64,000 bases of DNA. It comes from Bacteroidales bacterium. GTDB lineage: Bacteria > Bacteroidota > Bacteroidia > Bacteroidales > UBA1402. This document shows positions 1 through 64,000 of this stretch, one piece after another (position 1 is the stretch's first letter; each line of letters starts with the position of its first letter). The translations under genes were made by a program, and so were the position numbers. The stretch lies in the NCBI GenBank assembly GCA_017380635.1, contig JAFODP010000020.1:886-64885 (forward strand). The letters run 5' to 3'. The notes beneath the pieces are model-generated. The model saw nothing but the letters and a program-made list of their open reading frames with translations. It made no database searches and was not told where the DNA came from.

Positions 1-81
1 TTTGCGGGGTTGTTCCACTACGACCTCGAAGCAGGTGCCAAACGAATTGCCCAACTCGAACAAGAATTAGAATCACTATGA
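1..81 (+). CDS. 3' end of an ORF entering from upstream (partial, function unknown)
   Basis: Frame 1 is open from base 1 (..FAGLFHYDLEAGAKRIAQLEQELESL) to TGA at 79-81. It is too short to assign. Confidence 0.25.
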   Translation, partial: FAGLFHYDLEAGAKRIAQLEQELESL

Positions 82-104
82 CTACTTTTGACAGAGTGAG
101 GTGG

Positions 105-112
105 TAGCTTTG
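105..112 (+). promoter_or_regulatory. Bacteroidota-type -7 promoter box TAgcTTTG
   Basis: TAGCTTTG matches TAnnTTTG and lies 23 nt upstream of the ATG at 135. Confidence 0.45.
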
Positions 113-134
113 TGAAAAATTAAATTATGCAGCT

Positions 135-1067
135 ATGATCTATTTAGAACAATTCAGGTTCATGACCTTAGGGAAAGAGGATCGTTTTTTGGCGGACTAC
201 TATCAAAGTCATCCTTGGGACAACGGGTCGCCATATCCCTTTGGCGTACTTTCCAAGCGCGGTTTGCACTCGCTTGATTTCTCCGAAATCACAATTCTGT
301 ATGGTGGCAACGGATCAGGCAAATCGACAGCTCTCAATCTGATTGGCTGTAAACTGAAAGCCGAACGAAGATCTGCTTACAACAAAGGCGATAGGCAGGC
401 GGATTATCTCGCACGCTGCACTTACAAAGAGGGGGTGTGGTATGATGATACCTCTCTGCAGGCCAAAACAACAATCATTACAAGTGATGACATATTCAAA
501 TATATGCTCGATACGCGTGGTAAAAACGAGTTTATATCGATGCAAAGCAACACTGTGCGTGCTGAGGTGGGGCGAATTAAAAGAGCCGCTTCCGACCCTC
601 GATATTACACTGCAAATGAGCGAGATGCTTTACACCACCTCGATTTCGAAACGGGTGAGAATGTTGATACTTTTTCTCGTGTCGTTGATATAAAGAAAAA
701 GAGTTGTGCGCAGTTTATCAAGGAGAACATAGGCGAAAAGACGCAGACCTACTCAAATGGAGAAACGGGTTTTATGAGTTTGGTGGAGAACATTGTTCCC
801 GACAGATTGTATATCCTCGATGAGCCCGAAAATAGTCTTTCCTGTAAATTGCAGCAAGAACTTGCTCGATTTATAGAATCGTCTGCAAAACATTGTGGTT
901 GTCAATTTATTATTGCTACTCACTCTCCATTTTTACTGGCTTTGCCAACGGCCAAGATTTATAATTTAGACGGAGAGCCAGCTACGGTCTCGAAGTTCTG
1001 GGAATTGCCTAATATGCAGTTGTATTATAAACTATTCCACCAGTTTGAGTCGGAATTTCATAAATAG
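135..1067 (+). CDS. soluble ABC-type AAA ATPase (SMC-head/AAA_21-like)
   Basis: Walker A GGNGSGKST, Walker B LYILDEPENSLS and an H-loop-like ATHSPF. 310 aa with no TM segments. Confidence 0.8.
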   Translation: MIYLEQFRFMTLGKEDRFLADYYQSHPWDNGSPYPFGVLSKRGLHSLDFSEITILYGGNGSGKSTALNLIGCKLKAERRSAYNKGDRQADYLARCTYKEGVWYDDTSLQAKTTIITSDDIFKYMLDTRGKNEFISMQSNTVRAEVGRIKRAASDPRYYTANERDALHHLDFETGENVDTFSRVVDIKKKSCAQFIKENIGEKTQTYSNGETGFMSLVENIVPDRLYILDEPENSLSCKLQQELARFIESSAKHCGCQFIIATHSPFLLALPTAKIYNLDGEPATVSKFWELPNMQLYYKLFHQFESEFHK

Positions 1068-1105
1068 GCTGTATGGTTCTGCCGCAATTTGTCAGTGTGG
1101 TGCGG

Positions 1106-1113
1106 TAGCTTTG
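1106..1113 (+). promoter_or_regulatory. Bacteroidota-type -7 promoter box TAgcTTTG
   Basis: TAGCTTTG lies 20 nt upstream of the ATG at 1133. Its sequence context resembles that of the box at 105-112. Confidence 0.45.
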
Positions 1114-1132
1114 CACTATAAAACTTTGGGTT

Positions 1133-1699
1133 ATGGATTTGGATAATATCAATGCTCTTTGTGAAGGAGGAGACATATACGCATCAAATGACGATTATGC
1201 GAATGCTATTCGCTGTTGGTCGTTGGCGGCAGAAGACAAGGCTGACCACGAAGGGAAATACCGATTAGGCATCTGTTACTATGAGGGTAAAGGGGTAGAA
1301 CAAGATATGTTTAGCGCAATCAGTTGGCTAAACAATGCCTCTCGGTCTGGAAGTTTTAAGGCTGCAAAAATGCTTGGCGGTTATTATGAAAACTTGGCTT
1401 ATAGTATTGTTGAACGAGAGGTTTCTGTGACCGATAACCAACTTGCCATATGGCATATTCCTCGTATTGAGAAAATAAAAATTCTTACATATCCAGAACA
1501 TCTCAATAACGCAATAGAATACTATTCTCAGTATCTTATAAATATAGACGCCTATGTTCATTGGGACAATCGGCAGGAAATTGGTTTCGATCTTAAAAAG
1601 AAATCGAGAAAAATTATTGATAGCGAAATCTCCAATGAATTAAAGATTGAAAAATTGAAACGGTTAATGAGGGCTTATGAGGGGTATGAAGATGTTTGA
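1133..1699 (+). CDS. Sel1/TPR-like repeat protein
   Basis: Sel1-type repeats (GKYRLGICYYEGKGVEQDMFSAISWLNNASRSGSFKAAKMLGGYY). Confidence 0.7.
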   Translation: MDLDNINALCEGGDIYASNDDYANAIRCWSLAAEDKADHEGKYRLGICYYEGKGVEQDMFSAISWLNNASRSGSFKAAKMLGGYYENLAYSIVEREVSVTDNQLAIWHIPRIEKIKILTYPEHLNNAIEYYSQYLINIDAYVHWDNRQEIGFDLKKKSRKIIDSEISNELKIEKLKRLMRAYEGYEDV

Positions 1700-2198
1700 T
1701 TGGAAACGGTGTTTCATATTGCAAAGCCGCAGAAAACTCGCTCGGTTATGGGCGGAGATTAGAGCCGCCTGGCGTGAGCTGACTGCCGAGGGACAACCTG
1801 CGAAGGTCTGCGAGAAGCCATATCGTTCAACCGATCCGACCACAAAGGTTGCCACGCAACTTAAATGGATGCTATTGAAAATCTACTGCCCGCAGGTCGC
1901 TTTCGAGTTGCGTGTTACTATGCAACGCCCCAAGAGTCGTATGGGCTACTATGTGCCGGCAAAGCGGAGTATAACGATTCACGGCGGCTGGGGCGATGTC
2001 CACTCGTTGGAGGAGATAGCGATCCACGAATACGCCCACCATATCCACTTTACGGAGCATCGTCGCAATGGCAAGAAGGACACGCCTCACGGACAGAACT
2101 TCTGGCGCATCTACTCAGCACTTATGGCAAAGGCGATAGAGAAGGGGCTTTACAACGATAAATATATTGATAAAATAATAGAGCAAGAAGATGAATAA
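1677..2198 (+). CDS. SprT-like zinc metallopeptidase domain protein
   Basis: HExxH motif in IAIHEYAHHIHF, preceded by a YYVPAKRSITIHGGW context typical of SprT/WLM-like proteins. Overlaps the upstream gene by 23 nt. Confidence 0.6.
   Translation: MRGMKMFDWKRCFILQSRRKLARLWAEIRAAWRELTAEGQPAKVCEKPYRSTDPTTKVATQLKWMLLKIYCPQVAFELRVTMQRPKSRMGYYVPAKRSITIHGGWGDVHSLEEIAIHEYAHHIHFTEHRRNGKKDTPHGQNFWRIYSALMAKAIEKGLYNDKYIDKIIEQEDE
2057..2198 (+). repeat. direct repeat copy A (3' end of the SprT-like gene)
   Basis: About 145 bp, roughly 90% identical by eye to 3393-3537 (cgcaatggcaagaagga...aataatagagcaagaagatgaa). Confidence 0.9.
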
Positions 2199-3138
2199 CG
2201 AAACTTTTGATTGGAACAGCCGCGACCCTCTCTTTGATGAGGTGGCGCATTATGTGGTTGAGCGACAGGCGGTGTCGGCATCGGCTATCAGTGATAAATT
2301 TTGCATCGGTTTTAACCGAGCAGAACGCATTATCAAGCAGTTGGAGCAGGCGTATATTATTGGCGAAAAGTGGAGTTCCCTCCATCCACGAGCAATCTAT
2401 GACTGTTGTTTTCGTAAACTCGATAAGAGATTGGCAGACTTAGCCACCATTGCGCGTCTGCAACCGTTGGAGGATAAGTGGCAGGCAGAAAGGGCTGAAT
2501 ATAAGGCAAAAGAGCAAGAAGAGGAGGGTGAGGAGTATTATTTCAAAATAGCCAATCACCGTCCACTCACAAAAGAGGTACGCGAAAGAGAGGAGGCTCG
2601 TGCTCGCTTTGAGGCAATGACCGAAGAGGAGCGACAAGTCGAAAGAGAGCGTCTTGATAAAGAATGGGAAGAGAAGGATAAAAATTGGGGTAAAGGGCCA
2701 GTCCACGGAATGGAGCGTGAGGATTGGAATGCCTATTGTGGTGCGCTCGATAGACAAAAATCCGATATGATTATGCGTGAACTGCCGTGGGGCGGTGATT
2801 ACGATTGGTCGGATATCTTCTTTATCCTGAAATTCAAAATCGAGCGAATGATTGAATATTGGGAGCAGTTTGGGCATTGTCGTAATGGACATTATATTGT
2901 AAGTACAATGCGTACTGCTTGTCGCCTGATAAATATAGTTCTAAAAAATGGCAACGAGAGTGGTGACTGCGAAAAATTCCCTTATCGGGTGAATCTGCGT
3001 AATGCCGATAGATTTAAAATTTTCCATGACCACAATGGCTATTATGACAAGGGCGATATGCAGAAAGTACGCTATAACAAAGCATACTGTATTTTGTTTA
3101 AGTTTTTGGAGTTTCATCTACATAATTGGTGGGATTAG
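2191..3138 (+). CDS. FtsK gamma-domain (winged-helix) protein with Glu-rich coiled coil and unknown C-terminal domain
   Basis: N-terminal DPLFDEVAHYVVERQAVSASAISDKFCIGFNRAERIIKQLEQAYIIG resembles the FtsK gamma consensus (DPLF..A..V......S.S.LQR...IGYNRAAR.ID.LE..GIVG). Confidence 0.65.
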   Translation: MNNETFDWNSRDPLFDEVAHYVVERQAVSASAISDKFCIGFNRAERIIKQLEQAYIIGEKWSSLHPRAIYDCCFRKLDKRLADLATIARLQPLEDKWQAERAEYKAKEQEEEGEEYYFKIANHRPLTKEVREREEARARFEAMTEEERQVERERLDKEWEEKDKNWGKGPVHGMEREDWNAYCGALDRQKSDMIMRELPWGGDYDWSDIFFILKFKIERMIEYWEQFGHCRNGHYIVSTMRTACRLINIVLKNGNESGDCEKFPYRVNLRNADRFKIFHDHNGYYDKGDMQKVRYNKAYCILFKFLEFHLHNWWD

Positions 3139-3537
3139 TTATGATTGAGAGCATTAGATTTCGTCTCGCCTTGCCCTTTAATGAGACGACAAAAGAGGAG
3201 TTTATTACTATAATTTGGAATGATGTAACCGACCGCTGGGGTGCAGATTTCACACCCGAGATAGGGGCGCGAATACAAATGGAGCTCGACACCTTCGAGC
3301 AAGTAGAGGGGTATATGGAGTATCTCTATTTCGTGTGGAGGGTGGTTTATGACAGCGGATACTATATTATGCCTTATCGTACTCTTGCCCACGTATCGGC
3401 GCAATGGCAAGAAGGATACTCCTCACGGACAGAACTTCTGGCGCATCTACTCGGCGCTTATGGCAAAGGCGATAGAGAAAGGACTTTACAATGACAACTA
3501 TATCAACAAAATAATAGAGCAAGAAGATGAAGAATAG
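3126..3537 (+). pseudogene. mosaic gene remnant: DnaE-like N-terminal fragment joined to a SprT-like C-terminal relic in a different frame
   Basis: The 122-aa ORF carries RIQMELDTFEQVEGYMEYLYFVW, paralogous to RIDHEIAVFKRCGYVEYLLGVV of the 4522 ORF (DnaE R.E.EL.VI..MGF.GYFLIV). From ~3393 another frame reads RRNGKKDTPHGQNFWRIYSALMAKAIEKGLYND.YI.KIIEQEDE, matching the C-terminus of the 1677 ORF. Confidence 0.6.
3393..3537 (+). repeat. direct repeat copy B
   Basis: See 2057-2198. Both copies end at the start codon of the next gene (ATGAATAAC versus ATGAAGAAT). Confidence 0.9.
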
Positions 3538-4522
3538 TGATTTTGATGAAGTAAGTTTTTTACGACGATTAGTAAGGGAGGCTTTTGAATCGGTTAAATT
3601 AATGCCAAGGGAAATAAAGACCATTAAAGCCCCAAGCTATTATGCGTTTGAGTTTCTACTCGACTATGAACGAGGGAAAACTATAAGTAGTGTACGATTT
3701 CACAAAGCAATGGATGAGTATTTGTTAATAGAACTCTATTCTTATCGAGGAGTTATATTGAGAGCTAAAAACGGAGAACCGAAGATTCGTGTGGAATCTT
3801 CCCGACAACACCCTGAGAGTATAAATATTGGTATAAAAACAATAATGCACTCGTATAAGGAGGAGTTGAAAGATATGTCATTGCCAATTGTCTTGGGTGT
3901 TGGCGATAATTATAAGCCTATGATTATCGATTTGGCGAATGTTGGACATATTCTTGTTGGGGGCGCAACATGCCAAGGAAAAACAAACCTGCTGCACGCC
4001 TTTGCGCAGTCTATATACTACTCGCCACGAAAGGTGTCAGAGGGGTGTTTTGTCTATTATATCGACCCCAAAGGCGTGGAAGGACCTCGTCCCTATTTCG
4101 ACTTTTATCTAACGACAATGGAGGAGATTCGTAAGGAGTTGGAGATGTTGTGCGACAAGATCGAAAAACGAATGAACGATACACAACTCTCACGCTATCC
4201 GATAATGGTATTGATTGATGACCTCGCTGATTTTGTAATAACAGATAAATATTTTATGGATATGCTTGTTCGTATTGCCCAGCGAGGTCATTGGGCTGGA
4301 GTCCATCTTGTGGTAACTTCAATTCCACTTAGCAGCCAGATGTTTCCTGGTATTTTGAAAGGAAATATCCCAACACGAATTTGTTTCCGTGTTGTGGATA
4401 AATATGAATCGAGGCTCGTACTCGATACTCCAGACGCAACACTGTTATCACAACAAGGTGAGATGTTTTTCTCGCACAACGGCAAATTAACAAGACTGCA
4501 AACAATTAAAACATTAGAATAA
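3527..4522 (+). CDS. FtsK/SpoIIIE-family DNA translocase motor (soluble, no TM or gamma domain)
   Basis: Walker A GGATCQGKTN, Walker B MVLIDDLADF, and HLVVTS...GNIPTRICFRV matching FtsK IHLVLATQRP..IKANIPTRIAF. Confidence 0.8.
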   Translation: MKNSDFDEVSFLRRLVREAFESVKLMPREIKTIKAPSYYAFEFLLDYERGKTISSVRFHKAMDEYLLIELYSYRGVILRAKNGEPKIRVESSRQHPESINIGIKTIMHSYKEELKDMSLPIVLGVGDNYKPMIIDLANVGHILVGGATCQGKTNLLHAFAQSIYYSPRKVSEGCFVYYIDPKGVEGPRPYFDFYLTTMEEIRKELEMLCDKIEKRMNDTQLSRYPIMVLIDDLADFVITDKYFMDMLVRIAQRGHWAGVHLVVTSIPLSSQMFPGILKGNIPTRICFRVVDKYESRLVLDTPDATLLSQQGEMFFSHNGKLTRLQTIKTLE

Positions 4523-5604
4523 TGAGCGAATATAAGATTAGCGTTCCACGACCGAAACTCCCCAAGAAATTTGCGAAATCACCGGCAAAGTATCTGCGTA
4601 AAAAGGTGATTGATGTTGTAGAAAACATGGGTATATTGACCACAGAAAACCGAGAAGAATATCTGCAACGCATCGACCACGAAATAGCGGTCTTTAAGCG
4701 ATGTGGCTATGTGGAGTATCTGCTTGGTGTGGTAGAGATAACCGAGCAAATGAATCTATTGGGGATATCATATATTGCGGGTCGAGGAGTCTTTTCTGCC
4801 TCGCTGGTCTTTTATTGCTTGCGAATTACGAACATTGACCCCATAAAATGCGACCTAATGTTCGCTCGATTTATGCCCGAGGATTGCCCAAAGTTTACCG
4901 AGGTGGAGCTGCTTATTGGTAAGATTTTGCGCCCATCTCATCTGCGAGATTTGGAGCAGGCAATTGCGAGTAATGAGAGCGAGGGGCATAGCGTAACGCT
5001 TGTAGCGTCAAACATCGCAGGACTGATCAGCAGAGCAAACTACGGGATTTGGGAGAACTGCGGATTGATGCTGTCCGACTTGTCTAATGGTTGCGCTTTG
5101 CGAATACCGCTCGACGATGCCGAGACTTATCGCTCGCTACGCTATGGCGACTTGACGGGAATCTATTGCCTAAATCGTAGAAGATTGGTTAATGAGATGT
5201 ATTTTAATCCGCCGATTTCGTTTGATGATTTGGTGCGTCTTTGCGCCATAAATAGACCAGGGGCATTTGAGATGTTTAACGAGAATGATTCACGATATTG
5301 TTTTCAAGAGGAGATTATGCGCGATGCGATGGCTTGCGGATTTAGCGAGGTAGAGGCTGATGATTTGCGCTGTTCGGTTGGCAGAAAACAGACCGAAAAG
5401 TTGGAGTTGTATCGTCCTCGCTGGGTGACAAAATATGGTGAAGCGAGTTGGCAAACGATGACAGAGTATGGATTGTACGCCTACCCCAAAGCCCACGCTG
5501 TAGTACTTGCCTACATCGCCTACGCAACCGCCTACCTTAAAACCCATTTTCCACAGGAATTTGCCCGAGCAGCATTGTGCGTGGCAGCGAGTGATGGGTA
5601 CTAA
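4522..5604 (+). CDS. shortened DNA polymerase III alpha (DnaE)-like protein, predicted catalytically inactive
   Basis: Collinear DnaE motifs: GRGVFSASLVFYCLRITNIDPIKCDLMFARFM, INRPGAF, LRCSVGRK, YPKAHAVVLAYIAYATAYLKTHFPQEF. Only 360 aa, with no PHP domain. The PDFDVDF site reads PKFTEVE. Confidence 0.7.
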   Translation: MSEYKISVPRPKLPKKFAKSPAKYLRKKVIDVVENMGILTTENREEYLQRIDHEIAVFKRCGYVEYLLGVVEITEQMNLLGISYIAGRGVFSASLVFYCLRITNIDPIKCDLMFARFMPEDCPKFTEVELLIGKILRPSHLRDLEQAIASNESEGHSVTLVASNIAGLISRANYGIWENCGLMLSDLSNGCALRIPLDDAETYRSLRYGDLTGIYCLNRRRLVNEMYFNPPISFDDLVRLCAINRPGAFEMFNENDSRYCFQEEIMRDAMACGFSEVEADDLRCSVGRKQTEKLELYRPRWVTKYGEASWQTMTEYGLYAYPKAHAVVLAYIAYATAYLKTHFPQEFARAALCVAASDGY

Positions 5605-5653
5605 TTCCGGCTACAAAATAGTCCGAATTATTACAAACTAATTCAAGACAAAA

Positions 5654-5694
5654 GTGGCGTATGTGGTGAACTGTGTAGTTCTCTCATACGCCAC
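5654..5694. terminator. 10-bp perfect-stem hairpin (gtggcgtatg / catacgccac), possibly a bidirectional terminator
   Basis: Stem arms at 5654-5663 and 5685-5694. A TTTTG run follows on the minus strand and a T-rich stretch on the plus strand. A second hairpin, gcatctt-tgg-aagatgc, lies at 5712-5728. Confidence 0.5.
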
Positions 5695-5886
5695 CTTGGT
5701 TTATTCACAATGCATCTTTGGAAGATGCTTGATTTCAGTGCTTTACTTTCTTACCTTTGTACTCGTAGTCTTTGGGTTTGATTACGATTTCCATGTAGTC
5801 TTCTATGTAGGATTTCGCAATTTTCGTAAAAACTAACACTGATAATCAATTAGTTAAAATAAAATAATGGTTGCCGAAAGTTTTCC

Positions 5887-6153
5887 TCACAAGGATTTAT
5901 CAACTGCTAAGCGACATAATTTCACGGCAGGGTAACTCTTAATTCTTTTTCTGTTGATAAATCGTTTGCGACGAAATCGATTGAAATCTGTAGGAGAACT
6001 GAAATCGTTTAAAGTGATTTTGTCGTTTGCTAAACTGAAATATCCGACAATTCTATTGCTGAGTTTGTGTTTCAATGTGTAGGTGATGGCAAGCATTTTT
6101 TTTTGCAACTTGCATATTTTGAATGTGTTGCTCAAATAGTCTCGGCTGAACAT
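5887..6153 (-). pseudogene. truncated GNAT acetyltransferase (TacT-like toxin family) remnant
   Basis: N-terminal two thirds of a GNAT (..IVGYFSLANDKI..YPAVKLCRLAVDKSL). It stops just before the Q/RxxGxG acetyl-CoA motif. The next codons read *GKLSATIILF*. Confidence 0.5.
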
Positions 6154-6218
6154 GTTGTATACGAACGAGAGATGATTATCCTGCTGAAAATGCTATTGAA
6201 AGTTCGTAAATGAAATAC

Positions 6219-6226
6219 TATCTTTG
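6219..6226 (+). promoter_or_regulatory. -7 promoter box TAtcTTTG
   Basis: A perfect TAnnTTTG 30 nt upstream of the ATG at 6256. Confidence 0.5.
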
Positions 6227-6255
6227 CGTGTTTGCCGTTATGTAGTTAAAAGCCT

Positions 6256-7164
6256 ATGTCATCGAGAATCATCGCATTGCCCAAGATTTTGGACGATAGG
6301 GGTAACCTTTCGTTCTTGGAGAATGGACATCAGATTCCGTTCGAAATCAAACGAGTACATTGGATTTACGATGTGCCCGGCGGGGAGTCGCGTGGCGCTG
6401 TGGCCTACAAGCAGACCGAAGAATTTATCGTGGCCATGTCGGGCAGTTTCGATGTTTGGGTGGACGACGGCCATACTTGCGAAAAATATCATCTGAATCG
6501 TTCTTACGAAGGCGTTTATGTGCCGCGCGGCACTTGGCGCAAGATCGACAATTTCTCGACGAATTCCTTGGCGGCCATTGCCACTTCAACGCTCTACGAC
6601 GAGCAGGATGCCATCCGCGATTACGACGAATTTGTGGCTTGGGTGGAGCAGTTGCCGAATCTGCAAAGTGCTGTGGATAAGAGTGATTTTTCTGAAGTGG
6701 GGCTCCCGATGCAAACCCCAGGCGGATCCGAAGTTCAGATTCCCGCTTTCAGCGTTCAGGATTGTGAAATCATCAATCTCGACCGACATCATTCGGCGCG
6801 CAAAGGCGATATTTGCGTGGTGGAAAATGCGCGCACGGTGCCTTTCGATATCAAGCGTTTGTATTATCTCTACGATGTGCCGGCCGATGCCGTGCGCGGA
6901 GGACATGCTCATAAACGCTTGTATCAGTTGTTGATAGCCGCCAGTGGATCCTTCACCGTTCGTTTAGACGATGGCAAAGAACAACGCAGTGTCAGTTTGA
7001 AGCGGCCTTATCAGGCGCTGCTTATCAAACCGGGTATTTGGCGCGAAGTGGACGATTTTTCTTCGGGTTCGGTTTGTATGGTGCTGGCCTCTGAGTTGTA
7101 CGACGAAAGCGATTATATCCGCAATTATCAAGCATTTATCGAATATAAACAGCGCGAATTATGA
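6256..7164 (+). CDS. tandem WxcM/FdtA-like cupin protein (dTDP-sugar 3,4-ketoisomerase family)
   Basis: Two FdtA-like cupin halves. The C-terminal half has the canonical VRGGHAHKRLYQLLIAASGSF. The N-terminal half reads SRGAVAYKQTEEFIVAMSGSF. Confidence 0.75.
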   Translation: MSSRIIALPKILDDRGNLSFLENGHQIPFEIKRVHWIYDVPGGESRGAVAYKQTEEFIVAMSGSFDVWVDDGHTCEKYHLNRSYEGVYVPRGTWRKIDNFSTNSLAAIATSTLYDEQDAIRDYDEFVAWVEQLPNLQSAVDKSDFSEVGLPMQTPGGSEVQIPAFSVQDCEIINLDRHHSARKGDICVVENARTVPFDIKRLYYLYDVPADAVRGGHAHKRLYQLLIAASGSFTVRLDDGKEQRSVSLKRPYQALLIKPGIWREVDDFSSGSVCMVLASELYDESDYIRNYQAFIEYKQREL

Positions 7165-8318
7165 TAAAGTTTCTCGATTTGCAAGCAATCACGGCCAAGT
7201 ATCAGGATGAAATTTCGGAGGCGGTCGGTAGGGTAGTGCAATCCGGATGGTATTTGCAAGGAAAAGCCAATGCCGATTTCGAAGCCGATTATGCTCGTTT
7301 TATCGGAAGCGACTATTGCGTGGGCTGTGCCAATGGCTTGGATGCTTTGATTTTGATTTTTCGTGCTTATCTTGAATTGGGTTATCTGCAGCCCGGCGAC
7401 GAAGTGCTTGTTCCGGCCAATACCTTTATTGCCAGTGTTTTGGCTATCACAGAAAATAATCTGAAACCAGTCTTGGTTGAACCCGATCCTGAAACTTTGC
7501 AAATCGACGAAACGCGTATGGAAGCGGCTATCACGCCTCGTACGAAAGCGCTTTGTCTGGTGCATCTTTATGGTCGCAATGCCTATACGCAGGCTATTGC
7601 CGCGCTCTGCGAGCAACATCATCTGCTTTTGGTGGAAGATAATGCGCAGGCCCACGGCTGTCGTTGCGGCGAGCTACGCACCGGTGCTTTGGGTCATGCG
7701 TCGGGACATTCTTTTTATCCCGGAAAAAATCTTGGCGCCTTGGGCGATGGCGGCGCTGTCACCACCAACGATAAGGCCTTGGCCGATACCATCCGCGCCT
7801 TGGCCAATTATGGTTCGCAGGCGAAATATGTGTTCAAATATGCCGGTCGCAATAGTCGTTTGGACGAAATACAAGCGGCCGCTCTGCAAGTGAAACTGCG
7901 TCATTTGGAAGAAGATAACGCACATCGTCAGGCAATTGCTGCCTATTATTACGAGCATTTGAATCATCCTTGCTTGCGTTTGCCTCGCCGCTTGCCCGAT
8001 GCAGAAAACGTGTATCATCTATTTCCGATTTTCTTGCAAACGAAGGCTCAACGCGATAGTTTACAAGCCTATCTGACAGCACAAGGCGTGCAAACCTTGA
8101 TCCATTATCCTATTCCGCCGCATTTGCAGGAATGCTATGCCAAAGCGCCTTGGAACGATTACGCAGCTGTTGCAGCCACTGCACACTCGGCAGCGCAGCC
8201 GAGCCAACTTTCCATTACCGAGCATTTGGCCGATACCGAACTCAGCCTTCCCATCAGTCCGGTGATGTCCATTCAAGACGCGCAAATCATCGTCGAACTG
8301 ATTAATCATTGGCATTAA
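7161..8318 (+). CDS. DegT/DnrJ/EryC1/StrS-family sugar aminotransferase (FdtB/WecE-like)
   Basis: HSFYPGKNLGALGDGGAVTTND (PLP-lysine context). ATGA overlap with the upstream gene. Confidence 0.85.
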   Translation: MIKFLDLQAITAKYQDEISEAVGRVVQSGWYLQGKANADFEADYARFIGSDYCVGCANGLDALILIFRAYLELGYLQPGDEVLVPANTFIASVLAITENNLKPVLVEPDPETLQIDETRMEAAITPRTKALCLVHLYGRNAYTQAIAALCEQHHLLLVEDNAQAHGCRCGELRTGALGHASGHSFYPGKNLGALGDGGAVTTNDKALADTIRALANYGSQAKYVFKYAGRNSRLDEIQAAALQVKLRHLEEDNAHRQAIAAYYYEHLNHPCLRLPRRLPDAENVYHLFPIFLQTKAQRDSLQAYLTAQGVQTLIHYPIPPHLQECYAKAPWNDYAAVAATAHSAAQPSQLSITEHLADTELSLPISPVMSIQDAQIIVELINHWH

Positions 8319-8319
8319 T

Positions 8320-10416
8320 ATGAATAATTACATGAAATCTTTTCTTTTAGTGTGTCTGGCTCTTATCGTGCTGAACACCAACGAAATATGTGCATCCAAT
8401 GCTTATCCCGAAAAAACTCCGGCATTTCCCGGCGCAGAAGGCTACGGCCGTTATGTCAGTGGTGGCCGCGGTGGAAAAGTTTATCATGTTACCAATCTGA
8501 ACGATTCCGGCAAAGGCTCTTTCCGCTGGGCCTGTGAACAAAAGGGCGCGCGAACCATTGTCTTCGATGTTTGTGGCACCATACATTTGCAATCTCAATT
8601 AAAACTAACCAACGGCGATGTCACCATTGCTGGACAAACGGCTCCCGGCGACGGTATTTGCGTGGCCGATTGGGATTTCTGTATAGCTGCTCCCAACGTG
8701 ATAATCCGTTATATGAGATTTCGTCCCGGAGATGTTTCCGGAGGTGAACCCGACGGACTCAGTGGTATGGACGGCAAACGTATCATCATCGATCATTGTT
8801 CGGTTTCCTGGAGCGTGGACGAATGTTTGTCGGTGTACGGTAATGAGCATATGACGGTGCAATGGTGCATCATTTCTCAGAGTTTGCGTCATTCTACGCA
8901 TAGCAAACAAGCGCATGGTTATGGCGGCAACTGGGGCGGAAAAGGCGCCAGCTATCATCACAATCTTTTGGCTCATCACGATTCTCGTACACCTCGTTTG
9001 GGAAATCGTCCCACCTACGTGCAACAAGATACCACCGATATTCGCAATAATGTGATGTACAACTGGTCGGGTAATGGCTGTTACGGCGGGGAAGGCATGA
9101 AGGTGAATTTTGTCAACAATTATTATAAGCCGGGGCCGGCCACCGATGCGCGTGCTACAGGAAGTCGTCAGCCTTTGGCGTATCGTATTTGCGGTCTGGG
9201 TGTTTCTACCAAGGCGGGCGATGGCAGTTATCTTATTTGGGGAAAATATTTTGTAGATGGCAATGATAATCCTGATTATCCTTCTTTGTTGAACAAAAAC
9301 TGGGAAATGGGAATTTATCCACAAATTAGTTCTGAAAATCCGGGTTATACAGCTGCTACTAAGGATAGTATCCGTTTGTCAGAACCTTTGCCTTATATGT
9401 ATGTGAGCACGCATACGGCCGCCGATGCCTACGAAAAAGTGTTGGCTTATGCCGGATGTTCGCGCAGTCGAGATAAGTTAGATTCGCTTATTGTGAAGGA
9501 TACTCGTCAGCGTAAGGCTACTTACACGGGGAACGGAGAAGGTGATTTGCCTGGCATTATAGATACGCCTTACGATATCAAGCCGGCTCATGCCGATGCC
9601 GATTGGAGCCCTTGGCCCGAACTCAAGCAAACGCGCCACTACAAAGATGCCGATGGCGATGGCATGGACGATGACTGGGAAATCTCTCAGCACTTGAATC
9701 CGCAGGATGCATCCGATGGCCTTTTGCTCGATGACAAAGGTTATACCATGCTGGAAGTTTATTTGAACTCTTTGGTGGCCGATATCACTGAGGCTCAAAA
9801 TCAGGGCGCTGTGGCCTCGGGCTATATTGAATACGACAATCCAAATGAAAATGTGGTGTTTATTCCTGCTTCAAAAATCGATTTGGATAAGGCAGAGATC
9901 ATCATGGCTTCTGATGGTAAAAAAAAGGCTGTTATCAAAGGCGATAAGGCCGATAGTTTCAGCCATAACGATGTCTTGCGCTTCGAACTATGCAATACGC
10001 AATCAGCAGCTTTCACCATGTCTTTCATTGCTTCCACCAAGCGAGATGATTTTAAACTGAATATTTCGTTCAGCGATTTGGCTTCTGGCGCTTCTCAAAT
10101 CAGTAAAACGCTGTCTATCAGCAATACGGGCGATTGGGAAAAGTACAAGGAATATCAAGTGGATTTGGGGGAACTGCCTGCCGGCAATTGGCGCATGGAT
10201 ATTAAGTTTCTGAGTTCTCGTGGCCAGTACACCGGTAATTTGCAAAAACTTTCTATCATGAAAACGCAGCAAGACGCACTGCCTTCGGTGAACCTTTCCC
10301 ATCAAAAAGAAGCATCCACCATTTACCGTTTAGACGGCCGTCAGGTGAATGCTCCTATGGAATCTTTGCCCGCTGGTATTTACCTTATCGAGCAACAAAA
10401 AATCTTGATAAAATAA
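8320..10416 (+). CDS. secreted pectate lyase (PL1-like) with C-terminal accessory domain and T9SS sorting domain
   Basis: Signal peptide. AFPGAEGYGRYVSGGRGGKVYHVTNLNDSGKGSFRWA is typical of pectate lyases. The C-terminus IYRLDGRQV..LPAGIYLIEQQKILIK is a T9SS CTD. Confidence 0.8.
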   Translation: MNNYMKSFLLVCLALIVLNTNEICASNAYPEKTPAFPGAEGYGRYVSGGRGGKVYHVTNLNDSGKGSFRWACEQKGARTIVFDVCGTIHLQSQLKLTNGDVTIAGQTAPGDGICVADWDFCIAAPNVIIRYMRFRPGDVSGGEPDGLSGMDGKRIIIDHCSVSWSVDECLSVYGNEHMTVQWCIISQSLRHSTHSKQAHGYGGNWGGKGASYHHNLLAHHDSRTPRLGNRPTYVQQDTTDIRNNVMYNWSGNGCYGGEGMKVNFVNNYYKPGPATDARATGSRQPLAYRICGLGVSTKAGDGSYLIWGKYFVDGNDNPDYPSLLNKNWEMGIYPQISSENPGYTAATKDSIRLSEPLPYMYVSTHTAADAYEKVLAYAGCSRSRDKLDSLIVKDTRQRKATYTGNGEGDLPGIIDTPYDIKPAHADADWSPWPELKQTRHYKDADGDGMDDDWEISQHLNPQDASDGLLLDDKGYTMLEVYLNSLVADITEAQNQGAVASGYIEYDNPNENVVFIPASKIDLDKAEIIMASDGKKKAVIKGDKADSFSHNDVLRFELCNTQSAAFTMSFIASTKRDDFKLNISFSDLASGASQISKTLSISNTGDWEKYKEYQVDLGELPAGNWRMDIKFLSSRGQYTGNLQKLSIMKTQQDALPSVNLSHQKEASTIYRLDGRQVNAPMESLPAGIYLIEQQKILIK

Positions 10417-10446
10417 TCGAATCGTGATAATCGAGGTGCGAGAATC

Positions 10447-11511
10447 TTAAGCCAATCCGGCTTCTTCTCTCAATTTGGCGGCAGTTTCGAAGATGCAAGC
10501 AATCTTGTCGTCGGTAACTTTGTCGTCCATGTTGATGCAGCAAAGTCCGGTCAGGCTTAAATCGCCACTGTCGGCCACCATACGACGGATGTGCGCTTCC
10601 AATTCTTCGCAAGTCATGTTGTTGATGCTGACGGCATCGATGCGCAAGTTCAAGAAACAATGGGGCAAATGTTCGCGCAAAAGCTTGATATCGCCACCCC
10701 AACCGGCATCCAAGAAGGCAAAATGCGGAATCTTGGCCATTTGTGCCGCATGACGATGAGGATCGGGACCACAATAGTGAATGCCGTAAGGTTGGTATTT
10801 CTTCGACCATTCAATATCGTAAGGCAACAAGAATTCTTCGTATTGTTCCTCGCCAATCATCGTGTGCGAACATTCCGAATGCAGATATACCGAGCCCGGA
10901 TAATTGATGACATTACGGTTGACAGAAATGGAATTGCTGCCGCAACGCTTTTGTACATAACTGAAGAAACGTTCTATCACTTGGGCAATCTTGTCGAAAT
11001 AAGCCTTGGTTTCTTCGGGTTGCAACATCATATCGAGCAATATTTCTTCGCCGCGCACATCGAGCGCCAGGTTCAGCACGCCGCTCCAATTGATATCGCC
11101 ACAAACATAGCCGTAACGTTTTTCCAGTTCGTCCATCAGGGCTTCCATGCGCTTGAAAGCGGGACTTTCGAAAGCAGCGTCCACATCTAGGTTCAGGTCG
11201 GGCTTGTGGGCGCAAATCACTTGTGGCGCAGCATCATCGCTGTACACAATCTCGCAACCTAACATTTCCGAAAGCAAGTAACCGGCCGCATTGTGCACGG
11301 CGCCCACTTGGGGCAACATCTTTCCGTGATCCTTGCCCAAACCATATTGTCCGAAACGGCGATACAATTCGTCTTCCATTTTCATTTCACATGCCACGCG
11401 CTTGTCGGGATTGTAGAAAAAATCCTGATCGAAAGTAATGCCGCAATGATGATGCCACCACGAAGGATGGAACACGATTTCAACGGGGAGAATATTTTTG
11501 TTGTCAGCCAT
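10447..11511 (-). CDS. uroporphyrinogen decarboxylase (URO-D)-family protein
   Basis: Overall resemblance to URO-D/MtaA-like TIM-barrel proteins common in Bacteroidales glycan loci. No diagnostic motif was checked. Confidence 0.4.
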   Translation of the reverse strand: MADNKNILPVEIVFHPSWWHHHCGITFDQDFFYNPDKRVACEMKMEDELYRRFGQYGLGKDHGKMLPQVGAVHNAAGYLLSEMLGCEIVYSDDAAPQVICAHKPDLNLDVDAAFESPAFKRMEALMDELEKRYGYVCGDINWSGVLNLALDVRGEEILLDMMLQPEETKAYFDKIAQVIERFFSYVQKRCGSNSISVNRNVINYPGSVYLHSECSHTMIGEEQYEEFLLPYDIEWSKKYQPYGIHYCGPDPHRHAAQMAKIPHFAFLDAGWGGDIKLLREHLPHCFLNLRIDAVSINNMTCEELEAHIRRMVADSGDLSLTGLCCINMDDKVTDDKIACIFETAAKLREEAGLA

Positions 11512-11556
11512 AATGAAATTTCTTTATGCTATTCGAATTTTTGCTTGTCGGTTGAA

Positions 11557-14484
11557 TTATTTTCCAGAAAGCTGAATGCGGCCTTTCTGCACGCCTTCCA
11601 ACCATTGAGGCAAAGAAGACGGACCAACCAAGTCGGTAGAATTCACCTTGTTACGAACACCGGGAATGACATCGAAGACGGCAATGCCGGTTTGGGGCAA
11701 AGTGTAGAGCAATACATCGCGGCCGTCGCGGGGCGTATAAACACCCAAGAAAGTGCCGGCTTTGTGGTTTTGCAAGAGCAATTGACCTTCTTCTGTCTGG
11801 AACTGAGCCCATTTCCAGTCGTTGAAATAACCCTTGAATTCGGGATAGGTGAAGCTTTCACCCGGGATGGGATCGTTGTATTCGTTTTCCCAAACATCCA
11901 GCACGGTACCATGCATACGGTTTTGCCATACGCGATAGGGACCCTTGCCCAAGAAACGAACGCTTAGCATCTTTTCTTCGGGATAATCGAAGCAGATACC
12001 GCAAAGTTCGATATTGCCTTCCCAACGATAAGCATAGTCGATAAAGATGGCACCGCTCTTTTCGATGGTCCAGTCAACTTGCTGCAACTGACCCCAATAA
12101 GTAGCGCTAACGATCAATTTGTCGGCTTCTTCTTTCACTTCGAATTTGGTCAGCGTTGAGGTGCCGGAAATGTCTTGATAAATGCGTTCTTTGCTGCGAG
12201 CGGTCTTGTCGTCGTGGTTGTAATAAATATCTTGCGATCTGTCGCCGCGGCGAGCTGCAATGAAGCGAGGACCATTGCTCAAAGCAAATTGGTTGAAAGA
12301 TTTCAGATAACCATTCTTGGTGTTGAAAACCAACTTGTTGTCGCCGGCTTTAACCAAAAGGTCGTCACCTTGATATTCGTAAGACAAAGCCAAATCCTGT
12401 GCCTTGGCTTCGGGTTGCAATTCTTCTACGCTCTTCCAATACCAAGCCCAAGTGTAAACACTTTCGCCTGCAGGATTATAAGCCGTTACATACAAAGCAT
12501 CGGCATCTTTCCAGTTGGCGGGCAATTTCAGAGCCAATTCGCCATTCTGACGGGCGGGCAAATCAAAGCCTTGCTGTTGGCCCTTGGCAATTACTTCGTG
12601 ACCTGCTTTGTCCAAGCTGTAATTGGCCAATTCCCAAGAGAATGAACAATCTTTCAAGTTGTTGAAATCGTAGCGGTTTTCAACGATGAATTTTCCTGCA
12701 AAAGCGTCGGCATCAGCGATGTAGCTGCATTGGTCGGCGCGCATTTTTTCTTCGCGATGCAAACGAATCTGAGGCTGGTTGGCAGGTTTCAGATAAATGG
12801 GGCTCCAAACCTGACGGATGGTATAGAAACTACCTTCCTTTTCGTGGTGAGGACCAACAATGCCATCGGCACCATAATTGCCCACATTGTCTATCTTGCC
12901 GTTCATATCGGTACGCATCACACCTTCGTCGGCGAAAACCCAAAGGAAGCCACCGGCATTGCGCGGATGACGACATTGCATTTCCCACATATCCCAAAGA
13001 CCTGCGCCATGACCACCATCATACAAGCCGTGCAAGAATTCGGTAGGCATGAAGATACCGGGGTTGCGCATAAAGTCTTGGCTTTCACCATAAGAACGAT
13101 AGTGCTTGGTTTCGAAACCGTTACGGTTGGCCCAAGGATACAAAACCGGGCGTTTCTGCGGATCGTATTCGTGGAAAAGAGGTTCCAGTTCGTAGTTGAA
13201 ACCGCCTTCGTTACCATTCGACCACCAGATGATAGAAGGATGGTTTACGTCGCGGGTAATCATTTCTTTAACCAGTTTGCTGCCTACTTCGGTATCGTAC
13301 TTGCCGTGCCAGCCGGCCAATTCGTTCATCACATACAGACCCAAAGAGTCGCAATAATCGAGGAAAATGGCATCTGGCGGATAGTGCGACATACGCACGG
13401 CATTCATGTTCATTTCCTTGATAATCTTCACATCGGCCAAGTTGTCGGCATAGCTCAAGGCACGACCCGTTTCCGGACGGAAGCTGTGACGGTTTACACC
13501 TTTCACCAAGATGCGCTCTCCGTTGATGTACAAACCGTCGTTTTCGCGCACTTCGATGGTACGGAAGCCAAAACGTTGACGCACTTTGTGTTGCACTTCA
13601 CCTTTGTAAAGCAAACTGAATTCTACATAATAAAGATTGGGCGTTTCTGCGGTCCAGTTCTTCACACCGGGCACCTGGGTTTCGATGATTACTTTGTCGC
13701 TGCCGTTGCGCACAGGCGTTGAGAAAGATTTGCCCACTTTTTTGCCCTTGATGTCGGTGAACGACGTTTCGATGCTGTAGTTTTCGTCCATGGCGCAACC
13801 CAAGAAAATTTCGCTGCGGAAATCGCCATCGGCCTTGGCATCAAGCGCCAAACGGTCTATGTGGAAGGCGGGCAAAGCCTCGATATAAACAGGACGGAAA
13901 ATACCGCCGAAGTTCCAATAGTCGGCACGACGTTCAGCCAGATTGACACTTTCGTTGGCCGATTCCTTGCTGACGGTGATTTCCAGCGTGTTTTCCTTAT
14001 TGCCAAAATAAATACGATCGCTCATATCGCCATAAAAACGATAGAACGAACCTTGATGCAACTTGATACCACGACGACCATTGATGTTGACGGTACAATC
14101 GGTCATCACACCTTCGAAAACCAAACGAATAACGCGGCCTTCCCATTCGGCGGGCAATTTGAAAGAGGTTTTGTATTTACCTTGTTCGGTGGCAATGCCG
14201 GCAGGACGAGCTTTACCATAGAAAGGCATACCATACTGATAGGTGCCGAAACCTTCTGTTTCCCAGCAAGAAGGCACTTTGATTTTGGTCCATTCTCCGG
14301 AATTGCGACCTTCGGTGCAGAAGAAATCCCATTCCACGGCGCTGGCGGCGTCGCGACCTGAAAGATATTGAACTTGCGTTTCGGGACCAAGTGGAGCCTG
14401 AGCTTTTTTCTTGGCGGGCTTGGCGCTGAGGCTGAACGAAATCAGCAGGGCCATAGCAAAAGAAAAGAATCTTGTAAGCTTCAT
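11557..14484 (-). CDS. GH2 beta-galactosidase-like glycoside hydrolase
   Basis: NAVRMSHYPPD and WSNGNEG motifs plus a LacZ-like C-terminal domain. Start moved to the internal Met (MKLTRFFSFAMALLISFSLSA signal peptide) because the 5' extension covers a terminator hairpin. Confidence 0.85.
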   Translation of the reverse strand: MKLTRFFSFAMALLISFSLSAKPAKKKAQAPLGPETQVQYLSGRDAASAVEWDFFCTEGRNSGEWTKIKVPSCWETEGFGTYQYGMPFYGKARPAGIATEQGKYKTSFKLPAEWEGRVIRLVFEGVMTDCTVNINGRRGIKLHQGSFYRFYGDMSDRIYFGNKENTLEITVSKESANESVNLAERRADYWNFGGIFRPVYIEALPAFHIDRLALDAKADGDFRSEIFLGCAMDENYSIETSFTDIKGKKVGKSFSTPVRNGSDKVIIETQVPGVKNWTAETPNLYYVEFSLLYKGEVQHKVRQRFGFRTIEVRENDGLYINGERILVKGVNRHSFRPETGRALSYADNLADVKIIKEMNMNAVRMSHYPPDAIFLDYCDSLGLYVMNELAGWHGKYDTEVGSKLVKEMITRDVNHPSIIWWSNGNEGGFNYELEPLFHEYDPQKRPVLYPWANRNGFETKHYRSYGESQDFMRNPGIFMPTEFLHGLYDGGHGAGLWDMWEMQCRHPRNAGGFLWVFADEGVMRTDMNGKIDNVGNYGADGIVGPHHEKEGSFYTIRQVWSPIYLKPANQPQIRLHREEKMRADQCSYIADADAFAGKFIVENRYDFNNLKDCSFSWELANYSLDKAGHEVIAKGQQQGFDLPARQNGELALKLPANWKDADALYVTAYNPAGESVYTWAWYWKSVEELQPEAKAQDLALSYEYQGDDLLVKAGDNKLVFNTKNGYLKSFNQFALSNGPRFIAARRGDRSQDIYYNHDDKTARSKERIYQDISGTSTLTKFEVKEEADKLIVSATYWGQLQQVDWTIEKSGAIFIDYAYRWEGNIELCGICFDYPEEKMLSVRFLGKGPYRVWQNRMHGTVLDVWENEYNDPIPGESFTYPEFKGYFNDWKWAQFQTEEGQLLLQNHKAGTFLGVYTPRDGRDVLLYTLPQTGIAVFDVIPGVRNKVNSTDLVGPSSLPQWLEGVQKGRIQLSGK

Positions 14485-14591
14485 ATAAATGATGTTTGTT
14501 GTTGTTTGCACAATTTTTTCGACGAAATGCAAATATAAGTCAAGAAGCCTGCAAACGCAAATTTTTCTAAGGAAAGCTTGTGGTAGAGTTG

Positions 14592-14620
14592 CCGTCCGGC
14601 ACCCTCTGGGTGCCGGACGG
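14592..14620 (-). terminator. GC-rich 13-bp perfect hairpin downstream of the MerR gene
   Basis: ccgtccggcaccc-tct-gggtgccggacgg, immediately 3' of the stop at 14629. There is no clear U-tract. Confidence 0.45.
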
Positions 14621-14628
14621 ACGCTCAC

Positions 14629-15459
14629 TTATGCTATCGGAATCTGAATCACCGATACCCATTGTTCTGGGTCTTCCTGATTCCATGCACCGTCAATGTA
14701 AGAAGTACGGGGATGGCCGGCAATCTTGTAACCTTGTTCTTCCATGTAGGCAAATGCTTCGGTAAATGATTCGTGGAAGCGTTCATAAGGACCGACGTGC
14801 TTCATACAGAGTGCTTTGGGAACAGCATCAAGATGCTTGAATTGGATAATAGCATTGTCTGTACCGATCTCTTCCACCTGTTCGCAATACTCAATATCAA
14901 TGTCGGTGGGGCGATACTCCTTATTGTGCTCAATGGTGAAACAATAGCCTGGAGGTGGGCACTTGCAACCGAGGCGTTGCATCTCGGGACCAATTTTCTC
15001 TACACATAACGGTCCGAGGGCGGCATAATCAGAAATTACTTCGCGATGGCTTGCCACGATAATTTCGGGCAAAGATTGAATACTGAATTTTGATTTATCC
15101 ATTGTTTTAATTTTTTTGCGAGCATTCACCCAGTTGACCAACTGACTGCGTCGTGCCACCAATAATTGCAGTTGTTGTTCCGTCTTCTCTATCTTCTCGT
15201 TCAGTTGCTCGACACTTGGGGCCTGTGCTCCTTCTTCGTACAACTCCTTGATTTCGTCAAGCGAGAAACCGAGACTTTGCAATTGGCGGATAGTGTTGAG
15301 CCTTTGCATCTGTTCAACGCTGTAATAGCGGTAGCCCGTCCACTCATCTACTTCGCAGGGAAACAATAACCCTTTTTGTTCGTAGTGACGCAGGGTCTTC
15401 ACGGTCACTTGCATCATCTGTGAGAACTCTCCGATTTTTAACTTTGTTTTTTCTCTCAT
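14629..15459 (-). CDS. MerR-family transcriptional regulator with GyrI-like effector-binding domain (BmrR-like)
   Basis: N-terminal KIGEFSQMMQVTVKTLRHYEQKGLL helix-turn-helix, a coiled-coil linker and a ~150-aa C-terminal GyrI-like region. Confidence 0.8.
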   Translation of the reverse strand: MREKTKLKIGEFSQMMQVTVKTLRHYEQKGLLFPCEVDEWTGYRYYSVEQMQRLNTIRQLQSLGFSLDEIKELYEEGAQAPSVEQLNEKIEKTEQQLQLLVARRSQLVNWVNARKKIKTMDKSKFSIQSLPEIIVASHREVISDYAALGPLCVEKIGPEMQRLGCKCPPPGYCFTIEHNKEYRPTDIDIEYCEQVEEIGTDNAIIQFKHLDAVPKALCMKHVGPYERFHESFTEAFAYMEEQGYKIAGHPRTSYIDGAWNQEDPEQWVSVIQIPIA

Positions 15460-15629
15460 AATCGTACGATTCTTAGTCTAATTTCGAAATCTGTGGCAAA
15501 GTTAGTGTATGCCCTTGGGGACGAGTCAAGAGAAAATTCAAAATAATTATTTATTTCCCCAAAATCTCTTGCAAAATCATCAACAGCCGCTTAGCTCTTT
15601 GTTTTTCAGCCTATCTCTTGAATAAGCGT

Positions 15630-15693
15630 AAACAAAAAGCAACCTGTTTCATTGACCACCGCGATAAGCATCACGGGAACGAAACAGGCTGCT
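15630..15693 (-). terminator. probable terminator of the hyf/Ehr-like operon
   Basis: On the minus strand, agcagcctgtttc...gaaacaggttgct is followed by TTTTTGTTT. The loop is long and can fold internally. Confidence 0.45.
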
Positions 15694-15755
15694 AAATTTT
15701 TGGAGACTCAAGGCTGCATCTGAGTATTGAGTCCGGACGCAGGAATCAACAACGC

Positions 15756-16514
15756 TCACTTTCTGCCACTGAGGGCGAGCAGGCCGTTGATGATGGTGAG
15801 CGGGTGGGCCGGATTGCCGGGCAGGTAAAGGTCGGTGTCGTGCTCGTCGAGGAAGTGACGGTCGAGGGCAGGAGAGTCGGCGAAGATACCGCCGCTGATG
15901 GCATCGGTACCGGCCAGCACTACAATTTTGGGATCGGGCGTGGCTTCGTAGCAGATGTCGAGCGCGCGGGCCATATTTTCAGAAATCGGACCGGTGATAA
16001 CCACGCCATCGGCATGACGAGGCGAGGCTACGAATTCGAAACCGAAACGACCCATATCGAAGTTGACATTGCCCGTGGCACCCAATTCCCATTCGCCGCT
16101 GTTGTCGCCGGCGGCAGACACTTGACGCAGTTTGAGCGATTTGCCGAAAAGTTTCTTTATTTCGGGACGAACGGCGCTTTTGTCGAAAACGATGGGCTTG
16201 TCTTCGCCTTCCGTTACGATAAGGTTTTCGCGCTTGTTGGTGGCCAATTTATAATCCTGGGTAAAATGAATCTTGTTGGGGAAACAGCGTTCGCATTCGC
16301 CGCAGAAAGCGCAGCGACCCAAATCGAGCTGAAGTTTGCCTTCTTTTTCGAAGAGCGCATGGGTGGGACAAACATCGCAAATGCTTTGGTTGTCGGCACT
16401 TTTGTCTTCTGAAATTACAGGACGTCCACGGAAGATGCCGGGCACTTTGGCCTTGGTGACATCGGGAATATACTGCTTGCCCTGATGCAATAATATTTTG
16501 AGTGTATCTAACAT
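15756..16514 (-). CDS. NuoB/HycG/HyfI-like small subunit fused to an N-terminal ferredoxin-like Cys motif; cluster ligands lost
   Basis: Aligns to E. coli HycG, but CGGCNGCE reads AAGDNSGE, GACGNSGG reads GTDAISGG and PGCPP reads PGNPAHP. The N-terminus has CDVCP...CAFCGECERCFP. Confidence 0.75.
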   Translation of the reverse strand: MLDTLKILLHQGKQYIPDVTKAKVPGIFRGRPVISEDKSADNQSICDVCPTHALFEKEGKLQLDLGRCAFCGECERCFPNKIHFTQDYKLATNKRENLIVTEGEDKPIVFDKSAVRPEIKKLFGKSLKLRQVSAAGDNSGEWELGATGNVNFDMGRFGFEFVASPRHADGVVITGPISENMARALDICYEATPDPKIVVLAGTDAISGGIFADSPALDRHFLDEHDTDLYLPGNPAHPLTIINGLLALSGRK

Positions 16515-16526
16515 AATAGCAATGAT

Positions 16527-18029
16527 TTACAAGTCGTGACCACAATAAGAAAGATTGAAACTCTTGTTGCAGATGGGGAAATCTGAAATTTCGTTGCCTC
16601 TGACAGCCAAGGCCAGCGCCATCCAGTTGTGGAAAGAAGGATCCTTTATTTTGTAGCAAGCCAACTTACCTTCGGCATCGGTGATGGCACAATGACAGAT
16701 TTCGCCGCGCCAGCCTTCGGTGAGCATGATGCTGAAGCAATTGGCCTGTGGTTTCATTTCCGGACGGGCATTGTCTTCGAGGGGCATATTTTTGAGTTGT
16801 TGCGCCAATTGACGGGCATAGGTCATTGACTGAACAATTTCGTAACGACGGATTTGCGTACGCGAATACACATCGCCATGACGACGCGTGATGCTTTCGT
16901 GATGCAACAAGGGATAAGCCAAGTAGGGGTGAGAGCTGCGGATGTCTCGCGCCAGCTCGCTGGCGCGAGCTGCCATGCCCACTGCCCCGATTTCCACCGC
17001 TTGTTCTCTGCTCAGTACGCCCGTTCTTTCAAAGCGCGCCAAAACAGAAGGCATCGTCAGCGTTTTGGCAATCATTTCCAGATAATCTCTTTCGTAAGCT
17101 TGCAACACTACCTGCAAGCGATCGGCCAAGGCGGGCGTGAATACATAAGGCGAATGACCGGGTCGGATGCATCCTTTGCCCAAACGGTTGCCGCACCATT
17201 CTTGCATGAAATTGATGATAGGCGTGCGCAGACGACCAAACACGGCATTACCCAACTGATAAGCCACATCGCCGCAAAGCGCGCTCAAATCGCCGGTATG
17301 AATGGCGATACGTTCAATTTCGGCCGCCAGGGTTCTTTCCAATTGGGTACGCTTGGACACTTCCACACCGCAAAGACTTTCCCACAACATGGCAAAAGCC
17401 GTACCATGACCCACGGCCGTGTCTCCCGCCGTCGATTCGGCCAAAAGACTGCGCTGAATGAGTTTGTCTTTTTGCAACATCAACTTTTCCACATCGCGAT
17501 GCTGATAACCTAAATGGATTTCCAGATGTAGCACTTTTTCGCCATCGCAGATAAAGCGGAAATGTCCCGGCTCGATGATACCTGCGTGAATGGGACCAAC
17601 GCCCACTTCGTGCAGATTTTCACCCTTGATGCTGTAGAAAGGATAATTGTCCATCACCTGTGTTTTGTCGGCGCGGTCGTGCGCGTAGCGCACAGGTTTC
17701 ATCCAAGGATGATCTAAAAATCTGAGACCATGGTTTTCGTTCAATTCTCTTTCGAAGCGTTCCATGGCGTGCACTTTGGCCGAGATGGCGGGCAATTGAG
17801 CCTCTTTTTTCACTTCGCAGGAAAGGATATGGATATCGCCTTGGGCATCGTCGGCCAAACAGGCATACAGACGCAAGCTGTCGCTTTGCGGATAAGCGAA
17901 ATAATTGACACAGTGCAAGTTGATATCGGACAGCGCTTCAACAATTTCCGCATAAAAATCGTCGTAAGACAACAAGGGAATATCAATCAAGGCTACGCAA
18001 GCGCCATTTTTTACAGACAAGGCTTTCAT
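16527..18029 (-). CDS. NuoC-NuoD/HycE/HyfG-like large subunit lacking Ni-Fe ligands
   Basis: GPIHAGIIEPGHFRF and LGYQHRDVEKL are conserved. The L1 motif RxCGxC reads STAGDT. There is no CxxC anywhere, and the C-terminus reads FPICNKSFNLSYCGHDL instead of DPCxxCxxR. Confidence 0.8.
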   Translation of the reverse strand: MKALSVKNGACVALIDIPLLSYDDFYAEIVEALSDINLHCVNYFAYPQSDSLRLYACLADDAQGDIHILSCEVKKEAQLPAISAKVHAMERFERELNENHGLRFLDHPWMKPVRYAHDRADKTQVMDNYPFYSIKGENLHEVGVGPIHAGIIEPGHFRFICDGEKVLHLEIHLGYQHRDVEKLMLQKDKLIQRSLLAESTAGDTAVGHGTAFAMLWESLCGVEVSKRTQLERTLAAEIERIAIHTGDLSALCGDVAYQLGNAVFGRLRTPIINFMQEWCGNRLGKGCIRPGHSPYVFTPALADRLQVVLQAYERDYLEMIAKTLTMPSVLARFERTGVLSREQAVEIGAVGMAARASELARDIRSSHPYLAYPLLHHESITRRHGDVYSRTQIRRYEIVQSMTYARQLAQQLKNMPLEDNARPEMKPQANCFSIMLTEGWRGEICHCAITDAEGKLACYKIKDPSFHNWMALALAVRGNEISDFPICNKSFNLSYCGHDL

Positions 18030-19450
18030 AAGGCAAGCATGGAAATGGATTCGTTAATAAGCGTCAGCAGGATTTCCGGCGGATTGATACCGATATAAGC
18101 TGCTATCAGAAAGAGTATCAGTTGAGAAACAGATTCCCAAGGAGAAAATTTTATGTCGCTAATTTCGCGTTTGGCGGGCAAGAAAATGATTTGCATCACG
18201 CTGCGGGCAATGGCCCAGATAATCACCGTCAGGAAGAAGGCCGTCAGGGCGAACACCAAGATTTGACGCGCATCTATCATGGCTTTGAAAATGAAGAATT
18301 CGCTCACGAAAAGTCCCGATGGCGGAATAGCCATGATACAGAAAAATCCGAAGAGCAACACCATGGCGCCAAAGGGATTATGCTTGAAATATCCGCCCAT
18401 GTCGTCGATGAGTTTGCTTTGGTACAGACGATACATTTGCGTGAAATGCAAGAAAAGGCCTGATTTAACAAAACTGTGCATAATCAGGTGCATGATGGCG
18501 GCCACATAACCCACACCGCCGATGGCAAGACCCAACATCACGATGGCCATGTGTTCCACACCCGAATAAGCCAGCATACGCTTCACGTTGTGCAGTTTCA
18601 CCATATATGCCGAGGCAACAAAGAGCGTAATCAGCGCGGTAATCAACATAAAATGACGACACCATTCGAAGGCTTCAGAATTGGCCACGACACCAAATAC
18701 ACGGAAAATACCGATGAATCCGACATTCACCAAAATACCTGCCAAAAAGGCGCCCGCAGGAGCCGGGGCTTTGTCTTTCGCGTCGATGCCGGCGGTGAAC
18801 ATGGGGAACAAGCCGATTTTGGCGGTGTAACCCGTAAAGATAAAGATGAATGCCAGTTTCAGCCAGAAAGTATCCAGTTGTTGGGCCGAAGCAATCAGGC
18901 ACTTGTAAGAAAGGTCGTGCGCGCCCGCGTGCATCAACGAAAGGCTCAGGAACAAGATACCGATAAACACGAAACTGATGCTGATGGCGCAGATGAACAC
19001 GTATTTCCAGGTGCCTTCCAAGGCCAGTTTGTTACGATGATGATAAATGAGCAGCGCGGCGCTCAAGGTGGTGATTTCGGTGAATATCCAGTTGACAGCC
19101 ACATGATTAGCCAGGAAACTGAGGCTCATGGCGGCTACCAGCAGCACCAAAGCGGCGTAATAAACTGCGGCCGATTCTATTTTAGCCTGAGGACGAGTGA
19201 GGTAAATGTGGCTATGAATGAACACCGGAATACAGATGATGGTGAGCACTACCAAGAGTAATACGCCCAAAGCATCGAAACTGAAATAGTTGAAAATATC
19301 TTCGCGCAAATGACAACAGGCATATACACAGAAACGCACTTGCAACATGGTGAAAACTACCATCAAGGCTTCCTGCACTTTGCTGTTGCGCGAGAAAACC
19401 AGACAGATAACCAAGAATAAAGTGGTGATAAAGTAGATAGATAACATCAT
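18026..19450 (-). CDS. NuoM/NuoN/HyfF-like antiporter-type membrane subunit
   Basis: Polytopic 474-aa protein with KRMLAYSGVEHMAIV. 4-nt overlap with the next gene. Confidence 0.75.
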   Translation of the reverse strand: MMLSIYFITTLFLVICLVFSRNSKVQEALMVVFTMLQVRFCVYACCHLREDIFNYFSFDALGVLLLVVLTIICIPVFIHSHIYLTRPQAKIESAAVYYAALVLLVAAMSLSFLANHVAVNWIFTEITTLSAALLIYHHRNKLALEGTWKYVFICAISISFVFIGILFLSLSLMHAGAHDLSYKCLIASAQQLDTFWLKLAFIFIFTGYTAKIGLFPMFTAGIDAKDKAPAPAGAFLAGILVNVGFIGIFRVFGVVANSEAFEWCRHFMLITALITLFVASAYMVKLHNVKRMLAYSGVEHMAIVMLGLAIGGVGYVAAIMHLIMHSFVKSGLFLHFTQMYRLYQSKLIDDMGGYFKHNPFGAMVLLFGFFCIMAIPPSGLFVSEFFIFKAMIDARQILVFALTAFFLTVIIWAIARSVMQIIFLPAKREISDIKFSPWESVSQLILFLIAAYIGINPPEILLTLINESISMLAL

Positions 19451-19455
19451 AAGGC

Positions 19456-20085
19456 TCAGTCTTTTAATAGGGTTAGACTATCTACGTCGGCATCCTTGAA
19501 TACGTCGCCGATTTTGTTGACGAAGATTCCGAGTATCAATACCGAAGCAAAAATATCGAGCAGCACGCCCAGGTTTACCAACATGGGCATTTCGTTACCC
19601 ACGGCCAGCGACAGGATGAACACGCCGTTTTCTATCACCACATAACCCATCACGTGCGACAGCAATTTGCGTCGCGAGCTGATGAAGTACAAGCCGAAGA
19701 AAATGGCCGAAACGGCAGCCACAAAGAAGATCTTGTCCAGATGTTCGTCTTTAATCATGCTCGCCAGGATAATGGTACCCACCACGATGGCGGTGGTGAT
19801 GATCAGCGAAACGAAATGTGGCAGGAAAGGTTCCGACTCGCGCGTAATCTTGTTGTGTTTGATGATGGTTGACAAGAAATAGGGCACCGCCACCGATTTG
19901 AAGATGATGGTTTCCAACAAAATCCAGAAAAGGTTGAAGGCGCTTACTTCGTGCAATTGGAAGAAGGCTACCAAAAACATCAACACACCTTGTATGCTAA
20001 GCACTTGGATGTAGCCGCGCATACGGTTGGCGATGGACATGTAAAACAATGTCACCAGAAAAATAATCAGCAATATTTCTTTCAT
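19456..20085 (-). CDS. HyfE-like small membrane subunit
   Basis: 209-aa polytopic protein in the position of hyfE within the operon. Confidence 0.6.
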   Translation of the reverse strand: MKEILLIIFLVTLFYMSIANRMRGYIQVLSIQGVLMFLVAFFQLHEVSAFNLFWILLETIIFKSVAVPYFLSTIIKHNKITRESEPFLPHFVSLIITTAIVVGTIILASMIKDEHLDKIFFVAAVSAIFFGLYFISSRRKLLSHVMGYVVIENGVFILSLAVGNEMPMLVNLGVLLDIFASVLILGIFVNKIGDVFKDADVDSLTLLKD

Positions 20086-20987
20086 GACAATTGACCTGAT
20101 AAAAGCAACACGCCGAAAATCACCATCAAGGCGATAGACGTCAATGCGAAAATAAACTGAGGATTATGATTCATGCGCAGACGCGCCATAAATGATTCTA
20201 CAACACCGATGATGACGGCGGCGGCAAACTGGATGCTAAAGAATAGCGGAATGCCCCATTCCAAACCAAGACCTCCCACGAAGAAATTGACAATCAAGGC
20301 GGTGTACATAGCAAATTTCAGGTAGCCGCTGCTCAAGATCAAGCCCAGGTCGAAGCCGCTGTTGTCGAGAATCATCACTTCGTGAATCATGGTCAGCTCC
20401 AAGTGGGTTTTGGGGTCGTCGATGGGAAGGCGACTGTTTTCGATCATGGCAACCATCAACAGAATAAAGGCTGCCAAAGTGGCCAATGCATAACTGACCG
20501 GATCGCCCAAGTGCAGGTGTGCGAAAATATCGTGGAAGGAGGTGTGTCCGGTAAGCAAAGCTACCGAACCGATAATCAGGAAGAAAGCGGGCTCGGCCAG
20601 CATCGAGAACAAGGCTTCGCGCGAAGCGCCCATTCCTTCGAAACTGCTACCGGTATCCAAGGCTCCCAGGATGCTGAACAGCTTGCCCAAGGCCAGGATG
20701 TAAGCAAAGAACACGAAATCGCCGTCGAAAGAAAAAAGCGCGGGTTGTTGTCCGAAAGGAATCACGCTGATGGCGGCCAGCACCGAAGCGCAATAAACGA
20801 TGGGCGCCCAACGGAAAACCCATCCGCAAGTGGGACTATACACCGAGGCTTTGTGCCACAAACGCCAAACATCGTAAATGGGTTGCAGTATGCCCGGACC
20901 TTTACGTCCCGCGCAGATACTTTTGGTGCGTATGATGATGCCGTCGAAGAAACAGGCGGCTATCAGAATCAGAAGCAGACTCAGCAT
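20082..20987 (-). CDS. NuoH/HycD/HyfC-like membrane subunit
   Basis: IENSRLPIDDPKTHLELTMIHEVM matches the NuoH/HycD E..R.PFD..E.E.EL loop. Confidence 0.75.
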   Translation of the reverse strand: MLSLLLILIAACFFDGIIIRTKSICAGRKGPGILQPIYDVWRLWHKASVYSPTCGWVFRWAPIVYCASVLAAISVIPFGQQPALFSFDGDFVFFAYILALGKLFSILGALDTGSSFEGMGASREALFSMLAEPAFFLIIGSVALLTGHTSFHDIFAHLHLGDPVSYALATLAAFILLMVAMIENSRLPIDDPKTHLELTMIHEVMILDNSGFDLGLILSSGYLKFAMYTALIVNFFVGGLGLEWGIPLFFSIQFAAAVIIGVVESFMARLRMNHNPQFIFALTSIALMVIFGVLLLSGQLS

Positions 20988-20990
20988 AAC

Positions 20991-22961
20991 TTAATGGATA
21001 ATGAAAGTTAAAATAATGGTAATCAGAATGAAGATGATACCATATAACATATAGAACTGTAATTTTCCGTTTTGCAGGAAGAGGAAATGCGACATCAGCC
21101 ACTGATAGCCTCTGAGCGGTTTTTCGATGGCTTTGTGTTCCAATTGGTCGAAACTTTCGCTTCGAACTTCGCCGGCTTGTTGCGGATAACTTTCTGTGGG
21201 AATGTCGCTTTGTTTTTCGAAACCAATCAGTCCGTCCAGTGTGTCGCTATAGGTTTTTACGTAGGAAGCTCCGGTGTATTGGATTTTGGGCGTGGCGGCC
21301 GTGTATCCGCATCCCCAGGTTTCGCTTTGACGGATGTTTTGTTTCGATTGCACTTTGTTGCGCAACAGATACAGGATAATCACCAGAGAAAGGAAACAGA
21401 TGCACACCAAAGACAACATGGCCAAATGTTCTTGTCCGACGCTATGGATACTGCTATCAACCTGTGGCAGATTGGCCAATGCCGCTTGCATGGCGCTGTT
21501 GAAAAGCCAAGGACAAAGACCGATGCAAAGCATCAATACTAAACTGATGGCGATGGGAACGAGACGAATTTTGGGCATTTCCTTTACTTCGTGCATTTCG
21601 CTGCGAGCCGTACCTAAAAAGGTGATACCGAACACTTTCGTGAAGCAGATGATGGCCAGTCCGCCAATCAGTACCAATGCCAGAATGGCGAAGGAGGCGC
21701 CTACGGCGCCCGTCAGCGAAGCTTCCTGCATCCAACGGAAAAGGCCGTTGTAGAGCATGAATTCCGACACGAATCCGTTCATGGGTGGCAGTGCGCAGAT
21801 GGCTACCGAGCCCAAGAGGAAGAACAGACAGGTCCAAGGCATTTTCTTGCCCAAACCGCCCATTTGTTCCATGTTCAGGCTGTGCGTGGCATGATAGACA
21901 TTACCGGCCAAAAAGAAAAGGCTCGATTTGAAAAGCGCATGGTTGAGCGTGTGCAGCAAAGCGGCCGCAAATCCCAGATAGGTGAGCAAAGACTGTCCGC
22001 TGCCCACACCGATCAATCCCAAACCGATACCCATGCAGATGATACCGATGTTTTCGATACTCGAATAAGCCAGCAGTTTTTTGATGTTCTTTTGCACGAT
22101 GGCTTGCATGATGCCGTACAATCCGCTGATGGCAGCTAAAGTTAGCACCAGATAGCCCACGCCTTCGTAATGAATGGGTGCGAAGCTGAGCATGCGCAAC
22201 ATGCCGAAGATACCTATTTTAATAATAACGCCCGACATCACGCCCGAAATATGCGCGGGTGCGGCCGGATGGGCATGAGGCAACCAGGTGTGGAAAGGCA
22301 ACAGACCGGCTTTCACGGCAAATCCGAGGAAAAGCAGCACATAGGCCGTGTTGGCTTGTTTTGCGCTGAGCGAGGCAAAACTGTTGAAATCGAAACTGCC
22401 GCTCTGGGCCGACATCATCAGAAAACCTATTGTTAGCAATACCACCGACACATGCGATTGAATGAAAAAGTTGATGCCGGCTTTGATGACATCGGCTTTC
22501 CAACTTTCAAAGATAATCAGCACGAAACTGCTCAGGGCCATGATTTCCCATGCCAGAAGAAAGGCCAGACTGTGTTGTAATACGCAGAGCGCCTGCATAG
22601 AAAGATAAGCCATCAGGTAAGCAAAGATGTGCATGCCGATGTCGTTCTTCTTGTCGAGGTAATGTTGCATATAACCCCAACCATAGAAGGCTCCAAGACT
22701 GAAAACCAAAGAGATAATCAGACTGAACCAGGCCGACAATCCGTCCATGCAAAGACGGACATTGCCTAAAAAGGCTCCTGCATAAAATTGATACTGAAAA
22801 CTTTGTCCTGTCAGGGCGAGCACCGCGGTGATGCTGGTGAAAACAGCGGCTGTACAAATGGCCGAGATGGCGAGAATGCCCTTGTTTCGATTGTTTTTGA
22901 GAATCAGCGTAATGAGCGCTGCGATTGCCAAAATGGCAAAAGAAGAGATGACCGAAATCAT
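20991..22961 (-). CDS. NuoL/HyfB-like antiporter-type membrane subunit
   Basis: 656-aa polytopic protein with LPFHTWLPHAHPAAPAHISGVMSG and KKLLAYSSIENIG. Confidence 0.8.
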   Translation of the reverse strand: MISVISSFAILAIAALITLILKNNRNKGILAISAICTAAVFTSITAVLALTGQSFQYQFYAGAFLGNVRLCMDGLSAWFSLIISLVFSLGAFYGWGYMQHYLDKKNDIGMHIFAYLMAYLSMQALCVLQHSLAFLLAWEIMALSSFVLIIFESWKADVIKAGINFFIQSHVSVVLLTIGFLMMSAQSGSFDFNSFASLSAKQANTAYVLLFLGFAVKAGLLPFHTWLPHAHPAAPAHISGVMSGVIIKIGIFGMLRMLSFAPIHYEGVGYLVLTLAAISGLYGIMQAIVQKNIKKLLAYSSIENIGIICMGIGLGLIGVGSGQSLLTYLGFAAALLHTLNHALFKSSLFFLAGNVYHATHSLNMEQMGGLGKKMPWTCLFFLLGSVAICALPPMNGFVSEFMLYNGLFRWMQEASLTGAVGASFAILALVLIGGLAIICFTKVFGITFLGTARSEMHEVKEMPKIRLVPIAISLVLMLCIGLCPWLFNSAMQAALANLPQVDSSIHSVGQEHLAMLSLVCICFLSLVIILYLLRNKVQSKQNIRQSETWGCGYTAATPKIQYTGASYVKTYSDTLDGLIGFEKQSDIPTESYPQQAGEVRSESFDQLEHKAIEKPLRGYQWLMSHFLFLQNGKLQFYMLYGIIFILITIILTFIIH

Positions 22962-22990
22962 GAAAACATATATGTTTTAAAAAACGGCCG

Positions 22991-22998
22991 CAAAGGTA
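22991..22998 (-). promoter_or_regulatory. -7 promoter box TAccTTTG for the hyf/Ehr-like operon
   Basis: The reverse complement of caaaggta is TACCTTTG, 30 nt upstream of the ATG at 22961. Confidence 0.45.
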
Positions 22999-23043
22999 CG
23001 TACTTTTACGCTTTATGCAAAGATTTTTCTGCTGGAAAATGAC

Positions 23044-23068
23044 GCGAGCGGCCCGCAGGGCCGCTCGC
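23044..23068 (-). terminator. GC-rich 11-bp perfect hairpin 3' of the 903-aa hydrolase gene
   Basis: gcgagcggccc-gca-gggccgctcgc, 27 nt past the stop at 23095. Confidence 0.45.
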
Positions 23069-23094
23069 TGTCGTTATGCTGAAAATTGCATGTA

Positions 23095-25806
23095 TCAATA
23101 GAACAACCAGTCGATGGCGCTGGATTCTTTTAGGCCTGCGTCGCGGGTCTTGAAATCTTCCATTTGTTCGCTGAATCCAAGTACCAGACAAAGGCCTTTG
23201 CCCAAATTGAGTTTGTGGCTGCCGGCATCGAAATGATAGCTGTGCACATTCACGGCAGGCATGTTTTCAATTTCCAAAGCATTGGCAATCTTGATGTCGG
23301 CTTGTCCGTATTGGTTGGCCGAAGCGTCGGTTTCCAACTTGGGAGCCGGCATATAGCGTTGGCTCGGGCTGATGGGGCTATAGTAACCAATCCACAAGGT
23401 AACAGGCTCTTTGCAAGTAAATTGCAATTCGGTAACGGCATCACGTTGCACTTCGTAGGCAAAACGCATAGCCTTCAGTCCTTGCAATTCGGGAGCGATA
23501 TGCAGAATCTTGAAAGGCTTGTCGGTGTAGAACTTTTCTCCCTCTTTCACGGTGATAAACTGAGCCTTGGCGGGCTTGCTCAAACGCACATCCACTGCCT
23601 TGAATGGCTCGATAACGGTGGCCACCGCTTTAGGATTCTTGATTTGTTCGATGTTGGCAGCAAAATTGGCCAATTCTTCTTCGTACTGAGGCAAGAGTTC
23701 CCACCATTCCTTGTTCTTGGCATTGGCACCGCTGTTGGGAATACGACGCATGGGTGTTTGCATACTGTTGGCATACAGGTAAGTATCGCGTGTCAAGTCT
23801 ACCAATTTGCGGTAATGTTGCAAGCTGCTTTCCATCAAAGTATAAGCGCTGTCCAAGTCGGCCACGTTGTTGGAATATTTGTAGCGAAGCACGTACATGG
23901 CGGCTTCCAATTTGTCGTCGAAACTGTAAGTGAAAGCTTCGTAGCAAAGAATGTCGTTTTTCAAGCGTTCGAATTCATCCTTGTCACCCTTGATGCCTTT
24001 TACCTTGCGGATGGCTTCGGCGGCTTTGCGGGCATGTTCGCGGGTTTCGGCAATGAGTTGGGGAGGCGTTTCGCCCACGTGCGGCTGACCTTTCCATTCG
24101 CGTTCGGCCCAAACTTCCAGTTTTTCACCTTCGGGACCACAAGAATTAGCAAAGTCGGGATACACCGTCCAACGATTGGGATTCACCAACTGGCTCATAA
24201 ACATACCCAAAAGGAAAGTCTGACGATTACCTTCGGTGATACCGAATTTACGCAACAACTTGGTAGAGATTTCGCCGGTTTCTTCGTAGGCAGTGAGGAT
24301 GTTGCGGGCTTGTGCCATGCTGCAATCGTATTTGTCGGCCAAGGCTTTACACCAATAATCGATTTCTTCGTTGCGGTCGCGATCGGCCTTCCAAGCGTAG
24401 CGGGCCCAAGCTTCGTACCAGATCCAGTCGCGATCCATTTCCAACAGACGTTCGCCATTGGCCAAACGGTCGGCAGCATAAGGCCAATCCCAATATGAAT
24501 GCTGCGGATAAAGATGCAAAGCGTTGGCACCATGAACATTATGCATGGCTTGCACACTCTTTTGGATAAAATCGGGGGATCCGTAACGGAAGGGTTCCAG
24601 GTTGGCCAAAATATGTACATTCGACACATGCACGCTACCCAAAGAACTCAAATAACGATGGGTGGCCGTCCAAGGTCCGCGCGGTTCGTAGGTGCAAAGC
24701 GATTCGCCATTGTATTTGTTCATTGTGTACAGATTCTTGTACAGCGGCAGCGCAGCTTCCATCACCATTTGACAGTTGGTGTCGTGTGCACGCACCACGA
24801 TAGGCGGTTCCTCGGTGATACCCAAGTTCTTCAAACCGTCTTGTACACCGGGAATGATGGTCTTGGTAAACCAATTTACGTCGTCTTCCCAAGTATTCAT
24901 GGCTTCGCCCAGGCAAACCAACAAACCAACGTTAGGATATTTTTCGATGAAGGCTTGTACCGATTTGCGCGTGTAATCCGACAACAGTGGCGTGATTTCC
25001 ACTTTTCTGTTTTGGGTGGGAATGCCGTGATATTCAGCAAAAGGCTTGGAAACGATGATGTTATAGAACATTTGAATCACCCAGATACCGCGCTTGTTGG
25101 CTTCGGTGGTAAGGAAACTGAAAATTTCTTCGTTCTTCTTGAAGTCTTCTTCGCTCACTTCCAAAGCATAAGGATAATCGGGCAATTTTACCAAAGAAGC
25201 AAAGGGATGTCCGTTCCACAAATACAACGAGTTCATGCGGTTTTCCACCAACATGTCAAGATACTCGATCCACAGTTCTTTGTCGTAAAACCAGGGGAAT
25301 TCCTTTTCGGTATAAGGATATTCATACACCTGACGTCCGGGCAAGAAATAGGTTTTCTGCACACCGATACAAGTACCGCGCAACACCATTTCGGGCGCGT
25401 CTTGAAAATCGATGTTTTTGGGCAATTTTTCGTTTTCGTCCAAACGGTCGCAAAGTTCCAGGGCGCCATAAAGCACACCGCTTTCGTCGCTACCGGCCAC
25501 CAGAAATTGACCCTTTTTTCCGTAGATATGGAAAGCTTCCTTGCCTTGCACATCGGCATTCCATCCGGCTTGCTGACAAGTCTGACGGAAACTTTCGCTA
25601 TGACAAGAACCCAACACAATCTGTTGTTTGGCATTGTCGGCGATGGTGTAACCGGCATCTTCGAGCGCATCGGCCAATTTTTCGGCAGCGAAAACAGCAC
25701 GTTCACTGCTTGGATTGTCGAGCACGATACTGATATCGCCTTTGCTCTGGCAGCAGCTGCTCAGTAAAAGTGCGCACAAGGCGAATAATGCATACAATTT
25801 CTTCAT
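23095..25806 (-). CDS. putative glycoside hydrolase lipoprotein (GH20b/GH67N-like N-terminal domain plus TIM-barrel-like core; family unassigned)
   Basis: Lipoprotein signal MKKLYALFALCALLLSSC. N-terminal GSDESGVLYGALELCDRL is typical of the GH20b/GH67/GH115-type N domain. Confidence 0.45.
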   Translation of the reverse strand: MKKLYALFALCALLLSSCCQSKGDISIVLDNPSSERAVFAAEKLADALEDAGYTIADNAKQQIVLGSCHSESFRQTCQQAGWNADVQGKEAFHIYGKKGQFLVAGSDESGVLYGALELCDRLDENEKLPKNIDFQDAPEMVLRGTCIGVQKTYFLPGRQVYEYPYTEKEFPWFYDKELWIEYLDMLVENRMNSLYLWNGHPFASLVKLPDYPYALEVSEEDFKKNEEIFSFLTTEANKRGIWVIQMFYNIIVSKPFAEYHGIPTQNRKVEITPLLSDYTRKSVQAFIEKYPNVGLLVCLGEAMNTWEDDVNWFTKTIIPGVQDGLKNLGITEEPPIVVRAHDTNCQMVMEAALPLYKNLYTMNKYNGESLCTYEPRGPWTATHRYLSSLGSVHVSNVHILANLEPFRYGSPDFIQKSVQAMHNVHGANALHLYPQHSYWDWPYAADRLANGERLLEMDRDWIWYEAWARYAWKADRDRNEEIDYWCKALADKYDCSMAQARNILTAYEETGEISTKLLRKFGITEGNRQTFLLGMFMSQLVNPNRWTVYPDFANSCGPEGEKLEVWAEREWKGQPHVGETPPQLIAETREHARKAAEAIRKVKGIKGDKDEFERLKNDILCYEAFTYSFDDKLEAAMYVLRYKYSNNVADLDSAYTLMESSLQHYRKLVDLTRDTYLYANSMQTPMRRIPNSGANAKNKEWWELLPQYEEELANFAANIEQIKNPKAVATVIEPFKAVDVRLSKPAKAQFITVKEGEKFYTDKPFKILHIAPELQGLKAMRFAYEVQRDAVTELQFTCKEPVTLWIGYYSPISPSQRYMPAPKLETDASANQYGQADIKIANALEIENMPAVNVHSYHFDAGSHKLNLGKGLCLVLGFSEQMEDFKTRDAGLKESSAIDWLFY

Positions 25807-25816
25807 ATTAGTTAGT

Positions 25817-27895
25817 TTAGATAGTTAATGTTTCTCCTGCTTGCAACGTGTAGACTTTGTCTTGATAATAGATGGTGCCCACGCCGCCGGGATTGCTGAT
25901 GCTGAGTTTTTCGCCATCCATCTTGATGATGATTTCGCCGTAAGGCGTAGGAACGCTGCCTTCCATCCACTCCATGTCGCTCAATGTGGGACGGGCTTCC
26001 CAAGTGGCATAACCGGGCGATGTAGGCTGAACGCCCATGTAGTAACGGCCCAACAGATAAATCGGGCTGGCTCCCCAGGCATGACAAAGACTCTTACCGT
26101 AAGGACGTCCGTACATGGCCAGCATTTGTCTGCCTTCTTCTTCGGGAATGTATTTTTCCCAGAAAGAAGTAGCGCCCTTGGCCAACATGCCGCCCCAGTA
26201 ATCCTTCATTTCTTTCATTACCTGGTCTTGCTTGCCCAACATACAAAGCGCTTCCAATTCGTAGAAACGCATATAAGGCGTGGTGATTTTCAGAATATCA
26301 TCGTTGAAGATAACCGATTTCACCACAGCGTCTTTCTTTTCCTTGTCGAGGAAGTTGTACATGATGGCAAACATATTGGCATAACGGAACACTTCTTGGC
26401 TCTGTTGGCCATTCACGCGATTGTGTACCAAAGCTTGCTTTTCTTCGTTCCAGAAAGCGGGAATCAACTTGGCTTCCAAAGTGTCGGCCAAAGTTTGGTA
26501 TTTGTCGGCATCGTCGGTCTTGTCGATGGTGCGGGCAACGGTGGCCATCGCTTTCAGCGCTTGGCAGAATAATACCTGTTCGAAAGCCAATTGTCCGTTC
26601 TTATCCATGGGTTTGTCGGCCCAATCCACGAATACCCAGTCGCCGGTGAGGCCTTGCACCATACCTTCGCTGTCGGTGCGGCCCAGTACGTAATCCATCA
26701 GATGCAGCATCGAAGGATAAATCTGTGCCAAGAAAGCCTTGTCGCCGCTGTAGAGATAATAGTCGGCAATGCTGTTGAACCAATAGAAAGTGTAATCCAT
26801 GATGGTGTTGATGTGGCTCGAAATAGGCGCTTTGCCGGCCAACAACCAAATGGTGCGCTTCACACATTCGTTATCGTTGAAAAGATAATAATTCATCAGA
26901 TAGCTCTGGGCAGCGTCGCCGCTCCATACCCAACGGTCGCGCTTGATGCCATCGATAAAGAACTCGCGGGTAGTGAGTTGCATGGTATATTCGCCGATTT
27001 CCCACATTCGGTTGATGAGTTCGTCGTTGCAACGGAAACGTCCGGGCGTGGCTTCGGGCAGATATTCGTAATCCATGCTCAAACTTTCCACGCACACTTC
27101 GCCTTCGCAGCAGAGTTGGATATAACGGAAAGCTTTGCTCAAGGCCAGCGTGTAACTGCCATCGGCCTGAATGGGCAAGGTTTTTCCGGTGGAAAGATCG
27201 GTAATCTGTCCGTCCTTGACAATGAGTTGGTCGTAGGTTTCGCAATAGGCTTTGTCCATTGCTTCTTCTTGGCTTTCACCATAATAGAGATAAACTTTGC
27301 CATTGCCTTTCACCTGATTCAGGATGGCGAAGCCGAAAGTTTCCTGTCCGAAATCGAACAAACGTCCGCCTTCTACCTGTTGACAATCAATCGCTTCGTC
27401 ACGACGACGGGCCAAACGGAAGGCCGAGGGTTTGTTTTCGGGCGTGTTGAAATTCCAGTAACCGGCCAATTGATATTCGGTGGCCGACGTATCGGAGGCT
27501 TTGCCGCTTTCGTCTATCCATTCCTTGTCTTCGAATGTGACTTTCCAAGAAGCATCGCTGCCGAAAGTTTCGCCTTGCAAAAAGAGACAGGGCGGCGTTG
27601 CCTGATTATGTACCTTGATGTTGATTTTATGTTTTCCGGCGGCCAATTCAAATTCCTTGGGCATACCGAAAAGCATCTTGCCATCAATTTTGACATTGTA
27701 GTCGCCTTCCACCTCGAGCAAGATATTTTCGTCCTTGGCCAAATCGACTTCGGTAGAAAATTCTACGGTGACGTAATGACTGTCTTGTTTCCAGAAAGGA
27801 GGAAAATACGCGCCGCGATCGGTACGACGATTGTTCATGTTGTTGCCCAGCCAGATTTCGTAATCACCGGGAAACCATATCCATGTTGCTTGCAT
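25817..27895 (-). CDS. GH78-like alpha-L-rhamnosidase-related six-hairpin glycosidase (cytoplasmic)
   Basis: Starts MQATWIWFPGDYEIW. DGIKRDRWVWSGDAAQSYL resembles the GH78 D.P.R.ER.GW.GD motif. No signal peptide. Confidence 0.5.
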   Translation of the reverse strand: MQATWIWFPGDYEIWLGNNMNNRRTDRGAYFPPFWKQDSHYVTVEFSTEVDLAKDENILLEVEGDYNVKIDGKMLFGMPKEFELAAGKHKINIKVHNQATPPCLFLQGETFGSDASWKVTFEDKEWIDESGKASDTSATEYQLAGYWNFNTPENKPSAFRLARRRDEAIDCQQVEGGRLFDFGQETFGFAILNQVKGNGKVYLYYGESQEEAMDKAYCETYDQLIVKDGQITDLSTGKTLPIQADGSYTLALSKAFRYIQLCCEGEVCVESLSMDYEYLPEATPGRFRCNDELINRMWEIGEYTMQLTTREFFIDGIKRDRWVWSGDAAQSYLMNYYLFNDNECVKRTIWLLAGKAPISSHINTIMDYTFYWFNSIADYYLYSGDKAFLAQIYPSMLHLMDYVLGRTDSEGMVQGLTGDWVFVDWADKPMDKNGQLAFEQVLFCQALKAMATVARTIDKTDDADKYQTLADTLEAKLIPAFWNEEKQALVHNRVNGQQSQEVFRYANMFAIMYNFLDKEKKDAVVKSVIFNDDILKITTPYMRFYELEALCMLGKQDQVMKEMKDYWGGMLAKGATSFWEKYIPEEEGRQMLAMYGRPYGKSLCHAWGASPIYLLGRYYMGVQPTSPGYATWEARPTLSDMEWMEGSVPTPYGEIIIKMDGEKLSISNPGGVGTIYYQDKVYTLQAGETLTI

Positions 27896-27982
27896 AATTC
27901 TTTGTGTTATAAACAGATAAAAAACGCATCTGCCAGCCTGTTTTCAGACTGACAAATGCGTATGAATCGTGGCTATGATTGT

Positions 27983-29323
27983 TTAGAAATTGTCACCATA
28001 ACGTTCCTTGGTAATCTGATCCAAAGTCTTGCCTTGGGTTTTGGGTGCCCAAATGGCGCCGACTACCAAAGAAATGAACAGCAGTCCCATCATCAGGTAA
28101 GAAGCCAGCTGGAATCCTTGACCGTTTTCTCCGTAGATGTAAACGAAGCACAATCCCCAAAGAGCACAGATACCGCGAACCAAGAAGAACATAATACCTT
28201 GAGCGGCAGCACGATATTTGGCGGGGAATAATTCAGAAGCCCAAAGAGCGTAGAAAGCTTGTACGGAAACACCGCCTTGAACAGCCCAAAGAATGGTGAA
28301 GATAATCAGACCGGCCATGCTGCTAACACCGATTACGGCCACCATCACCCAAGCGGCGATTGCGATAACCAAACCGGTGATGTAGAGAAGACGGTGAGGC
28401 ACTTTGTCCACAATCAGCGAGAAGAAGAAGGTGGTGATGATAACGATGGCCCAGTTGCCGGCAGAGAACATATTGGCATCGGCATTCGACAAACCACCGG
28501 CAGTTTCGTAAATGTGAGGCTGGAAGAAGCCCATAACAGAAGCTACCATGTTCCAGGTAAGATAGATACCTGCCAAGAAGATAACGGTGCGAACATTAAC
28601 TTTGTTGGTGAACAATGAACCGAAAGAAGAAAATACGCCTTTCTTTTCGGCGCTTTCTTTGGCTTTAGCGGCAGCCCATTCCTGCGATTCGTCCAAACGA
28701 CGTTGCAACAACCAGGCAATCAACGCAACCACAAACAAAGAGAAGAATACGATACGGCTGCTCCATACTTCCAAAGCGGCTCCGGTGGCAGTACCGCCAC
28801 TGATCCAGGTTCCGATTTTTTCGGTGAAACCGAAAGCAATACCTTCGGGAGCGAACAACATACCCAACACCAGGATAACGAAAGGACCAACGCCCCATGC
28901 CATCTGAGAAATGGCGATGTTACGGCCGCGCTTGGTTTGTTCCGAACTTTCAGAAATATAGGTCCATGAAGCGGGAACACCCACACCTACCGAAATACCG
29001 GTGATGAGGAAACCTGCCAACAACATCGGGAAATTGAAACTCAGCATCACCAAAGCAACGCCGGTCATATAGATAAGCATGTTGTAAGAATAGATGGCTT
29101 TACGGCCGTATTTGTCGGCCAAGAATCCGCCGATGATGGCACCGATGGCAGCACCCAAACAGTTGGCGCTGATGGCGTTCAACCAACCCAAATGACCTTC
29201 GGTGAGACCTAAATAATTCTGCCACAGTGTCAAACCACTGGCTCCGGCAACAATGGCACCTGCATCCAGATAATTGGTCAGCGAGACAGCCAAAGTGCTC
29301 TTCAAACTTCCTTTTTTGCTCAT
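27983..29323 (-). CDS. MFS sugar porter-family transporter
   Basis: GGFLADKYGRKAIY and PAKYRAAAQG motifs, with about 12 TM segments. Confidence 0.8.
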   Translation of the reverse strand: MSKKGSLKSTLAVSLTNYLDAGAIVAGASGLTLWQNYLGLTEGHLGWLNAISANCLGAAIGAIIGGFLADKYGRKAIYSYNMLIYMTGVALVMLSFNFPMLLAGFLITGISVGVGVPASWTYISESSEQTKRGRNIAISQMAWGVGPFVILVLGMLFAPEGIAFGFTEKIGTWISGGTATGAALEVWSSRIVFFSLFVVALIAWLLQRRLDESQEWAAAKAKESAEKKGVFSSFGSLFTNKVNVRTVIFLAGIYLTWNMVASVMGFFQPHIYETAGGLSNADANMFSAGNWAIVIITTFFFSLIVDKVPHRLLYITGLVIAIAAWVMVAVIGVSSMAGLIIFTILWAVQGGVSVQAFYALWASELFPAKYRAAAQGIMFFLVRGICALWGLCFVYIYGENGQGFQLASYLMMGLLFISLVVGAIWAPKTQGKTLDQITKERYGDNF

Positions 29324-29458
29324 AATGAATGATTAAATGTTAATATTTCAATAATTATTTTGCTGAATATGTTTTTGAGACTCCGAAACATAGAGTCCAT
29401 AGCTTGCAAAAATAAGCTAATTTTTCGTACCTCTCAAATTCTTTGTTACTTTTGTCGT

Positions 29459-30880
29459 ATGAAACGATTGTTTTTAAGCATTATTTTATCCCTTTCCTTG
29501 GCTTTTGTCGCAGAGGCGCAAAAGATAGCCTTGAAGCGAAGTATTACGCATCCACAACCCATGACCGGCCTGGCCGTCTGGCCCTATAAGGCAGCCGAGA
29601 TTCATGGCAGTTATGGCGATTGTATTCAATTGGAATTCAATTATTTCCTTCCTTGCAGATTGGTGAAAGGCTGTCAAGAAGATGGTACTATCATTTACGA
29701 TTGGACTTATTTCGATAGCGCTCTCAGCGATGTGGCAAGTCGCGGGCATCAGTTGGTGGCGCGTTTTCGTTATGAATATCCGAATAGCGATGATGTCGAT
29801 GGAAAAGTCGGAAGCACGGCTGTGCCGGCGTATATCAAGCAATTGCCTGGTTATCAGGAAACTTGGTCGGATGAAAACCAAACATATTATGCCGATTGGC
29901 GTTGCGCGGAATTAGAACGCTTCACTTTGCAGTTTTACAGCGATTTTATGCAACGATATGCGCGCGATCCTCGTTTGGCTTTTTTGGAAGTTGGCTTTGG
30001 CCATTGGTCTGAATATCATATATATCCAACGAAGGTTGAGTATGGAAAAAATTTCCCTTCCTTGGCTTTTCAAAAGACATTTCTGCTTCATCTGAGTCGG
30101 ATGGCCGATGCTTTGCCTTGGCTGGTTTCTAAAAATGCGGCAGATAATTCGCCTATTGTTGATGATAATGAACTGCTTGCTCTCACTTTCGGACTCTTTG
30201 AGGATTCTTTTATGGGCGATTATTTTCTGAAAGGAGGTTATGCCAAGGCCTGGCGCAATTTGGGTGGACAAACGCGTTGGCATACAGGCGTGTATGGAGG
30301 CGAAATCTATCCTCCTGTAAAAGAATCTTTTTTGCGTCCTGGCGGTTTGAACGGGCATACCATCGATGAGATGCTTTTCAATTATCATATTACTTTTATG
30401 AATGCCAATGCGGCTCCCGACAGCCAATATGGAACGCCGGAACGTCTTAAGCAACTATCTATGTTCATGGGTTATCATTTTGTGGTTAAGGATGCTTTCA
30501 TGGAAAACGGAAAGACGAAGCTTCTTGTTGGAAATGAAGGAATTGCGCCCATCTATCGTGATGCCTATTTTGCTATTGGTGACGTTCGTTCGGAAACTTC
30601 GCTCAAGGCTTTGCTGCCCGGTGCTGAAATTTGGGTAGAAATTGCTGCGGTACCGGCCATGGATGCTTTGGAAATCAAGATTGTATGCGATTATATTCTT
30701 CCGTCGCAAGAAATTGAATTCGAGGCTGATATAGACGATGTCACGGCATTGGAAACTCCCTGCTTCGATGCGGCAGTAGATTCGAAGCATGAGCCTTGTT
30801 ATAATCTTGCAGGACAAGTACTTTCAGCGCCTGTCAAAGGTGTTAACATTGTAGGCGGTCAGAAGATTTTGCTGAAGTAA
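29459..30880 (+). CDS. secreted hypothetical protein, possibly a TIM-barrel glycosidase-like (DUF4832-like), with T9SS C-terminal domain
   Basis: Start set at MKRLFLSIILSLSLAFVAEAQ (signal peptide). The C-terminus CYNLAGQVLSAPVKGVNIVGGQKILLK is a T9SS CTD. Confidence 0.4.
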   Translation: MKRLFLSIILSLSLAFVAEAQKIALKRSITHPQPMTGLAVWPYKAAEIHGSYGDCIQLEFNYFLPCRLVKGCQEDGTIIYDWTYFDSALSDVASRGHQLVARFRYEYPNSDDVDGKVGSTAVPAYIKQLPGYQETWSDENQTYYADWRCAELERFTLQFYSDFMQRYARDPRLAFLEVGFGHWSEYHIYPTKVEYGKNFPSLAFQKTFLLHLSRMADALPWLVSKNAADNSPIVDDNELLALTFGLFEDSFMGDYFLKGGYAKAWRNLGGQTRWHTGVYGGEIYPPVKESFLRPGGLNGHTIDEMLFNYHITFMNANAAPDSQYGTPERLKQLSMFMGYHFVVKDAFMENGKTKLLVGNEGIAPIYRDAYFAIGDVRSETSLKALLPGAEIWVEIAAVPAMDALEIKIVCDYILPSQEIEFEADIDDVTALETPCFDAAVDSKHEPCYNLAGQVLSAPVKGVNIVGGQKILLK

Positions 30881-30913
30881 TGGCGCCGCCTATTGCCGGC
30901 CTAAGACCTAAAC

Positions 30914-32389
30914 TTACAGACTTTGCGCCAAACGGGTTTTCATGCTTTCGGCCAAAAATTGAACCTTGGGCCCTACCACGATTTGCAGCGAATTTTCTCC
31001 GCTGACGATAATGCCGTTCACTTTTGTGGCTTTGATGCTTGCTTGGTCAACTATCTGTAAATCGTTCAGTTCAATGCGCAGTCGTGTGGTGCAATGGTCG
31101 AGTTGTCGGATGTTGGCTTTGCCACCCAGCGCTTGCAGAATGATGTCGGCTTGCGTGTCGAGGTTTGAAGTCTTTGCAGTTTCTTCCGCTTTGTGGGATG
31201 GCGATTCGGCTTTGTGAGAAGCTTCATCTATGTCGCGTCCGGGTGTCTTCAGGCGGAAGACTTTGATACACAAACGGAAAAGCAGATAATAAACGACAGC
31301 CATGCCTAAGCCGATGAGCCAAATGCCCCAAGGATGCAGCGTCATGGGCGATTTCAGACAGAGCAGAAAATCCACCAGTCCGGCGCTGAAATTGAAGCCG
31401 ACACGAATGGGCAGCAGGGCCACCACGAATGCGCCGAGTCCGCTCAGCAGTGCGTGCAACAAATAAAGCAAGGGCGCTGTAAACATGAAACTGAATTCGA
31501 GTGGTTCGGTAACTCCGGTGAAAAAGGAACTGATGGCGCCGGCCAGCATAAGGGCTCCGATTTTTTTCTTCTGCGAAGGCAAGGCGCTGTGATAAATGGC
31601 CAATGCGGCCGCCGGCAAGGCGAACATCATCATGGGGAAAAATCCCGACATGTACATGCCCGTCTGGCCGAGTGTGCCTTGTCCGCTCCAAAAATCACCC
31701 AAATCGTTGATGCCGGCCAAATCGAACCAAAATACTTGATTCAAAGCATGATGCAGACCGAAAGGAATCAACAGTCGATTGAGGAAAACATAGATGCCTG
31801 CGCCTAGGGCACCCGTCGAAGTGATGGATTTTCCCAAGGCAATCAAGCTATTGTAGAGCAAGGGCCACACAAACAGCAATACCAATGCGACCAGGCTGCT
31901 GATGCCGGCCGAAACAATGGCAACCGATCGTTTTCCGCTGAAAAAGGCCAAGGCCTCGGGTAAATCGGTGTTTTTGAAGCGATTGTACGACCAGGCTCCG
32001 ATGAGTCCGCTGATGATGGCAATAAATACATTTTCGCTCTTGGCAAAGGCGTCAAGGCTGATGCCGGGACGTAAACTTGCTACGCTTTCTGGCGATAATA
32101 AAGCGGTGATAACCAGCCAACTGATAAGCCCGGATAAGGCAGATACACCATGTTGGTCGTCAGACATGCCAACGGCAATACCAATAGCAAAAAGCAGCGG
32201 AATGTGGTTGATGATGGCTTGGCCGGCCTGCAGCAGAAAATTTGCTACCACGGCGATGTTGTCCCAAGCGGCGAGCCAATAACCGATGCCGATAAGTATG
32301 CCGGCTACGGGCAGACAAGCCACGGGCAGCATCAGCGATTTGCCCAGACTTTGCAGAAATGCCGATACGGAGTGTTTGTTGTTTGCCAT
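30914..32389 (-). CDS. PTS EIICB component, glucose/N-acetylglucosamine family
   Basis: Collinear with E. coli NagE/PtsG (GVTEPLEFSFMFTAPLLYLLHALL, KTPGR). EIIB motif HCTTRLRIEL. Confidence 0.85.
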   Translation of the reverse strand: MANNKHSVSAFLQSLGKSLMLPVACLPVAGILIGIGYWLAAWDNIAVVANFLLQAGQAIINHIPLLFAIGIAVGMSDDQHGVSALSGLISWLVITALLSPESVASLRPGISLDAFAKSENVFIAIISGLIGAWSYNRFKNTDLPEALAFFSGKRSVAIVSAGISSLVALVLLFVWPLLYNSLIALGKSITSTGALGAGIYVFLNRLLIPFGLHHALNQVFWFDLAGINDLGDFWSGQGTLGQTGMYMSGFFPMMMFALPAAALAIYHSALPSQKKKIGALMLAGAISSFFTGVTEPLEFSFMFTAPLLYLLHALLSGLGAFVVALLPIRVGFNFSAGLVDFLLCLKSPMTLHPWGIWLIGLGMAVVYYLLFRLCIKVFRLKTPGRDIDEASHKAESPSHKAEETAKTSNLDTQADIILQALGGKANIRQLDHCTTRLRIELNDLQIVDQASIKATKVNGIIVSGENSLQIVVGPKVQFLAESMKTRLAQSL

Positions 32390-32393
32390 GCTG

Positions 32394-32642
32394 TCAAATC
32401 AAAACTCTGGTCAAGGCCTGTGCGGCGGCTATTTCGTCTTCTCCTTCAATGTCAATTCTGATGGCATCGCCTTGCTGCAGGCCGAGTGTCATGATGGCCA
32501 GCATACGTTTGGCATTGATGCATTTGTCTTGAAAGTACAGATTGACAGTAGATTGATAGGCCGATGCGGTTTTGGCCAGCACGCCCGCAGGGCGGGCGTG
32601 CATCCCTTCCGCTGCTTGAATACAGTGATTTATCGTTTGCAT
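32394..32642 (-). CDS. ptsH: phosphocarrier protein HPr
   Basis: MQTINHCIQAAEGMHARPAGVLAK has the His15 context G.H.RPA. 82 aa. Start chosen at the internal Met of the 162-aa track ORF. Confidence 0.8.
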   Translation of the reverse strand: MQTINHCIQAAEGMHARPAGVLAKTASAYQSTVNLYFQDKCINAKRMLAIMTLGLQQGDAIRIDIEGEDEIAAAQALTRVLI

Positions 32643-34249
32643 AAAGCTAAAGTTTCTTTCATTAAAGGAATAAAGGCCGGGCTTACCGAAAATTGTCGAT
32701 AACCCATGTCTACCAAGATTTGTGTGGCCGAACTTACGCGGGCCAATTCGCCGCAGATGCAAAGTCCGATGCCAGCATCCGTGGCCGCTTGGGCCGTCAT
32801 TTTCAACAATTTCATTACCGCGGGATGCTGTGCGTTGTAATAAGATTCCATCTGGCGGTTGTCTCTGTCTACGGCTAAACAATATTGTGTCAGGTCGTTG
32901 CTGCCCACGCTGAAGAAATCGGCTTCGCGAGCCAATTCGTCGGCAATGAGAACGGCGGCCGGTGTTTCAATCATCACGCCTAAAGCAATGTTTTCATCGA
33001 AAGGAATATCTTCGCCTCGCAATGACTTTTTTACTTCCTCGAGGATGGCCTTGCTGCGCAAAAGTTCGTCTACTTGACAAATCATCGGCAGCAAAAGGGC
33101 GATTTTTCCATAAGCCGATGCGCGTAAAATAGCTCTCAATTGCTTGACAAACAAATCTTTTTTTTCGAAACAAAGGCGAATGCCACGACAACCTAAAGCT
33201 GGATTTTCTTCGGGCGGCAAGTGTAAGAAAGCCGCCTGTTTATCGGCTCCGATATCAATGGTTCTGATAACCAAAGTTTTGCCTTTCAGGGCTTCTGCGG
33301 CGTAACGATAATCTTCGAAAAGACTCTCTTCGTCCGGTTCCTGACTTTTGCCGATAAATTGGAATTCGCTGCGGAAAACGCCCACGCCGTCGCAAGCGGC
33401 AATCACTTCTGAGGTTAATTCTTTGGGATGTCCGATGTTGAGACAAAGTTTGAAGCCCTCGGCGGTGGCCATTTGTGTATCTTGTTTTTGCGGTAGGGTA
33501 CTGGCAAACGGCTCCGTAAATTGATAGTTACGACGCAATGATTCGGCGGTTTCGGGCGAAATGTCTATCCAAAGTTTGGTCTGCGCGCTATCCATGCCGG
33601 CCACTTGTCCTGTCCAATAATCTTGCAAATCCATGTCGGGGCAGAGCAGGAAAGGCAACTTTCGTCCGGCAGCCAACACGGCCAAATGAGAATGCGCCGA
33701 GCTTTCTTTCAGCACGATGCCAAGCACTTTCCGGCTATCCATTTCGGCTAATTCTCCAGGTAAAAGTCTTTCTGCCAATACGATACATTGCGCTGGCATG
33801 CTGTCGAATATCAACTGTCGATCTTGAAGAAAACGAATCACCAAAGAAGCAATGTCGCGCATGTCGGCCGCTTTGCTTTTCATGATGTCGCTATCCATTT
33901 GCAGGAATATCTGCGCAAAACTTTCGGCCGTTTCCATCACGGCGCTTACCGCACTGCGATGATCTTCTGTGATAAGCGTTTGTATCTGTTCGGAAAAATC
34001 TTCGTCTTCGAGCATCATCTGTTGCGCTTCGAAAATGGCCGCTTGTTCTTCGCTGTTGCTTTGCAAAGCTTTGGTATAACGTTCCTGCAAAGCCTTGGCG
34101 GCTTTTTCCGAGGCCGATCGATAACGCTCGCATTCCTGTTGCGTGTCTGCTACCACGGTCTGACAATCTTCCCATTGCGGTGGACGATAGACAAATATCG
34201 GCGCGATGGCAGCCCCTTCAACCAAACATTTTCCTGAATATACTCTCAT
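32630..34249 (-). CDS. ptsI: phosphoenolpyruvate-protein phosphotransferase (PTS Enzyme I)
   Basis: FFSVGSNDLTQYCLAVDRDN and CGELA motifs, with a phospho-His region SSAHSHLAVLA. Overlaps the HPr start by 13 nt. Confidence 0.85.
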   Translation of the reverse strand: MRVYSGKCLVEGAAIAPIFVYRPPQWEDCQTVVADTQQECERYRSASEKAAKALQERYTKALQSNSEEQAAIFEAQQMMLEDEDFSEQIQTLITEDHRSAVSAVMETAESFAQIFLQMDSDIMKSKAADMRDIASLVIRFLQDRQLIFDSMPAQCIVLAERLLPGELAEMDSRKVLGIVLKESSAHSHLAVLAAGRKLPFLLCPDMDLQDYWTGQVAGMDSAQTKLWIDISPETAESLRRNYQFTEPFASTLPQKQDTQMATAEGFKLCLNIGHPKELTSEVIAACDGVGVFRSEFQFIGKSQEPDEESLFEDYRYAAEALKGKTLVIRTIDIGADKQAAFLHLPPEENPALGCRGIRLCFEKKDLFVKQLRAILRASAYGKIALLLPMICQVDELLRSKAILEEVKKSLRGEDIPFDENIALGVMIETPAAVLIADELAREADFFSVGSNDLTQYCLAVDRDNRQMESYYNAQHPAVMKLLKMTAQAATDAGIGLCICGELARVSSATQILVDMGYRQFSVSPAFIPLMKETLALCKR

Positions 34250-34267
34250 GCGAAAAAGGCGGAGGCT

Positions 34268-34738
34268 TTATTTCTTGATGCTGATAATCTTGTCTGACAA
34301 ATCGACGCTTCCTTTGGTAATCATTTCGAAATCGGAGAAGTCGTCGCTATTGCAGATGACGATGGGAACGGTGGTGTCGTAACCGGCACGGTGGATGCCC
34401 AGCAAGTCGAAACCAATGAGAGGAGTGCCCGTTTTTACATGATCGCCTTGTTTTACCAAAGGCTTGAATCCCAATCCTTTCAGCTTGCAGGTATCGATGC
34501 CGATATGAATGAGCACTTCCAAACCTTCGTCGCTGGTAATGCAGATGGCATGTCCGGTTTCCTGTAAAACGGATACCACACCGTCGCAGGGAGAATGCAC
34601 CAATCCGTGGGTGGGAATGATGGCCATGCCTTTGCCGAGCATTTCCTGGCTGAAAGCTTCATCGTTTACGTCGCTCAGCGCGATAGCGTCGCCTTCGAGC
34701 GGCGCGTACAAATGTATCTTCTTCTTGAAAAGTTCCAT
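34268..34738 (-). CDS. PTS EIIA component, glucose family
   Basis: GHAICITSDEGLEVLIHIGIDTCKLKG matches the EIIA-Glc H..G.....G.E.LIH.GIDTV.L.G with both His residues. Confidence 0.85.
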   Translation of the reverse strand: MELFKKKIHLYAPLEGDAIALSDVNDEAFSQEMLGKGMAIIPTHGLVHSPCDGVVSVLQETGHAICITSDEGLEVLIHIGIDTCKLKGLGFKPLVKQGDHVKTGTPLIGFDLLGIHRAGYDTTVPIVICNSDDFSDFEMITKGSVDLSDKIISIKK

Positions 34739-34748
34739 AACTTCTTTA

Positions 34749-36635
34749 TTATAAAGGCATTATTTTAATGTGTTGCCAATGTTCCTGTATGCCGGCTTTG
34801 GCTTTGATGCTGTCGTCCACTTGCGGACCATTGTTTTCCCAATGATTTAAACCTGGTTGATTCTGTCCGAATTTGGCTTCGCTACACCAGTTGTCACGGA
34901 TAGTCATCCAAGAAGAAGCTTCGTCCAGATAGATATAATGACCTTGGGTTTTATCGTGAACATAATCGGGATGATAAATATCGTGTACGTAATTTTCGGC
35001 AATCAGCGTGCCGGTTTGGGCAGAAAGCGTGTACAATCCGCCGCAGCTGTAATTGTGTCGTCCGAAATGATGTACGTCGTTGGCAATCATTTGGTTGTCT
35101 TTCATGCAATTGGCGCTGCGTATCCATCCCCAGCCGATGCTGATGCCGCTGTAAGGTAGTTCGCATACTTCGTTGTGAGCCACGCAGACATTCTGTACAT
35201 ATCCGGCGATAATGCCCACGCAACCCCAATATTCGTTGGCGCAATCGTACACCCAGTTGTTGCGGATTTGCATTTGACGGCTCAGTTCTCTTTCGTCTTT
35301 GGGTTGATAGGGGAGATGCGTTTCGAAACCGGGATCGGAAAATTTACCCACCACGATGCCGCTACCGGCGATGTCGTTGAAAATGCAGCCTTCGATGCGG
35401 TCGTTGCAGCTGGCCATGACGTAATCCAGACCCGAAGCGCCCAAGTGCTGAAAACGGCATCTTTCGAAGGAAGTATGGGCTACGCCCGACAATTGCACCG
35501 CTGCCGGCTGACGACCTATCCAAGCTTGGTTTTCCAAATTGGCTTTTAAGGGCGTTCCGTCGATGGGAAGTTTGTAAGCGTCAAGCAGATACATGCCGGC
35601 CTGAAGCGGCACATAGCCCAGTTCGGAGGGACGCATCCAAGTGCTGTGCATAAATCCGATGCCTTCAAAATGAATATGTTCCACCGGACGGTCGAGGCTG
35701 CCGAATACTTGAATCAGCGTTTCTAAATAAGGAACCATCACTTCGGCTTTGGTCAAATCTTCTCCCTGACGAGGCATATAGTATAAACGGCAGATTTCCT
35801 GGTCGTAATACCATTCGCCTTCGTGGTCGAGAAATTCGATGGCGCCACTCAGGCGGAAGGGCGAATTGCCACTTTCGGCGATAACGGCCGGTGGCCAAGG
35901 ATGTTCGAATTCCAGTCGGCTGGCCGGTTGATGAAAACGCAGCACGGCTTCTTTGCCTTCTATTTTGATGCTTTCGATGCCGAGTATGGCTACTTCCCAC
36001 ATTTGATGAATGAAAAATTCCATGCCTTCCACTTTCTGAAATTTCTTGACGGCTGGAGCGGGAATGCGGATTTCTTGTTTTTCCTTATCGACGGCCAAAA
36101 TTTTATGTAAAGCGTCGGGGTTTTCTACATCGCAGGCTTTCAGGGCTTTGTTTCCGTTGATATAGACTTGTCTGAAATCGATGTCACGACCTGACACTTT
36201 GGGAACATCGGCATACCACACTTTTGAGGCAGGCACGCGCAGGCCTTTGGGCGATTTTTTCAGTACTTGCCAATTTTCGATGCGGATGCCGCCACTCAAC
36301 ACGGGACGCGCATTTTCGGCTGCACGGATGATGGTGGGGCAATCTTCGCTGCCGGAATCTTCCGGACGAATCAGCAAACTTTCGTGCAAAGGATACACAC
36401 CATCTTCCATGATGATTTCCAAGGCATTGCCTTGCACCTTGTTCAATCGGCGATATTCGCGGGCTTCGCGCAATGCGGCGTGAAGACTTTGTTTGGGTGC
36501 GTCGATGCTGCCGTTGTTCTTGTCATTTCCGTCCGGACTGACCCATATTTGGCTGTTCGTGTTGTCGGCTTGCATGACAAGGCCGGCGGGCAAGAACAAG
36601 CTGAAAATGAGTAGCAATACATTAATTCTCTTCAT
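34749..36635 (-). CDS. secreted right-handed parallel beta-helix (pectin-lyase-fold) protein
   Basis: Signal peptide MKRINVLLLIFSLFLPAGLVMQA. Repetitive beta-helix-type segments (NNWVYDCANEYWGCVGIIAGYVQNVCVAHNEVCELPYSGISIGWGW). Confidence 0.55.
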   Translation of the reverse strand: MKRINVLLLIFSLFLPAGLVMQADNTNSQIWVSPDGNDKNNGSIDAPKQSLHAALREAREYRRLNKVQGNALEIIMEDGVYPLHESLLIRPEDSGSEDCPTIIRAAENARPVLSGGIRIENWQVLKKSPKGLRVPASKVWYADVPKVSGRDIDFRQVYINGNKALKACDVENPDALHKILAVDKEKQEIRIPAPAVKKFQKVEGMEFFIHQMWEVAILGIESIKIEGKEAVLRFHQPASRLEFEHPWPPAVIAESGNSPFRLSGAIEFLDHEGEWYYDQEICRLYYMPRQGEDLTKAEVMVPYLETLIQVFGSLDRPVEHIHFEGIGFMHSTWMRPSELGYVPLQAGMYLLDAYKLPIDGTPLKANLENQAWIGRQPAAVQLSGVAHTSFERCRFQHLGASGLDYVMASCNDRIEGCIFNDIAGSGIVVGKFSDPGFETHLPYQPKDERELSRQMQIRNNWVYDCANEYWGCVGIIAGYVQNVCVAHNEVCELPYSGISIGWGWIRSANCMKDNQMIANDVHHFGRHNYSCGGLYTLSAQTGTLIAENYVHDIYHPDYVHDKTQGHYIYLDEASSWMTIRDNWCSEAKFGQNQPGLNHWENNGPQVDDSIKAKAGIQEHWQHIKIMPL

Positions 36636-37050
36636 TGTTATCCTGAGGTTTTAAAAGCTGTATACAATAAAATAAATAGGCGAAAAGTGCTCCGACGATA
36701 TCGGCTACCAGATCCATTTCGTCCAGGCCGCGATAAGCCGTGAGTCCTTGCAAATATTCGATAACCGCGCCTAATGTACAAGAAATCAAAAGGCTAAACC
36801 AGAAAAGTTTTTTGGCATCCTTCTTGTTCCCTTTCCATTGACGATGGTTGTATTCCCAAAGAAAAAGACCGATCAACACAAAATACAGCACGAAATGCGC
36901 CACTTTGTCGATGCCGAACATGGGTGGCAAATCTTCCATCATCGGGCTGGGATCGATCAGACATGCCAAGAATATAAGGCCCGTCCAAATGAGTGTGAAA
37001 CTGAAACGCGGCCAGGCGCGAAGGCTATCTTGTAAATTTCTTTTCTTCAT
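36622..37050 (-). CDS. VanZ-family membrane protein
   Basis: 142 aa with 4 TM segments and the VanZ-type DKVAHFVLYFVL motif. Confidence 0.65.
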   Translation of the reverse strand: MKKRNLQDSLRAWPRFSFTLIWTGLIFLACLIDPSPMMEDLPPMFGIDKVAHFVLYFVLIGLFLWEYNHRQWKGNKKDAKKLFWFSLLISCTLGAVIEYLQGLTAYRGLDEMDLVADIVGALFAYLFYCIQLLKPQDNNEEN

Positions 37051-37075
37051 TGTGATTGTTCAGAAGCTAAAAATA

Positions 37076-37083
37076 CAAAGATA
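37076..37083 (-). promoter_or_regulatory. -7 promoter box TAtcTTTG for the VanZ / beta-helix / PTS transcription unit
   Basis: The reverse complement of caaagata is TATCTTTG, 26 nt upstream of the ATG at 37050. Confidence 0.45.
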
Positions 37084-37199
37084 ATTAAAATCTCCGATTT
37101 TCTGTGCTTGGATGTGTGAGATTATTCCATTTCGGTGGATAATTATGTCGTATCTCATTTCCGCTCTTCCTTGATGGCGGTTTTTATGCTGTAATGTTG

Positions 37200-37207
37200 T
37201 AGCTTTG
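37200..37207 (+). promoter_or_regulatory. -7 promoter box TAgcTTTG
   Basis: TAGCTTTG lies 27 nt upstream of the ATG at 37234 and is divergent from the box at 37076-37083. Confidence 0.45.
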
Positions 37208-37233
37208 TGCATCACTTTTTTATCGTTTATTGT

Positions 37234-38514
37234 ATGAAAAAAACAACCATCATTGTGCTCATGCTTGTGAGTGCGGTAAATTTCGCTTTTGCGCAGCAAG
37301 CTGTTCCTGAAAAACCGCGTGTGCTCATCAGTACGGATGTGGGCGGCACCGATCCTGACGACAATCAATCGGTGGCGCATCTGTTGATGTACACCGATAA
37401 GTTCGATACCGAAGGTTTGGTTTCTTCGCCTTCTTATGGCAATGGAAATAAGGAAGAATTGTTGAAGATGATCGATTTGTACGAAAAGGATTTTCGCAAA
37501 CTTTCCCGTAAAATCAAAGGTCTTTCTTCGCCCGACTATCTGCGATCTGTCTGTAAGCAGGGTAGAAAAGGGGCGGTACCTTATGCCGGATATATGACGG
37601 CTACCGAAGGTTCCGATTGGATAGTGCAATGCGCTCGTCGTGACGATGCTCGTCCGCTTTGGGTGCTGGTTTGGGGCGGTTTGGACGATTTGGCTCAGGC
37701 CTTGCACGATGCTCCCGATATCAAAGATCGTATCCGTGTGTATTGGATTGGCGGTCCGAACAAGAAATGGAGCGTGAACAGTTATATGTATATTGTTGAA
37801 CATTTTCCCGATTTGTGGATGATTGAATGTAATGCTTCTTATCGCGGATTTATTGCCGACAAAAATGTGCACGATGCTTATAACACAGGTTATTACGAAG
37901 CTTATCTGAAGGGTGCCGGACATCTGGGAGAAGATTTTATCAACTATTATAAAGGTCTGCCCAAAATGGGCGATACGCCTTCTTTGTTGTACATGATGGA
38001 TGGCAATCCTGACGATCCTAGCAAGGAATCCTGGGGCGGTAGTTTTGTGCCGATTGATCGTAGTCCTTATGTGCTGTTCAACCGTGCGGCTACTGCGCAA
38101 GACACTGTGCCGGTTTATTCCGTTATTGAATTTCGTATGAGAGGTCCGGTTTTGGATATTCCTGCCGATTCCATTTGTTTTACGCTTGAAATTGCCAAGC
38201 AGAAATGGGGTGGTTTCTATTTGGGCGATGGGCTCTATGCGGTGCGTCACTCGTCTAATTATGCGCGAACGCTCACTTATACCATTAGTTCGGATATTCC
38301 GGGTTTTCCCAATCACGAAGGGGCTATTACGATGGAAAATATTTTCCCCGGACGATCTTATCCCAGCGATTTTCAATTGGGCGAACATTGGTATAGCGAT
38401 AAGCCTGATGCCGAGCTATTTGATAAAAATATGCAAGGCGTGATGACGGTGAAAAAATGGCGAAATCAGGCGATGGAGGATTGGGGACAACGTCTGAAGA
38501 TTCTGAAAAAATAA
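37234..38514 (+). CDS. secreted DUF1593 (nucleoside-hydrolase-like) domain protein
   Basis: Signal peptide MKKTTIIVLMLVSAVNFAFAQ. PRVLISTDVGGTDPDDNQSVAHLLMY matches the DUF1593 signature. Confidence 0.6.
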   Translation: MKKTTIIVLMLVSAVNFAFAQQAVPEKPRVLISTDVGGTDPDDNQSVAHLLMYTDKFDTEGLVSSPSYGNGNKEELLKMIDLYEKDFRKLSRKIKGLSSPDYLRSVCKQGRKGAVPYAGYMTATEGSDWIVQCARRDDARPLWVLVWGGLDDLAQALHDAPDIKDRIRVYWIGGPNKKWSVNSYMYIVEHFPDLWMIECNASYRGFIADKNVHDAYNTGYYEAYLKGAGHLGEDFINYYKGLPKMGDTPSLLYMMDGNPDDPSKESWGGSFVPIDRSPYVLFNRAATAQDTVPVYSVIEFRMRGPVLDIPADSICFTLEIAKQKWGGFYLGDGLYAVRHSSNYARTLTYTISSDIPGFPNHEGAITMENIFPGRSYPSDFQLGEHWYSDKPDAELFDKNMQGVMTVKKWRNQAMEDWGQRLKILKK

Positions 38515-38630
38515 AATCCTTGCAAAGACGGTTTTTGCTTGGTTTTTGAGTGATAAACGGCGCGGAATGCTATACTTTCCTTTTGGGAAGAAAAATAGTG
38601 TTCCGCGCTTATTGTTTGTAAAATTAATGT

Positions 38631-38638
38631 TAACTTTG
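38631..38638 (+). promoter_or_regulatory. -7 promoter box TAacTTTG
   Basis: TAACTTTG lies 58 nt upstream of the ATG at 38696. Confidence 0.35.
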
Positions 38639-38695
38639 TAGAGTTGTTTCCGCGGGATTTCCGTGGAAGATTGTTAATGTTTATGAATCTGTACC

Positions 38696-39607
38696 ATGAT
38701 GCTTTACCCTAAAGCAGAAAAACTGTCGTTAGTGCTTTTTCTGATGATTCTCTTTGCGATAAAATTGTGCTGTGATTATTGCTGGCGCTTGGATGATGAT
38801 TTGCTGCAGGCGATGGCGGCTTTCGATGCGGAACAAGTTCGGCAAGATAGTTTGAGAGAAGTGGCGCGTCAGCAGCAGATGGCGCTTTGGGAGGCGCAGA
38901 AAGTGCAAAGGGCAGCGCGATATGAGGCGGGGCGGCGCGAAGCCCCGCGGGAGCGGGCTTCGCGCGCGCCGGCGCGCGCTCACCATCCTGACGAAACTGC
39001 CGCCCGCAGCACGCGCACCGGCGCCGAGCTTCCGCTCGCCGCCGCCCCCTCAGCCCCTCACCACGTCACGACCGCCGCTGCGGCGAGTGAGCCGCAGTAT
39101 TCCACCGCATATTCATCCGCCAACCACGTCACGACCGACGCCTGCTCAACCGGCGCTGCGGCAGTTCCTGCCGCAGCGCAGCGTCTCAACCTCAATCAGG
39201 TCGATTCCCTGACGCTGCTTTCCGTGAAAGGTATCGGGTCATATTCGGCCGGCAAAATCCTGGCTTACCGACGCGCTCTGGGTGGATTTGTTTCACTCGA
39301 TCAGTTGGACGAAATTGAAGGATTGCGAGCTGAAAATCTACAAAATCTAAAGCAGATGACATATCTACACTCGGCCGATGCTCTGGCCGCCGGCGATAGT
39401 TTGGCCGCTGTAAAGCCATTGTTGGTAAACAAAGCCGACTTCAAACAGCTGCTGCGCCATCCCTATCTCTCTTATTCACAAGTGTGTGCTATTGTCAATC
39501 GCCGACGCGAAAGCGGCCGCATCGATAGTTTGGAAGCCTTGGAGTTTATGGAAGAATTCGGCCCCAAGGATTTGCATCGCTTGAGGCCGTATCTGGATTT
39601 TCAATAA
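38696..39607 (+). CDS. ComEA-like helix-hairpin-helix DNA-binding protein with a GC-rich Ala/Pro/Arg-rich linker
   Basis: N-terminal TM segment. C-terminal HhH motifs (LNLNQVDSLTLLSVKGIGSYSAGKILAYRRALGGFVSLDQLDEIEGL). Confidence 0.65.
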   Translation: MMLYPKAEKLSLVLFLMILFAIKLCCDYCWRLDDDLLQAMAAFDAEQVRQDSLREVARQQQMALWEAQKVQRAARYEAGRREAPRERASRAPARAHHPDETAARSTRTGAELPLAAAPSAPHHVTTAAAASEPQYSTAYSSANHVTTDACSTGAAAVPAAAQRLNLNQVDSLTLLSVKGIGSYSAGKILAYRRALGGFVSLDQLDEIEGLRAENLQNLKQMTYLHSADALAAGDSLAAVKPLLVNKADFKQLLRHPYLSYSQVCAIVNRRRESGRIDSLEALEFMEEFGPKDLHRLRPYLDFQ

Positions 39608-39625
39608 AATGTTTCACGAAGGAAT

Positions 39626-40747
39626 TTATTCTTTGGAAACTTTTTCCTGCACCTGACGCCAGCGGTCTTTGGCAAGTTCCTGCATATCCACCACTTCGTC
39701 TTTTTCGTCCACGATTTCGAAGCCCAACATGGTTTCGATAACATCTTCCAAAGTGACAATACCTCTGGCTGCACCGAAATCGTCGATGACCACAGCGATA
39801 TGTTCTTTCTTGCCAAGGAATTGCTCCAAAATATTGGAAACAGGTTCTTCTTCGTTGAACGACAGGATGGGTCGCGACAATTCTTTCAATTTGGTGGTGA
39901 ACTTATCTTCGGCCATCTTTTCCAAAATTTCCTGCTTGAGCACGTAGCCGATTACAAAGTCGTCGTTTTCTTCTTCGTAGAGCGGAATACGCGAGAATTT
40001 CAAATGTTCTTCGCTTTTGTAAAATTCGCGAATGCTTTCGTTGGCTTCGGCCATCGTTACCACGCTCGAAGGCGTCATGATTTCGTATGCGGTGATGCTA
40101 TCCAAGCGCAACAGGTTCTGAATCATGCGGTTTTCGTCTTTTTCAATCACACCTTCTTCGGTGCCGGTGCTCACCATGGCTGCCACTTCTTCGCGGCTCA
40201 CAGAGGTAGCTTCGTTGTTTTTCGAAATAAGACGGGTCAGTTTTTCCACCAACCAAACCAAAGGCCATGTAAGGTAAATTAATCCTTGAATAATGCGAGA
40301 GGCCGGAATGGCCAAAACTCTCCAATAGGTAGAACCGATGGTCTTGGGAATAATTTCGCTGAAAGTGAGTACACAAAGCGTAAAAATAGCCGAAACGACG
40401 CCCACGCCCGTGCTGCCGAAAATGCGTCCGGCTTCAGAACCCACCAATGAGGCTCCGGCGGTGTTGGCAATGGTGTTGAGAATCAGAATGGCACTGATGG
40501 GTCGGTCTATGTTGCTTTTGAGATGTTTCAGTTTTTTGGCGCCCTTGGTGCCTTGCTCTTCGAGCATGTTGGCAAAGGTGATGGGGGTAGAAAGCAAGGT
40601 GGCTTCCAATACTGAACAAAGAAATGAAATGCCGATGGCAAAAAACGCGTAGGCGATCAACAATGAGAACGTTCCTTCCGGCTCTGAGGTCATACTTAAA
40701 ACTTGAGAGGCGGAAGCCGGGTCCGCCGAGCTAAGGTCGCTTAACAT
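39626..40747 (-). CDS. CNNM/DUF21 plus CBS-pair membrane protein (hemolysin/TlyC family)
   Basis: N-terminal 4-TM DUF21 region followed by a CBS pair (ITAYEIMTPSSVV.., GIVTLEDVIETMLG). No CorC_HlyC domain is apparent. Confidence 0.75.
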   Translation of the reverse strand: MLSDLSSADPASASQVLSMTSEPEGTFSLLIAYAFFAIGISFLCSVLEATLLSTPITFANMLEEQGTKGAKKLKHLKSNIDRPISAILILNTIANTAGASLVGSEAGRIFGSTGVGVVSAIFTLCVLTFSEIIPKTIGSTYWRVLAIPASRIIQGLIYLTWPLVWLVEKLTRLISKNNEATSVSREEVAAMVSTGTEEGVIEKDENRMIQNLLRLDSITAYEIMTPSSVVTMAEANESIREFYKSEEHLKFSRIPLYEEENDDFVIGYVLKQEILEKMAEDKFTTKLKELSRPILSFNEEEPVSNILEQFLGKKEHIAVVIDDFGAARGIVTLEDVIETMLGFEIVDEKDEVVDMQELAKDRWRQVQEKVSKE

Positions 40748-40806
40748 ATAAATGAGTGAGTATAAATTCGCTGCAAAGATACTAAGAAGATTTTATTGTG
40801 GCAATA

Positions 40807-42084
40807 TCATAGTACATCTATGAGTTTTTCCAACTGATTGGAACGCGAGCCTTTTATCAGGATACAATAGTCGTGCAAAGGCTCTATTTCCAGGACTTTA
40901 CGACAACTGTCCGAATCTTGGAACTGACGTACGCGGGCATCGTTCACTTGTCCGAATTCTTCCCCAATCAGGAGAATGCTTTCCAAATCGCTGTCAAGCA
41001 ATCGATTGATGATTCTTTCGTGTTCTTCCTGGCTGTACGCTCCCAGTTCGCGCATGGCGCCCAAAATGACGGCTTTCTTTTTGCCGGCAGGGCGGGGTAG
41101 AAAGTTGTCGAGCGCGGCATTCATGCTGGAAGGATTGGCATTGTAAGCATCAACAATAAGTTGGTTGTGAGCACTTTCCATCCATTGAGAACGTTTGTTG
41201 CTGGGACGATATTCCTGAATGGCTTCGTTGATGGCGGTTTCCTCCACGCCGAAATGCAAACCAAGACTGATGGCTGCTCTGACATTTTCCGCATTGTAAG
41301 CACCAATCAACTGGGTTTCAAGTAAATGTTCGCCCGCTGAGCCTTGCCATGTCATGTGCAGATACTGACTCCCTTCTAGGCATTTTGCGGCGATATAAGC
41401 TTGCGACAGACCGGCTTGCGCGTAAGCGGAAAGTATCTCGTTGTCAGGATTGTAGAAGACCAAACCTTGCTCTTTTTGTAAAAATCGGTAGAGTGCGGTT
41501 TTGGTATCAATAACGCCCTGAAAAGATCCGAAGCCTTCCAAATGCGCTTTGCCGACATTGGTGATGAGACCATGTGTGGGATGCACTATTTCCACCAGTT
41601 CGGCAATCTCGCCCGGATGATTGGCGCCCATTTCGATGATGGCCAAGTTGTGTTCAGGTCGCAGCTGCAATAGCGTGAGCGGCACGCCGATGTGGTTGTT
41701 CAGGTTGCCTTGGGTATAAAGTACATTGAATTTCTTGGCAAGCACGGCGGCAGACAATTCTTTGGTGGTGGTTTTGCCGTTGGTGCCGGTAATGCCGATA
41801 ACAGGCAAGTCTTTAAACTGCATGCGATGATGATGTGCTAAGTCTTGCAAAGTCTTCAAGCAATTATCTACCAAGATGATGCGTTCGTTGTTGGCAAATT
41901 CGGCTTCGTCCACGATGGCATAGGCGCAACCCGCTTCGAGGCTGGCGGCGGCAAAACGGTTGCCATTGAAATTTTCGCCTTTCAAGGCAAGGAAAATACT
42001 GTCCTTGGGACAACGGCGACTATCGGTGCTGATGCAAGGATGTTGGCAGAATAAAGCGTAGATATCGGCAATACTGTACTTCAT
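40807..42084 (-). CDS. murF: UDP-N-acetylmuramoyl-tripeptide--D-alanyl-D-alanine ligase
   Basis: GITGTNGKTTTKE P-loop and DAYNANPSSM signature. Confidence 0.9.
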   Translation of the reverse strand: MKYSIADIYALFCQHPCISTDSRRCPKDSIFLALKGENFNGNRFAAASLEAGCAYAIVDEAEFANNERIILVDNCLKTLQDLAHHHRMQFKDLPVIGITGTNGKTTTKELSAAVLAKKFNVLYTQGNLNNHIGVPLTLLQLRPEHNLAIIEMGANHPGEIAELVEIVHPTHGLITNVGKAHLEGFGSFQGVIDTKTALYRFLQKEQGLVFYNPDNEILSAYAQAGLSQAYIAAKCLEGSQYLHMTWQGSAGEHLLETQLIGAYNAENVRAAISLGLHFGVEETAINEAIQEYRPSNKRSQWMESAHNQLIVDAYNANPSSMNAALDNFLPRPAGKKKAVILGAMRELGAYSQEEHERIINRLLDSDLESILLIGEEFGQVNDARVRQFQDSDSCRKVLEIEPLHDYCILIKGSRSNQLEKLIDVL

Positions 42085-42255
42085 GTTTCAAGTAAATTTT
42101 GACCGCGAAGATACAAAATGCAGATAGCCTTGTCAAGTTAAAAATAATTGAAGCACTCGCTTGTTTTTTCTCAGTTTCGGTAGTATCTTGCGCTTGATTT
42201 TGCAAAATTAGTTTCCAGACAAGGCTCGCTTTGGCTATTTGTCTGTTGTTCAGTT

Positions 42256-43107
42256 ATGTATCATCCTCAATCGGAATATACGATCTTGCTAGATGGAAGA
42301 CTTTGTCGGCTCGACAAGGCCCTCGTGATGGCTATTGTCAATGTGACGCCCGATTCCTTCTATGCGCAAAGCCGTGTGTCGTCTTCGTCAGCCCTTTTGC
42401 AACAGGTGGAAAAACACTTGAACGAAGGTGCCGACATCATCGACGTGGGAGCTTGTTCAACGCGTCCCGGAGCGCCCATGCCCGATGAACAGGAAGAAAA
42501 ACGAAGGCTCTTTCCGGCATTGGAAGCTTTGCGAAAGGCTTTTCCGCAGGCGATATTGTCGGTAGATACTTTCCGTTCAGAGATTGCCCGAGCCGCGGTG
42601 CAAGATTACGGTGTGTCCATCATCAACGATGTCAGTGCCGGCGAATTGGACGACAAAATGTTTGAAACTGTGGCCGATTGTCGGGTGCCCTATGTGCTCA
42701 CGCATAGTGCCGGCGTGTATGCTTCGCAGCAGGAAAAAACAGACAATAGTCCGCAGGCGGTTTTGCGTTATCTGGCCGAAAAATTGCAGCGATTGCGTGC
42801 CTTGGGCGTAGCTGACGTCATCATCGATCCGGGTTTCGGATTCGGTAAAAGCTTGGCCGAGAATTACGAACTTTTGCGACATCTGCCCGATTTTGAGATC
42901 TTGCACGCGCCTTTGTTGGTGGGCCTTTCCCGCAAACGCATGGCTTACGAAGCTTTGCACATCACGGCCGAGGAATCGCTCCAAGCAACAACGGTTTTGC
43001 ATACTTTGGCCTTGCAGGGTGGTGCCCATATCTTGCGCGTTCACGATGTGAAAGCGGCGGTGGAATGTATAGGAATTATGAATTGTTATCGTTCGAAAAT
43101 ATTATGA
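42256..43107 (+). CDS. folP: dihydropteroate synthase
   Basis: MAIVNVTPDSFY, DVGACSTRPGA, IINDVSAG, DPGFGFGK, LRVHDV. Confidence 0.9.
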   Translation: MYHPQSEYTILLDGRLCRLDKALVMAIVNVTPDSFYAQSRVSSSSALLQQVEKHLNEGADIIDVGACSTRPGAPMPDEQEEKRRLFPALEALRKAFPQAILSVDTFRSEIARAAVQDYGVSIINDVSAGELDDKMFETVADCRVPYVLTHSAGVYASQQEKTDNSPQAVLRYLAEKLQRLRALGVADVIIDPGFGFGKSLAENYELLRHLPDFEILHAPLLVGLSRKRMAYEALHITAEESLQATTVLHTLALQGGAHILRVHDVKAAVECIGIMNCYRSKIL

Positions 43108-43928
43108 TATTGCCTGGTTTACTGGATATTATCGACATATTTCTGGTGGCGGTGCTCTTGTACGTCACCTACCATTTGATGAAGCGTTTCGGCGCGCTGA
43201 ACATTTTTTACGGCGTCATTGCGGTGTTGTTTATCTGGGTGATGGTGTCGTATGTTTTCAAACTGAAATTGTTTGGCGGCATTTTGGATAAAGTGGTGAA
43301 CGTGGGTGTGATTGCGCTTATTGTCTTGTTTCAGAACGAGATACGGCGCTTTTTGGTGCTCTTGGGTTCCCGCAAACAATGGAGTACGGTGGCCGAACTT
43401 TTCTCTTCCGGACGACAACGCGACGAGGCGCAATCGGCTTATCTGCTGCAGATTGTGTTGGCTTGCAAAAATATGGCCGAAAAGAAAACGGGCGCGCTCA
43501 TAGTATTGGAAAAGAATGTGAGTCTGGAAGAATATGCGGCCACCGGCGAAGAAATCGATGCGAAAGTGAGTGTGGCTTTGCTCGAGAATATCTTTTTCAA
43601 GAATACGCCTTTGCACGACGGCGCCGTGATTGTAACGAAAGGAAAGATTCAGGCGGCTTCGTGTATTCTGCCGGTATCGGCTGCGGGGGATATTCCCAAG
43701 AAATATGGTTTGCGTCATCATGCAGCTATGGGCATCGCGCAGCAGACGGATGCGGTGGCCGTAGTGGTGTCGGAAGAAAGTGGACAAATTGCCTTGGCGC
43801 ATAATGCAAAATTGCGTGAACGTCTGTCTACCACCGAGTTGGAGCGTTTGCTGCAGGATATCATGATTGAGAAAAAGCCCAAGCCGCGTTATACGCCTCA
43901 TCGTAAACAAAGTAAGAAAGAATCGTAA
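43104..43928 (+). CDS. cdaA: diadenylate cyclase (CdaA/DisA_N family)
   Basis: Three N-terminal TM helices, TGALIVLE, PLHDGAVIV, GLRHHAAMGI..TDAVAVVVSEESGQIALA. ATGA overlap with folP. Confidence 0.8.
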   Translation: MILPGLLDIIDIFLVAVLLYVTYHLMKRFGALNIFYGVIAVLFIWVMVSYVFKLKLFGGILDKVVNVGVIALIVLFQNEIRRFLVLLGSRKQWSTVAELFSSGRQRDEAQSAYLLQIVLACKNMAEKKTGALIVLEKNVSLEEYAATGEEIDAKVSVALLENIFFKNTPLHDGAVIVTKGKIQAASCILPVSAAGDIPKKYGLRHHAAMGIAQQTDAVAVVVSEESGQIALAHNAKLRERLSTTELERLLQDIMIEKKPKPRYTPHRKQSKKES

Positions 43929-43962
43929 CAATATTTTTATAACTTAAATTATTACAGTCATT

Positions 43963-44973
43963 ATGAACTTGTTAGAACAAATGTGTTCCCGCGCACAAGC
44001 TTGTCCGCAAAGAATTGTGTTGCCCGAAGGAACCGAACTGAGAACTTTGAAAGCTGCCAACCAGATTTTGGCCGACGAAGTTGCGGAAATCATTCTCATT
44101 GCCAATCCTGCCGAAGTAGAAGCCTTGGCCAAGGAAAATAACTTGGATCAGTTGAGCAAAGCTACCGTGGTAGATCCTTTGAATCATCCCAAGAAAGAAG
44201 CTTACGCTGAATTGCTTTTCCAATTGCGTCAGAAAAAGGGTATGACTTTGGAAGAAGCTCAGAAGAAAGTGGAAGATCCTTTGTATTTGGCAACTTTGAT
44301 GATCAAGAGCGGCGATGCCGATGGCGAAGTGGCCGGCGCTTTGAACTCAACAGGTAATGTGTTGCGTCCTGCTTTGCAGATTGTGAAGACCATGCCCGGT
44401 ATCTCTGTGGTTTCTGGTGCTTTCTTGATGTTCTTGCAGAACAAGAATTATGGTTCAGATGGTTTGATGGTTTTCGCCGACTGTGCCGTTACTCCCAATC
44501 CTAACGCAGCCGAATTGGCACAAATTGCTGTTTCTACCGCTGCTACCACCCGCAGCATTGCCGGTTTCGAACCCAATATCGCTATGTTGAGCTTCTCTAC
44601 CAAGGGTAGCGCCAAGCACGAAATGGTAGACAAAGTAGTGGAAGCAACCCGCATCGCCAAGGAAATGGAACCCTCTTTGCATATCGATGGTGAATTGCAA
44701 TCGGATGCTGCTTTGGTAGAATCTGTGGCTAAGCAAAAGGCTCCCGGTAGCGACGTTGCCGGTCATGCCAATGTATTGGTATTCCCCACTTTGGAAAGTG
44801 GTAACATTGCTTACAAACTGGTTCAACGTTTGGGCGATGCCGAAGCTATCGGTCCCATCCTCCAAGGTATGGCAGCTCCTATCAACGACCTTTCTCGCGG
44901 TTGTTCGGTAGACGATGTTTACAAGATGATTGTTATCACCAGCAATCAGGCTATTGGTATTAAGAAAGCATAA
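43963..44973 (+). CDS. pta: phosphate acetyltransferase
   Basis: Full-length similarity to the Pta catalytic domain, next to ackA. Confidence 0.9.
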   Translation: MNLLEQMCSRAQACPQRIVLPEGTELRTLKAANQILADEVAEIILIANPAEVEALAKENNLDQLSKATVVDPLNHPKKEAYAELLFQLRQKKGMTLEEAQKKVEDPLYLATLMIKSGDADGEVAGALNSTGNVLRPALQIVKTMPGISVVSGAFLMFLQNKNYGSDGLMVFADCAVTPNPNAAELAQIAVSTAATTRSIAGFEPNIAMLSFSTKGSAKHEMVDKVVEATRIAKEMEPSLHIDGELQSDAALVESVAKQKAPGSDVAGHANVLVFPTLESGNIAYKLVQRLGDAEAIGPILQGMAAPINDLSRGCSVDDVYKMIVITSNQAIGIKKA

Positions 44974-44984
44974 ATTTTATCGAC

Positions 44985-46178
44985 ATGAAGATTCTCGTAT
45001 TAAATTGCGGTAGCTCGTCTATCAAGTACAAATTGTTCGATATGGACAAGAACTTTGTGATGGCACAAGGTGGTATTGAAAAAATCGGTTTGCCCGGTTC
45101 GTTCCTGAAACTGACTGCTCCCAATGGCGAAAAGGTTATTTTGGAAGAACCCATCCCCGAACACACCAAGGGTATCGAATTCATTATCTATCAATTGACC
45201 AAAGGACAATACGCTTGTATCGACTCTTTGAAAGATGTGGACGCCGTAGGTCATCGTGTGGTACATGGTGGTGAAAAATTCAACCAAAGTACTTTGATTA
45301 CACAAGAAGTATTGGATAACATCATTGCTTGCAACGATTTGGCTCCTTTGCACAATCCTGCCAACCTTTTGGGTATCAACGCTGTTTCTGCTATCGCTCC
45401 TGAAATGCCTCAGGTGGCTGTGTTCGATACGGCTTTCCATCAAACCATGCCCGCCAAGGCTTATATGTACGGTATTCCTTACGAATATTACGAAAAATAT
45501 GGCGTTCGTCGTTATGGTTTCCACGGAACCAGCCATCGTTATGTGTCAAAACGCGCTTGCGATATCTTGGGTCTCGACTACAATGCTACCAAAATTATCA
45601 CGGCTCATATCGGTAATGGTGGTTCTATTGCTGCTGTTAAGAACGGTAAGTGTGTCGATACTACCATGGGTTTGACGCCGCTGGAAGGTCTGCTGATGGG
45701 TACTCGTTCGGGTGACATCGATGCCGGTGCTGTTACTTTCCTGATGGAAAAAGAAGGCTGGAGCGCGCAAGATGCCAGCAATGTCTTGAACAAGAAGAGT
45801 GGTATCATGGGTCTGTCGGGTGTTTCTTCCGATATGCGCGAACTTACCCAGGCTGCCAACGAAGGCAACGAAAGAGCCAAGATGGCGATGGATATGTATC
45901 ACTACCGTATCAAGAAATATGTTGGTGCTTACGCAGCTGCTATGGGTGGCGTGGATGTATTGGTATTTACCGGTGGTGTTGGTGAAAACCAAGCTATTGC
46001 TCGTTACGACGTTTGTGCCGATATGGAATACATGGGCATCAAGTTCAATGCTGAAATCAACGATAGCATTCATGGCCAGGAAGCCGTTATCTCTGCTCCC
46101 GACTCAAAGGTGACCGTTATCGTGGTTCCCACCGACGAAGAATGGATGATTGCTTCAGATACCGCAGCTTGTCTCTGA
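44985..46178 (+). CDS. ackA: acetate kinase
   Basis: MKILVLNCGSSSIKY, HRVVHGG, GFHGTSH, TGGVGEN. Confidence 0.95.
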   Translation: MKILVLNCGSSSIKYKLFDMDKNFVMAQGGIEKIGLPGSFLKLTAPNGEKVILEEPIPEHTKGIEFIIYQLTKGQYACIDSLKDVDAVGHRVVHGGEKFNQSTLITQEVLDNIIACNDLAPLHNPANLLGINAVSAIAPEMPQVAVFDTAFHQTMPAKAYMYGIPYEYYEKYGVRRYGFHGTSHRYVSKRACDILGLDYNATKIITAHIGNGGSIAAVKNGKCVDTTMGLTPLEGLLMGTRSGDIDAGAVTFLMEKEGWSAQDASNVLNKKSGIMGLSGVSSDMRELTQAANEGNERAKMAMDMYHYRIKKYVGAYAAAMGGVDVLVFTGGVGENQAIARYDVCADMEYMGIKFNAEINDSIHGQEAVISAPDSKVTVIVVPTDEEWMIASDTAACL

Positions 46179-46202
46179 TACTCGCTTAATGCTATATAAT
46201 AA

Positions 46203-46237
46203 ATAAGGTGGCTAAAATTTAGTCACCTTATTTTTTT
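46203..46237. terminator. rho-independent terminator between convergent ackA and the NigD-like gene
   Basis: ataaggtg-(13 nt)-caccttat followed by a T7 run. An A-run precedes it, so it may work in both directions. Confidence 0.7.
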
Positions 46238-46243
46238 ATCAAC

Positions 46244-46912
46244 TTATTTTTGGGAAATGTAATGCGTTGTCCATCCTTGGGTTTCGAATACCGCTAGCTT
46301 GATGGTCTTTTTGTGGTTGAAGTCGGGCATTTCCGTCAAGGGAAACGAGAGACAAAAATCGTAACGTTGGAGTTTTTCGTTGCTCTGCGCTTCTTTCTTG
46401 AAATGGTGGAACATCAACTGGATACCATTGGTAGAATCGCTCTGGTTGATCATTTGAATGCGTTGCAGTTCGTTGCCATCCGAGTGCATCAATCCGTGGT
46501 AGCTGATGTTCAGAAATCCTCCGCCCAACCAAATTCTATCGACGCGAATCTGTTGGTGTGTCAGCATGCTGTTTGCATCCTTCAGTTTTTCCTCGATAGG
46601 CAGTATCGGCACTTCTCTCAAGTCCAATACTTCGGCTTTGTATCTTTCCTTTTTCTTTTGTCCGCTATTGTGCTCAAGCAGTCGATAGTGGATGTTGTAA
46701 CGTTTGCCGCTTACGATTTCGTTGTTTAAGTTGCTGTTTTCAGGATAAAGCCACGTGCTGTCGTCCATCAGAAAACAAAGCGTGTTGCCATTTCGCGTCG
46801 CCATGCCCAAATCGAGATAGTAGATATCCAATTCGGTATACATGGCATCCGTGCAAGCGCTTAGGGCAAGCAACAAAGCAGCAAACAAGAAAAAGGACTT
46901 AATGCATCGCAT
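46244..46912 (-). CDS. NigD-like lipoprotein
   Basis: Lipobox LLALSAC. GKRYNIHYRLLE...YKAEVLDLREVPILPI fits the NigD-like OB-domain pattern. Confidence 0.55.
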   Translation of the reverse strand: MRCIKSFFLFAALLLALSACTDAMYTELDIYYLDLGMATRNGNTLCFLMDDSTWLYPENSNLNNEIVSGKRYNIHYRLLEHNSGQKKKERYKAEVLDLREVPILPIEEKLKDANSMLTHQQIRVDRIWLGGGFLNISYHGLMHSDGNELQRIQMINQSDSTNGIQLMFHHFKKEAQSNEKLQRYDFCLSFPLTEMPDFNHKKTIKLAVFETQGWTTHYISQK

Positions 46913-47600
46913 ATTTCATTTGCAAAGTATCGGCGGTTTCTACCGTATAAATAAAGTTGATGTACAAAGTGTCGGTCTTGTCTGCATAACTTTTCTTGAG
47001 CGGCGACAAATCGAAACTATTCAATTGCCATTGGCTGCTATGTACGTTGATGCTGGGCGTGTAATGTTTCAATTCCAGATTGACATAATGTTTGCCTTTG
47101 GCATCGATGCTGTCGCTGTTGGGGTCGTAAGTCAAAGCTAGACGGTCCATTTTGTCTTTCGATTTGAAGGTGTAACAGCTAATGGTGAGCATGTCGTTGT
47201 AGTAGCTGCAATATTCCAGGTTTGACAATTGTTGGTTGGTGGCCAGGTCGGGCGTGCTGTCGCTAAGCAAATACAAATCATGTTTGGGGATGATGCGGAA
47301 AGCCGACAAATCCACTATCCAAGTGCTGTCTTCGTGGTTCATATTGTAATCCCATACCGAAAAAGCCAAGAGAAAACGCGAGTTGTAGGGAATAGAGTCG
47401 GGCTTTACAAAATCGGAAGCAATCAGCGTGATGCCGCCGTCGGCGATAAAGCATTCTCCCATCTTTTCGTTGGAAGGAACCAACGTGGCCAAAGTTTGAT
47501 ATGAATACAAGTTCTTCGTGTTTTCGATGAAATTGTCGCACGAAGTGCTGCTCAAAAGCAAGGCAAGAAGCCCCAAGGTAAACAGAGATAGTTTTTTCAT
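46899..47600 (-). CDS. NigD-like lipoprotein (paralog)
   Basis: Lipobox LLSSTSC, with similar length and layout to the neighbour. 14-nt overlap with it. Confidence 0.45.
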   Translation of the reverse strand: MKKLSLFTLGLLALLLSSTSCDNFIENTKNLYSYQTLATLVPSNEKMGECFIADGGITLIASDFVKPDSIPYNSRFLLAFSVWDYNMNHEDSTWIVDLSAFRIIPKHDLYLLSDSTPDLATNQQLSNLEYCSYYNDMLTISCYTFKSKDKMDRLALTYDPNSDSIDAKGKHYVNLELKHYTPSINVHSSQWQLNSFDLSPLKKSYADKTDTLYINFIYTVETADTLQMKYAMH

Positions 47601-48748
47601 TATAAAGTATTTAGATGATTTTTAAGAGGATTGGCATACATTTCCAGGATTTTTTCGCGCAAGAAAGCTTCGTCTTTTTGTCCCTGAGGAATGTCAATCT
47701 TTTCAATTTGCTTGTTCAAGTAGGTTTCGAAACGAAGCAAGTCTTCGTCGCTGTATTTATCGGCAAAATCTTTGCTTCCCGACAAAAGGTCTGCAGCGAC
47801 ATAATTGTTGGGATACATCCGATAATGACGATGAATGGAAGCGTCGATACGATCGGCAATCAGTTGTAACAGGTCGTTCTTGGGCATGCTGGCATCCATT
47901 TGCAAAATTTCCTGGCTGAGACATTGGTCGATATGATAATGCACTCGACCTTTGTATCCGGTGATGCCGGTGAGCATGTTCAGCAAATCGTCGGCAGGCG
48001 ATTTCTTGAAGCCTTCAATGTCGCGTTTCATTTGCATTTCCTTGGCTTTCAGATAGTCGCATGGGTCGTATTCGTAAGAGAGGCTCAAAGGCAACGGGCA
48101 CAAAGACGCCAATTCTTCCAAAACGTTACTGCCACCCGAAAGAATTAACATTTTCAGTACACTTTTCTGGGTGCGGTCGTTGCTGTCTTTGGCACGGCCT
48201 TCGCGTTGCGCCATCCAGATACACTGGCCGCGTTGCTTGATGGCATCCTGAATGTAAGACGACAATTCGCGCGAAGCCAGAATTTGTTCCTTTACGCCTA
48301 CGCCACGTTTCACGATGAAGCATTTGAGCAGACGTACGAAATGTTCTATCCAAGGACGAATCAGCAAGTTGTTGCCGATGGCTGTTTCGCTGGGTTCGAA
48401 GCCGTTTTCAAACAGGATATGGTTCAGTTGCACCGTGTCCATCACGATGTCGCGATGGTTGGAGATGAACAGATAAGCTTTCGATTTTTCGATGTTTTCC
48501 AGTCCGGAGCAAGTGATTTGGCTGTGACTCATTTGACAAACCTCTTTGAGCAAAGGTCTGACAAAGCCTTTCTGAAAACTCTCGAGCGTGGGAAAACTCA
48601 GTGCCAGTTGGCGATAGGCATCGGCATTGGGAATAAAGGGAATCTTGCGAAGCAGGTGCAAGAATTCAGGATCGTTCCACAATTGCGATTGAGCATTCTG
48701 ATAATCGCATTCCTGATAACAGCGGATGTCGTCGTAAGCTTGTTTCAT
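47600..48748 (-). CDS. PlsC-family acyltransferase (1-acyl-sn-glycerol-3-phosphate acyltransferase-like)
   Basis: HX4D motif in SNHRDIVMD, and EGRAKD. Confidence 0.7.
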   Translation of the reverse strand: MKQAYDDIRCYQECDYQNAQSQLWNDPEFLHLLRKIPFIPNADAYRQLALSFPTLESFQKGFVRPLLKEVCQMSHSQITCSGLENIEKSKAYLFISNHRDIVMDTVQLNHILFENGFEPSETAIGNNLLIRPWIEHFVRLLKCFIVKRGVGVKEQILASRELSSYIQDAIKQRGQCIWMAQREGRAKDSNDRTQKSVLKMLILSGGSNVLEELASLCPLPLSLSYEYDPCDYLKAKEMQMKRDIEGFKKSPADDLLNMLTGITGYKGRVHYHIDQCLSQEILQMDASMPKNDLLQLIADRIDASIHRHYRMYPNNYVAADLLSGSKDFADKYSDEDLLRFETYLNKQIEKIDIPQGQKDEAFLREKILEMYANPLKNHLNTL

Positions 48749-48751
48749 AGT

Positions 48752-49732
48752 TTATCCTATTATATCGGTGATGATTTCGTCCATAACTTCGGCCATGGTT
48801 TGGCCATTGGCAGCCACTTCCTGCGGAATGAAACTGGTGGCTGTCATGCCGGGCGTGGTGTTCACTTCGAGCAAGTAGATGTCGTCCTGACAAATGATGT
48901 AGTCGGCGCGGATGATGCCACGGCAGTCGAGCAAGTCGTAGATGAAGGATGTCTGAGCCTGGATCTGGTCGCGCAAGGCATCGGGAATACGGGCAGGCGT
49001 GATTTCTTCAACCTTGCCCTGATATTTGGCTTCGTAATCGAAGAATTCGTTTTCGGTTTGTACTTCGGTAAGGGGCAGACAAACGCTTTTTTGAGCCGTC
49101 TTGTAACAGCCGCTAGTGAGTTCAAGGCCATCGAGGAAGCTTTCGACGATGACGCTGCCGCCTTCGCAGAAGGCGGCAGCCACGGCGCCTTGCAATTGCG
49201 AAGCTTCTTTTACTTTCGTCGTGCCGAAGCTGGATCCGCCCACGTTCGATTTAACAAAACAGGGTAGACCGCAAGTGTCAAGAATCTCTTGTTCGTCAAA
49301 AACTCCGGGCTGCTTCAATAAGATAGATTTGGCCGTTTTGATGCCGAATTGATTCAAATAATGATTGCAGGTGTATTTATCGAAAGTGAGCGCAGCGGCC
49401 AACACGCCACAACATTGATAGGGCAGGCCGATAACATCGAAATAACCTTGTAGACAACCATTTTCGCCAGGCGTTCCGTGAATGGTAATCCAAGCCAAAT
49501 CGAAAGTGGTTTTCTTGCCTTGATAGGTGAAACTGAAATCGTTACGGTCGATGATGGCGCGGGCGTCGCTGTCCAATCCTTCGGGATAAGCTTGCCAATC
49601 GCGGCCGTGCAACACCACGACATAAGGCAGATATTTTTCCTTGTCGATAAAAGAGTAAAGCCCTTGGGCACTTCTCAATGAAACTTCGTATTCGGAGGAA
49701 TCGCCTCCGGCTACTATGGCGATGGTTTTCAT
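48752..49732 (-). CDS. ddl: D-alanine--D-alanine ligase
   Basis: MKTIAIVAGGDSSEYEVSLRSA start, an ATP-grasp body, and a C-terminal EVNTTPGMT. Confidence 0.9.
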   Translation of the reverse strand: MKTIAIVAGGDSSEYEVSLRSAQGLYSFIDKEKYLPYVVVLHGRDWQAYPEGLDSDARAIIDRNDFSFTYQGKKTTFDLAWITIHGTPGENGCLQGYFDVIGLPYQCCGVLAAALTFDKYTCNHYLNQFGIKTAKSILLKQPGVFDEQEILDTCGLPCFVKSNVGGSSFGTTKVKEASQLQGAVAAAFCEGGSVIVESFLDGLELTSGCYKTAQKSVCLPLTEVQTENEFFDYEAKYQGKVEEITPARIPDALRDQIQAQTSFIYDLLDCRGIIRADYIICQDDIYLLEVNTTPGMTATSFIPQEVAANGQTMAEVMDEIITDIIG

Positions 49733-49734
49733 AA

Positions 49735-50817
49735 TCATTCTTCGTTGTTTAAATCGCGAGCTGCGGTATAGTTTCTCCATTTCTGGAGCAATAATTCAAA
49801 ATCGTTGGGTGTTTCGGAAGTGAAGAACATCTTTTCGTGCGTGCGCGGATGTTCGAAACCTAAAGTCTTGGCATGCAAAGCTTGACGCGGACAAACGGCA
49901 AAACAATTTTCCACAAACTGTTTGTATTTGGCAAAACGTGTGCCCTTCAGGATTTCGTTGCCGCCATAACGTGCATCGTTGAAAAGCGGATGGCCAAGAT
50001 GCTGCATGTGAACGCGAATCTGATGCGTTCTGCCCGTCTCCAGACGACATTCCACCAAAGTGACATAACCGAAACGTTCCAATACGCGGTAGTTGGTGAC
50101 GGCGTGTTTGCTGCCTTCGTCGCCATCGGGATAGACGCACATCTGCAGACGGTCGCGCTTGCTTCTACCAATGGGAATATCCACGCGGCCTTCGTTCTCT
50201 TCGAAATTGCCCCACACCAAAGCATGATAACAGCGTTCGGTGGTTTTGTTGAAAAACTGTGCGCCCAAAAAGGCCTTGGCTTCCGGATTCTTGGCAATCA
50301 CCAGCAAACCCGAAGTGTCCTTATCGATGCGATGCACCAAACCCGGGCGCGGATCGTCCGAAGGAAACTGCGGATCGTCCTTGAAATGCCACACCAATCC
50401 ATTCACCAGCGTGCCTGTGAAATTGCCATGACCGGGATGCACCACCATGCCGGCGGGTTTGTTCACCACCATCAGGTCGCAGTCTTCGTACACAATGTCG
50501 AGCGGAATATTTTCGGGAATAACTTCGGTGTCGTTGGGCTGATAGTTCACCATCACGCGGATATCGTCGCCGGGCTTGACGCGATAATTCGATTTGACGG
50601 CATTGCCATTGACGATAATCATGCCACTATCGGCAGCATCCTGAATACGGCTACGCGACACATTGGCAATATGTGCCACCAGAAATTTATCGATACGCAA
50701 CAAAGTTTGTCCGGGATCGGCCACGAAATGCCATTGTTCGTAAAGTTCGCGGCTTTCGTAGAAATCTTCCTCCAGATTCTCTTCCTGCGACAATGAAATG
50801 TCCTTGTAATCGGTCAT
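49735..50817 (-). CDS. rluD: RluA-family 23S rRNA pseudouridine synthase (RluD-like)
   Basis: S4 domain followed by HRIDKDTSGLLV, which contains the catalytic Asp. Confidence 0.85.
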   Translation of the reverse strand: MTDYKDISLSQEENLEEDFYESRELYEQWHFVADPGQTLLRIDKFLVAHIANVSRSRIQDAADSGMIIVNGNAVKSNYRVKPGDDIRVMVNYQPNDTEVIPENIPLDIVYEDCDLMVVNKPAGMVVHPGHGNFTGTLVNGLVWHFKDDPQFPSDDPRPGLVHRIDKDTSGLLVIAKNPEAKAFLGAQFFNKTTERCYHALVWGNFEENEGRVDIPIGRSKRDRLQMCVYPDGDEGSKHAVTNYRVLERFGYVTLVECRLETGRTHQIRVHMQHLGHPLFNDARYGGNEILKGTRFAKYKQFVENCFAVCPRQALHAKTLGFEHPRTHEKMFFTSETPNDFELLLQKWRNYTAARDLNNEE

Positions 50818-50824
50818 GAGGCTA

Positions 50825-51634
50825 TCAGAAATCTATTTCGATGTCTTCTATCAGCAAACTGTCGGGCGAAAGCAACATGTCGGGATTTTTGCTCATCCAA
50901 ACGTTGACGCGCTTGCCCACGTTGTAATGCATGTGCGGCGCGGGGTCTTGCATGTAGACGAAATATTTGTTGGCGTCGCGTTTGTTGTCGGGTTCCACGT
51001 CGTAATAGATGTCGCCGATGTTGACGCTGCTTTCGTGTGCGATGATGATGGCCGAGTCGAGCGATTTGCCGATAAGTTCGGGGATGGCAATTTTTTCGCT
51101 GCCGGCGCCTTGTCCCACAATCAGGTCGAGGGCGGTGCCTACTGGCAGACTAGCGCCATTGCTGACGCTGAGGCCTTCGTGTTGTACATCAATCACCAAA
51201 TCGCGGTATTCCGAAGGCGCGAAACGCACATCGGCAATCTTGAAACCTAAAGCTTGCAAAGTGGCAATGGCTTGACGCTGAGAGAAGTCCTTCACGTTGG
51301 GCACCATCATGTATTTTTCTTCCTGTGAATTGATGGTGAGATAAATGATGCGATTTTCCTTCACTTTCGAGCCTGCCGAAGGTCGTTGTTCCAGCACCAC
51401 ACCGGCCGGATGATTGGCGTTGCGGATAGAATCGATGATTTCGAAGCGCAGGGCATTGTTCTTCAAACTGAGTGCGGCCTCTTCCAAATGTTGCAACGTG
51501 ACGTCGGGAACACGCAGGGCTTTGTCGTGACGGGTATAGGCTTTCAGCCAGATATTCAGTGCGATAAATAGTATAACGATGGTCAAAACAAAGACCACCA
51601 ACTGAAACATTGTCTTTTTAATTCCGGGTTTCAT
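50825..51634 (-). CDS. PASTA-domain protein
   Basis: N-terminal TM segment followed by three PASTA-like repeats (VPDVTLQHLEEA.., VPNVKDFSQRQA.., IPELIGKSLDSA..). Confidence 0.7.
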   Translation of the reverse strand: MKPGIKKTMFQLVVFVLTIVILFIALNIWLKAYTRHDKALRVPDVTLQHLEEAALSLKNNALRFEIIDSIRNANHPAGVVLEQRPSAGSKVKENRIIYLTINSQEEKYMMVPNVKDFSQRQAIATLQALGFKIADVRFAPSEYRDLVIDVQHEGLSVSNGASLPVGTALDLIVGQGAGSEKIAIPELIGKSLDSAIIIAHESSVNIGDIYYDVEPDNKRDANKYFVYMQDPAPHMHYNVGKRVNVWMSKNPDMLLSPDSLLIEDIEIDF

Positions 51635-51687
51635 ATTTTGATTATATGAGTAGCTTGCAAAGGTAACATTTTTCTTGAGTTGAAAGC

Positions 51688-51720
51688 AAAAAAAAAGTAA
51701 AGACGCGGGGCCTTTACTTT
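51688..51720 (-). terminator. rho-independent terminator of rpmH
   Basis: Minus strand: aaagtaaag-gccccgcgt-ctttacttt followed by a T8 run. Confidence 0.75.
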
Positions 51721-51755
51721 TAGAAGATGACGTTCGAACTCAATCGAACATAAAA

Positions 51756-51914
51756 TTAACCTTTCAGACGTTCTTCGTCAGATACGGTCAATTTCTTTCT
51801 GCCGTGAGCACGACGGCTTGCCAATACGCGACGACCGTTAGCGGTAGCCATTCTGGCGCGAAAACCATGTTTGTTGGCTCTCTTTCTGTTCGAGGGTTGG
51901 AATGTTCTTTTCAT
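51756..51914 (-). CDS. rpmH: 50S ribosomal protein L34
   Basis: Hand translation gives [52 protein letters not shown]. Missing from the ORF track because it is under 60 aa. Confidence 0.95.
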
Positions 51915-51969
51915 AACGTTCTATATTACTTGTTTTTATTTCTAATTTTCGTCTTGTTTTTAGCGGACG

Positions 51970-51977
51970 CAAAAGTA
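51970..51977 (-). promoter_or_regulatory. -7 promoter box TActTTTG upstream of rpmH
   Basis: The reverse complement of caaaagta is TACTTTTG, 56 nt upstream of the ATG. Confidence 0.35.
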
Positions 51978-52101
51978 CTGAATATTTTTGAATTGACAAA
52001 TGCTTGCTATAATTTTTTTAAAAATTTGCTGATGTGGAAGATTTGAGCGATATTTGCAGCCGCAAAAAATTAATATTCATTTAATTAGAAAAAATATTTT
52101 T

Positions 52102-52665
52102 ATGGCTACTACCGCTGATTTTAAGAATGGTATGTGCATCGACTTGGACGGTGCGTATTATTTTATTGTTGAATTTTTGCACGTTAAGCCCGGTAAAGGT
52201 GCTGCTTTCGTTCGTACGAAACTGAAAAATGTGCAGACCGGCCGCGTGTTGGAAAAGACCTTCAACTCGGGTGTGAAAGTGGACGAAGTACGTATCGAAC
52301 GTCGTCCTTATCAGTTCCTTTATCAGGACGATATGGGTTACAACTTTATGCATGCTGAAACCTACGAACAGATTGTTATTGCCAAGGATCTTATCAACGG
52401 TGTTGATTTCTTGAAAGATGGCGATATGTGCGAAGTGGTTACCCACGCTGAATCTGAAACCGTTCTTTATGCCGATGTTCCTACTCACGTAGTTTTGGAA
52501 ATCACTTACACCGAACCTGGTTTGCGTGGTGATACGGCTACCAACACCTTGAAGCCTGCAACCGTTGAAACTGGTGCTACCGTTCGTGTTCCTTTGTTTA
52601 TCGAAGTGGGCGAAAAGATCAAGGTAGATACCCGCGATGGTTCATACGTAGAACGCGTTCGCTAA
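52102..52665 (+). CDS. efp: elongation factor P
   Basis: [54 protein letters not shown]. Start set at the internal Met. Confidence 0.95.
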
Positions 52666-52687
52666 TCAATAGTTTTGCAAAGAAACG

Positions 52688-52721
52688 AAAAGCCTGTCGG
52701 CCTGTGCCGATGGGCTTTTTT
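52688..52721 (+). terminator. efp terminator
   Basis: aaaagcctgtcgg-cctgtg-ccgatgggctttttt, an imperfect stem plus a T-run. Confidence 0.6.
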
Positions 52722-52760
52722 CGTTGGTGAAGACTGGGGTTTTAGGTTGGTGGAAAGAGT

Positions 52761-52789
52761 GCGAGCCGGGCCCGACGGGCCCGGCTCGC
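52761..52789. terminator. GC-rich 12-bp perfect hairpin between convergent genes
   Basis: gcgagccgggcc-cgacg-ggcccggctcgc. It resembles the hairpin at 23044-23068. Confidence 0.4.
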
Positions 52790-52823
52790 ATCGTCATCAT
52801 CGTGTTTTTCAATCTGTTAAAAG

Positions 52824-53300
52824 TTAATAGTTGATTAGGTATTTTTTGTCAGAAGTTTCAATAAGTGCCAATCGCTCTTTGTTGCAGCAGAACAATCGAA
52901 GCTTGCCTTCTTCGGGATGAACGAAAATGCCCCAATAGCCCAAAGTGCCCCCGCTCCCATGACGACGTCGGCATTTGTTGAGGAAATGCTTATCCACTTG
53001 TTCCAGGCGGACAATGTCGTGCTTGTCAATCAGACTGCGGCCAATCAATCGTTTCAGTGCGATATAATCGTCGTCCACGATTAAGCCGACAGGCGTCATA
53101 CTGAAGCAGAAGACGAGAACCGGGATCAAGATGAATATTCCGACGATGTCTTCGCGATGGTGTATCACCTCGATAATCAAAATGACAAGGCAGGTGAGTA
53201 AGATAAGGCAGAAAAAGCTATTGAGTATCCATGCTTTTTTGTCCCATCTGTAACGGCAGGAGTTGATGTCGGAAATCTTGAGTGAGGGTTGTTTATTCAT
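52824..53300 (-). CDS. membrane protein with C-terminal bacterial PH (bPH)-like domain
   Basis: Start set at MNKQPS. Two TM helices followed by DDYIALKRLIGRSLIDKHDIVRLEQV...GSGGTLGYWGIF, a bPH-like pattern. Confidence 0.5.
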   Translation of the reverse strand: MNKQPSLKISDINSCRYRWDKKAWILNSFFCLILLTCLVILIIEVIHHREDIVGIFILIPVLVFCFSMTPVGLIVDDDYIALKRLIGRSLIDKHDIVRLEQVDKHFLNKCRRRHGSGGTLGYWGIFVHPEEGKLRLFCCNKERLALIETSDKKYLINY

Positions 53301-53466
53301 CTTTCTTGTTCTTTTGTCTGCTTGCGCGACGCAAAGCATCTGCAATGATCCACTGGAGTTGTCCGTTGACGCTACGAAATTCGTCGGCGGCCCATTTCTC
53401 CAGGGCGTTCATGGTGTCGGTGTCGATGCGCAGGATGAAGCTTTTGGTGTCTTTTTTTTCGGCCAT
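53293..53466 (-). CDS. Arc/MetJ-type ribbon-helix-helix DNA-binding protein (57 aa, not in the ORF track)
   Basis: Hand translation gives MAEKKDTKSFILRIDTDTMNALEKWAADEFRSVNGQLQWIIADALRRASRQKNKKDE, an RHH beta-strand followed by two helices. Its last 8 nt (ATGAATAA) overlap the start of the next gene. Confidence 0.6.
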   Translation of the reverse strand: MAEKKDTKSFILRIDTDTMNALEKWAADEFRSVNGQLQWIIADALRRASRQKNKKDE

Positions 53467-53478
53467 GACAACCGCTTT

Positions 53479-54441
53479 TTAGTTGTACAAAGTGCCGGTA
53501 TTTACCACAGGCTGCGCTTGTTCGTCGGCGCAAAGCACCACCATCAGATTGCTCACCATGGCGGCTTTCTTGTCGTCGTCGAGCGTTACGATTTCTTCTT
53601 CAGAGAGTTTGTCGAGCGCCATCTTCACCATCGAAACAGCACCTTCCACAATCTTTTCGCGAGCCGAAATAACGGCCGAGGCCTGCTGACGACGCAACAT
53701 CACGGCGGCGATTTCGGGTGCGTAAGCCAAATAATTGATGCGGGCTTCCACTACTTCGATGCCGGCCATGGCCAAGCGTTCGTTCAAAGTGTTTTCGAGG
53801 ATTTCGTTGATTTCTTCGCCACCGCTACGCAAAGTTAGTTCGTTGGCGTCGCCTTCGTTGTTGTCGTAGTTGTAATGCGTAGCCACCTGACGCAGAGCGG
53901 CATCCGACTGAATCTTCACATAATTTTCAAAAGCTTTCATGATGGACGATACCGTGGTCGTGCCGGTGGCGGCGCTTGTGGCCATGGTCTGCGAGTCGAT
54001 TTCGAACATCGATTTATAGGTGTCTTTCAGTTTCCAGGTGAGCACCAAACCAACCATAATCGGGTTGCCGGCTTTGTCGTTTACCTTGATGGGCTCTACG
54101 TCCAAATTGCGCGCACGCATCGACAGTTTCTTCTTGGCAAAGAAGGGGTTAACCCAATAAAAACCGGTTTTGGTGAAAGTGCCTTGGTATTTACCGAAAA
54201 ATACCAGTACGCGAGCCTGGTTTGGTTCCAGTTCCATGTAGCCTATCATGCTGATAATCCAGAAGATACCGATCAGAACGATGATCGTTGCCGCCAATCC
54301 TATACCGATAATTCCCTTGCTTGCGGCCAGGGCCAATCCTACCACCAATGCAGGCATCACCACAATGTGTCCGAGCAGCATCCAAAATCCGCTCATGCTG
54401 AATCCTTGGAAATCCTTTTCCTGTTGAATCATTTCTTTCAT
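53479..54441 (-). CDS. SPFH/band-7 domain membrane protein
   Basis: N-terminal TM helices followed by ARVLVFFGKYQGTFTKTGFYWVNPFFAKKKLSMRARNLDVEPIKVNDKAGNPI, typical of an SPFH core. Confidence 0.75.
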   Translation of the reverse strand: MKEMIQQEKDFQGFSMSGFWMLLGHIVVMPALVVGLALAASKGIIGIGLAATIIVLIGIFWIISMIGYMELEPNQARVLVFFGKYQGTFTKTGFYWVNPFFAKKKLSMRARNLDVEPIKVNDKAGNPIMVGLVLTWKLKDTYKSMFEIDSQTMATSAATGTTTVSSIMKAFENYVKIQSDAALRQVATHYNYDNNEGDANELTLRSGGEEINEILENTLNERLAMAGIEVVEARINYLAYAPEIAAVMLRRQQASAVISAREKIVEGAVSMVKMALDKLSEEEIVTLDDDKKAAMVSNLMVVLCADEQAQPVVNTGTLYN

Positions 54442-54506
54442 AGTCTCTACAAATTAAAAGGTTGAATAAATAATAATTGATTTAGATTTGATTGATTGTA
54501 TATATT

Positions 54507-54550
54507 GATTTTTTTGTTCGTTCGTGATGATTTTTTTGTTCGTTCGTAAT
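54507..54550. repeat. 2 x 22-bp tandem repeat upstream of the SPFH operon
   Basis: gatttttttgttcgttcgtgat / gatttttttgttcgttcgtaat (21/22 identical), 66-110 nt upstream of the ATG at 54441 on the minus strand. Confidence 0.85.
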
Positions 54551-54641
54551 GATATCAAAATGATATCGCAAAGATATTTCGTCTTTTTGAAACGCGCAAG
54601 ATTTTTGCGAAATTTTTAAGTAAAGTCTATTTTGACAGAAA

Positions 54642-54875
54642 ACAGAATGCGGCTCGGCAGAAGACAGGATGCGGCTCGGCATAAAAATCAAGCAAGCTCG
54701 TTTTTCTGCTCTCGCCTTTCACTATCTTTATAGAAGACAGGATGCGGCTCGGCATAAAAATCAAGCAAACTTGTTTTTCTGCTCTCGCCTTTACTATCTT
54801 TATAGAAGACAGGATGCGGCTCGGCATAAAAATCAAGCAAGCTTGTTTTTCTGCTCTCGCCTTTCACTATCTTTG
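54642..54875 (+). repeat. 3 x 72-73-bp tandem repeat plus a 19-bp partial seed
   Basis: Units at 54659-54731, 54732-54803 and 54804-54875 (agaagacaggatgcggctcggcataaaaatcaagcaag.t.gtttttctgctctcgcctttcactatcttt). The units differ by 2 substitutions and one 1-nt indel. The partial copy acagaatgcggctcggcag lies at 54642-54660. Confidence 0.95.
54868..54875 (+). promoter_or_regulatory. -7 promoter box TAtcTTTG at the end of repeat unit 3
   Basis: A perfect TAnnTTTG 27 nt upstream of the ATG at 54903. Units 1 and 2 carry TAtcTTTA at the same position. Confidence 0.5.
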
Positions 54876-54902
54876 CAAAAACTTCTGAAACACTGATATG
54901 GT

Positions 54903-55094
54903 ATGATGACCCCGAAACAACAAACTTTGTATGCGCTGATGGAATGTGAGGGCTACAGCTACGGTTGTATGCAAATGGTAATGAGCTTGTTGGGCGCTTC
55001 GCGCGAGGCACTCGACGACATGATACTTTTCATCGGAGACGAGCATCCATCCGAACGCGAACTGATTGCAAAATTGGCCGAACTTTGCGAATGA
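54903..55094 (+). CDS. small hypothetical protein (63 aa)
   Basis: An ORF with a promoter box directly upstream. No recognisable domain. Confidence 0.4.
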   Translation: MMTPKQQTLYALMECEGYSYGCMQMVMSLLGASREALDDMILFIGDEHPSERELIAKLAELCE

Positions 55095-55298
55095 TTACGT
55101 TTTGCAGAATGATGGTAGCGCAAATATTCGCTGTCTATTTTTGAAGGTGATGAGATGAGTGAGAATTTAATTTGCTGAAAGATCAATTACCGAAGGCGGA
55201 TTTGATAGATTGTCATAATTTAGATTAAGGGAGAGGCTGTGCTTAAATGAAAATTTGGCGCAGCTTCTTCCTTTGTTAATACATGTAAATTAAATGTA

Positions 55299-55547
55299 AT
55301 GCTTATGGCAACAGTAAAAGTGAAATTTCGTCCATCAAAAGTGGAAGGCAAAAAAGGTGTGATTTATTATCAGATTATTCATCGTCGTAAAACGGTACAT
55401 ATTTCTACCAAATATCGAATCTACTCTCAAGATTGGGATGAAGAGACGTTGGCTATCTTTCCTCATTCCAGGGCATTTTCCGCTTTGCAACATCGTGTGG
55501 ATGCAGAGTTTGATGGAAAGTGTATTAAAGAATTTTACCATATTTAA
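55299..55547 (+). pseudogene. 5' remnant of a Bacteroidales tyrosine integrase (Arm DNA-binding domain only)
   Basis: MATVKVKFRPSKVEGKKGVIYYQIIHRRKTVHISTKYRIYSQDWDEE is the typical integrase N-terminus. The ORF stops after 82 aa, whereas full-length integrases are about 400 aa. Confidence 0.7.
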
Positions 55548-55604
55548 GATATTTTATCGTATATTGCGGACCAATTAGAGAGATTTATGATTCTGTAAGA
55601 AATA

Positions 55605-56171
55605 ATGACTGACCAACAAATAATAGCGGCATTGGTGGAGCGAGATGAGAAAGTTACTCGGCAATTCTTTTTTAAGGATTGTCGTCCGCTTTTTGCTAGT
55701 ATCATTCGTCATGTGTTTACGTACAAGGTGGATTACGATGAGTTTGTGAATGAATTCTATCTTTATTTGATGGAAAACGAAGCTCATCGTCTGCGTCAAT
55801 TCCAGGGAAGAAGTTCTATCTATCAGTGGATGAAGGTGGTAGCTATTCGTTATTTTGTAGCTAAAAGGGATTCAATGATAGATATGGAACCTCGGGAACC
55901 TCTTTCCAATGAACCTGAAGCATCCTATGATAAATCGGGTGCCATATCAGCTGCTATCGATGTACGACGTTTGCTTGGCATGATGCCGAACAAGCGCCAT
56001 GTGTATGTTTTGCAGCGATTGCTCTTGGACGATGCGGAACCTAAAGAAGTGGCAGAAGAGTTGCAAGTGACAGTAGATAATTTGTATAACATAAAGAAAA
56101 GGGCTATGGCTGCGCTGACACAAATGGTGCTTTTCGAAACTGGGAAATATGAAAAAGAAATCTGTAAATAA
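55605..56171 (+). CDS. sigma-70 family (ECF-like) RNA polymerase sigma factor
   Basis: A region 2-like segment (EFYLYLMENEAHRLRQFQGRSSIYQWMKVVAIRYF) and a region 4 helix-turn-helix (EPKEVAEELQVTVDNLYNIKKRAMAAL). Confidence 0.7.
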   Translation: MTDQQIIAALVERDEKVTRQFFFKDCRPLFASIIRHVFTYKVDYDEFVNEFYLYLMENEAHRLRQFQGRSSIYQWMKVVAIRYFVAKRDSMIDMEPREPLSNEPEASYDKSGAISAAIDVRRLLGMMPNKRHVYVLQRLLLDDAEPKEVAEELQVTVDNLYNIKKRAMAALTQMVLFETGKYEKEICK

Positions 56172-57150
56172 GATCTCGTCGGAGGTATTGGCGGCTTTTC
56201 TCGATGGAAACGCCACTGCACAAGAAAGCCTGGAGATAATGTGCGAAATCTCTGAAGATGCTTCATTGAGAGAGTTGCTGCATATTTCTCAATTGGTAGA
56301 TGCGGAATTGGGTATCATGCCTCAAGTGGATTGTGAGCTTCTTCCCATGACGGCCATGGCTGCTACGTGCAGCGAAGAGAATCTCTGTAGTTTGGAATGC
56401 GAAAAATTTGTGCTAAGAAAGATGGGTATAGATTTCGACGAACAACAACTCTACGCTGAGGCGCTTCGCTGTGGATGGCAAAAAAAAGAAGGCACGGCTT
56501 TATACAATGTGGGACGCCATTTGGAAGCTAAAGGTCTTGTGGTGACTCGCCAATTTAAAGCGAGGATTGACGATATTGCAAATGCGCTCAAGAAAAATGA
56601 GAGCGTAATAGTTGCGCTTGATGGTGGAGAATTGTTGAATGCCGGATTGTCCGAAATCAGAGAAGACCTTATTGTAGGACAGATTCCCGACCATACGGTA
56701 GTTGTTACATCGTACGATGCTACCGCGCAAAAAATATGCGTATTCGATCCCAATTCTCCGGACGCGGAAGATACCTATCCTTTAGCTCAATTTCTGGATG
56801 CGTGGAGCGATTCTAAAAATTATTTGTTGCGTGTTGTTTCACCCGATACATGTGAATATATTCCACATCCTATCGATTTGTCTGATGTGGTTCTCACCGA
56901 AGATTTGATCGAATTGCGTGAAGCTATCGCCGAAAACGCTCACGAAGTTTGGGCGCAGAATCGTTATGCCGAAGGTTGGCGTTATGGTCCTCAAAGAGAT
57001 GACGATAAATTGCTTCATCCAGATATGATGCCCTATTCCCAACTTCCCGAAGGCGAAAAGGACTACGACCGCGAAATGGCTATGAAGACCATAAAACTTT
57101 TGAAGAAGCTCGGGTATGATCTTGTGAAACGTAAAAATAACAAACAATAG
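56149..57150 (+). CDS. anti-sigma-like N-terminus plus papain/C39-like peptidase-like domain plus C-terminal RyR domain
   Basis: LAAFLDGNATAQES is an anti-sigma-style N-terminus. A Cys...His module (CSLECEKFVL ... DHTVVVTSYD) is a tentative call. The C-terminus IAENAHEVWAQNRYAEGWRYGPQRDDDKLLHPDMMPYSQLPEGEKDYDREMAMKTIKLLKKLGY is a strong RyR-domain match. 23-nt overlap with the sigma gene. Confidence 0.6.
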   Translation: MKKKSVNKISSEVLAAFLDGNATAQESLEIMCEISEDASLRELLHISQLVDAELGIMPQVDCELLPMTAMAATCSEENLCSLECEKFVLRKMGIDFDEQQLYAEALRCGWQKKEGTALYNVGRHLEAKGLVVTRQFKARIDDIANALKKNESVIVALDGGELLNAGLSEIREDLIVGQIPDHTVVVTSYDATAQKICVFDPNSPDAEDTYPLAQFLDAWSDSKNYLLRVVSPDTCEYIPHPIDLSDVVLTEDLIELREAIAENAHEVWAQNRYAEGWRYGPQRDDDKLLHPDMMPYSQLPEGEKDYDREMAMKTIKLLKKLGYDLVKRKNNKQ

Positions 57151-57169
57151 ATTTAAGTTGATTCAGAAT

Positions 57170-58051
57170 ATGATTAAACCTTCAGAATTTATTCATCCTG
57201 AGGACGCAGCAGCATTGCGTCAGTTGGAATCTATTCCGGGATTTCCGATGCTGGTGAAGAAAATTATGGCCATCGGACTTGAACAATTGCAGTATGGTAT
57301 GAATATGGCGACGTCTATCAGGTTGTCGCCCACACAATTGCCAAAATTGTACAACCATCTCCCGCCCATTTGTGAAAAACTTGGTATAGAAGAACCGGAA
57401 TTCTATCTTATGATGGATCCCAATCCAAATGCTTTTACTTTTGGTGATACCAAAATATTTATTGCTGTTACATCTGGCTTGGTGGAAATGATGAGCGACG
57501 AAGAATTAGACGCCGTCCTTGCCCACGAATGCGGTCATATCATGTGTCGTCACGTATTGTATCATAGTATAGCGCGATATATTTTGAGCGGTGTAGATGC
57601 TCTTGGTGTTTTGGGCACACTGACTACACCTATTAAATGGGCTGTCTTATATTGGTATCGCAAGAGTGAGCTTTCGTGCGATCGCTGTGCCAGTATAGTT
57701 GCTTCTCCCGAAGTGGTGGCATCCACAATGGCTCGTTTGGCTGGGGGACCGAAGTCGATTACTGCTCACCTTAATATGGAAGAGTGGGCCAAACAAGCCG
57801 ATAAGTACGATGAAATTTACAACGATGGTTTGTGGAACAAGGCTTTACAAATCTATGTAATCATGGAACAATCCCATCCATTCAGCGCTGTGCGTGTACG
57901 CGAAATTCTGAAGTGGGGAAAGAGTGCTCAGTATCAACGTATCATGCAGGCTATGACCAAGGCCTTAGGTAGCAACGAATGTCCTAACTGTCATCGTTCA
58001 GTGTCATCTGATTGGGGATTCTGTAAATACTGTGGTCATAAACTGAAATAA
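57170..58051 (+). CDS. M48-family zinc metallopeptidase with C-terminal zinc ribbon
   Basis: HECGHIMCRH (HExxH) and a C-terminal CPNCHRSVSSDWGFCKYCGHKL. Start set at the ATG 12 nt inside the track ORF. Confidence 0.75.
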   Translation: MIKPSEFIHPEDAAALRQLESIPGFPMLVKKIMAIGLEQLQYGMNMATSIRLSPTQLPKLYNHLPPICEKLGIEEPEFYLMMDPNPNAFTFGDTKIFIAVTSGLVEMMSDEELDAVLAHECGHIMCRHVLYHSIARYILSGVDALGVLGTLTTPIKWAVLYWYRKSELSCDRCASIVASPEVVASTMARLAGGPKSITAHLNMEEWAKQADKYDEIYNDGLWNKALQIYVIMEQSHPFSAVRVREILKWGKSAQYQRIMQAMTKALGSNECPNCHRSVSSDWGFCKYCGHKLK

Positions 58052-58072
58052 TAAGCTATAAACTATTTGAAA

Positions 58073-58330
58073 ATGAAAGATTTATTCGACGAAAATGGAT
58101 TGTTGAACATCGATATTCTGATGGAACAAACTCCGTCATGGAAGTCTATCATAGCAGATGAGTTGGTGACAGATGAGGAGTTGAAGGAGCAATCTGAAAG
58201 AGTGATGCGCTTGGCAGAAAAACTTCAAGCCGCTTGTAATCAGGAGCAAATAGATTTGGTGAAGGCGTTTTTGGCTGAACTTAACGTGCTGAACATGGCT
58301 TATCATTACAATAGTGTAAAACCAATGTAA
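58073..58330 (+). CDS. small hypothetical helical protein
   Basis: An ORF tightly spaced within the cluster, with no recognisable domain. Confidence 0.4.
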   Translation: MKDLFDENGLLNIDILMEQTPSWKSIIADELVTDEELKEQSERVMRLAEKLQAACNQEQIDLVKAFLAELNVLNMAYHYNSVKPM

Positions 58331-58341
58331 AAGACATAGAT

Positions 58342-58869
58342 ATGGGAACTTTTAATACAAGTAAGATACTATATGTATCGCCTGCATATATTCCAGCCAT
58401 GGCCGAACGTTTGTGTAGAGACTTTCAAGCTGATGGGTACGATGTGGCTTCTGATAATTTGATGAGCGGTGGCATTGAGGTTTCCATCTCAAAAGGTGGT
58501 GTATTCAAATTGGCTTTGGGTATGAAAACCGCGCTGAAAATATCGTTGACACCTCGCGAAGAATCGGTCGTATTCGATGCCAGTGTCGGGATTTTTGGTA
58601 AGCAAATTATACCTGCATTATTGGCTTGGTATGTGGCATGGCCCGTGCTCTTGACGCAAGTATGGGGTTTGATAACCCAATCGAAGTTGGACGACAAGGC
58701 ACTTGCTATTGTTATGGATGTGGCTTCGTCTGGCGATATTTCCGTTGATGCCTCTACTTCTCCGATAGAGAAATCCGACACTACGGGTGAATATTGTTTC
58801 TGTACTCACTGTGGCCACAAAAATCTCATGACTGCAGATAAATGCTCCTCCTGTGGAAAAGACTTATAA
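58342..58869 (+). CDS. hypothetical protein with a TM segment and C-terminal zinc ribbon
   Basis: TM segment IIPALLAWYVAWPVLLTQVWGLI and a C-terminal CFCTHCGHKNLMTADKCSSCGKDL. Confidence 0.5.
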   Translation: MGTFNTSKILYVSPAYIPAMAERLCRDFQADGYDVASDNLMSGGIEVSISKGGVFKLALGMKTALKISLTPREESVVFDASVGIFGKQIIPALLAWYVAWPVLLTQVWGLITQSKLDDKALAIVMDVASSGDISVDASTSPIEKSDTTGEYCFCTHCGHKNLMTADKCSSCGKDL

Positions 58870-58962
58870 ACAATGATTAAAAGATGAATGAAGAGTTGTT
58901 TTTATTTATAAATAATAGAATAACATCTTTAGATATTGTTCTTAAACAATTTATTAAATTTT

Positions 58963-58995
58963 TTGATTAGTATATTTTCTTATACTAATTATCAA
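58963..58995. promoter_or_regulatory. inverted repeat (candidate operator) upstream of the SIR2-like/TIR gene
   Basis: ttgattagtata-ttttct-tatactaat(t)atcaa, ending 23 nt upstream of the ATG at 59018. Confidence 0.35.
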
Positions 58996-59017
58996 GTCTG
59001 TTGATATTTATATATGT

Positions 59018-60382
59018 ATGGCCAGTCATAATGAAATAAGCGAGCGTAATTGGGAGTTGTTACTTGAGGCAATCAATAATAAACGGGTTGTCCCTATTAT
59101 TGGTGACGATTTTTTCTATGTTATCGAAAATGAGCAAGAAATCAGTGTTAGAGAATTCTTAATTAAGAAACTTGCTTTAAGATTTAATGTAACAGATTCT
59201 TTTGTTGATTTTTCTTCTATCGCAGATGCGATAGAACTAGAAAATTTTATGAATCATAAAATACGTTTCATCAACTCCCAAACTGATATATATTATGAAA
59301 TCAATCAGATTCTCCAAACTGAAAAAATCTACGTAAGGGAATCATTGCATCAATTAATTGAGCTAAATAAATTTCCACTTATTCTTACAACCTCATTTAT
59401 TCCAGGTCTTGAAACTCTTTTATCTCAAAAGGGGCATGATTGTGTTTCACTATCATATGAGAAAGCTGCAGATTCAGACCTTACTCCTGCTGTAATGTGT
59501 GGAGATAAAACAATAATATACTACTTGTTTGGACGATGTGGAAAAATAAAAAGGTCATATATGGTAACAGAGGAAGATCTTCTTGAATATATACATTTAT
59601 GGCATGATACAGATGCAAGACCCCCTATACTTACAAAGCAATTAGCCAATAAATTTCTAATGGTTTTAGGTTGTAACTATCCAAATTGGTTATTTAAATT
59701 TTTCTGGCATTCTATTAGAAATTTTTCTTTAATTCCTAATTCTAATCATGGTGATAGAATTATGGAAATTATGCAAGCTATTGTTTCTGTCGATCAGGTG
59801 AAGGATGATGTTGACTTAGAAAGATTTCTGTCCAGAATACACACTTCCATATACAAAAGCAGTAATACGTTCATTCAAGAACTCATATGGCACTGGGGTA
59901 ATTATAAATCTAATATAGAAGAGATAAATCCTTTAGAAGAAAAAGAAGTATTCAACTCGAATGACGAATCAATAGATATATTTATTTCGTATGCAAGTGA
60001 AGATTTACCTATCGCCAATAGATTGGCTGATATGCTTAAGAATCTAGGCGCAAAAGTTTGGTTTGATAAACGTGAACTTGTTCTATCAGATAAATATGAA
60101 AGAGAAATTACTTCTGCTATAACAAAAGCCAAACGTTTTATGCCTGTACTTTCTAAAACAACGCTGATAGAGGAGCCTCGCTTTTTTAGAAAGGAGTGGG
60201 CAATCGCGCATCGTGTACTTGAGGACAGATTTGGATTACCATTTTTTGCTCCAATTACAATTGATGAATGTAACCCTAATGATGAACGTATTCCGAAGAC
60301 CTATCGAGATTGCCATATAATATCATTCCAAAGTGAAGACATTGAGTTGAAGTTGAAAAAGTTTATTAGATCAATTCGCTAA
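59018..60382 (+). CDS. SIR2-like (SIR2_2-type, catalytic residues substituted) domain fused to a C-terminal TIR domain
   Basis: Collinear with ThsA-type SIR2: VPIIGDDFF (GAGLS), LILTTSFIPGLE (TTNYD), IIYYLFGRCG..YMVTEEDLLEY (KMHGD...DDYEKY), FLMVLGCNYPNW (FVGFSFTDPN). TIR: IDIFISYASEDLPIANRLADMLKNLGAKVWFD...FFRKEWAIA. Confidence 0.75.
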   Translation: MASHNEISERNWELLLEAINNKRVVPIIGDDFFYVIENEQEISVREFLIKKLALRFNVTDSFVDFSSIADAIELENFMNHKIRFINSQTDIYYEINQILQTEKIYVRESLHQLIELNKFPLILTTSFIPGLETLLSQKGHDCVSLSYEKAADSDLTPAVMCGDKTIIYYLFGRCGKIKRSYMVTEEDLLEYIHLWHDTDARPPILTKQLANKFLMVLGCNYPNWLFKFFWHSIRNFSLIPNSNHGDRIMEIMQAIVSVDQVKDDVDLERFLSRIHTSIYKSSNTFIQELIWHWGNYKSNIEEINPLEEKEVFNSNDESIDIFISYASEDLPIANRLADMLKNLGAKVWFDKRELVLSDKYEREITSAITKAKRFMPVLSKTTLIEEPRFFRKEWAIAHRVLEDRFGLPFFAPITIDECNPNDERIPKTYRDCHIISFQSEDIELKLKKFIRSIR

Positions 60383-60386
60383 AAAG

Positions 60387-63300
60387 ATGCTGTTAAAAGA
60401 GAACAATCCCTGGTTAGGCTTAGAGTCATATTCAATCAATGATGCCTATAGATTTTATGGACGTGACAATGATATTGAGATTGTTAGTAATGCTATCTAT
60501 GATAATTTTATTACTACAATTTACGGTATATCGGGAGCAGGTAAAACATCTCTTCTTAATGCAGGTTTAACTCCTGCTTTAATTGAAAATAATTATCTGC
60601 CTATTAGGATACGCCTCAATCACAGTTCAGATAAGTCGTATAGCATGCAAGTTATTGATGCTATAACCGCTGCCGTAGATTCTGTTAATGGAGAAGTAGA
60701 ATATGATGGTACTATTTCTCTTGAACAGATTTGCGAAAATGAGAAACTTTGTTTTTTTTTGCATACTAGAGGTTTTTGGACAAAAGACAACTATTCCATC
60801 AGACCCGTAATCTTTATTGACCAATTTGAAGAGTTGTTTACACAGAACGATGATACATATAAGATATCTTCTTTCTTTGAAATGATAAATGCCATTCAAT
60901 ATGATACACCCCCTACTCAAACAAAGGAGCTGCTGGAAAACAGTTCGGGATATTTTGAGCTTAAATGCAATACTAGCAGAATAGTCTTTATCATAAGGGA
61001 AGATTTTCTTGCTCGTTTAGAAGATTATTCATACGGTATAGCAGTTTTAAGAAGAAATAGGATTGGTATAAAGCAAATGAATGGTCATCAGGCTTTAGAA
61101 GTTATTCTTAAACCCAGTCAAGGTCTCATTACACGAGAAGGCGCACTGAAGATTCTAAGCAAAGTTTCAGGTAAGGACGTAATTGATTCAGATCGTTCAT
61201 TAGGTAGGATTTCAATAGACACCTCAATTCTTTCGCTTTTTTGCTCTGAATTGTATCAAAGAGCTGTCGAAGAAAAAAGCGATATTATTACCACGAAGAT
61301 TATTGAGGAATTTGGCAGTAATATTATTGCTCACTTTTACTCAAAGAGTATGGCTCCAGTACCTCCTACTTTAGTAACATATTTAGAGAAACATCTATTA
61401 ACATCTAATGGCTATAGAAATTCTATCGCACTTGAAGATGTTGAGATACCCAAACTTACAAAAGAAGCACTTGCAAGTAATCTCACCCACCTCACAGAAA
61501 AACGTATTATAAGAATTGAAGAGACGAATGGAGTTGCACGTGTGGAATTTACTCATGATGTTTTATGCATGGTTGCTAAGCAACATAGAGATAATAAGAA
61601 ACAGAAGCAACTTAAGACGAAAGAACGAGCGGCCTCAATATTGCGATGTTTAGATTTTTCATTTATTCTATTGCTATGCTATATTTTCTTCTCTTCAGGT
61701 TCTGGGTGGTGGGGATATTATACAATTTCTTCACTTTTAAATCCAACCTCTATTGCAATAGGTTTTTTATTTGTATATACATTTTACGATAAATATAATA
61801 AACAAAACTGTCATTGGAAATTAATATCTTCTATATTTCTATCGCTTTTATTGGTTCCGCAAGATGTTTGGTTTAATTTTAATGATAGTGCTCTAAGACC
61901 AATTAATATTGCTACATTGATACTATGCTGTGCTTCAATTGTTATTAGTACATTTTCCTTTAACCCGTCCAAGCGTACGCAAAAAGGATTCTATTATCTT
62001 TTGCTAGCCACAAATTTCATGATGTTATTATTAAAATACCACATCTTTATAATTGGCTTATTAGCATTATTTTCATTCTTAATACTACTTCCATATAGAT
62101 TCACTTGTGAGAAAAAATCACGTATTTTATCAATAATAGCAACGGTATTACTATTGATATTGTATTTGGGATATGGTAGTGACTTAGGTTTATTTATTGC
62201 CATGTATCCACTTACAACCTTCTTCATAAAATTAAAAGATGGAAATTTATCATTAAAATCAGCACTTATATCTTGCCTAAAATTTGAAGTATATAATAAA
62301 AACAAAAGTCTTAGAGTGATACTTCTCATTGTTGGTATACTTTCTACATTTTCATATTGTTGGGCATATGGCAATTCATTAGCAGATAAAGAAATCATAG
62401 GGAGAATAATATCAGTTGTATTGATGTTTATTCTATTATTTAAATTTTGTCGTGAAATATCTACTAGTTTTAGAGAAATAACAGATCGCCATGATTGTTT
62501 GATACATAAAGGGGCATTAGGAATTTTGATTATTTCAACATGTATATTTTTATGCCAATATATACCATATGGAACCATCTTCATTTTATTTATTTGGTTT
62601 ATCATTTTGACTTCACTAATCGTTTTCGGGTCAAAATTAAGGATTGAAAATAAATGTCTATTTACTGCAATCATTATAGTTGTTATATCTTTAATTATTG
62701 CGCCATTGAATAGTATCGGATACAACATTTTCTCAAATATCAAATATGGTAAAACTCCTCAAAATATAATCCATGCCAATAGAGAATTTATCGTCATTAG
62801 AGATTTTCAAGGCAATTATGGTGTACGTGATAGATATAATATCATCGTACCTGTTAATTATTCCGAGATTCTGAGTGTTGAATTTTATAATATAGATGAT
62901 AATATAATAATTAGTAGAGGTTTAAGCTCATATAATTTAAATAACAATGTTAACGACAAATGGTTATATGTTTTTCCAACGTGGGTGCGTAGAATATTTA
63001 TCAATGGGCTTAACATAAGTAGTAAACAAAATGATATTGACAAAACACCCAATATTAGATTTTTATTAAAAAATAAAGACGGGGGTAATATAACATGGGA
63101 ATGCAATCAACATCTAAATATTCCAAATGTATGTACTTCTGTAATTAATCTATCATCGGAATCTTTATTTGTTGAAAATATATCAGGGGCATTAGATTAC
63201 TTCAAATCATTAGCAGAAGTAAAAGAGAATAATCCGATAATAGCAAAAAAAGTTATATTAAATTGTTTTAAGAAATATCTTTCTCAAGAATATCAATTTG

Positions 63301-63710
63301 ATTCTTTGCAAGAACTAGATGAGTTGTTAGAATCACAGAGTACTCTAACTCATAATACTGCAAATAATTTAAGATTGGCAATGAATAGGTCATATCAACT
63401 TTTACCATTTGTTGATGATACATCATTTGTTAAACTAACGTTGGATACATTGTGTCAATACACAAGACCGCAGAGCAATAAGTCATATGATATTTGGGAA
63501 CATTATAATAATATTTCTAGGTATTATTTATATGGAAAAATGTTTGATAAGGCAGAAGAATACGCAATAAAAGCTATTAAAACGGACTCGTTGTTAAAGC
63601 TCCCATATTTAAATATTATCGAGGCACACATAGCTAGAGGGAGGTATAGTGAAGCTGAGTTTTTATTTAACGAGTATAAAGATGATATGTTTTATCAAGG
63701 GAAAATATAG
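60387..63710 (+). CDS. STAND-type P-loop NTPase with an embedded polytopic membrane domain and C-terminal WG-like and TPR-like repeats
   Basis: NPWLGLESY..FYGRDNDIEIV...IYGISGAGKTSLLNAGLTPAL (Walker A) and RPVIFIDQFEELFT (Walker B) fit the STAND signature. About 12-14 hydrophobic helices span roughly aa 415-775. It ends at TAG 63708-63710, but the frame stays open beyond. Confidence 0.75.
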   Translation: MLLKENNPWLGLESYSINDAYRFYGRDNDIEIVSNAIYDNFITTIYGISGAGKTSLLNAGLTPALIENNYLPIRIRLNHSSDKSYSMQVIDAITAAVDSVNGEVEYDGTISLEQICENEKLCFFLHTRGFWTKDNYSIRPVIFIDQFEELFTQNDDTYKISSFFEMINAIQYDTPPTQTKELLENSSGYFELKCNTSRIVFIIREDFLARLEDYSYGIAVLRRNRIGIKQMNGHQALEVILKPSQGLITREGALKILSKVSGKDVIDSDRSLGRISIDTSILSLFCSELYQRAVEEKSDIITTKIIEEFGSNIIAHFYSKSMAPVPPTLVTYLEKHLLTSNGYRNSIALEDVEIPKLTKEALASNLTHLTEKRIIRIEETNGVARVEFTHDVLCMVAKQHRDNKKQKQLKTKERAASILRCLDFSFILLLCYIFFSSGSGWWGYYTISSLLNPTSIAIGFLFVYTFYDKYNKQNCHWKLISSIFLSLLLVPQDVWFNFNDSALRPINIATLILCCASIVISTFSFNPSKRTQKGFYYLLLATNFMMLLLKYHIFIIGLLALFSFLILLPYRFTCEKKSRILSIIATVLLLILYLGYGSDLGLFIAMYPLTTFFIKLKDGNLSLKSALISCLKFEVYNKNKSLRVILLIVGILSTFSYCWAYGNSLADKEIIGRIISVVLMFILLFKFCREISTSFREITDRHDCLIHKGALGILIISTCIFLCQYIPYGTIFILFIWFIILTSLIVFGSKLRIENKCLFTAIIIVVISLIIAPLNSIGYNIFSNIKYGKTPQNIIHANREFIVIRDFQGNYGVRDRYNIIVPVNYSEILSVEFYNIDDNIIISRGLSSYNLNNNVNDKWLYVFPTWVRRIFINGLNISSKQNDIDKTPNIRFLLKNKDGGNITWECNQHLNIPNVCTSVINLSSESLFVENISGALDYFKSLAEVKENNPIIAKKVILNCFKKYLSQEYQFDSLQELDELLESQSTLTHNTANNLRLAMNRSYQLLPFVDDTSFVKLTLDTLCQYTRPQSNKSYDIWEHYNNISRYYLYGKMFDKAEEYAIKAIKTDSLLKLPYLNIIEAHIARGRYSEAEFLFNEYKDDMFYQGKI

Positions 63711-64000
63711 AATGCAATTACAGAAGATGAGGAAAGAATTATATATGAGAACAACGATAGTGTTTCAATTCTATTAAGATACAATAGTCTTACAAATTCC
63801 TTAACTAGAGACATACCCATATTTGAGTCTTGCGGTTTGATAAATACGATTAATGCACCAGAATACATGGAACTCAAAAGAAAACTTTTACATAGGAAAT
63901 GTGCCATATATGATTCTGCAGAAGACAGAGGAGAGTATTATTTATGCAGGAAGTATGAAACATATATTGACGCAGAAGGAGAATTTTATAGAAATGCATA
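63711..64000 (+). other. in-frame open continuation of the 60387 ORF past its TAG stop (runs off the window)
   Basis: 96 consecutive sense codons in the same frame (NAITEDEERIIYENNDSVSILLRYNSL...GEYYLCRKYETYIDAEGEFYRNA). The first ATG in this frame is at 63867. Confidence 0.5.

Follow-up and report, generated by a model that had tools for sequence, protein, structure and literature searches.

Anatomy of the gene block

Between positions 135 and 5604 of the window (the whole 64,000-nucleotide stretch of Bacteroidales DNA that was analysed), the list of open reading frames (ORFs) and their translations gave seven co-directional ORFs on the + strand, from 135-1067 through 4522-5604, as an earlier note on this DNA had described. 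The features of the block and its surroundings were as follows.

1-81, + strand: 3' end of the 92-aa island gene u92; the translation reads ...FAGLFHYDLEAGAKRIAQLEQELESL and then a stop, and the window begins inside the island
83-112, + strand: promoter-like element TTTG-N14-TAGCTTTG (Bacteroidetes -33/-7 type), 23 nt 5' of the ABC start
135-1067, + strand: small soluble ABC-type ATPase of the AAA_21/AAA_15 class, 310 aa (Pfam AAA_21 3.5e-15, AAA_15 1.4e-13, ABC_tran 1.4e-8)
1088-1113, + strand: second promoter-like element TTTG-N14-TAGCTTTG, 20 nt 5' of the Sel1 start
1133-1699, + strand: Sel1-repeat protein, 188 aa (Pfam Sel1 2.2e-6; PHROG 8741 1.7e-11)
1677-2198, + strand: SprT-like zincin metalloprotease, 173 aa (Pfam SprT-like 5.5e-4; HEYAH, an HExxH motif, in the translation)
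2191-3138, + strand: FtsK-gamma winged-helix protein, 315 aa (Pfam FtsK_gamma 1.6e-14)
3126-3526, + strand: recombination scar, holding the chimeric fifth ORF (3126-3494, or 3141-3494 from the later start)
3527-4522, + strand: soluble FtsK/SpoIIIE-type RecA-like beta domain, 331 aa (Pfam FtsK_SpoIIIE 2e-15)
4522-5604, + strand: mini-DnaE, 360 aa (Pfam DNA_pol3_alpha 6.3e-18, profile positions 2-97 of 260; finger domain 2.5e-11)
5605-5869, + strand: conserved non-coding island tail with two hairpins (5654-5728), promoter-like TACCTTTG at 5752 and a conserved 3' segment of about 110 nt ending ...AGTTAAAATAAAATAA
5887-6153, - strand: truncated acetyltransferase-like (GNAT) remnant, 88 aa (PHROG 1758 acetyltransferase 2.5e-9, covering 40-110 of 184)

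The earlier note took the ORFs to overlap or abut. This was true of the TAATG stop/start overlap at 4520-4524 and of the Sel1/SprT and SprT/gamma pairs, which overlap by 23 nt and 8 nt; not every ORF abuts, however, because a 65-nt gap with a promoter-like motif separates ABC from Sel1. The elements at 83-112 and 1088-1113 form one direct-repeat family (D4). On the + strand of 1-6300 the motif TAnnTTTG was exclusively intergenic (83, 105, 1106, 5752 and 6219), and a similar promoter-like motif precedes the backbone gene c7 in other islands. Bacteroidetes -7 motifs before both ABC and Sel1 therefore point to at least two transcription units; that is, of at least two promoters, one would drive ABC and one would drive Sel1 through mini-DnaE.

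Other observations made from the letters alone also stood. GC content was 0.40-0.46 in the block versus about 0.47-0.51 in the core. The two hairpins downstream of the block were stable (z-score -3.49 versus shuffles; 0/200 shuffles folded as well) and were kept in 8 islands, and the tail at 5605-5869 had no match in Rfam. Homology to other islands stopped at about 5869, the last 40 nt or so of the tail being common even to islands lacking mini-DnaE (L107-L112). The truncated GNAT gene noticed after the block abuts the island end; no homolog of it was found adjoining any other island, and it lies outside the island.

The fifth ORF

The block had been counted as seven genes, but the fifth ORF is a chimera. 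A direct repeat (2059-2211 / 3395-3547, 87% identical) comprises the SprT 3' end and the start of the gene that follows, and the 3' half of the fifth ORF repeats the SprT 3' end out of frame. One ATG within this duplicated SprT 3' end serves as the start codon in both the 315-aa gamma gene and the FtsK-beta gene, and the same remnant precedes the FtsK-like gene in another island (L014). Clustering of the island proteins yielded no homologs of the fifth ORF (c46, n = 1), and its similarity to DnaE was marginal (E 0.035-0.05). It is probably no real gene. Because this ORF is chimeric with a SprT 3'-end copy, we counted six real genes and a scar.

Domain content of the six genes

All six domain assignments made earlier (ABC ATPase, Sel1, SprT-like, FtsK gamma, FtsK motor and mini-DnaE) were upheld, and none of the block genes is a housekeeping copy. 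Every gene was under purifying selection (dN/dS 0.09-0.29). No known defence-system model covered the block genes: PADLOC returned generic ATPase matches, with AriA, mad3, NsnB and PtuA the best for the ABC ATPase, as well as mad8/SspH for FtsK-beta, and gave no matches for the Sel1, SprT, gamma and mini-DnaE proteins. The ABC ATPase (dN/dS 0.13) scored 28.6 bits with NCBIfam MADS3 versus a cut-off of 420. The Sel1 protein (dN/dS 0.14) and the SprT-like protein (dN/dS about 0.10) both fell below their Pfam cut-offs, at 28.5 versus 30.7 bits and 20.2 versus 25.6 bits, respectively. Relatives of the SprT-like protein were about 159-169 aa long, and a SprT-like gene was also found directly 5' of a mini-DnaE that was only 60% identical.

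The 315-aa gamma protein consists of a gamma domain (residues 10-68) followed by a charged stretch resembling a coiled coil and by a C-terminal domain, and aligned to E. coli FtsK gamma (2J5P, residues 11-62) at 3.9e-8. The C-terminal domain had no Pfam match, and its assignment as FtsK-beta-like was rejected (hhalign probability 2.8%). The usual order in relatives is FtsK-beta, a small gamma gene of 64-86 aa, then mini-DnaE. The window has no small gamma gene and instead carries the 315-aa gamma-domain protein further upstream. In 13/15 islands a small gamma gene runs past the start of mini-DnaE by 14-20 nt in a different frame, and in one metagenome-assembled genome the two are fused in frame via a 4-nt deletion.

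The FtsK-beta protein has a 100-aa N-terminal extension and no alpha domain, membrane anchor or gamma domain; it is usually a 234-242-aa form in the islands (dN/dS 0.16-0.29). It matched P. aeruginosa FtsK 2IUU at 1.1e-21 over chain residues 183-445. The Walker A GGATCQGKTN and Walker B LIDD named in the earlier note were seen in the translation. Across 121 sequences (the window protein and 120 homologs) Walker A GxxxQGKTN and a PTR arginine finger were conserved, and Walker B was mostly LIDD, with LIDE in 14/121. Given the conservation of Walker A and of the arginine finger, this ATPase is likely to be active.

Mini-DnaE contains the N-terminal palm and part of the fingers of Pol III alpha, and its alignment to Taq Pol III alpha was limited to 380-457, 647-716 and 741-850. 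About 120 residues are deleted, the thumb and the HAAGVVI strand among them; Thr stands in place of the third catalytic Asp, and the PHP domain and clamp-binding parts are missing. Two acidic residues (E127, E129) may be kept at the DxD position. Among the matches listed (n = 120), homologs were 359-366 aa long and 81-98% identical. The dN/dS of mini-DnaE was 0.12-0.22. Judged by these motifs, mini-DnaE is apparently a conserved dead fragment of a replicative DNA polymerase. It is the last gene before differing host genes and the terminal hallmark gene of the island family.

A mosaic genomic island

We consider it likely that the window from 1 to about 5869 is the right-hand (3') half of a genomic island of about 13.7 kb. 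Its start lies outside the window and holds a BrxR-like WYL regulator followed by a Mrr type IV restriction gene. A 371-kb contig with the same sequence showed WYL, DUF6140, Mrr_cat, PLDc_2, a gamma protein, a YgjP zincin and u92 upstream of the block, with the host's fumarase to the left of the island and FdtA/DegT to the right. Full-length u92 homologs (84-93% identical) were present in 11/16 other islands. In all likelihood the hosts of the island family are gut Bacteroidales, mainly Rikenellaceae and Alistipes.

In the layout of the family, gene order is fixed and membership optional. The left part holds the backbone genes c7 and c4, the WYL regulator and then a hypervariable slot for type IV restriction genes or genes of other nucleases; the middle, a PLD nuclease, gamma-domain proteins and YgjP zincins, and u92. 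The ABC ATPase, Sel1, SprT zincin, FtsK-beta ATPase and small FtsK-gamma protein are each optional, and mini-DnaE and the conserved 265-nt tail form the right end. The slot after WYL held Mrr_cat here and GmrSD-family or PDDEXK_4 proteins elsewhere (GmrSD-family n = 5, from 3 islands analysed here and 1 more). On their left side, some islands encoded a PIF1 helicase or a DnaA-like ATPase.

Comparison of 17 distinct islands, a small sample mostly from metagenome-assembled genomes, showed FtsK-beta in 8/17, SprT in 8/17, Sel1 in 4/17, ABC in 3/17 and the long gamma protein (Gam315) in 2/17. ABC occurred without Sel1 (L107) and Sel1 without ABC (L020 and L021); four islands had SprT without FtsK-beta and four had FtsK-beta without SprT. 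The minimal island (L018, about 4.3 kb) held only c4, WYL, one nuclease, gamma and mini-DnaE. The apparent universality of mini-DnaE is biased, because 15/17 islands were gathered via this gene; the two gathered via other genes (L099, L107) both lacked an intact copy. The earlier note held that scattered rather than syntenic genes would count against its reading. We found gene order identical throughout the matrix and membership variable, so that the objection applies in part. A conserved order with optional genes also fits differential loss from one ancestral multi-gene system.

Horizontal transfer

Two hosts that share 35% identity in RodA and 49% in PBP2 had mini-DnaE, WYL, u92 and PLD proteins 82-93% identical to each other. 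The host genes beside the islands differed (tRNA-Cys, MreB/PBP2 and IF2/NusA among them), and in two islands a Bacteroidetes-type tyrosine integrase abuts the backbone. These comparisons suggest that the island family spreads horizontally between gut Bacteroidales. The case for mobility comes from comparison only, because this genome's copy has no integrase and neither flanking direct repeats nor an empty site was found for the island. Phage and plasmid collections contained no DNA matches.

Interpretation of the block

Our reading of the observed anatomy, mosaicism, horizontal transfer, purifying selection, domain identities and motif states is that the genes are probably accessory DNA-directed conflict modules (defence/counter-defence) that assort independently on a new Bacteroidales defence-island family. 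Several small independent modules would have been joined by homologous recombination at conserved gene junctions, and the scar at 3126-3526 would be one such event. The gamma winged helix would bind DNA and position the FtsK-beta ATPase ring, the SprT zincin would cut DNA-bound proteins, and the ABC ATPase would act as a nucleotide-dependent sensor or clamp. Mini-DnaE would be non-polymerising and, with the gamma protein, serve as a scaffold or decoy that binds DNA, primer ends or nucleotides. The earlier proposal of a conflict system or mobile-element module thus pointed in the right direction: the island that contains the block has been transferred horizontally, and a WYL regulator and type IV restriction genes stand at its head. 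No single system is involved, however.

Tight co-directional packing with stop/start overlaps, the defence-island surroundings, the resemblance of ABC to AriA, PtuA and mad3 and of FtsK-beta to mad8 and SspH, and the gene order kept across islands would all suit one anti-phage or anti-plasmid system, in which ABC and Sel1 sense, the split FtsK tracks DNA, SprT and mini-DnaE are effectors, and the seven genes function only jointly. We regard this as highly unlikely, and the earlier view of a single compact operon and dedicated system was abandoned: the full set of seven ORFs occurred in this genome only (1/17 islands), each gene was found without the others, ABC has its own promoter-like element among at least two promoters, one of the ORFs is a recombination scar, and the MADS3 score was far below its cut-off. 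The least probable reading takes the genes from PLD to mini-DnaE as counter-defence or establishment genes that shield the island or a helper element on cell entry. The leading regions of conjugative plasmids hold anti-restriction arrays that include SprT/ArdC-type zincins, and the compact co-directional array of small genes, its two different zincins (YgjP-like and SprT-like), the PHROG phage families matching the gamma, FtsK-like and Sel1 proteins, and movement between distant hosts agree with such a role. However, the ArdC N-terminal domain is absent, no known anti-defence family matched, the phage and plasmid collections lacked DNA matches, and a position 3' of the WYL regulator and restriction genes suits defence better.

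TraB, an FtsK-like protein, pumps the double-stranded DNA of actinomycete integrative elements, and its winged helix recognises 8-bp repeats. SprT, FtsK-beta, gamma and mini-DnaE might likewise be the island's own TraB-like transfer, replication or maintenance machinery, and not defence genes. Gamma and mini-DnaE sit at the island terminus beside the structured 265-nt tail, they are the most constant genes besides WYL and persist even in the minimal island, and the PIF1 helicase or DnaA-like ATPase of some islands fits this idea. We nevertheless judged it unlikely: FtsK-beta, present in only 8/17 islands, is free of membrane segments; mini-DnaE is without the thumb, the PHP domain and the third catalytic Asp; L099 and L107 persist without an intact mini-DnaE; and nothing recognisable as a relaxase, an origin of transfer or a replication initiator was found. 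We retained independently assorting conflict modules as the preferred reading.

Comparison with known systems

The ABC ATPase belongs to the same AAA_21/AAA_15 class as PARIS AriA, Septu PtuA, Gabija GajA, Menshen NsnB and MADS mad3, and its best PADLOC matches come from this class. Unlike in those systems, it is neither fused to nor next to a nuclease partner such as Toprim or HNH; its neighbour is a Sel1 protein or SprT zincin, and its NCBIfam scores are far under the family cut-offs. The SprT-like protein shares the HExxH zincin motif and weak profile similarity with SprT/Spartan/Wss1 and ArdC, but is under the Pfam threshold, lacks the N-terminal ssDNA-binding domain of ArdC, and had no recognisable SprT zinc ribbon. 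FtsK-beta shares the RecA-like beta domain, Walker A and arginine finger of FtsK/SpoIIIE (P. aeruginosa, E. coli; 2IUU, 2IUS, 2J5P), and the recognition-helix residues GFNRAxRII of FtsK gamma are kept in the block's winged helix. In contrast to FtsK/SpoIIIE, the block protein lacks an alpha domain, a linker and a membrane anchor, gamma is encoded separately, most members have DD instead of DE in Walker B, and the gene is optional in the islands. Mini-DnaE keeps the N-terminal palm GRGxxxxSLVxYxLxITxIDP and finger helices of DnaE/Pol III alpha (Taq 2HPI, E. coli 2HNH), but is 360 aa versus about 1160, has ExE or a one-residue offset at the DxD position depending on the alignment, and lacks the OB fold and tau-binding end as well as the PHP domain, thumb, HAAGVVI strand and clamp-binding motif.

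At the level of the island, BrxR-regulated defence islands carry the GmrSD enzyme BrxU, as in the pEFER BREX + BrxU island (PMC9122601, PMC8565348). In both cases a WYL regulator heads a co-directional array, with GmrSD as first cargo in related islands and Mrr here. The present island has no BREX, and its fixed-order zincins, gamma proteins, FtsK-beta and mini-DnaE occur in none of the described BrxR-linked systems.

Several kinds of mobile island, P4/P2 hotspots among them, combine hallmark genes with a varying cargo of defence genes. Pipolins are such elements, marked by an active primer-independent PolB (PMC11551731), and GMT islands carry two tyrosine recombinases and a StbA-like protein (bioRxiv 10.1101/2023.03.28.534373). 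The hallmark genes of pipolins and GMT islands are unrelated to those described here, and most of our copies have no adjacent integrase. A polymerase gene is the marker in both pipolins and the present islands, although the relic here derives from Pol III alpha, unlike pipolin PolB, and is probably inactive. In common with pipolins, GMT islands and P4/P2 hotspots, the island family combines a small conserved framework with a defence-rich variable slot; it passes between distant hosts, and some of its copies have a tyrosine integrase.

Gene content of the block across related islands

We scored gene presence in 17 distinct islands related to the element whose right half forms the block under study (window 1 to ~5869). 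The earlier note had described this block as a compact seven-gene operon. Seven co-directional ORFs were found on the + strand where they had been placed: an ABC ATPase, a Sel1 protein, a SprT-like protein, gamma-315 (a 315-aa FtsK-gamma winged-helix protein), ORF5, an FtsK-like protein and mini-DnaE. The single operon itself did not stand, as the block held at least two transcription units, ORF5 was a scar, and membership varied between islands. Gene order was constant across the 17 islands and gene presence was not; neighborhood conservation, which the earlier note had asked about, thus extended to synteny and not to membership.

Presence of island genes among the 17 islands
PLD: 9/17
u92, the 92-aa gene in which the window begins: 12/17
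YgjP: 5/17
ABC: 3/17
Sel1: 4/17
SprT: 8/17
Full-length gamma-315: 2/17
FtsK-like: 8/17

All seven ORFs occurred together in this genome only (1/17), and every gene pair was uncoupled somewhere among the islands. The junctions between successive genes were as follows.

Junctions within the block, all + strand
ABC to Sel1: 65-nt gap
Sel1 to SprT: 23-nt overlap
SprT to gamma-315: 8-nt overlap
gamma-315 to ORF5: 2-nt gap
ORF5 to FtsK-like: 32-nt gap
FtsK-like to mini-DnaE: TAATG overlap at 4520-4524

The motif TAnnTTTG, which we take to be the Bacteroidetes -7 element, occurred five times on the + strand of positions 1-6300, and all five occurrences were intergenic.

Occurrences of TAnnTTTG
83 and 105, + strand, before ABC
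1106, + strand, before Sel1
5752, + strand, in the tail
6219, + strand, before FdtA

One motif, TTTG-N14-TAGCTTTG, was duplicated ahead of ABC and Sel1, and a similar motif preceded the island gene c7. Because promoter-like elements precede both ABC and Sel1, the block would be transcribed as at least two units, ABC by itself and then Sel1 through mini-DnaE. Values of dN/dS from 0.09 to 0.29 indicated purifying selection on all block genes, which ruled out pseudogene decay.

A recombination scar ahead of the FtsK-like gene

A direct repeat of 153 nt was found at 2059-2211 and 3395-3547 (87% identity), the first copy spanning the SprT 3' end and the beginning of the following gene. The same ~140-nt SprT 3' end could be aligned in three settings.

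Settings of the SprT 3' end
Terminus of the intact SprT gene
Remnant ahead of the FtsK-like gene of the window and of L014, a related island
Intact SprT/FtsK-like junction in island L023

A shared ATG inside ...GAAGATGAA... of this segment starts both the gamma-315 and the FtsK-like genes. ORF5 (3126/3141-3494) translates the SprT remnant out of frame and had no homolog cluster among the compared islands. We also considered ORF 3126-3494 as a second mini-DnaE remnant and rejected it, the similarity being marginal (E 0.035-0.05). Given the repeat, the out-of-frame remnant and the lack of a homolog cluster, ORF5 appears to be a recombination scar, leaving a block of six genes. Crossovers took place at conserved gene junctions, and the locus shows how modules are shuffled by recombination at such junctions.

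The island, its borders and its transfer

The context of the block was read from identical sequence on a 371-kb metagenome scaffold. Host fumarase and HflX genes lie to the left of the island, and FdtA, DegT and polysaccharide genes to the right. Homology between islands starts ~680 nt past the fumarase gene and stops at ~window 5869; the island therefore measures ~13.7 kb. The following genes precede window position 1 on the block's strand.

Island genes upstream of the window, in order toward position 1
c7-like, c16, c4 (island gene clusters)
WYL/WCX (BrxR-like regulator)
153-aa gene, DUF6140, 139-aa gene
Mrr_cat
PLDc_2
252-aa gamma-domain protein
YgjP-like zincin
u92

The WYL plus WCX gene lies 5.6 kb ahead of the window start, with Mrr_cat (PADLOC PDC-S02) and PLD after it. 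No integrase was found in this ~13.7-kb island. In two other islands a tyrosine integrase of Bacteroidetes type (Arm-DNA-bind_5, SAM_5, Phage_integrase) abutted the backbone, and some islands carried PIF1 or a DnaA-like ATPase on the left side. Outside the window, in the 650-nt spacer between the host fumarase gene and the island's left side (locus L030, 7170-7848), a GC-rich repeat occurred in two long copies (~190 nt each) and in partial ones.

At the right end, a conserved non-coding tail (5605-5869, 265 nt) follows mini-DnaE. The strong hairpins reported after the mini-DnaE stop were confirmed as two stable structures (z-score -3.49 versus shuffles, with no shuffle equaling the fold); their loops were conserved too, and only one compensatory pair was seen. 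At 5752 the tail has a promoter-like TACCTTTG; its 3' segment is conserved over ~110 nt, of which the final ~40 nt recurred even in islands without mini-DnaE, whose last gene is the FtsK-like one. Rfam gave no match in window 1-6400. A small minus-strand ORF in the tail was discarded, as its start codon was not kept in the L014 alignment. Possible roles of the tail are a terminator combined with a recombination site, or a small RNA.

The truncated GNAT gene said to follow the block was recovered as an 88-aa acetyltransferase-like remnant (5887-6153, minus strand) whose C-terminal half is missing and which begins 18 nt past the island end. No antitoxin-sized ORF adjoined it, and no counterpart was found beside other islands. 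GC content of the block (0.40-0.46) was, as first noted, below that of most of the window (~0.47-0.51). Low GC (0.27-0.44) also marked a cluster of co-directional + strand genes at the far end of the window, which resembles another conflict or defence island, unrelated to this one.

Genes in window 55600-64000, + strand
C39-like peptidase with RyR domain
M48 peptidase with zinc ribbon
Zinc-ribbon protein
SIR2-TIR protein (454 aa)
nSTAND1 NTPase (1107 aa)

Comparing two hosts, we measured 82-93% identity for island proteins against 35% for RodA and 49% for PBP2, from which we concluded that the island moves horizontally. Insertion sites differed between islands. We found no flanking direct repeats of at least 11 nt in L016 or at least 9 nt in L023, and in this genome only a 9-nt AAATAAAAT match lay near both ends, 9-mers being at chance level. 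A search for an empty site with the exact FdtA protein returned contigs that all carry the island or break there. Because GC skew keeps its sign across the island, the island does not lie at the terminus; a Xer-dependent element at dif activated by gamma was rejected, since skew was positive on both sides and insertion sites differed.

Mini-DnaE is always the final gene, and the host genes beyond it vary (AmiA/GcvP/MreB, pyrophosphatase/tRNA-Cys/IF2, others). A small gamma-only gene (64-86 aa) overlaps its start in 13/15 islands and is absent from the window. A minimal island of ~4.3 kb (L018, 6770-11110) consists of c4, WYL, a PDDEXK_4 nuclease, small gamma and mini-DnaE; it adjoins a gene that, judged by eye, is type I methyltransferase-like, and another unannotated gene. 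Partial c7 copies in L023 (11164-11826, inverted, just past mini-DnaE) and L015 (16-672, at the left contig end) suggest adjacent or tandem islands.

Mini-DnaE

Profile searches bore out the domain calls of the earlier note (ABC, FtsK_gamma, FtsK_SpoIIIE, DNA_pol3_alpha, and, with scores below the Pfam cut-offs, Sel1 and SprT-like). Mini-DnaE matched DNA_pol3_alpha (6.3e-18) and the finger domain (2.5e-11) in Pfam, and TIGR00594 (9.7e-40) from ~model position 277; the PHP domain had no match in these searches. Against Taq Pol III alpha, the protein aligned at 380-457, 647-716 and 741-850 only and then ended, without full fingers, clamp-binding motif, OB fold or tau-binding C-terminus. Relative to eight full-length DnaE proteins, ~120 residues were missing, including the thumb and the HAAGVVI strand. 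Thr159 stands in place of the third catalytic Asp (K-x-D-x-LGL). At the DxD position the sequence is T-E-V-E, with E127/E129 falling on the two Asp in one alignment and offset by one residue in another, and the second Glu is absent from a 60%-identical relative. None of the regions known from E. coli DnaE to contact epsilon, beta or tau was kept. Alignments and profile searches agreed with the DnaE assignment and with the loss of the third catalytic Asp and of PHP, and polymerase activity is very unlikely. An AlphaFold2 model built with 15 close homologs was unusable (pLDDT 41.6).

A protein search gave 270 matches, and among the 120 listed, lengths were 359-366 aa and identities 81-98%; the named sources of the listed matches were Alistipes, Rikenellaceae, Paludibacteraceae and Bacteroidales, and the proteins were labelled "hypothetical protein". 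In 185,579 species genomes the search located sixteen loci, and 1.84 billion proteins clustered at 50% contained only a handful of short relatives. A scan of JGI metagenomes returned chiefly true dnaE at ~25% identity and few new islands; IMG/VR gave no match. WYL homologs were far commoner (1116 at E < 1e-30). In L021 (9812-11080), a 4-nt deletion at the mini-DnaE start creates an in-frame, 422-aa gamma/mini-DnaE fusion in a single metagenome-assembled genome, which may be real or an assembly error. Full-text literature searches found no paper describing mini-DnaE.

The other block proteins

The FtsK-like protein matched FtsK_SpoIIIE (2e-15, Pfam) and P. aeruginosa FtsK 2IUU (1.1e-21), so that the FtsK assignment was kept, with the beta motor domain present and no anchor or transmembrane segment. 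An alignment of 121 sequences showed conservation of Walker A and of the PTR arginine finger; Walker B reads LIDD in the window copy and most others, and LIDE in 14. These motifs indicate that the protein is probably an active NTPase. Its alignment to P. aeruginosa FtsK begins at chain residue 183, without the alpha domain, and relatives are commonly 234-242 aa, the beta domain alone. The translation has no hydrophobic N-terminus, hence no membrane anchor, and gamma is encoded by separate genes and not fused to the C-terminus. Because anchor, alpha domain and fused gamma are all missing, we do not consider it an FtsK orthologue. The 100-aa N-terminal extension of the window copy had no match, and an AlphaFold2 model of FtsK-beta (40 homologs) was mediocre (pLDDT 55.5), with these 100 aa below 50.

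Gamma-315 matched FtsK_gamma (1.6e-14) and aligned to E. coli FtsK gamma 2J5P (3.9e-8); a degenerate FtsK-beta as its C-terminal domain was ruled out (hhalign probability 2.8%). The ABC ATPase matched AAA_21 (3.5e-15, Pfam), and the Sel1 match fell slightly below the Pfam cut-off (2.2e-6). The SprT-like protein contains HEYAH, an HExxH motif, and scored below the Pfam cut-off at 5.5e-4 (20.2 bits versus 25.6). A SprT-like gene adjoins the upstream side of the mini-DnaE relative at only 60% identity, giving an equally weak match.

Interpretation

On the best-supported reading, small modules that assort independently make up the block as a mosaic, carried by a new family of Bacteroidales mobile defence islands. 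Judged from domain biology, gamma would bind DNA, FtsK-beta would act on DNA as a ring ATPase, SprT would cut proteins bound to DNA, and the ABC ATPase could be a sensor or clamp; mini-DnaE, non-catalytic and coupled to gamma, would bind DNA or nucleotides as a scaffold or decoy.

A single dedicated conflict system encoded by one operon, which was one of the two options named in the earlier note, is less probable, because the genes assort independently across the 17 islands. Lower probability also attaches to the block as the island's own transfer or replication module, by analogy perhaps resembling TraB of actinomycete elements. No capsid, packaging, conjugation, relaxase or replication genes were found in the islands examined, and the block does not lie in a prophage or ICE with standard replication and packaging genes, a setting that the earlier note had raised. 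Blastn of 1-5800 against phage and plasmid collections returned nothing beyond one 239-nt AAA ATPase match. The genes might instead serve counter-defence, likewise a less probable reading beside that of a mosaic of modules.

We give a slim chance to a more specific mechanism, in which the products of the recurring terminal genes (SprT-like zincin, FtsK-beta, gamma and mini-DnaE) would together make up a surveillance machine that tracks DNA and has not been described before. In this scheme the polymerase core, being dead, would recognize primer ends or replication forks, or act as a decoy for phage factors aimed at host Pol III; self DNA would be recognized in a sequence-polar manner through gamma; and ATPase and protease would strip or degrade DNA-bound foreign replication proteins. 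If true, bacteria would have their own counterpart of protease-plus-segregase action at replication forks, borne by Bacteroidales mobile islands of a new class whose mark is a Pol III alpha relic.

Mini-DnaE is a strongly conserved, purifying-selected and apparently non-catalytic derivative of the replicative polymerase; a role as sensor, decoy or mobility factor would in each case put the Pol III alpha fold to a new use. The mapping of defence islands and of the mobile elements that carry them is good for Proteobacteria and Firmicutes and poor for gut Bacteroidales. The framework of this family is recognizable (WYL head, type IV restriction slot, gamma plus mini-DnaE tail) and can guide the recovery of new cargo genes from metagenomes of Rikenellaceae, Alistipes and Muribaculaceae.

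Comparison with known systems

As the earlier note had reported, no named system was matched. PADLOC gave generic matches on the block (mad3 1.1e-15, mad8 8.1e-20). MADS needs a methyltransferase with mad3 and mad8; this island has no methyltransferase, and NCBIfam MADS3 scored 28.6 bits versus a cut-off of 420. PARIS, Septu and Gabija pair or fuse an ABC ATPase with a Toprim or HNH nuclease; here the ATPase motifs are present without a nuclease domain, and the ABC gene neighbors u92 and Sel1, or SprT in L107. The FtsK-like protein shares the beta motor of FtsK/SpoIIIE translocases but not the alpha domain, membrane anchor or fused gamma, and mini-DnaE lacks the PHP, three-Asp triad, thumb and clamp/OB/tau parts of Pol III alpha. 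A GMT island was rejected, the GMT trio being two tyrosine recombinases and a StbA-like protein without FtsK gamma.

The slot right after WYL is hypervariable and filled with classic defence genes.

Cargo of the slot
GmrSD-family: five proteins in three islands, plus one more in the L107-L112 island
Mrr_cat, matching PADLOC candidate system PDC-S02
PDDEXK_4

BrxR-family WYL regulators head such islands, one with the GmrSD enzyme BrxU (PMC9122601, PMC8565348), and the arrangement of a WYL gene upstream of co-directional defence genes is present here. Mobile islands that combine a conserved frame with variable defence cargo are a known kind, to which BrxR islands, pipolins, GMT islands and satellite hotspots belong; the literature searched gave no description of the present frame or of the Pol III alpha relic in it.

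What the first reader, a model, noticed from the sequence alone, without database searches (positions are those of the whole stretch)
15756..22961. hyf-like six-gene membrane complex that cannot be a [NiFe] hydrogenase (Ehr-type)
The gene order is HyfB-, HyfC-, HyfE-, HyfF-, HyfG- and HyfI-like, with 4-nt overlaps. The large subunit keeps the NuoD/HycE scaffold (GPIHAGIIEPGHFRF, LGYQHRDVEKL). Its L1 motif RxCGxC reads STAGDT, and there is no CxxC anywhere in the protein, so no Ni-Fe site can form. No hyp maturation genes, formate dehydrogenase or separate HycF/NuoI gene lies in the window. Such 'energy-converting hydrogenase-related' complexes have been noted bioinformatically, but as far as I know no substrate or function has been assigned. 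One in a gut or oral Bacteroidales genome is a good target.
Basis: partly seen in the sequence, partly recalled or inferred. Interest (0 to 1): 0.65.

Follow-up and report, generated by a model that had tools for sequence, protein, structure and literature searches.

The report
Hydrogenase-like membrane complex without catalytic metals
A gut Bacteroidales bacterium carries a transcribed six-gene relative of membrane hydrogenases and respiratory complex I that has lost its nickel-iron site and two of its three iron-sulfur clusters, so it cannot make hydrogen and probably moves ions without the usual electron wire; its function is unknown.

Summary
Window 15756-22961 (minus strand) is a self-contained six-gene operon, and each product's best E. 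coli Hyf match is its namesake (HyfB, C, E, F, G, I). The large subunit has no CxxC: RVCGICGFAH is STAGDTAVGH and DPCYSCTDR is NLSYCGHDL.

Two corrections apply. Only two of the five junctions overlap by 4 nt. The last gene is a HyfH(NuoI)-HyfI(NuoB) fusion, so the ferredoxin module is fused rather than absent.

The locus belongs to the known Ehr family, found with the same synteny in at least 597 species genomes, including Geobacter. Papers up to 2026 assign Ehr no function.

The new point is that the Bacteroidota clade has also lost the four proximal-cluster cysteines (here D, G, D, N) and one ferredoxin cluster. One [4Fe-4S] site remains invariant, so no canonical electron path reaches the pocket. 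The remodelled pocket, the coupling loops and the membrane Lys/Glu residues are still invariant. The peripheral subunits are the most conserved, and metatranscriptome contigs cover the operon.

My best guess, at low confidence, is a redox-independent, Mrp-like cation/proton translocator with a regulatory or structural peripheral arm.

The parts
22991..23021 (-). Bacteroidetes-type promoter-like motif, TTTG followed after 19 nt by TACCTTTG, about 30 nt upstream of the first ATG. It lies just downstream of the terminator hairpin of the preceding gene (23044-23068).
   Evidence: Sequence read; hairpin found. The match to the TTTG/TAnnTTTG consensus rests on my own knowledge and was not tested.
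20991..22961 (-). EhrA/HyfB-like antiporter-like subunit (NuoL type, 656 aa). Family-invariant residues are E139, K217, K248, H337, H341, K345 and E400.
   Evidence: Pfam PF00361 at 1e-55; 36% identity to HyfB; alignment to HycC and MbhH; conservation in 59 sequences.
20082..20987 (-). EhrB/HyfC-like NuoH-type subunit (301 aa). It carries a conserved acidic chain (D111, E117, E124, E132, E183, D190, D191, E197, E203, D208, E264) and the loop RLPIDDPKTHLEL.
   Evidence: PF00146; best solved relative is HycD, 7z0s_D; conservation.
19456..20085 (-). EhrC/HyfE-like small membrane subunit (209 aa). Its C-terminal half is NuoK/MrpC-like, with invariant E152 and D177.
   Evidence: PF00420; NCBIfam HyfE model at 7e-18; weak match to MbsG; conservation.
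18026..19450 (-). EhrD/HyfF-like antiporter-like subunit (NuoN/M type, 474 aa). E125, K211, K329 and E384 are conserved; the TM8 lysine position is Asn in the window.
   Evidence: PF00361; 28% identity to HyfF; alignments; conservation.
16527..18029 (-). EhrL/HyfG-like large subunit (500 aa), a NuoC-NuoD fusion with no Ni-Fe ligands.
   Evidence: AlphaFold model with pTM 0.79; best fold match is HycE, 7z0s_E, at TM 0.79.
17553..17597 (-). Beta1-beta2 loop GPIHAGIIEPGHFRF. It is almost entirely invariant across the family and includes E153-P154, aligned with the hydrogenase 'EP' glutamate.
17406..17435 (-). L1-equivalent STAGDTAVGH, replacing RVCGICGFAH. G202 and D203 are invariant in 79 sequences from many phyla.
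16530..16568 (-). L2-equivalent C-terminus NKSFNLSYCGHDL, replacing ...DPCYSCTDR. The protein ends where HycE is cleaved (cleavage site from my own knowledge). N488, K489, S490, S494, Y495, G497 and D499 are invariant.
15756..16514 (-). EhrS small subunit (252 aa), a fusion of a HyfH/NuoI-like ferredoxin domain (about residues 1-100) with a HyfI/NuoB-like domain (about residues 120-250).
16278..16379 (-). Remnant ferredoxin motifs CDVCP ... CAFCGECERCFP. C49, C68, C71 and C74 are invariant (62-63 of 63 sequences) and make one [4Fe-4S] site. The first three Cys of motif 1 and the canonical fourth Cys of motif 2 are missing, so the second cluster is lost.
15765..16157 (-). NuoB-like domain in which the four proximal-cluster Cys are D137 (16104-16106), G140 (16095-16097), D204 (15903-15905) and N234 (15813-15815).
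   Evidence: Alignments to MbhJ, HycG, Nqo6 and HyfI; family table; coordinates.
15626..15740 (-). Stable hairpins followed by UUUUUGUUU, the likely intrinsic terminator of the operon.
   Evidence: dG -43.8 kcal/mol, z -5.6, 0 of 200 shuffles fold as well.

Best explanation
The six genes encode an Ehr (energy-converting-hydrogenase-related) complex. Its membrane arm has two antiporter-like subunits, a NuoH-like subunit and a HyfE/NuoK-like subunit. Its peripheral arm is a NuoC-NuoD-like large subunit plus a NuoI-NuoB-like small subunit.

Several points are shown by the data:
- The complex has no Ni-Fe ligands and no proximal [4Fe-4S] ligands, and only one of the two ferredoxin-type clusters.
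- The pocket that replaced the Ni-Fe site is invariant across phyla (E153, D203, T/S204, R441, N488-K489-S490, S494-Y495, D499).
- The membrane subunits keep the canonical Lys/Glu/His transport residues.
- The operon has its own promoter-like motif and terminator-like hairpin, and metatranscriptome contigs cover it.

The mechanism is inferred. No chain of clusters leads to the pocket, so the complex cannot run the usual redox-driven pumping. It most likely works as a secondary, Mrp-like cation/proton (H+/Na+) translocator, or as a gradient-driven conformational machine. In this reading the highly conserved peripheral arm acts as a gate or charge-sensing lid through D203, R441, E153 and the NuoH-type loop. 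The orphan [4Fe-4S] cluster would be a structural relic or a redox sensor, much like the off-pathway cluster N7 of complex I.

The confidence given here is for the mechanism. Confidence in the identity (an Ehr member, not a hydrogenase) is about 0.9.
For: Identity: one-to-one matches to Hyf subunits and the Hyf gene order. The same synteny in about 70 of 80 fetched loci, drawn from at least 597 species genomes that include Geobacter, Geomonas and Melainabacteria. The published Ehr description matches, with NuoC-D and NuoI-B fusions plus HyfB, HyfF, NuoH and HyfE.

No electron wire: the L1 and L2 cysteines are absent. The proximal-cluster ligands are D, G, D, N. The cluster-less loci form one Bacteroidota clade, apart from one nested CCCC member (L027), and follow the pattern D-x-D-N with a variable second position, whereas relatives in other phyla keep CCCC and two full CxxCxxCxxxCP motifs.

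Still functional: residues invariant in 79 sequences concentrate in the beta1-beta2 loop, the L1/L2 equivalents and the RG motif. The transport residues are invariant. The peripheral subunits are the most conserved parts in the cluster-less type, with mean pairwise identity of 62% for HI and 55% for G against 46-48% for B and F. Metatranscriptome contigs from four runs cover the operon, including one 2.3-kb contig spanning the F, E and C genes.

Stand-alone operon: there is no conserved partner gene in Bacteroidota-type loci. Carriers are labelled as Saprospiraceae, Flavobacteriales, Cytophagales and Thermoflavifilum, which by my own knowledge are mostly aerobes, so dependence on low-potential fermentative donors seems unlikely. 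As a weak hint of ion homeostasis, 21 non-Bacteroidota Ehr loci have a PtsN-like HTH+EIIA gene directly upstream.
Against: No transport or biochemical data exist for any Ehr. Mrp antiporters need small subunits (MrpB, E, F, G) that are absent here. An antiporter would not obviously need a 750-residue peripheral arm that is the best-conserved part of the complex. Cluster-bearing relatives share the same pocket, which suggests the ancestral pocket chemistry was redox. The one remaining [4Fe-4S] site is strictly conserved. I could not measure distances, because no coordinates were available and the pocket loops of the monomer model have pLDDT below 50. Whole-genome context, such as partner proteins encoded elsewhere, could not be examined.
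Confidence: 0.35

Rival explanations
1. The complex is still an oxidoreductase. The remaining [4Fe-4S] cluster accepts electrons from ferredoxin or flavodoxin and reduces an acceptor bound close to it or in a remodelled pocket, such as menaquinone, a sulfur compound or a thiol. That reaction drives ion pumping as in MBS, NDH-1 or Fpo.
For: C49, C68, C71 and C74 are invariant in 63 sequences. Relatives with all three clusters share the same pocket residues. The coupling loops and E-channel residues are kept. Geobacter Ehr subunits rise in abundance with formate as electron donor.
Against: All four proximal-cluster ligands are gone, and the one semi-conserved Cys (position 140) is Gly here and Y, T, A, V or H in relatives. 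By my own knowledge of complex I geometry, the medial cluster lies more than 20 A from the pocket, beyond physiological tunnelling distance. The Tyr87 equivalent of NuoD is Gly202. No donor or acceptor genes are linked.
Confidence: 0.2
2. The complex couples ions to non-redox chemistry. The invariant polar pocket (Glu, Asp, Arg, Ser, Tyr, Asp, and His in Bacteroidota) binds a metal ion or small molecule. It catalyses a reaction such as CO2/bicarbonate interconversion or another (de)protonation, driven by or driving the ion gradient. The analogy is with CupA on cyanobacterial NDH-1 and with DabAB.
For: The pocket is under strict selection with or without the electron wire. The replacements D137, D204 and N234 are themselves conserved, which looks like a new cation or H-bond site rather than drift. 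SulP/STAS transporters neighbour ehr in 4 of 80 loci.
Against: No carbonic-anhydrase-like motif or domain was detected. H208 and H498 are not conserved outside Bacteroidota. The SulP linkage is rare. There is no experimental precedent for chemistry at this site without electrons.
Confidence: 0.12
3. The locus is a decaying relic of a hydrogenase operon with no present function.
For: The catalytic metal sites are lost. A 2026 paper treats Geobacter Ehr as non-functional.
Against: All six reading frames are intact. There are hundreds of invariant residues across phyla and strong conservation of the peripheral arm. The substituted residues are conserved rather than random. The operon is transcribed in gut metatranscriptomes. 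The family occurs in at least 597 species genomes.
Confidence: 0.03

Closest known systems
Ehr complex of Geobacter sulfurreducens (ehrA-1, A-2, B, C, D, L, S; GSU0739-0745; Coppi 2005, Marreiros 2013) and the Ehr loci of Melainabacteria and Margulisbacteria
   Same: The subunit set, gene order and NuoC-D and NuoI-B fusions are the same. The AGD[TS] and NKSFNLSYCGxDL motifs replace L1 and L2 in both. Large-subunit identity is 42-45%.
   Different: The Geobacter type keeps CCCC in the NuoB-like domain and two complete ferredoxin motifs, giving three clusters. It often has a second HyfB-like gene and a PtsN-like HTH+EIIA gene upstream. The window has one cluster, one HyfB-like gene and no such regulator.
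E. coli hydrogenase-4 (hyfABCDEFGHIJ, FHL-2) and FHL-1 (Hyc, PDB 7Z0S)
   Same: The gene order is B-C-E-F-G-H-I. HycE, HycD, HycC and HycG are the best solved relatives of the respective subunits. The large subunit has the same fold at TM 0.79.
   Different: Identity is only 27-36%. There are no Ni-Fe cysteines, no proximal cluster and one ferredoxin cluster. HyfA, HyfD, HyfJ, HyfR, FocB, formate dehydrogenase and hyp genes are all absent from the operon and the window. H and I are fused.
Pyrococcus MBH (6CFW) and MBS/Mbx (6U8Y)
   Same: These are complex-I-like modules that couple a peripheral-arm reaction to Na+/H+ movement through Mrp-type subunits. Their chains are significant sequence and fold relatives.
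   Different: MBH and MBS have 13-14 subunits, including the small Mrp subunits and three Fe-S clusters. MBS/Mbx is the only non-hydrogenase relative of this kind with a known substrate (my own knowledge). MbsL is a more distant match (6e-16) than HycE (9e-38).
Respiratory complex I / NDH-1 (NuoB, C, D, H, I, K, L, N)
   Same: The core modules are homologous. The antiporter-like Lys/Glu residues, the NuoH loop and the NuoK glutamate are conserved.
   Different: There is no N2 cluster, and the quinone-ligand Tyr87 equivalent is Gly. No NuoA, J, M, E, F or G genes are present.
Mrp multisubunit cation/proton antiporter
   Same: It has antiporter-like subunits and a NuoK/MrpC-like subunit that work without any redox input. 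This is the proposed functional analogy.
   Different: Mrp has no NuoH-, NuoD- or NuoB-like subunits, and it has MrpB, E, F and G, which are absent here. The window complex is therefore not a member of that family.

Membership tests
Group 4 [NiFe]-hydrogenase (Hyf/Hyc/Ech/Mbh) | L1 (RxCGxCxxxH) and L2 (DPCxxCxx[HR]) cysteine pairs in the large subunit | tested here: not met
   The aligned positions are A201, T204, S494 and G497, and the protein has no CxxC. The same holds in about 200 relatives.
Group 4 [NiFe]-hydrogenase (Hyf/Hyc/Ech/Mbh) | Four Cys binding the proximal [4Fe-4S] cluster in the small subunit | tested here: not met
   The aligned residues are D137, G140, D204 and N234, against MbhJ, HycG, Nqo6 and HyfI.
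Group 4 [NiFe]-hydrogenase (Hyf/Hyc/Ech/Mbh) | hyp maturation genes and an endopeptidase in the genome | not testable with these tools
   None occur in the 64-kb window. The rest of the MAG could not be scanned.
Group 4 [NiFe]-hydrogenase (Hyf/Hyc/Ech/Mbh) | Homologous subunit set and hyf-like gene order | tested here: met
   Each gene's best Hyf match is its namesake, in the order B-C-E-F-G-(H-I).
Ehr (energy-converting hydrogenase-related complex) | A group-4-like cluster whose large subunit lacks the Ni-Fe ligands | tested here: met
Ehr (energy-converting hydrogenase-related complex) | Subunit set of HyfB-like, NuoH-like, HyfE-like, HyfF-like, a NuoC-NuoD fusion and a NuoI-NuoB fusion | tested here: met
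   This matches the description quoted.
Ehr (energy-converting hydrogenase-related complex) | Orthology with the named Ehr of Geobacter and Melainabacteria | tested here: met
   Geobacter, Geomonas and Gastranaerophilales loci share the synteny at 42-45% large-subunit identity. All share the AGD[TS] and NKSFNLSYCG motifs and group apart from HyfG in an NJ tree without support values.
Ehr (energy-converting hydrogenase-related complex) | Fe-S clusters retained in EhrS, as in the Geobacter type (three clusters) | tested here: not met
   Only one cluster site remains. This is a trait of the Bacteroidota clade. Whether cluster retention is part of the family definition is unclear, because Marreiros 2013 could not be read.
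Respiratory complex I / NDH-1 | N2 cluster, quinone-binding Tyr/His pair, and NuoA and NuoJ subunits | tested here: not met
   The N2 ligands are absent. The Tyr87 (Nqo4) position is Gly202. No NuoA or NuoJ genes are in the operon.
Mrp cation/proton antiporter | Seven-subunit MrpA-G set without a peripheral arm | tested here: not met
   Only the antiporter-like and MrpC/NuoK-like parts are shared, and a full peripheral arm is present.
MBS/Mbx | 13-subunit Mrp-containing complex with three Fe-S clusters and an MbsL-type pocket | tested here: not met
   There are six genes and one cluster. MbsL is a weaker relative than HycE.

The most novel reading that the evidence does not exclude
This would be a complex-I-superfamily machine that keeps a complete, strongly conserved peripheral arm and coupling apparatus but has no electron path to its former active site. 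Energy transduction in this architecture would then run on something other than redox chemistry, such as an ion gradient, ligand or metal binding, or protonation of the invariant D203/R441/E153 pocket. That would make the Bacteroidota Ehr clade a natural 'redox-free' version of the complex I coupling mechanism.
Probability: 0.3. Interest if true: 0.8.

Novelty: new variant of a known kind. Interest (0 to 1): 0.55.

Why it matters
Ehr complexes have been known from genomes since 2005, occur in hundreds of species across many phyla, and still have no assigned function. The Bacteroidota variant narrows the question. The pocket, the coupling loops and the ion-translocation residues are all kept under strong selection even though the electron wire is gone. 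So either the family's core function never needed electrons, or this clade has re-purposed the machine.

Either answer bears on how complex I-type enzymes couple events in the peripheral arm to ion movement. The variant is common in gut and environmental Bacteroidota, where databases annotate it as NADH dehydrogenase or hydrogenase, and metabolic reconstructions should not count it as either.

Tried and rejected
1. A replacement Fe-S or metal site built from the extra cysteines of the large subunit (C40, C57, C252, C445, C447, C487). These are invariant among close relatives but vary in deeper Bacteroidota-type and other Ehr sequences, so I rejected the idea.

2. A conserved partner enzyme next to the operon, such as formate dehydrogenase or NuoEF as proposed for Margulisbacteria. 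Clustering the flanking ORFs of 80 loci found none. The only recurrent neighbour is an HTH+PTS_EIIA_2 gene in non-Bacteroidota loci, and it is absent from Bacteroidota-type loci and from the window.

3. Deciding from the literature which HycF/NuoI-type cluster is retained. The papers gave the order N6a-N6b-N2 but no cysteine assignments. The retained cluster is inferred to be the medial one only because Melainabacteria-type Ehr keeps this cluster together with the proximal one.

4. Reading Marreiros et al. 2013 to see whether the loss of Fe-S ligands was already described. The paper is not held.

5. Using the AlphaFold monomer to inspect the pocket. The pocket loops (residues 143-156 and 485-500) have pLDDT below 50 and no coordinates are returned. 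The model was used only for fold assignment.

6. The sigma-70 promoter scan was uninformative, with 16 hits against 10.6 expected.

Full report
**Observation.** Six ORFs lie head to tail on the minus strand at exactly the reported coordinates. The gaps between them are +3, -4, +5, -4 and +12 nt, so two of the five junctions are 4-nt overlaps. Pfam and NCBIfam assign, in order:
- a NuoL/HyfB-type antiporter-like subunit (656 aa);
- a NuoH/HyfC type (301 aa);
- a HyfE/NuoK type (209 aa);
- a NuoN/HyfF type (474 aa);
- a NuoC-NuoD fusion of the HyfG/HycE type (500 aa);
- a 252-aa protein whose C-terminal half is NuoB/HyfI-like and whose N-terminal 100 residues match HyfH/HycF/NuoI ferredoxin models.

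All matches fall below the curated equivalog cut-offs. I fetched the E. coli K-12 hyf operon and ran BLASTP. Each window protein's best Hyf match is its namesake, at 27-36% identity, and the order B-C-E-F-G-(H-I) is the hyf order without A, D and J.

**Metal sites.** Alignment with HycE of the solved formate hydrogenlyase (7z0s_E) and with HyfG puts STAGDTAVGH on RVCGICGFAH. It puts the C-terminus NLSYCGHDL on DPCYSCTDR. The four Ni-Fe ligand positions are therefore Ala, Thr, Ser and Gly. The protein has 15 cysteines but no CxxC. By my own knowledge of HycE processing, it ends where HycE is cleaved.

The small subunit, aligned to MbhJ, HycG, Nqo6 and HyfI, has Asp, Gly, Asp and Asn at the four cysteines that bind the proximal [4Fe-4S] cluster, the N2 equivalent. 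In the ferredoxin-like domain only CDVCP and CAFCGECERC remain. C49, C68, C71 and C74 are the set that binds one cluster in a 2x[4Fe-4S] ferredoxin fold. The three first cysteines of motif 1 and the canonical fourth cysteine of motif 2 are missing.

**Family.** The large subunit has thousands of database relatives, and the source is an uncultured Bacteroidales MAG from ruminant gut. The same sequence, or near relatives, occurs in pig, bovine and manure metagenomes.

The 80 best loci come from Bacteroidota, Spirochaetota, Geobacter and Geomonas, Desulfuromonadales, Melainabacteria, Verrucomicrobiota, Planctomycetota, Lentisphaerota, Omnitrophota and others. About 70 of them show the same B-C-E-F-G-HI order, often with a second HyfB-like gene in front, and the HI fusion is universal. 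This is the Ehr family named in Geobacter. The published description lists NuoC-D and NuoI-B fusions plus HyfB, HyfF, NuoH and HyfE, which matches exactly. Papers from 2019 to 2026 state that Ehr lacks the CxxC motifs and that its function is unknown. No Ehr structure is in the PDB: the best match to the predicted fold is HycE at 24% identity.

**What is conserved.** Across 79 large subunits from many phyla, the invariant residues cluster in four places:
- the beta1-beta2 loop (H140 ... G145-P146-x-H148-A149-G150-x-I152-E153-P154-G155-x-F157-R158-F159-x-C161);
- the L1 equivalent (E198, G202, D203, T/S204);
- the E438-G439-W440-R441-G442-E443 motif, which aligns with the conserved RG of hydrogenases;
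- the C-terminus (N488, K489, S490, L493, S494, Y495, G497, D499).

The former active site has been rebuilt into a new, strictly conserved polar pocket rather than left to decay.

The membrane subunits keep the canonical residues:
- the HyfB-like subunit keeps E139, K217, K248, H337, H341, K345 and E400;
- the HyfF-like subunit keeps E125, K211, K329 and E384;
- the NuoH-like subunit keeps an acidic chain and the RLPIDDPKTHLEL loop;
- the HyfE-like subunit keeps E152, the NuoK/MrpC glutamate, and D177.

**A Bacteroidota-specific variant.** Ehr small subunits from other phyla keep all four NuoB cysteines and two full CxxCxxCxxxCP motifs, giving three clusters as in Hyf. Melainabacteria-type proteins keep the proximal cluster plus the same single ferredoxin cluster that the window retains. 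The Bacteroidota clade has D-x-D-N instead (variants include DCDN, DTDN, DADN and DVEA; DGDN here), with a freely varying second position, and only the one ferredoxin cluster.

In an NJ tree of large subunits rooted on HyfG, all cluster-less loci fall in one clade. One nested member (L027) keeps CCCC. The tree has no support values. Among 150 representatives at 50% identity, about 60 are CCCC and about 20 or more lack the cysteines.

The peripheral subunits are the most conserved parts of the complex in both types. In the cluster-less type, mean pairwise identity is 62% for HI and 55% for G, against 46-48% for the antiporter-like subunits. So the arm is not a relic.

**Context and expression.** The operon is insulated. 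A GC-rich terminator hairpin of the upstream gene (23044-23068) is followed by TTTG-N19-TACCTTTG (22991-23021), which by my own knowledge matches the Bacteroidetes promoter consensus. After the last gene there is a stable hairpin plus a U-run (dG -43.8 kcal/mol, z -5.6).

The neighbours are glycoside hydrolases, an MFS transporter and a MerR/GyrI-like regulator. Nothing in the 64-kb window encodes Hyp proteins, formate dehydrogenase or another hydrogenase. No flanking gene is conserved among Bacteroidota-type loci. Contigs from four gut metatranscriptome runs, 90-99% identical, cover nearly the whole operon at depths similar to the neighbours, and one 2.3-kb contig spans three genes. DNA carry-over cannot be excluded.

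**Mechanism.** It is shown that there is no Ni-Fe site, no proximal cluster and one remaining cluster, together with an intact and constrained pocket, coupling loops and transport residues. The rest is inferred.

Melainabacteria-type Ehr keeps this ferredoxin cluster together with the proximal one, so the retained cluster is probably the medial one. Without the proximal cluster it would lie more than 20 A from the pocket. That figure comes from my own knowledge of complex I and MBH geometry and was not measured here. Canonical redox-driven pumping is therefore excluded.

My best-supported reading, at confidence about 0.35, is a secondary Mrp-like cation/proton translocator. In it the peripheral arm gates or senses charge through D203, R441, E153 and the NuoH loop, and the orphan cluster is structural or a redox sensor, as with cluster N7 (mentioned).

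The rivals are a shortened redox path from the remaining cluster (0.2), non-redox chemistry at a metal- or ligand-binding pocket (0.12), and a dead relic (0.03, contradicted by the conservation pattern and by transcription).

Two weak circumstantial hints point to ion homeostasis. A PtsN-like HTH+EIIA gene sits directly upstream of 21 non-Bacteroidota Ehr operons. The variant also occurs in lineages that are mostly aerobic by my own knowledge.

**Verdict.** The locus is a member of the known but uncharacterised Ehr family. It belongs to a Bacteroidota variant that has lost two of its three Fe-S clusters. I found no mention of this variant in the accessible literature, but I could not read the primary Ehr paper. 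Interest is moderate: this is a real, widespread, expressed system of unknown function, with a feature that sharpens the mechanistic question, found here in an uncultured organism.

Noticed in passing
window 30914-34738 (minus strand): A phosphotransferase system is encoded here: EIIC-EIIB (30914-32389), Enzyme I (32630-34249) and EIIA-Glc type (34268-34738), next to a GH141-like gene (34749-36635). By my own knowledge a sugar PTS is unusual in Bacteroidales.
   Followed up: no
window about 54000-64000: GC content drops to 28-35%. The island encodes a RyR-domain protein (56149-57150), an M48 peptidase (57158-58051), a TIR-domain protein (59018-60382) and an nSTAND1 NTPase (60387-63710). It looks like an acquired defence island.
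   Followed up: no
window 135-5604: This stretch holds an AAA_21/AbiEii-like ATPase, a Sel1-repeat protein, split FtsK-gamma and FtsK/SpoIIIE pieces, and a short DNA polymerase III alpha fragment (360 aa). It may be a remnant of a mobile element.
   Followed up: no
window 23095-25806, 8320-10416 and 10447-11511: Three large proteins (903, 698 and 354 aa) sit among glycoside hydrolase genes and have no Pfam match. They are candidates for uncharacterised carbohydrate-active enzymes.
   Followed up: no
window 14629-15459: A MerR-family regulator with a GyrI-like ligand domain lies 296 nt downstream of the operon and has its own TAACTTTG promoter-like motif. Its metatranscriptome contig depth (30-48) is higher than that of the ehr genes (3-24). 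It is not conserved next to ehr elsewhere.
   Followed up: partly
Loci L042, L044, L047, L049-L051, L056, L058, L059, L062, L066, L069, L070, L072-L075, L078, L081, L082 and L086, directly upstream of the ehr genes: A roughly 225-aa protein with HTH_17 and PTS_EIIA_2 (PtsN-like) domains sits next to the first ehr gene in 21 non-Bacteroidota loci, within 0-40 nt on the same strand in the 11 loci where this was measured. It is a candidate regulator that would link Ehr to PTS-Ntr signalling.
   Followed up: partly
Loci L012, L029, L033 and L058: A SulP/STAS-family anion transporter lies next to the ehr operon in 4 of 80 loci.
   Followed up: no
Loci L008-L012, L015, L016, L021, L024, L049, L059, L069, L084 and L086: Many Ehr operons carry two tandem HyfB-like genes, as Geobacter does with ehrA-1 and ehrA-2. 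The window has only one.
   Followed up: no
window 43963-46178 and 43065-43928: The window encodes pta-ackA (phosphotransacetylase and acetate kinase) and a CdaA-type diadenylate cyclase, which is consistent with a fermentative, c-di-AMP-using organism.
   Followed up: no

Follow-up and report, generated by a model that had tools for sequence, protein, structure and literature searches.

CalpL-CalpT-CalpS, from type III CRISPR systems, is described as a cA4-activated SAVED-Lon protease, an anti-sigma factor and a sigma factor that is ECF-like (10.1101/2024.05.08.593097; 10.1101/2025.07.01.662501). In the Thoeris systems of types I-XI, as set out in the main text of a preprint (10.64898/2025.12.03.692087), TIR genes are linked to small-molecule-binding partners, the signals are of the cADPR family and the output is a killing effector; a term search of that main text found none of the words RyR, C39, peptidase or transcription. 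Two 2026 preprints report that phage RyR domains act on TIR-made cADPR isomers, the phage proteins either cleaving 2'/3'cADPR and cADPR or binding them with nanomolar affinity (PMC13232231; 10.64898/2026.06.04.730250). CapK/CapS is described as a conserved two-gene regulatory module, with DNA damage as its input, beside changing immune-type cargo (PMC13373217).

The window analysed here is the whole stretch of 64,000 nucleotides, which comes from a gut Bacteroidales bacterium. In it, the gene of an ECF-type sigma factor is joined to that of a 333-residue protein, C39-RyR, and we computed the domains, conserved residues, predicted sigma binding and gene linkage of this pair. By analogy, what CalpL/T/S and C39-RyR may have in common is a messenger-binding domain and a protease acting on an anti-sigma/ECF-sigma pair, with a transcriptional output. 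In the CRISPR-linked system, as described, the sensor is a SAVED domain, the protease is of the Lon type and the parts are separate proteins, whereas C39-RyR has an RyR sensor and a C39 Cys peptidase, and unites the putative anti-sigma, the protease and the sensor in one chain. The signal of CalpL is cA4, whereas that of C39-RyR is presumed to be ADPR-derived and TIR-made. No CRISPR context was seen at the C39-RyR loci.

As in the Thoeris account, TIR genes of the islands that carry C39-RyR are linked to small-molecule-binding partners. In contrast to Thoeris, these islands are multi-gene and variable, many of their TIR proteins combine a single membrane helix with a domain that faces outward, and the predicted output is a sigma factor instead of a killing effector. 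The phage proteins RyDEP (PMC13232231) and RyR Tad gp68 (10.64898/2026.06.04.730250) share with C39-RyR the PF02026 domain, the ligand-contact positions and the His-x-x-Trp/His/Asp spacing. They are described as viral counter-defence sponges or glycosidases, whereas the RyR domain of C39-RyR is encoded by the host and shares its chain with a peptidase and a sigma clamp, so that it would be a receiver and not an inhibitor. The sigma/C39-RyR pair resembles CapK/CapS (PMC13373217) in being a two-gene module beside changing cargo, but consists of unrelated protein families and usually lies inside the operon, not at its head.

The first gene of the pair (55605..56171, + strand) encodes a protein of 188 residues, in which sigma-2 takes up roughly residues 3-87 and sigma-4 roughly residues 111-187. 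No Pfam family matches it at E ≤ 0.01, and its score against NCBIfam TIGR02937 (34.3 bits) is under the cut-off of 42.9. The profile of its family matches the solved ECF sigmas AlgU, SigH and sigmaE over residues 7-168 (E 2e-5 to 5e-4), and the best Foldseek matches of its AF2 model (pLDDT 81) are all ECF sigmas. The protein, which the preliminary description had called an ECF-like sigma factor, is therefore recognised only by family profile and fold, and is a divergent ECF type. Its gene is mid-operon in most loci, the gap to the upstream gene being at most 11 nt in the majority of 70 listed loci, and no sigma-specific promoter motif was found at the loci of the pair. Sigma and C39-RyR are covered by RNA-library contigs with a likeness of only 90-99%, which come from relatives and from one study.

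The start of the second gene (56149..57150, + strand) overlaps the sigma gene by 23 nt, and its product is a soluble, three-part protein, modelled with AF2 at a pLDDT of 91.3 and a pTM of 0.83. It has no hydrophobic segment by Kyte-Doolittle hydropathy, no zinc motif and no Pfam anti-sigma match. Its N-terminus, with the quoted motif LAAFLDGNATAQES present in the translation, had been described as anti-sigma-style, and it behaves as such in a controlled complex prediction, where the ipSAE with the sigma factor reaches 0.85 and the best of three controls 0.02, although this score may partly mirror resemblance to the sigma/anti-sigma complexes that have already been solved. Between runs, 79% or more of the contacts agree, and the partner has a pLDDT of 71 or higher; 116 of 157 solved complexes attain this mark, as do 2 of 215 mismatched pairs. 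In the predicted complex, residues 7-54 of the 333-residue protein (56167..56310, + strand) touch sigma residues 28-85 and 115-180, which belong to sigma-2 and sigma-4. This segment has three helices in the AF2 model (residues 11-18, 24-36 and 38-53) and the motif ISxELLAAYLDGNxT is conserved in the family alignment.

The sigma factor shares the ECF fold with those of the sigmaE-RseA, sigmaW-RsiW and AlgU-MucA pairs, and in classical ECF/class I anti-sigma pairs the anti-sigma helices likewise lie between sigma-2 and sigma-4, as predicted here. The classical pairs are released by regulated intramembrane proteolysis, whereas the 333-residue protein has neither a membrane segment nor an extracytoplasmic domain, and its protease is built in. 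Sigma factor and C39-RyR are also found as a single-chain fusion of 438 residues (P0026/P0151) on seven contigs. In the best explanation, the products of the two genes are predicted to be an ECF-type sigma factor and a cytoplasmic anti-sigma dedicated to it.

The middle part of the protein (56368..56850, + strand; residues 74-234) is a C39-like papain-fold peptidase domain, which agrees with the Cys/His papain- or C39-like module proposed earlier. Peptidase_C39_2 (PF13529) matches with 25.7 bits against a cut-off of 24, VIA-align superposes the domain on 3erv (Z 14.6, rmsd 3.2, 155 residues aligned), and C80 and H182 are invariant in 48 of 48 sequences, with D200 in 40. The C39 domains of the bacteriocin exporters PCAT1, ComA and LahT have the same fold and Cys/His pair, at a Z of about 14 (8vp3, 14.1; 5xe8, 14.1; 6mpz, 14.3). 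Unlike these exporters, the 333-residue protein lacks an ABC transporter, is cytoplasmic and is regulatory in its context; no double-glycine leader substrate of the exporter kind, and no peptidase cleavage site, was identified for it.

To see how far the locus is conserved, we compared 80 related Bacteroidota loci. The sigma gene adjoins that of C39-RyR in 67 of these by tblastn and in 69 by ORF clustering, and the start-stop distances are mostly overlaps. The five-gene order that had been taken as a unit is not kept beyond this pair, since M48 is found in 20 of the 80 loci, the Zn-ribbon protein in 16 and the small protein h87 in 11; SIR2-TIR occurs in 8 and STAND in 4. The suggested link to TIR genes proves strong across genomes, 50 of the 80 loci having one or more TIR ORFs within 6 kb (co-directional in 47, Pfam-supported in 46), and some of the other 30 ending at contig ends. 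In 21 of 72 loci the TIR gene directly follows that of C39-RyR. Among the 71 island TIR ORFs, 96% have a conserved glutamate, the 454-residue protein of the window being one of them, and in the 2.34 Mb of the window's genome the single TIR_2 match and the single RyR match are 1.9 kb apart. An independent sample at the order level gave a TIR_2 match within 4 kb on the same strand in three of nine other RyR-positive genomes, TIR on other contigs only in four, and no TIR_2 match in two; its RyR-positive genomes have 0 to 4 TIR matches in 2-5 Mb.

The cargo of the islands is mostly of four kinds: TIR proteins, channel-like membrane proteins that end in an RyR-like domain (47 of 80 loci), standalone RyR proteins of 96 residues (20 of 80) and proteases (M48 or PrsW, 28 of 80). 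In the channel-like family c8, the C-terminus matches RyR with an hhalign probability of 97.7 (E 2e-12). In the best explanation, the sigma/C39-RyR pair forms the conserved core of a Bacteroidales island that moves horizontally and of which the other genes vary by genome.

The C-terminal part of C39-RyR (56854..57132, + strand; residues 236-328) is an RyR / Repeat12-type nucleotide-binding domain, and here the preliminary description is upheld by Pfam (PF02026, E 4.5e-31), by profile comparison with the R12 domains of RyR (E 1e-80) and with the Bacteroides thetaiotaomicron protein 3nrt (E 4e-46), and by Foldseek (TM 0.93 to 3nrt). This B. thetaiotaomicron "putative ryanodine receptor" (3nrt, 4n05, 6uag; 55-58% identity to the RyR domain here, TM 0.87-0.94) is of the same kind as the standalone proteins of the islands, and differs from C39-RyR in being a separate chain of about 100 residues that lacks a peptidase or sigma-binding part. 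H265, W268 and D307 are present in 48 of 48 sequences, while the phosphate-contacting position H290 is H in 26, N in 9 and T in 13. The spacing of H265/W268/H290/D307 (+3, +25, +42) is identical to that reported for H75/W78/H100/D117 of RyDEP (PMC13232231) and for H129/W132/H154/D171 of RyR Tad (10.64898/2026.06.04.730250). Judged from the aligned residues, the domain keeps those by which the phage RyR proteins hold 2'cADPR, 3'cADPR and cADPR.

Since the sigma/C39-RyR pair usually lies amid TIR immune-type genes, it may convert TIR-made, NAD-derived signals into a change of expression. The three N-terminal helices of the 333-residue protein would clamp the sigma factor between sigma-2 and sigma-4. 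A triggered TIR protein of the island would turn NAD+ into an ADP-ribose-derived signal, which would bind the RyR domain (RyR domains are dimeric in all solved cases); binding would activate the adjoining peptidase or alter the sigma clamp, and the freed sigma factor would redirect RNA polymerase. In our judgement, this reading, with a TIR signal bound by the RyR domain, a response of the peptidase and release of the sigma factor, has about an even chance of being right. Its ligand, signalling direction, peptidase substrate and sigma regulon, and any role against phage, are inferred.

The structures of R12 domains carry ATP, AMP-PCP or ADP (titles of 6uhh, 9l90 and 9l9b), so the ligand could also be an ordinary adenine nucleotide. 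The pair would then be a sensor of metabolic state that responds to energy or nucleotide stress, and the TIR genes would be co-riders of the island only. This would fit the 30 loci with no TIR gene within 6 kb, the two RyR-positive genomes with no TIR_2 match, and four loci in which the sigma/C39 pair lacks RyR and has neighbours of the housekeeping type. We consider it unlikely, as the linkage to TIR is far above chance given 0-4 TIR genes per 2-5 Mb, three types of RyR-bearing protein share these islands with TIR genes, and the kept residues are contacts to ADPR-derived ligands in two phage proteins, as reported (PMC13232231).

Another possibility, to which we give slightly less weight, is that the 333-residue protein ends or buffers the signal. 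In RyDEP, the positions equivalent to H265 and D307 are reported to form a glycosidase dyad, and six of eight phage homologues to have bound the signals and not cleaved them (PMC13232231). As this dyad is intact in 48 of 48 sequences, the RyR domain might destroy the signal instead of sensing it; the protein would hydrolyse or sequester TIR signals and keep the island TIRs silent, as a host counterpart of ring nucleases, and sigma binding would merely tie its level to expression. Such a function leaves unexplained both the fusion to a sigma clamp and a peptidase with a conserved active site and the single-chain sigma-C39-RyR fusion. It may well be that of the standalone RyR proteins, whose genes stand at the cargo ends, alongside TIR-triggered release of the sigma factor by C39-RyR.

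We also asked whether the sigma pair, the M48 genes and the TIR/STAND genes could be independent cargo at one integration hot spot, with no shared function. The left edge of the cluster is a tyrosine recombinase remnant (55299..55547, + strand; 82 residues, arm DNA-binding domain only, Arm-DNA-bind_5 E 1.1e-5), for which a 408-residue ORF with 42% identity is found at the matching place upstream of the equivalent cluster in locus L003. This remnant takes the place of the upstream channel gene, which is missing here, so the window copy of the island may be decaying. The remnant, the variable gene content between loci, the fall in GC along the region (0.49, then 0.39-0.44, then 0.28-0.35) and the absence of a full-length C39-RyR protein from all 18 same-family genomes searched (completeness 70-99%) would all be expected of independent cargo. 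It remains a doubtful explanation, because the four RyR-less pairs have no TIR or RyR ORF within 6 kb whereas RyR-bearing pairs have TIR in 50 of the 80 loci, RyR domains recur on three protein types of the islands, and genes are translationally coupled over the module borders.

Downstream of the pair, the cluster continues with three genes on the same strand, and the claim of five co-directional, tightly packed genes holds with minor corrections, the spacings from the 333-residue gene onwards being 7, 15 and 11 nt. The M48-family zinc metalloprotease (57158..58051; 297 residues, HECGH, Peptidase_M48 PF01435 E 2.6e-20) has no hydrophobic segment by Kyte-Doolittle hydropathy, and the HExxH protease announced for it is present. 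The small helical protein h87 (58067..58330) has 87 residues from a TTG start and 85 if it begins, as in Atlas, with the ATG of residue 3; it has no Pfam or NCBIfam match, and Atlas yields unnamed clusters only. The last of the three is a Zn-ribbon protein of 175 residues (58342..58869) with an N-terminal domain of an unnamed family; in Atlas its relatives, which belong to several phyla, are zinc-ribbon proteins that are likewise unnamed. The zinc ribbons proposed for the first and third proteins, with the motifs CPNC..CKYCG and CTHCG..CSSCG, are both found in the translations and matched by Pfam, at residues 272-296 and 153-175 (Zn_Ribbon_1, E 3.8e-6), respectively. As to the label of TM protein given to the latter, it comes down to a single marginal hydrophobic segment (residues 89-107, Kyte-Doolittle 1.67). 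After 148 nt follows the SIR2-like/TIR gene (59018..60382, + strand; 454 residues, TIR_2 E 1.3e-18, SIR2_2 E 1e-4, Pfam), and 4 nt further the gene of its partner, an nSTAND1 NTPase with a membrane block (60387..63710, + strand; nSTAND1 E 1.1e-28, Pfam).

In 17 loci anchored on M48, the Zn-ribbon protein is adjacent in 15 and h87 in 13. The three genes thus form a separate, tightly conserved cassette, an interchangeable module that is frequent, though not constant, in these islands, and which often has a TIR gene directly after it. At a guess, it is a proteolytic effector or a regulator of the TIR arm. PrsW is a site-1 protease of an anti-sigma factor in Bacillus. The switch first proposed, read as one of the classical envelope-stress type in which M48 cleaves the anti-sigma and the freed sigma factor turns on the TIR/STAND pair, can draw on this parallel, on the packing of the five genes (gaps of 7-15 nt), on the recurrence of proteases in the islands and on the place of the trio before a SIR2-TIR/STAND pair also in L008, L087 and L096, but is the least probable of all, and no support was found for M48 as its gate, as neither the anti-sigma nor the M48 protein has a membrane segment, the anti-sigma has its own conserved peptidase, M48 is missing in 60 of the 80 loci and, in 6 of the 17 M48-anchored loci, the trio has neither an RyR nor a TIR gene within 8 kb.

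If the release of the sigma factor by TIR signals proves true, the host RyR domain would be a receiver of TIR-made signals, with a sigma factor as its output.

The five genes between positions 55605 and 58869 lie on the same (+) strand and are as tightly packed as the preliminary description had stated. The ECF-type sigma gene (55605-56171) overlaps by 23 nt the gene of a soluble 333-aa protein combining anti-sigma-like helices, a C39-type peptidase and a RyR domain (56149-57150), and gaps of 7, 15 and 11 nt separate the following genes, which code for an M48 protease (57158-58051), the 87-aa protein h87 (58067-58330) and a 175-aa zinc-ribbon protein (58342-58869). A SIR2-like/TIR gene (59018-60382) follows after 148 nt and is itself separated by 4 nt from an nSTAND1 gene (60387-63710), both also on the + strand. 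All seven were obtained by ORF calling, and Pfam supports the 333-aa, M48 and 175-aa assignments, including the zinc ribbons of the last two. By hydropathy the sigma factor, the 333-aa protein, the M48 protease and h87 are soluble, and the 175-aa protein shows a single hydrophobic helix, a marginal one. The AT-rich 148-nt gap contains an imperfect tandem repeat of two 38-bp units (58929-59005), which could have a promoter or operator role. The observation itself is therefore confirmed, and its interpretation, a five-gene sigma/anti-sigma switch gated by proteolysis beside a TIR/STAND pair, holds in part.

To define what is conserved, we collected relatives of the 333-aa protein, taking one genome per species, and kept the best 80 loci of the 106 relatives found; these loci are all from Bacteroidota, with 37-71% identity. 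A sigma gene is adjacent in 67 of these 80 loci, whereas the M48 protease is present in 20, the zinc-ribbon protein in 16, h87 in 11, the SIR2-TIR gene in 8 and the STAND gene in 4. The sigma gene and the 333-aa gene thus form the conserved unit (hereafter the pair) and the remainder is cargo, so that conservation of gene order holds for the pair and not for the five genes. In related loci the start of the 333-aa gene usually overlaps the sigma stop codon. The two genes are tied together independently by a natural single-chain sigma/C39-RyR fusion (P0026 and P0151, near-identical sequences of 438 aa), which has no anti-sigma helices and occurs on 7 contigs, the longest of 29,330 nt.

The individual domain assignments proposed for the pair, namely an ECF-like sigma factor, an anti-sigma-style N-terminus, a papain- or C39-like Cys/His module and a RyR domain, are all upheld, with the sigma factor proving divergent. 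This protein matches no Pfam family at E ≤ 0.01, Sigma70_r2 and r4 included, and scores 34.3 bits with TIGR02937, below the curated cut-off of 42.9. A profile of 48 family members matches the solved ECF sigma factors AlgU, sigmaH and sigmaE over residues 7-168 (E 2e-5 to 5e-4), the AF2 model (pLDDT 81) has two helical domains, and its top Foldseek matches are exclusively ECF sigma factors (E 2.5e-4 and above). By profile and predicted fold, the protein is a divergent ECF (group 4) member of the sigma-70 family with a sigma-2 plus sigma-4 architecture. A scan for sigma-70-type promoters over 54400-60500 gave 19 promoter-like sites for 21.1 expected. The sequences preceding the sigma gene in 27 loci showed no shared ECF-type promoter motif; their only elements were generic TAnnTTTG-like ones, which we take to be the Bacteroidetes housekeeping promoter. 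Two RNA-library runs from a single study (0.05 share of words) gave contigs that come from relatives, are 90-99% alike and cover 55656-57122, with no cover from 57147 onward; one of them spans the junction of the sigma and C39-RyR genes. As DNA can occur in RNA libraries, this is weak evidence that the pair is expressed.

The AF2 model of the 333-aa protein, built from an alignment of 48 C39-RyR sequences (pLDDT 91.3, pTM 0.83), has three parts. The first consists of three helices within residues 11-53, and the N-terminal motif ISxELLAAYLDGNxT is conserved among relatives. For the complex of the sigma factor with residues 1-70 we obtained an ipSAE of 0.85, whereas the best of three controls reached 0.02; because sigma/anti-sigma complexes have already been solved, part of the score may reflect likeness. 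Contact agreement between runs was at least 79% and partner pLDDT at least 71; of solved complexes, 116 of 157 pass the mark used for such predictions, and of mismatched pairs 2 of 215. The predicted contacts fall on sigma residues 28-85 and 115-180. Class I anti-sigma domains typically clamp sigma-2 and sigma-4, and in silico the N-terminal helices are a putative domain of this class. No Pfam family, the zf-HC2 and RskA anti-sigma types included, matches residues 1-70, and the HxxxCxxC zinc motif is absent from the 333-aa sequence.

The second part, residues 74-234, adopts in the model a C39-like papain fold, with VIA-align Z scores of 14.6 to 13.0 against C39-like peptidases (best matches 3erv, 14.6; the double-glycine protease 6mpz, 14.3; PCAT1, 14.1; ComA, 14.1), and Peptidase_C39_2 (PF13529) matches at 25.7 bits for a cut-off of 24. 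C80 and H182 are kept in 48/48 sequences and D200 in 40/48. From this conservation and the predicted fold, the protein is a Peptidase C39 (clan CA) member with catalytic-type Cys and His. No ABC transporter, the partner of C39 peptidases that cleave double-glycine leaders, was found among the recurrent neighbour families, and no double-glycine leader or other substrate was identified for the C39 part. The third part, residues 236-328, is a RyR domain (PF02026; E 4.5e-31, 107 bits for a cut-off of 27.4), which superposes on the Bacteroides thetaiotaomicron 'putative ryanodine receptor' 3nrt with a TM score of 0.93, an rmsd of 1.3 and 58% identity. By profile it matches 3nrt at E 4e-46 and animal RyR Repeat12 domains at about E 1e-80. 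An additional C-terminal zinc ribbon of about 50 aa is present in 16 of the 48 C39-RyR sequences (for example in loci L007, L012, L014 and L029) and is similar to those that end the M48 and 175-aa proteins; it may be a docking tag common to proteins of these gene clusters. The NCBI protein on record (P0154, 242 aa) starts at an internal Met and corresponds to residues 92-333, without the sigma-binding helices and Cys80, so that routine annotation hides this architecture. In phage and plasmid collections we found single domains and no full-length relative; a C39 match on an Anabaena plasmid has no sigma gene annotated beside it.

These features bear on how the sigma factor could be released. 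The 333-aa protein has no transmembrane segment (maximum Kyte-Doolittle 19-residue mean 1.02, threshold 1.6), which argues against a membrane anti-sigma factor released by regulated intramembrane proteolysis. The proposal that the M48 protease gates the switch finds no support either: M48 occurs in only 20 of the 80 best pair loci, neither it nor the 333-aa protein has a membrane segment, and the latter has its own peptidase. The M48 protein carries an HECGH zinc site (HExxH) and matches PF01435 at 73.5 bits (cut-off 20.3, E 2.6e-20). It is not a membrane M48 protease of the HtpX type, since it lacks a hydrophobic segment and HtpX models score at most 57 bits, versus cut-offs of 245-422, over residues 48-150 only.

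The M48 gene belongs instead to a cassette of its own. In a set of 17 loci built around close relatives of the M48 protease, the zinc-ribbon gene is adjacent in 15 and h87 in 13; within 8 kb a RyR ORF occurs in 10, a TIR ORF in 11 and neither in 6. A TIR gene begins within about 60 nt 3' of the zinc-ribbon gene in five loci (L085, L091, L093, L096 and L098), and the order found in the window, with the trio followed by SIR2-TIR and STAND genes, recurs in L096, L087 and L008. From these neighbour counts the trio is a real cassette, linked with TIR genes more closely than with the sigma pair. Atlas look-ups returned only unnamed clusters for the 175-aa and 87-aa proteins. PADLOC (2023) gave nothing for the five cluster genes; a lone match of h87 to CARF7 (E 8e-4) was taken as chance, and neighbour families matched at the TIR and TPR domain level only.

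The pair sits in variable gene islands; we surveyed their content in the 80 loci by clustering the ORFs together with those of the window (923 in total) and scanning representatives against Pfam. Two channel-like membrane protein families, whose middle part is RCK/Rossmann-like and whose tail is RyR-like, occur in 47 of the 80 best loci, usually directly upstream of the sigma gene. The tail is firm for one family, c8 (hhalign probability 97.7, E 2e-12); that of the other, c2, is called RyR-like and not proven, as hhalign gives a probability of 34 (E 4e-4) and a custom RyR HMM matches 7 of 35 members. Standalone RyR proteins of 96 aa are found in 20 of these 80 loci, PrsW proteases in 9 and NusG-like proteins heading the gene string in 9, and further recurrent cargo includes TPR, WG-repeat, DUF1232 and MscS-like proteins. 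Many of the TIR proteins have one membrane helix after the TIR domain and then a part of the FGE-sulfatase, coiled-coil or RHS type; the remaining types are TIR-MORN, TIR-WD40, Macro-TIR and TIR-STAND. One Macro-TIR fusion (L043 6989-8041; Macro E 2.9e-16, TIR_2 E 1.4e-17) lies directly 3' of the C39-RyR gene and joins an ADP-ribose-binding fold to a TIR domain within one island.

Using an HMM built from the island TIR families, we found 71 TIR ORFs in the window and, within 6 kb, in 50 of the 80 best loci, co-directional in 47 loci. A Pfam check of 25 singleton TIR ORFs confirmed at least 20 among the matches listed and did not confirm 3, and loci with a supported TIR number 46 of the 80. In 21 of 72 loci a TIR gene is directly 3' of the C39-RyR gene. 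Of the 71 ORFs, 96%, among them the window copy, share a glutamate, which we take to be the catalytic residue of TIR NADases. The present genome (2.34 Mb, 96.9% complete) has exactly one TIR_2 and one RyR match, 1.9 kb apart with TIR downstream. In an order-level sample not selected by the 333-aa protein, 10 of 121 genomes contain RyR; among the nine other RyR-positive genomes, three have TIR_2 within 4 kb on the same strand, four have TIR on other contigs only (two of these assemblies comprise about 640-650 contigs) and two have no TIR_2. With 0-4 TIR matches in 2-5 Mb, chance adjacency is expected at below 1% per genome. A small natural control is provided by RyR-less relatives, sigma plus anti-sigma-C39 proteins of 214-247 aa: at four such loci no TIR or RyR ORF was found within 6 kb. 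The three with a sigma gene and a 234-247-aa protein (L103 5389-6705, L105 5385-6705 and L106 5382-6702) have an M16 peptidase gene immediately upstream and are surrounded by genes of housekeeping type. The linkage resembles that of Thoeris systems, with a TIR gene tied to a partner carrying a signal-binding-type domain. Since the variable parts of many island TIR proteins seem to be extracytoplasmic, the trigger may come from the envelope or from outside the cell and not from a phage component in the cytoplasm.

A candidate ligand of the RyR domain is suggested by two phage proteins. According to a 2026 preprint, RyDEP contacts its ligand through H75, W78, H100 and D117, of which H75 and D117 form a catalytic dyad, and these residues are conserved across PF02026 (PMC13232231). 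A second 2026 preprint reports that RyR Tad binds 3'cADPR (KD 43 nM), 2'cADPR and cADPR via H129/W132, H154 and D171 (10.64898/2026.06.04.730250). The window protein has all four contact-type residues, H265, W268, H290 and D307, whose spacing (+3, +25, +42) is that of the RyDEP and RyR Tad contacts; the residues were equated by this spacing, not by direct alignment. H265, W268 and D307 are kept in 48/48 sequences, and position 290 is H in 26, N in 9 and T in 13. The accessible text of both preprints yielded no discussion of host-encoded RyR receivers. The His/Asp dyad is intact, so the domain might degrade the signal rather than sense it, and ATP and ADP, named in the PDB titles of matched structures, could be alternative ligands.

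We consider it about an even bet that the pair is a messenger-gated sigma switch. In such a switch an island TIR protein would make an ADPR-derived signal, the RyR domain would take it up, the adjacent peptidase, or the clamp itself, would respond, and the sigma factor would then be set free; the steps from ligand to release are our inference. Among working systems CalpL/CalpT/CalpS is the nearest analogue: there, cA4 binding to a SAVED-Lon protease is reported to lead to anti-sigma cleavage and release of an ECF-like sigma factor (10.1101/2024.05.08.593097; 10.1101/2025.07.01.662501). The resemblance is in logic only: CalpL/T/S uses SAVED and Lon, whereas the pair uses RyR and C39, with sensor, protease and anti-sigma factor in one chain of unrelated parts, and no CRISPR genes were found among its recurrent neighbours. 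By analogy, the pair is best filed as putative messenger-gated immune signalling, with a Thoeris-like input and a CalpLTS-like output. The terms RyR, C39, peptidase and transcription do not occur in the main text of a Thoeris survey (10.64898/2025.12.03.692087), and a full-text literature search found no description of a RyR/anti-sigma architecture or of a TIR-linked sigma/anti-sigma system. As far as these searches show, the pair of sigma factor and anti-sigma-protease-RyR protein is undescribed.

In the present genome the cluster looks acquired, given a drop in GC across the region (0.49 to 0.39-0.44 to 0.28-0.35), a recombinase remnant and tandem repeats at its left edge, and the absence of the full-length 333-aa protein from 18/18 same-family genomes searched (completeness 70-99%). 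The closest relatives of this protein (64-71% identity) belong to other families. The remnant, 82 aa of a tyrosine recombinase with the arm-binding domain only (55299-55547), is directly upstream of the sigma gene. In L003, a 408-aa ORF matches it with 42% identity (match at about 451-657); this ORF lies upstream of the equivalent cluster and is followed by a NusG-like gene. A repeat region at 54506-54874, between an SPFH gene and the cluster, comprises a 72-bp unit in 3.0 copies (54659-54874, 96% matches) and, next to these, two 22-bp tandem repeats; it has no Rfam match. A 63-aa ORF with no family match (54903-55094) lies between these repeats and the remnant. The channel-like gene usually upstream of sigma is missing in the window. 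No tRNA genes were found in 48000-64000 and no Rfam families in 52000-64000. The contig ends 2.1 kb past the STAND gene, and an open-ended ORF of more than 366 aa with WG-repeat-like and YD-repeat-like sequence follows the STAND stop codon (window 63837-64000; L102 223-1320) and reaches the contig end.

More tentatively, and in our judgement with the odds against it, the islands could form a TIR-to-RyR second-messenger network of gut Bacteroidales, in which membrane TIR receptors and TIR/STAND sensors would produce a signal derived from ADP-ribose and three kinds of RyR protein would read it: the self-contained anti-sigma/protease would free the ECF sigma factor, RyR-tailed ion-channel-like proteins would provide a second output, and small RyR proteins would buffer or destroy the signal. 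To our knowledge, the outputs described so far for bacterial TIR signalling are killing or growth-arrest effectors, and binding of TIR signals by the RyR fold has been shown only for phage counter-defence proteins. If our reading is true, the pair would be the first transcriptional output of bacterial TIR signalling, and host-encoded receivers built on the RyR fold would have been identified. An ECF sigma factor would here be controlled without a membrane anti-sigma factor, through a diffusible messenger and a built-in protease. The RyR-tailed channels would parallel, in bacteria, the cADPR/ryanodine-receptor axis of animals; cADPR sensing by animal ryanodine receptors has long been debated, and the two-gene system offers a compact test of RyR-type domains as physiological cADPR sensors.
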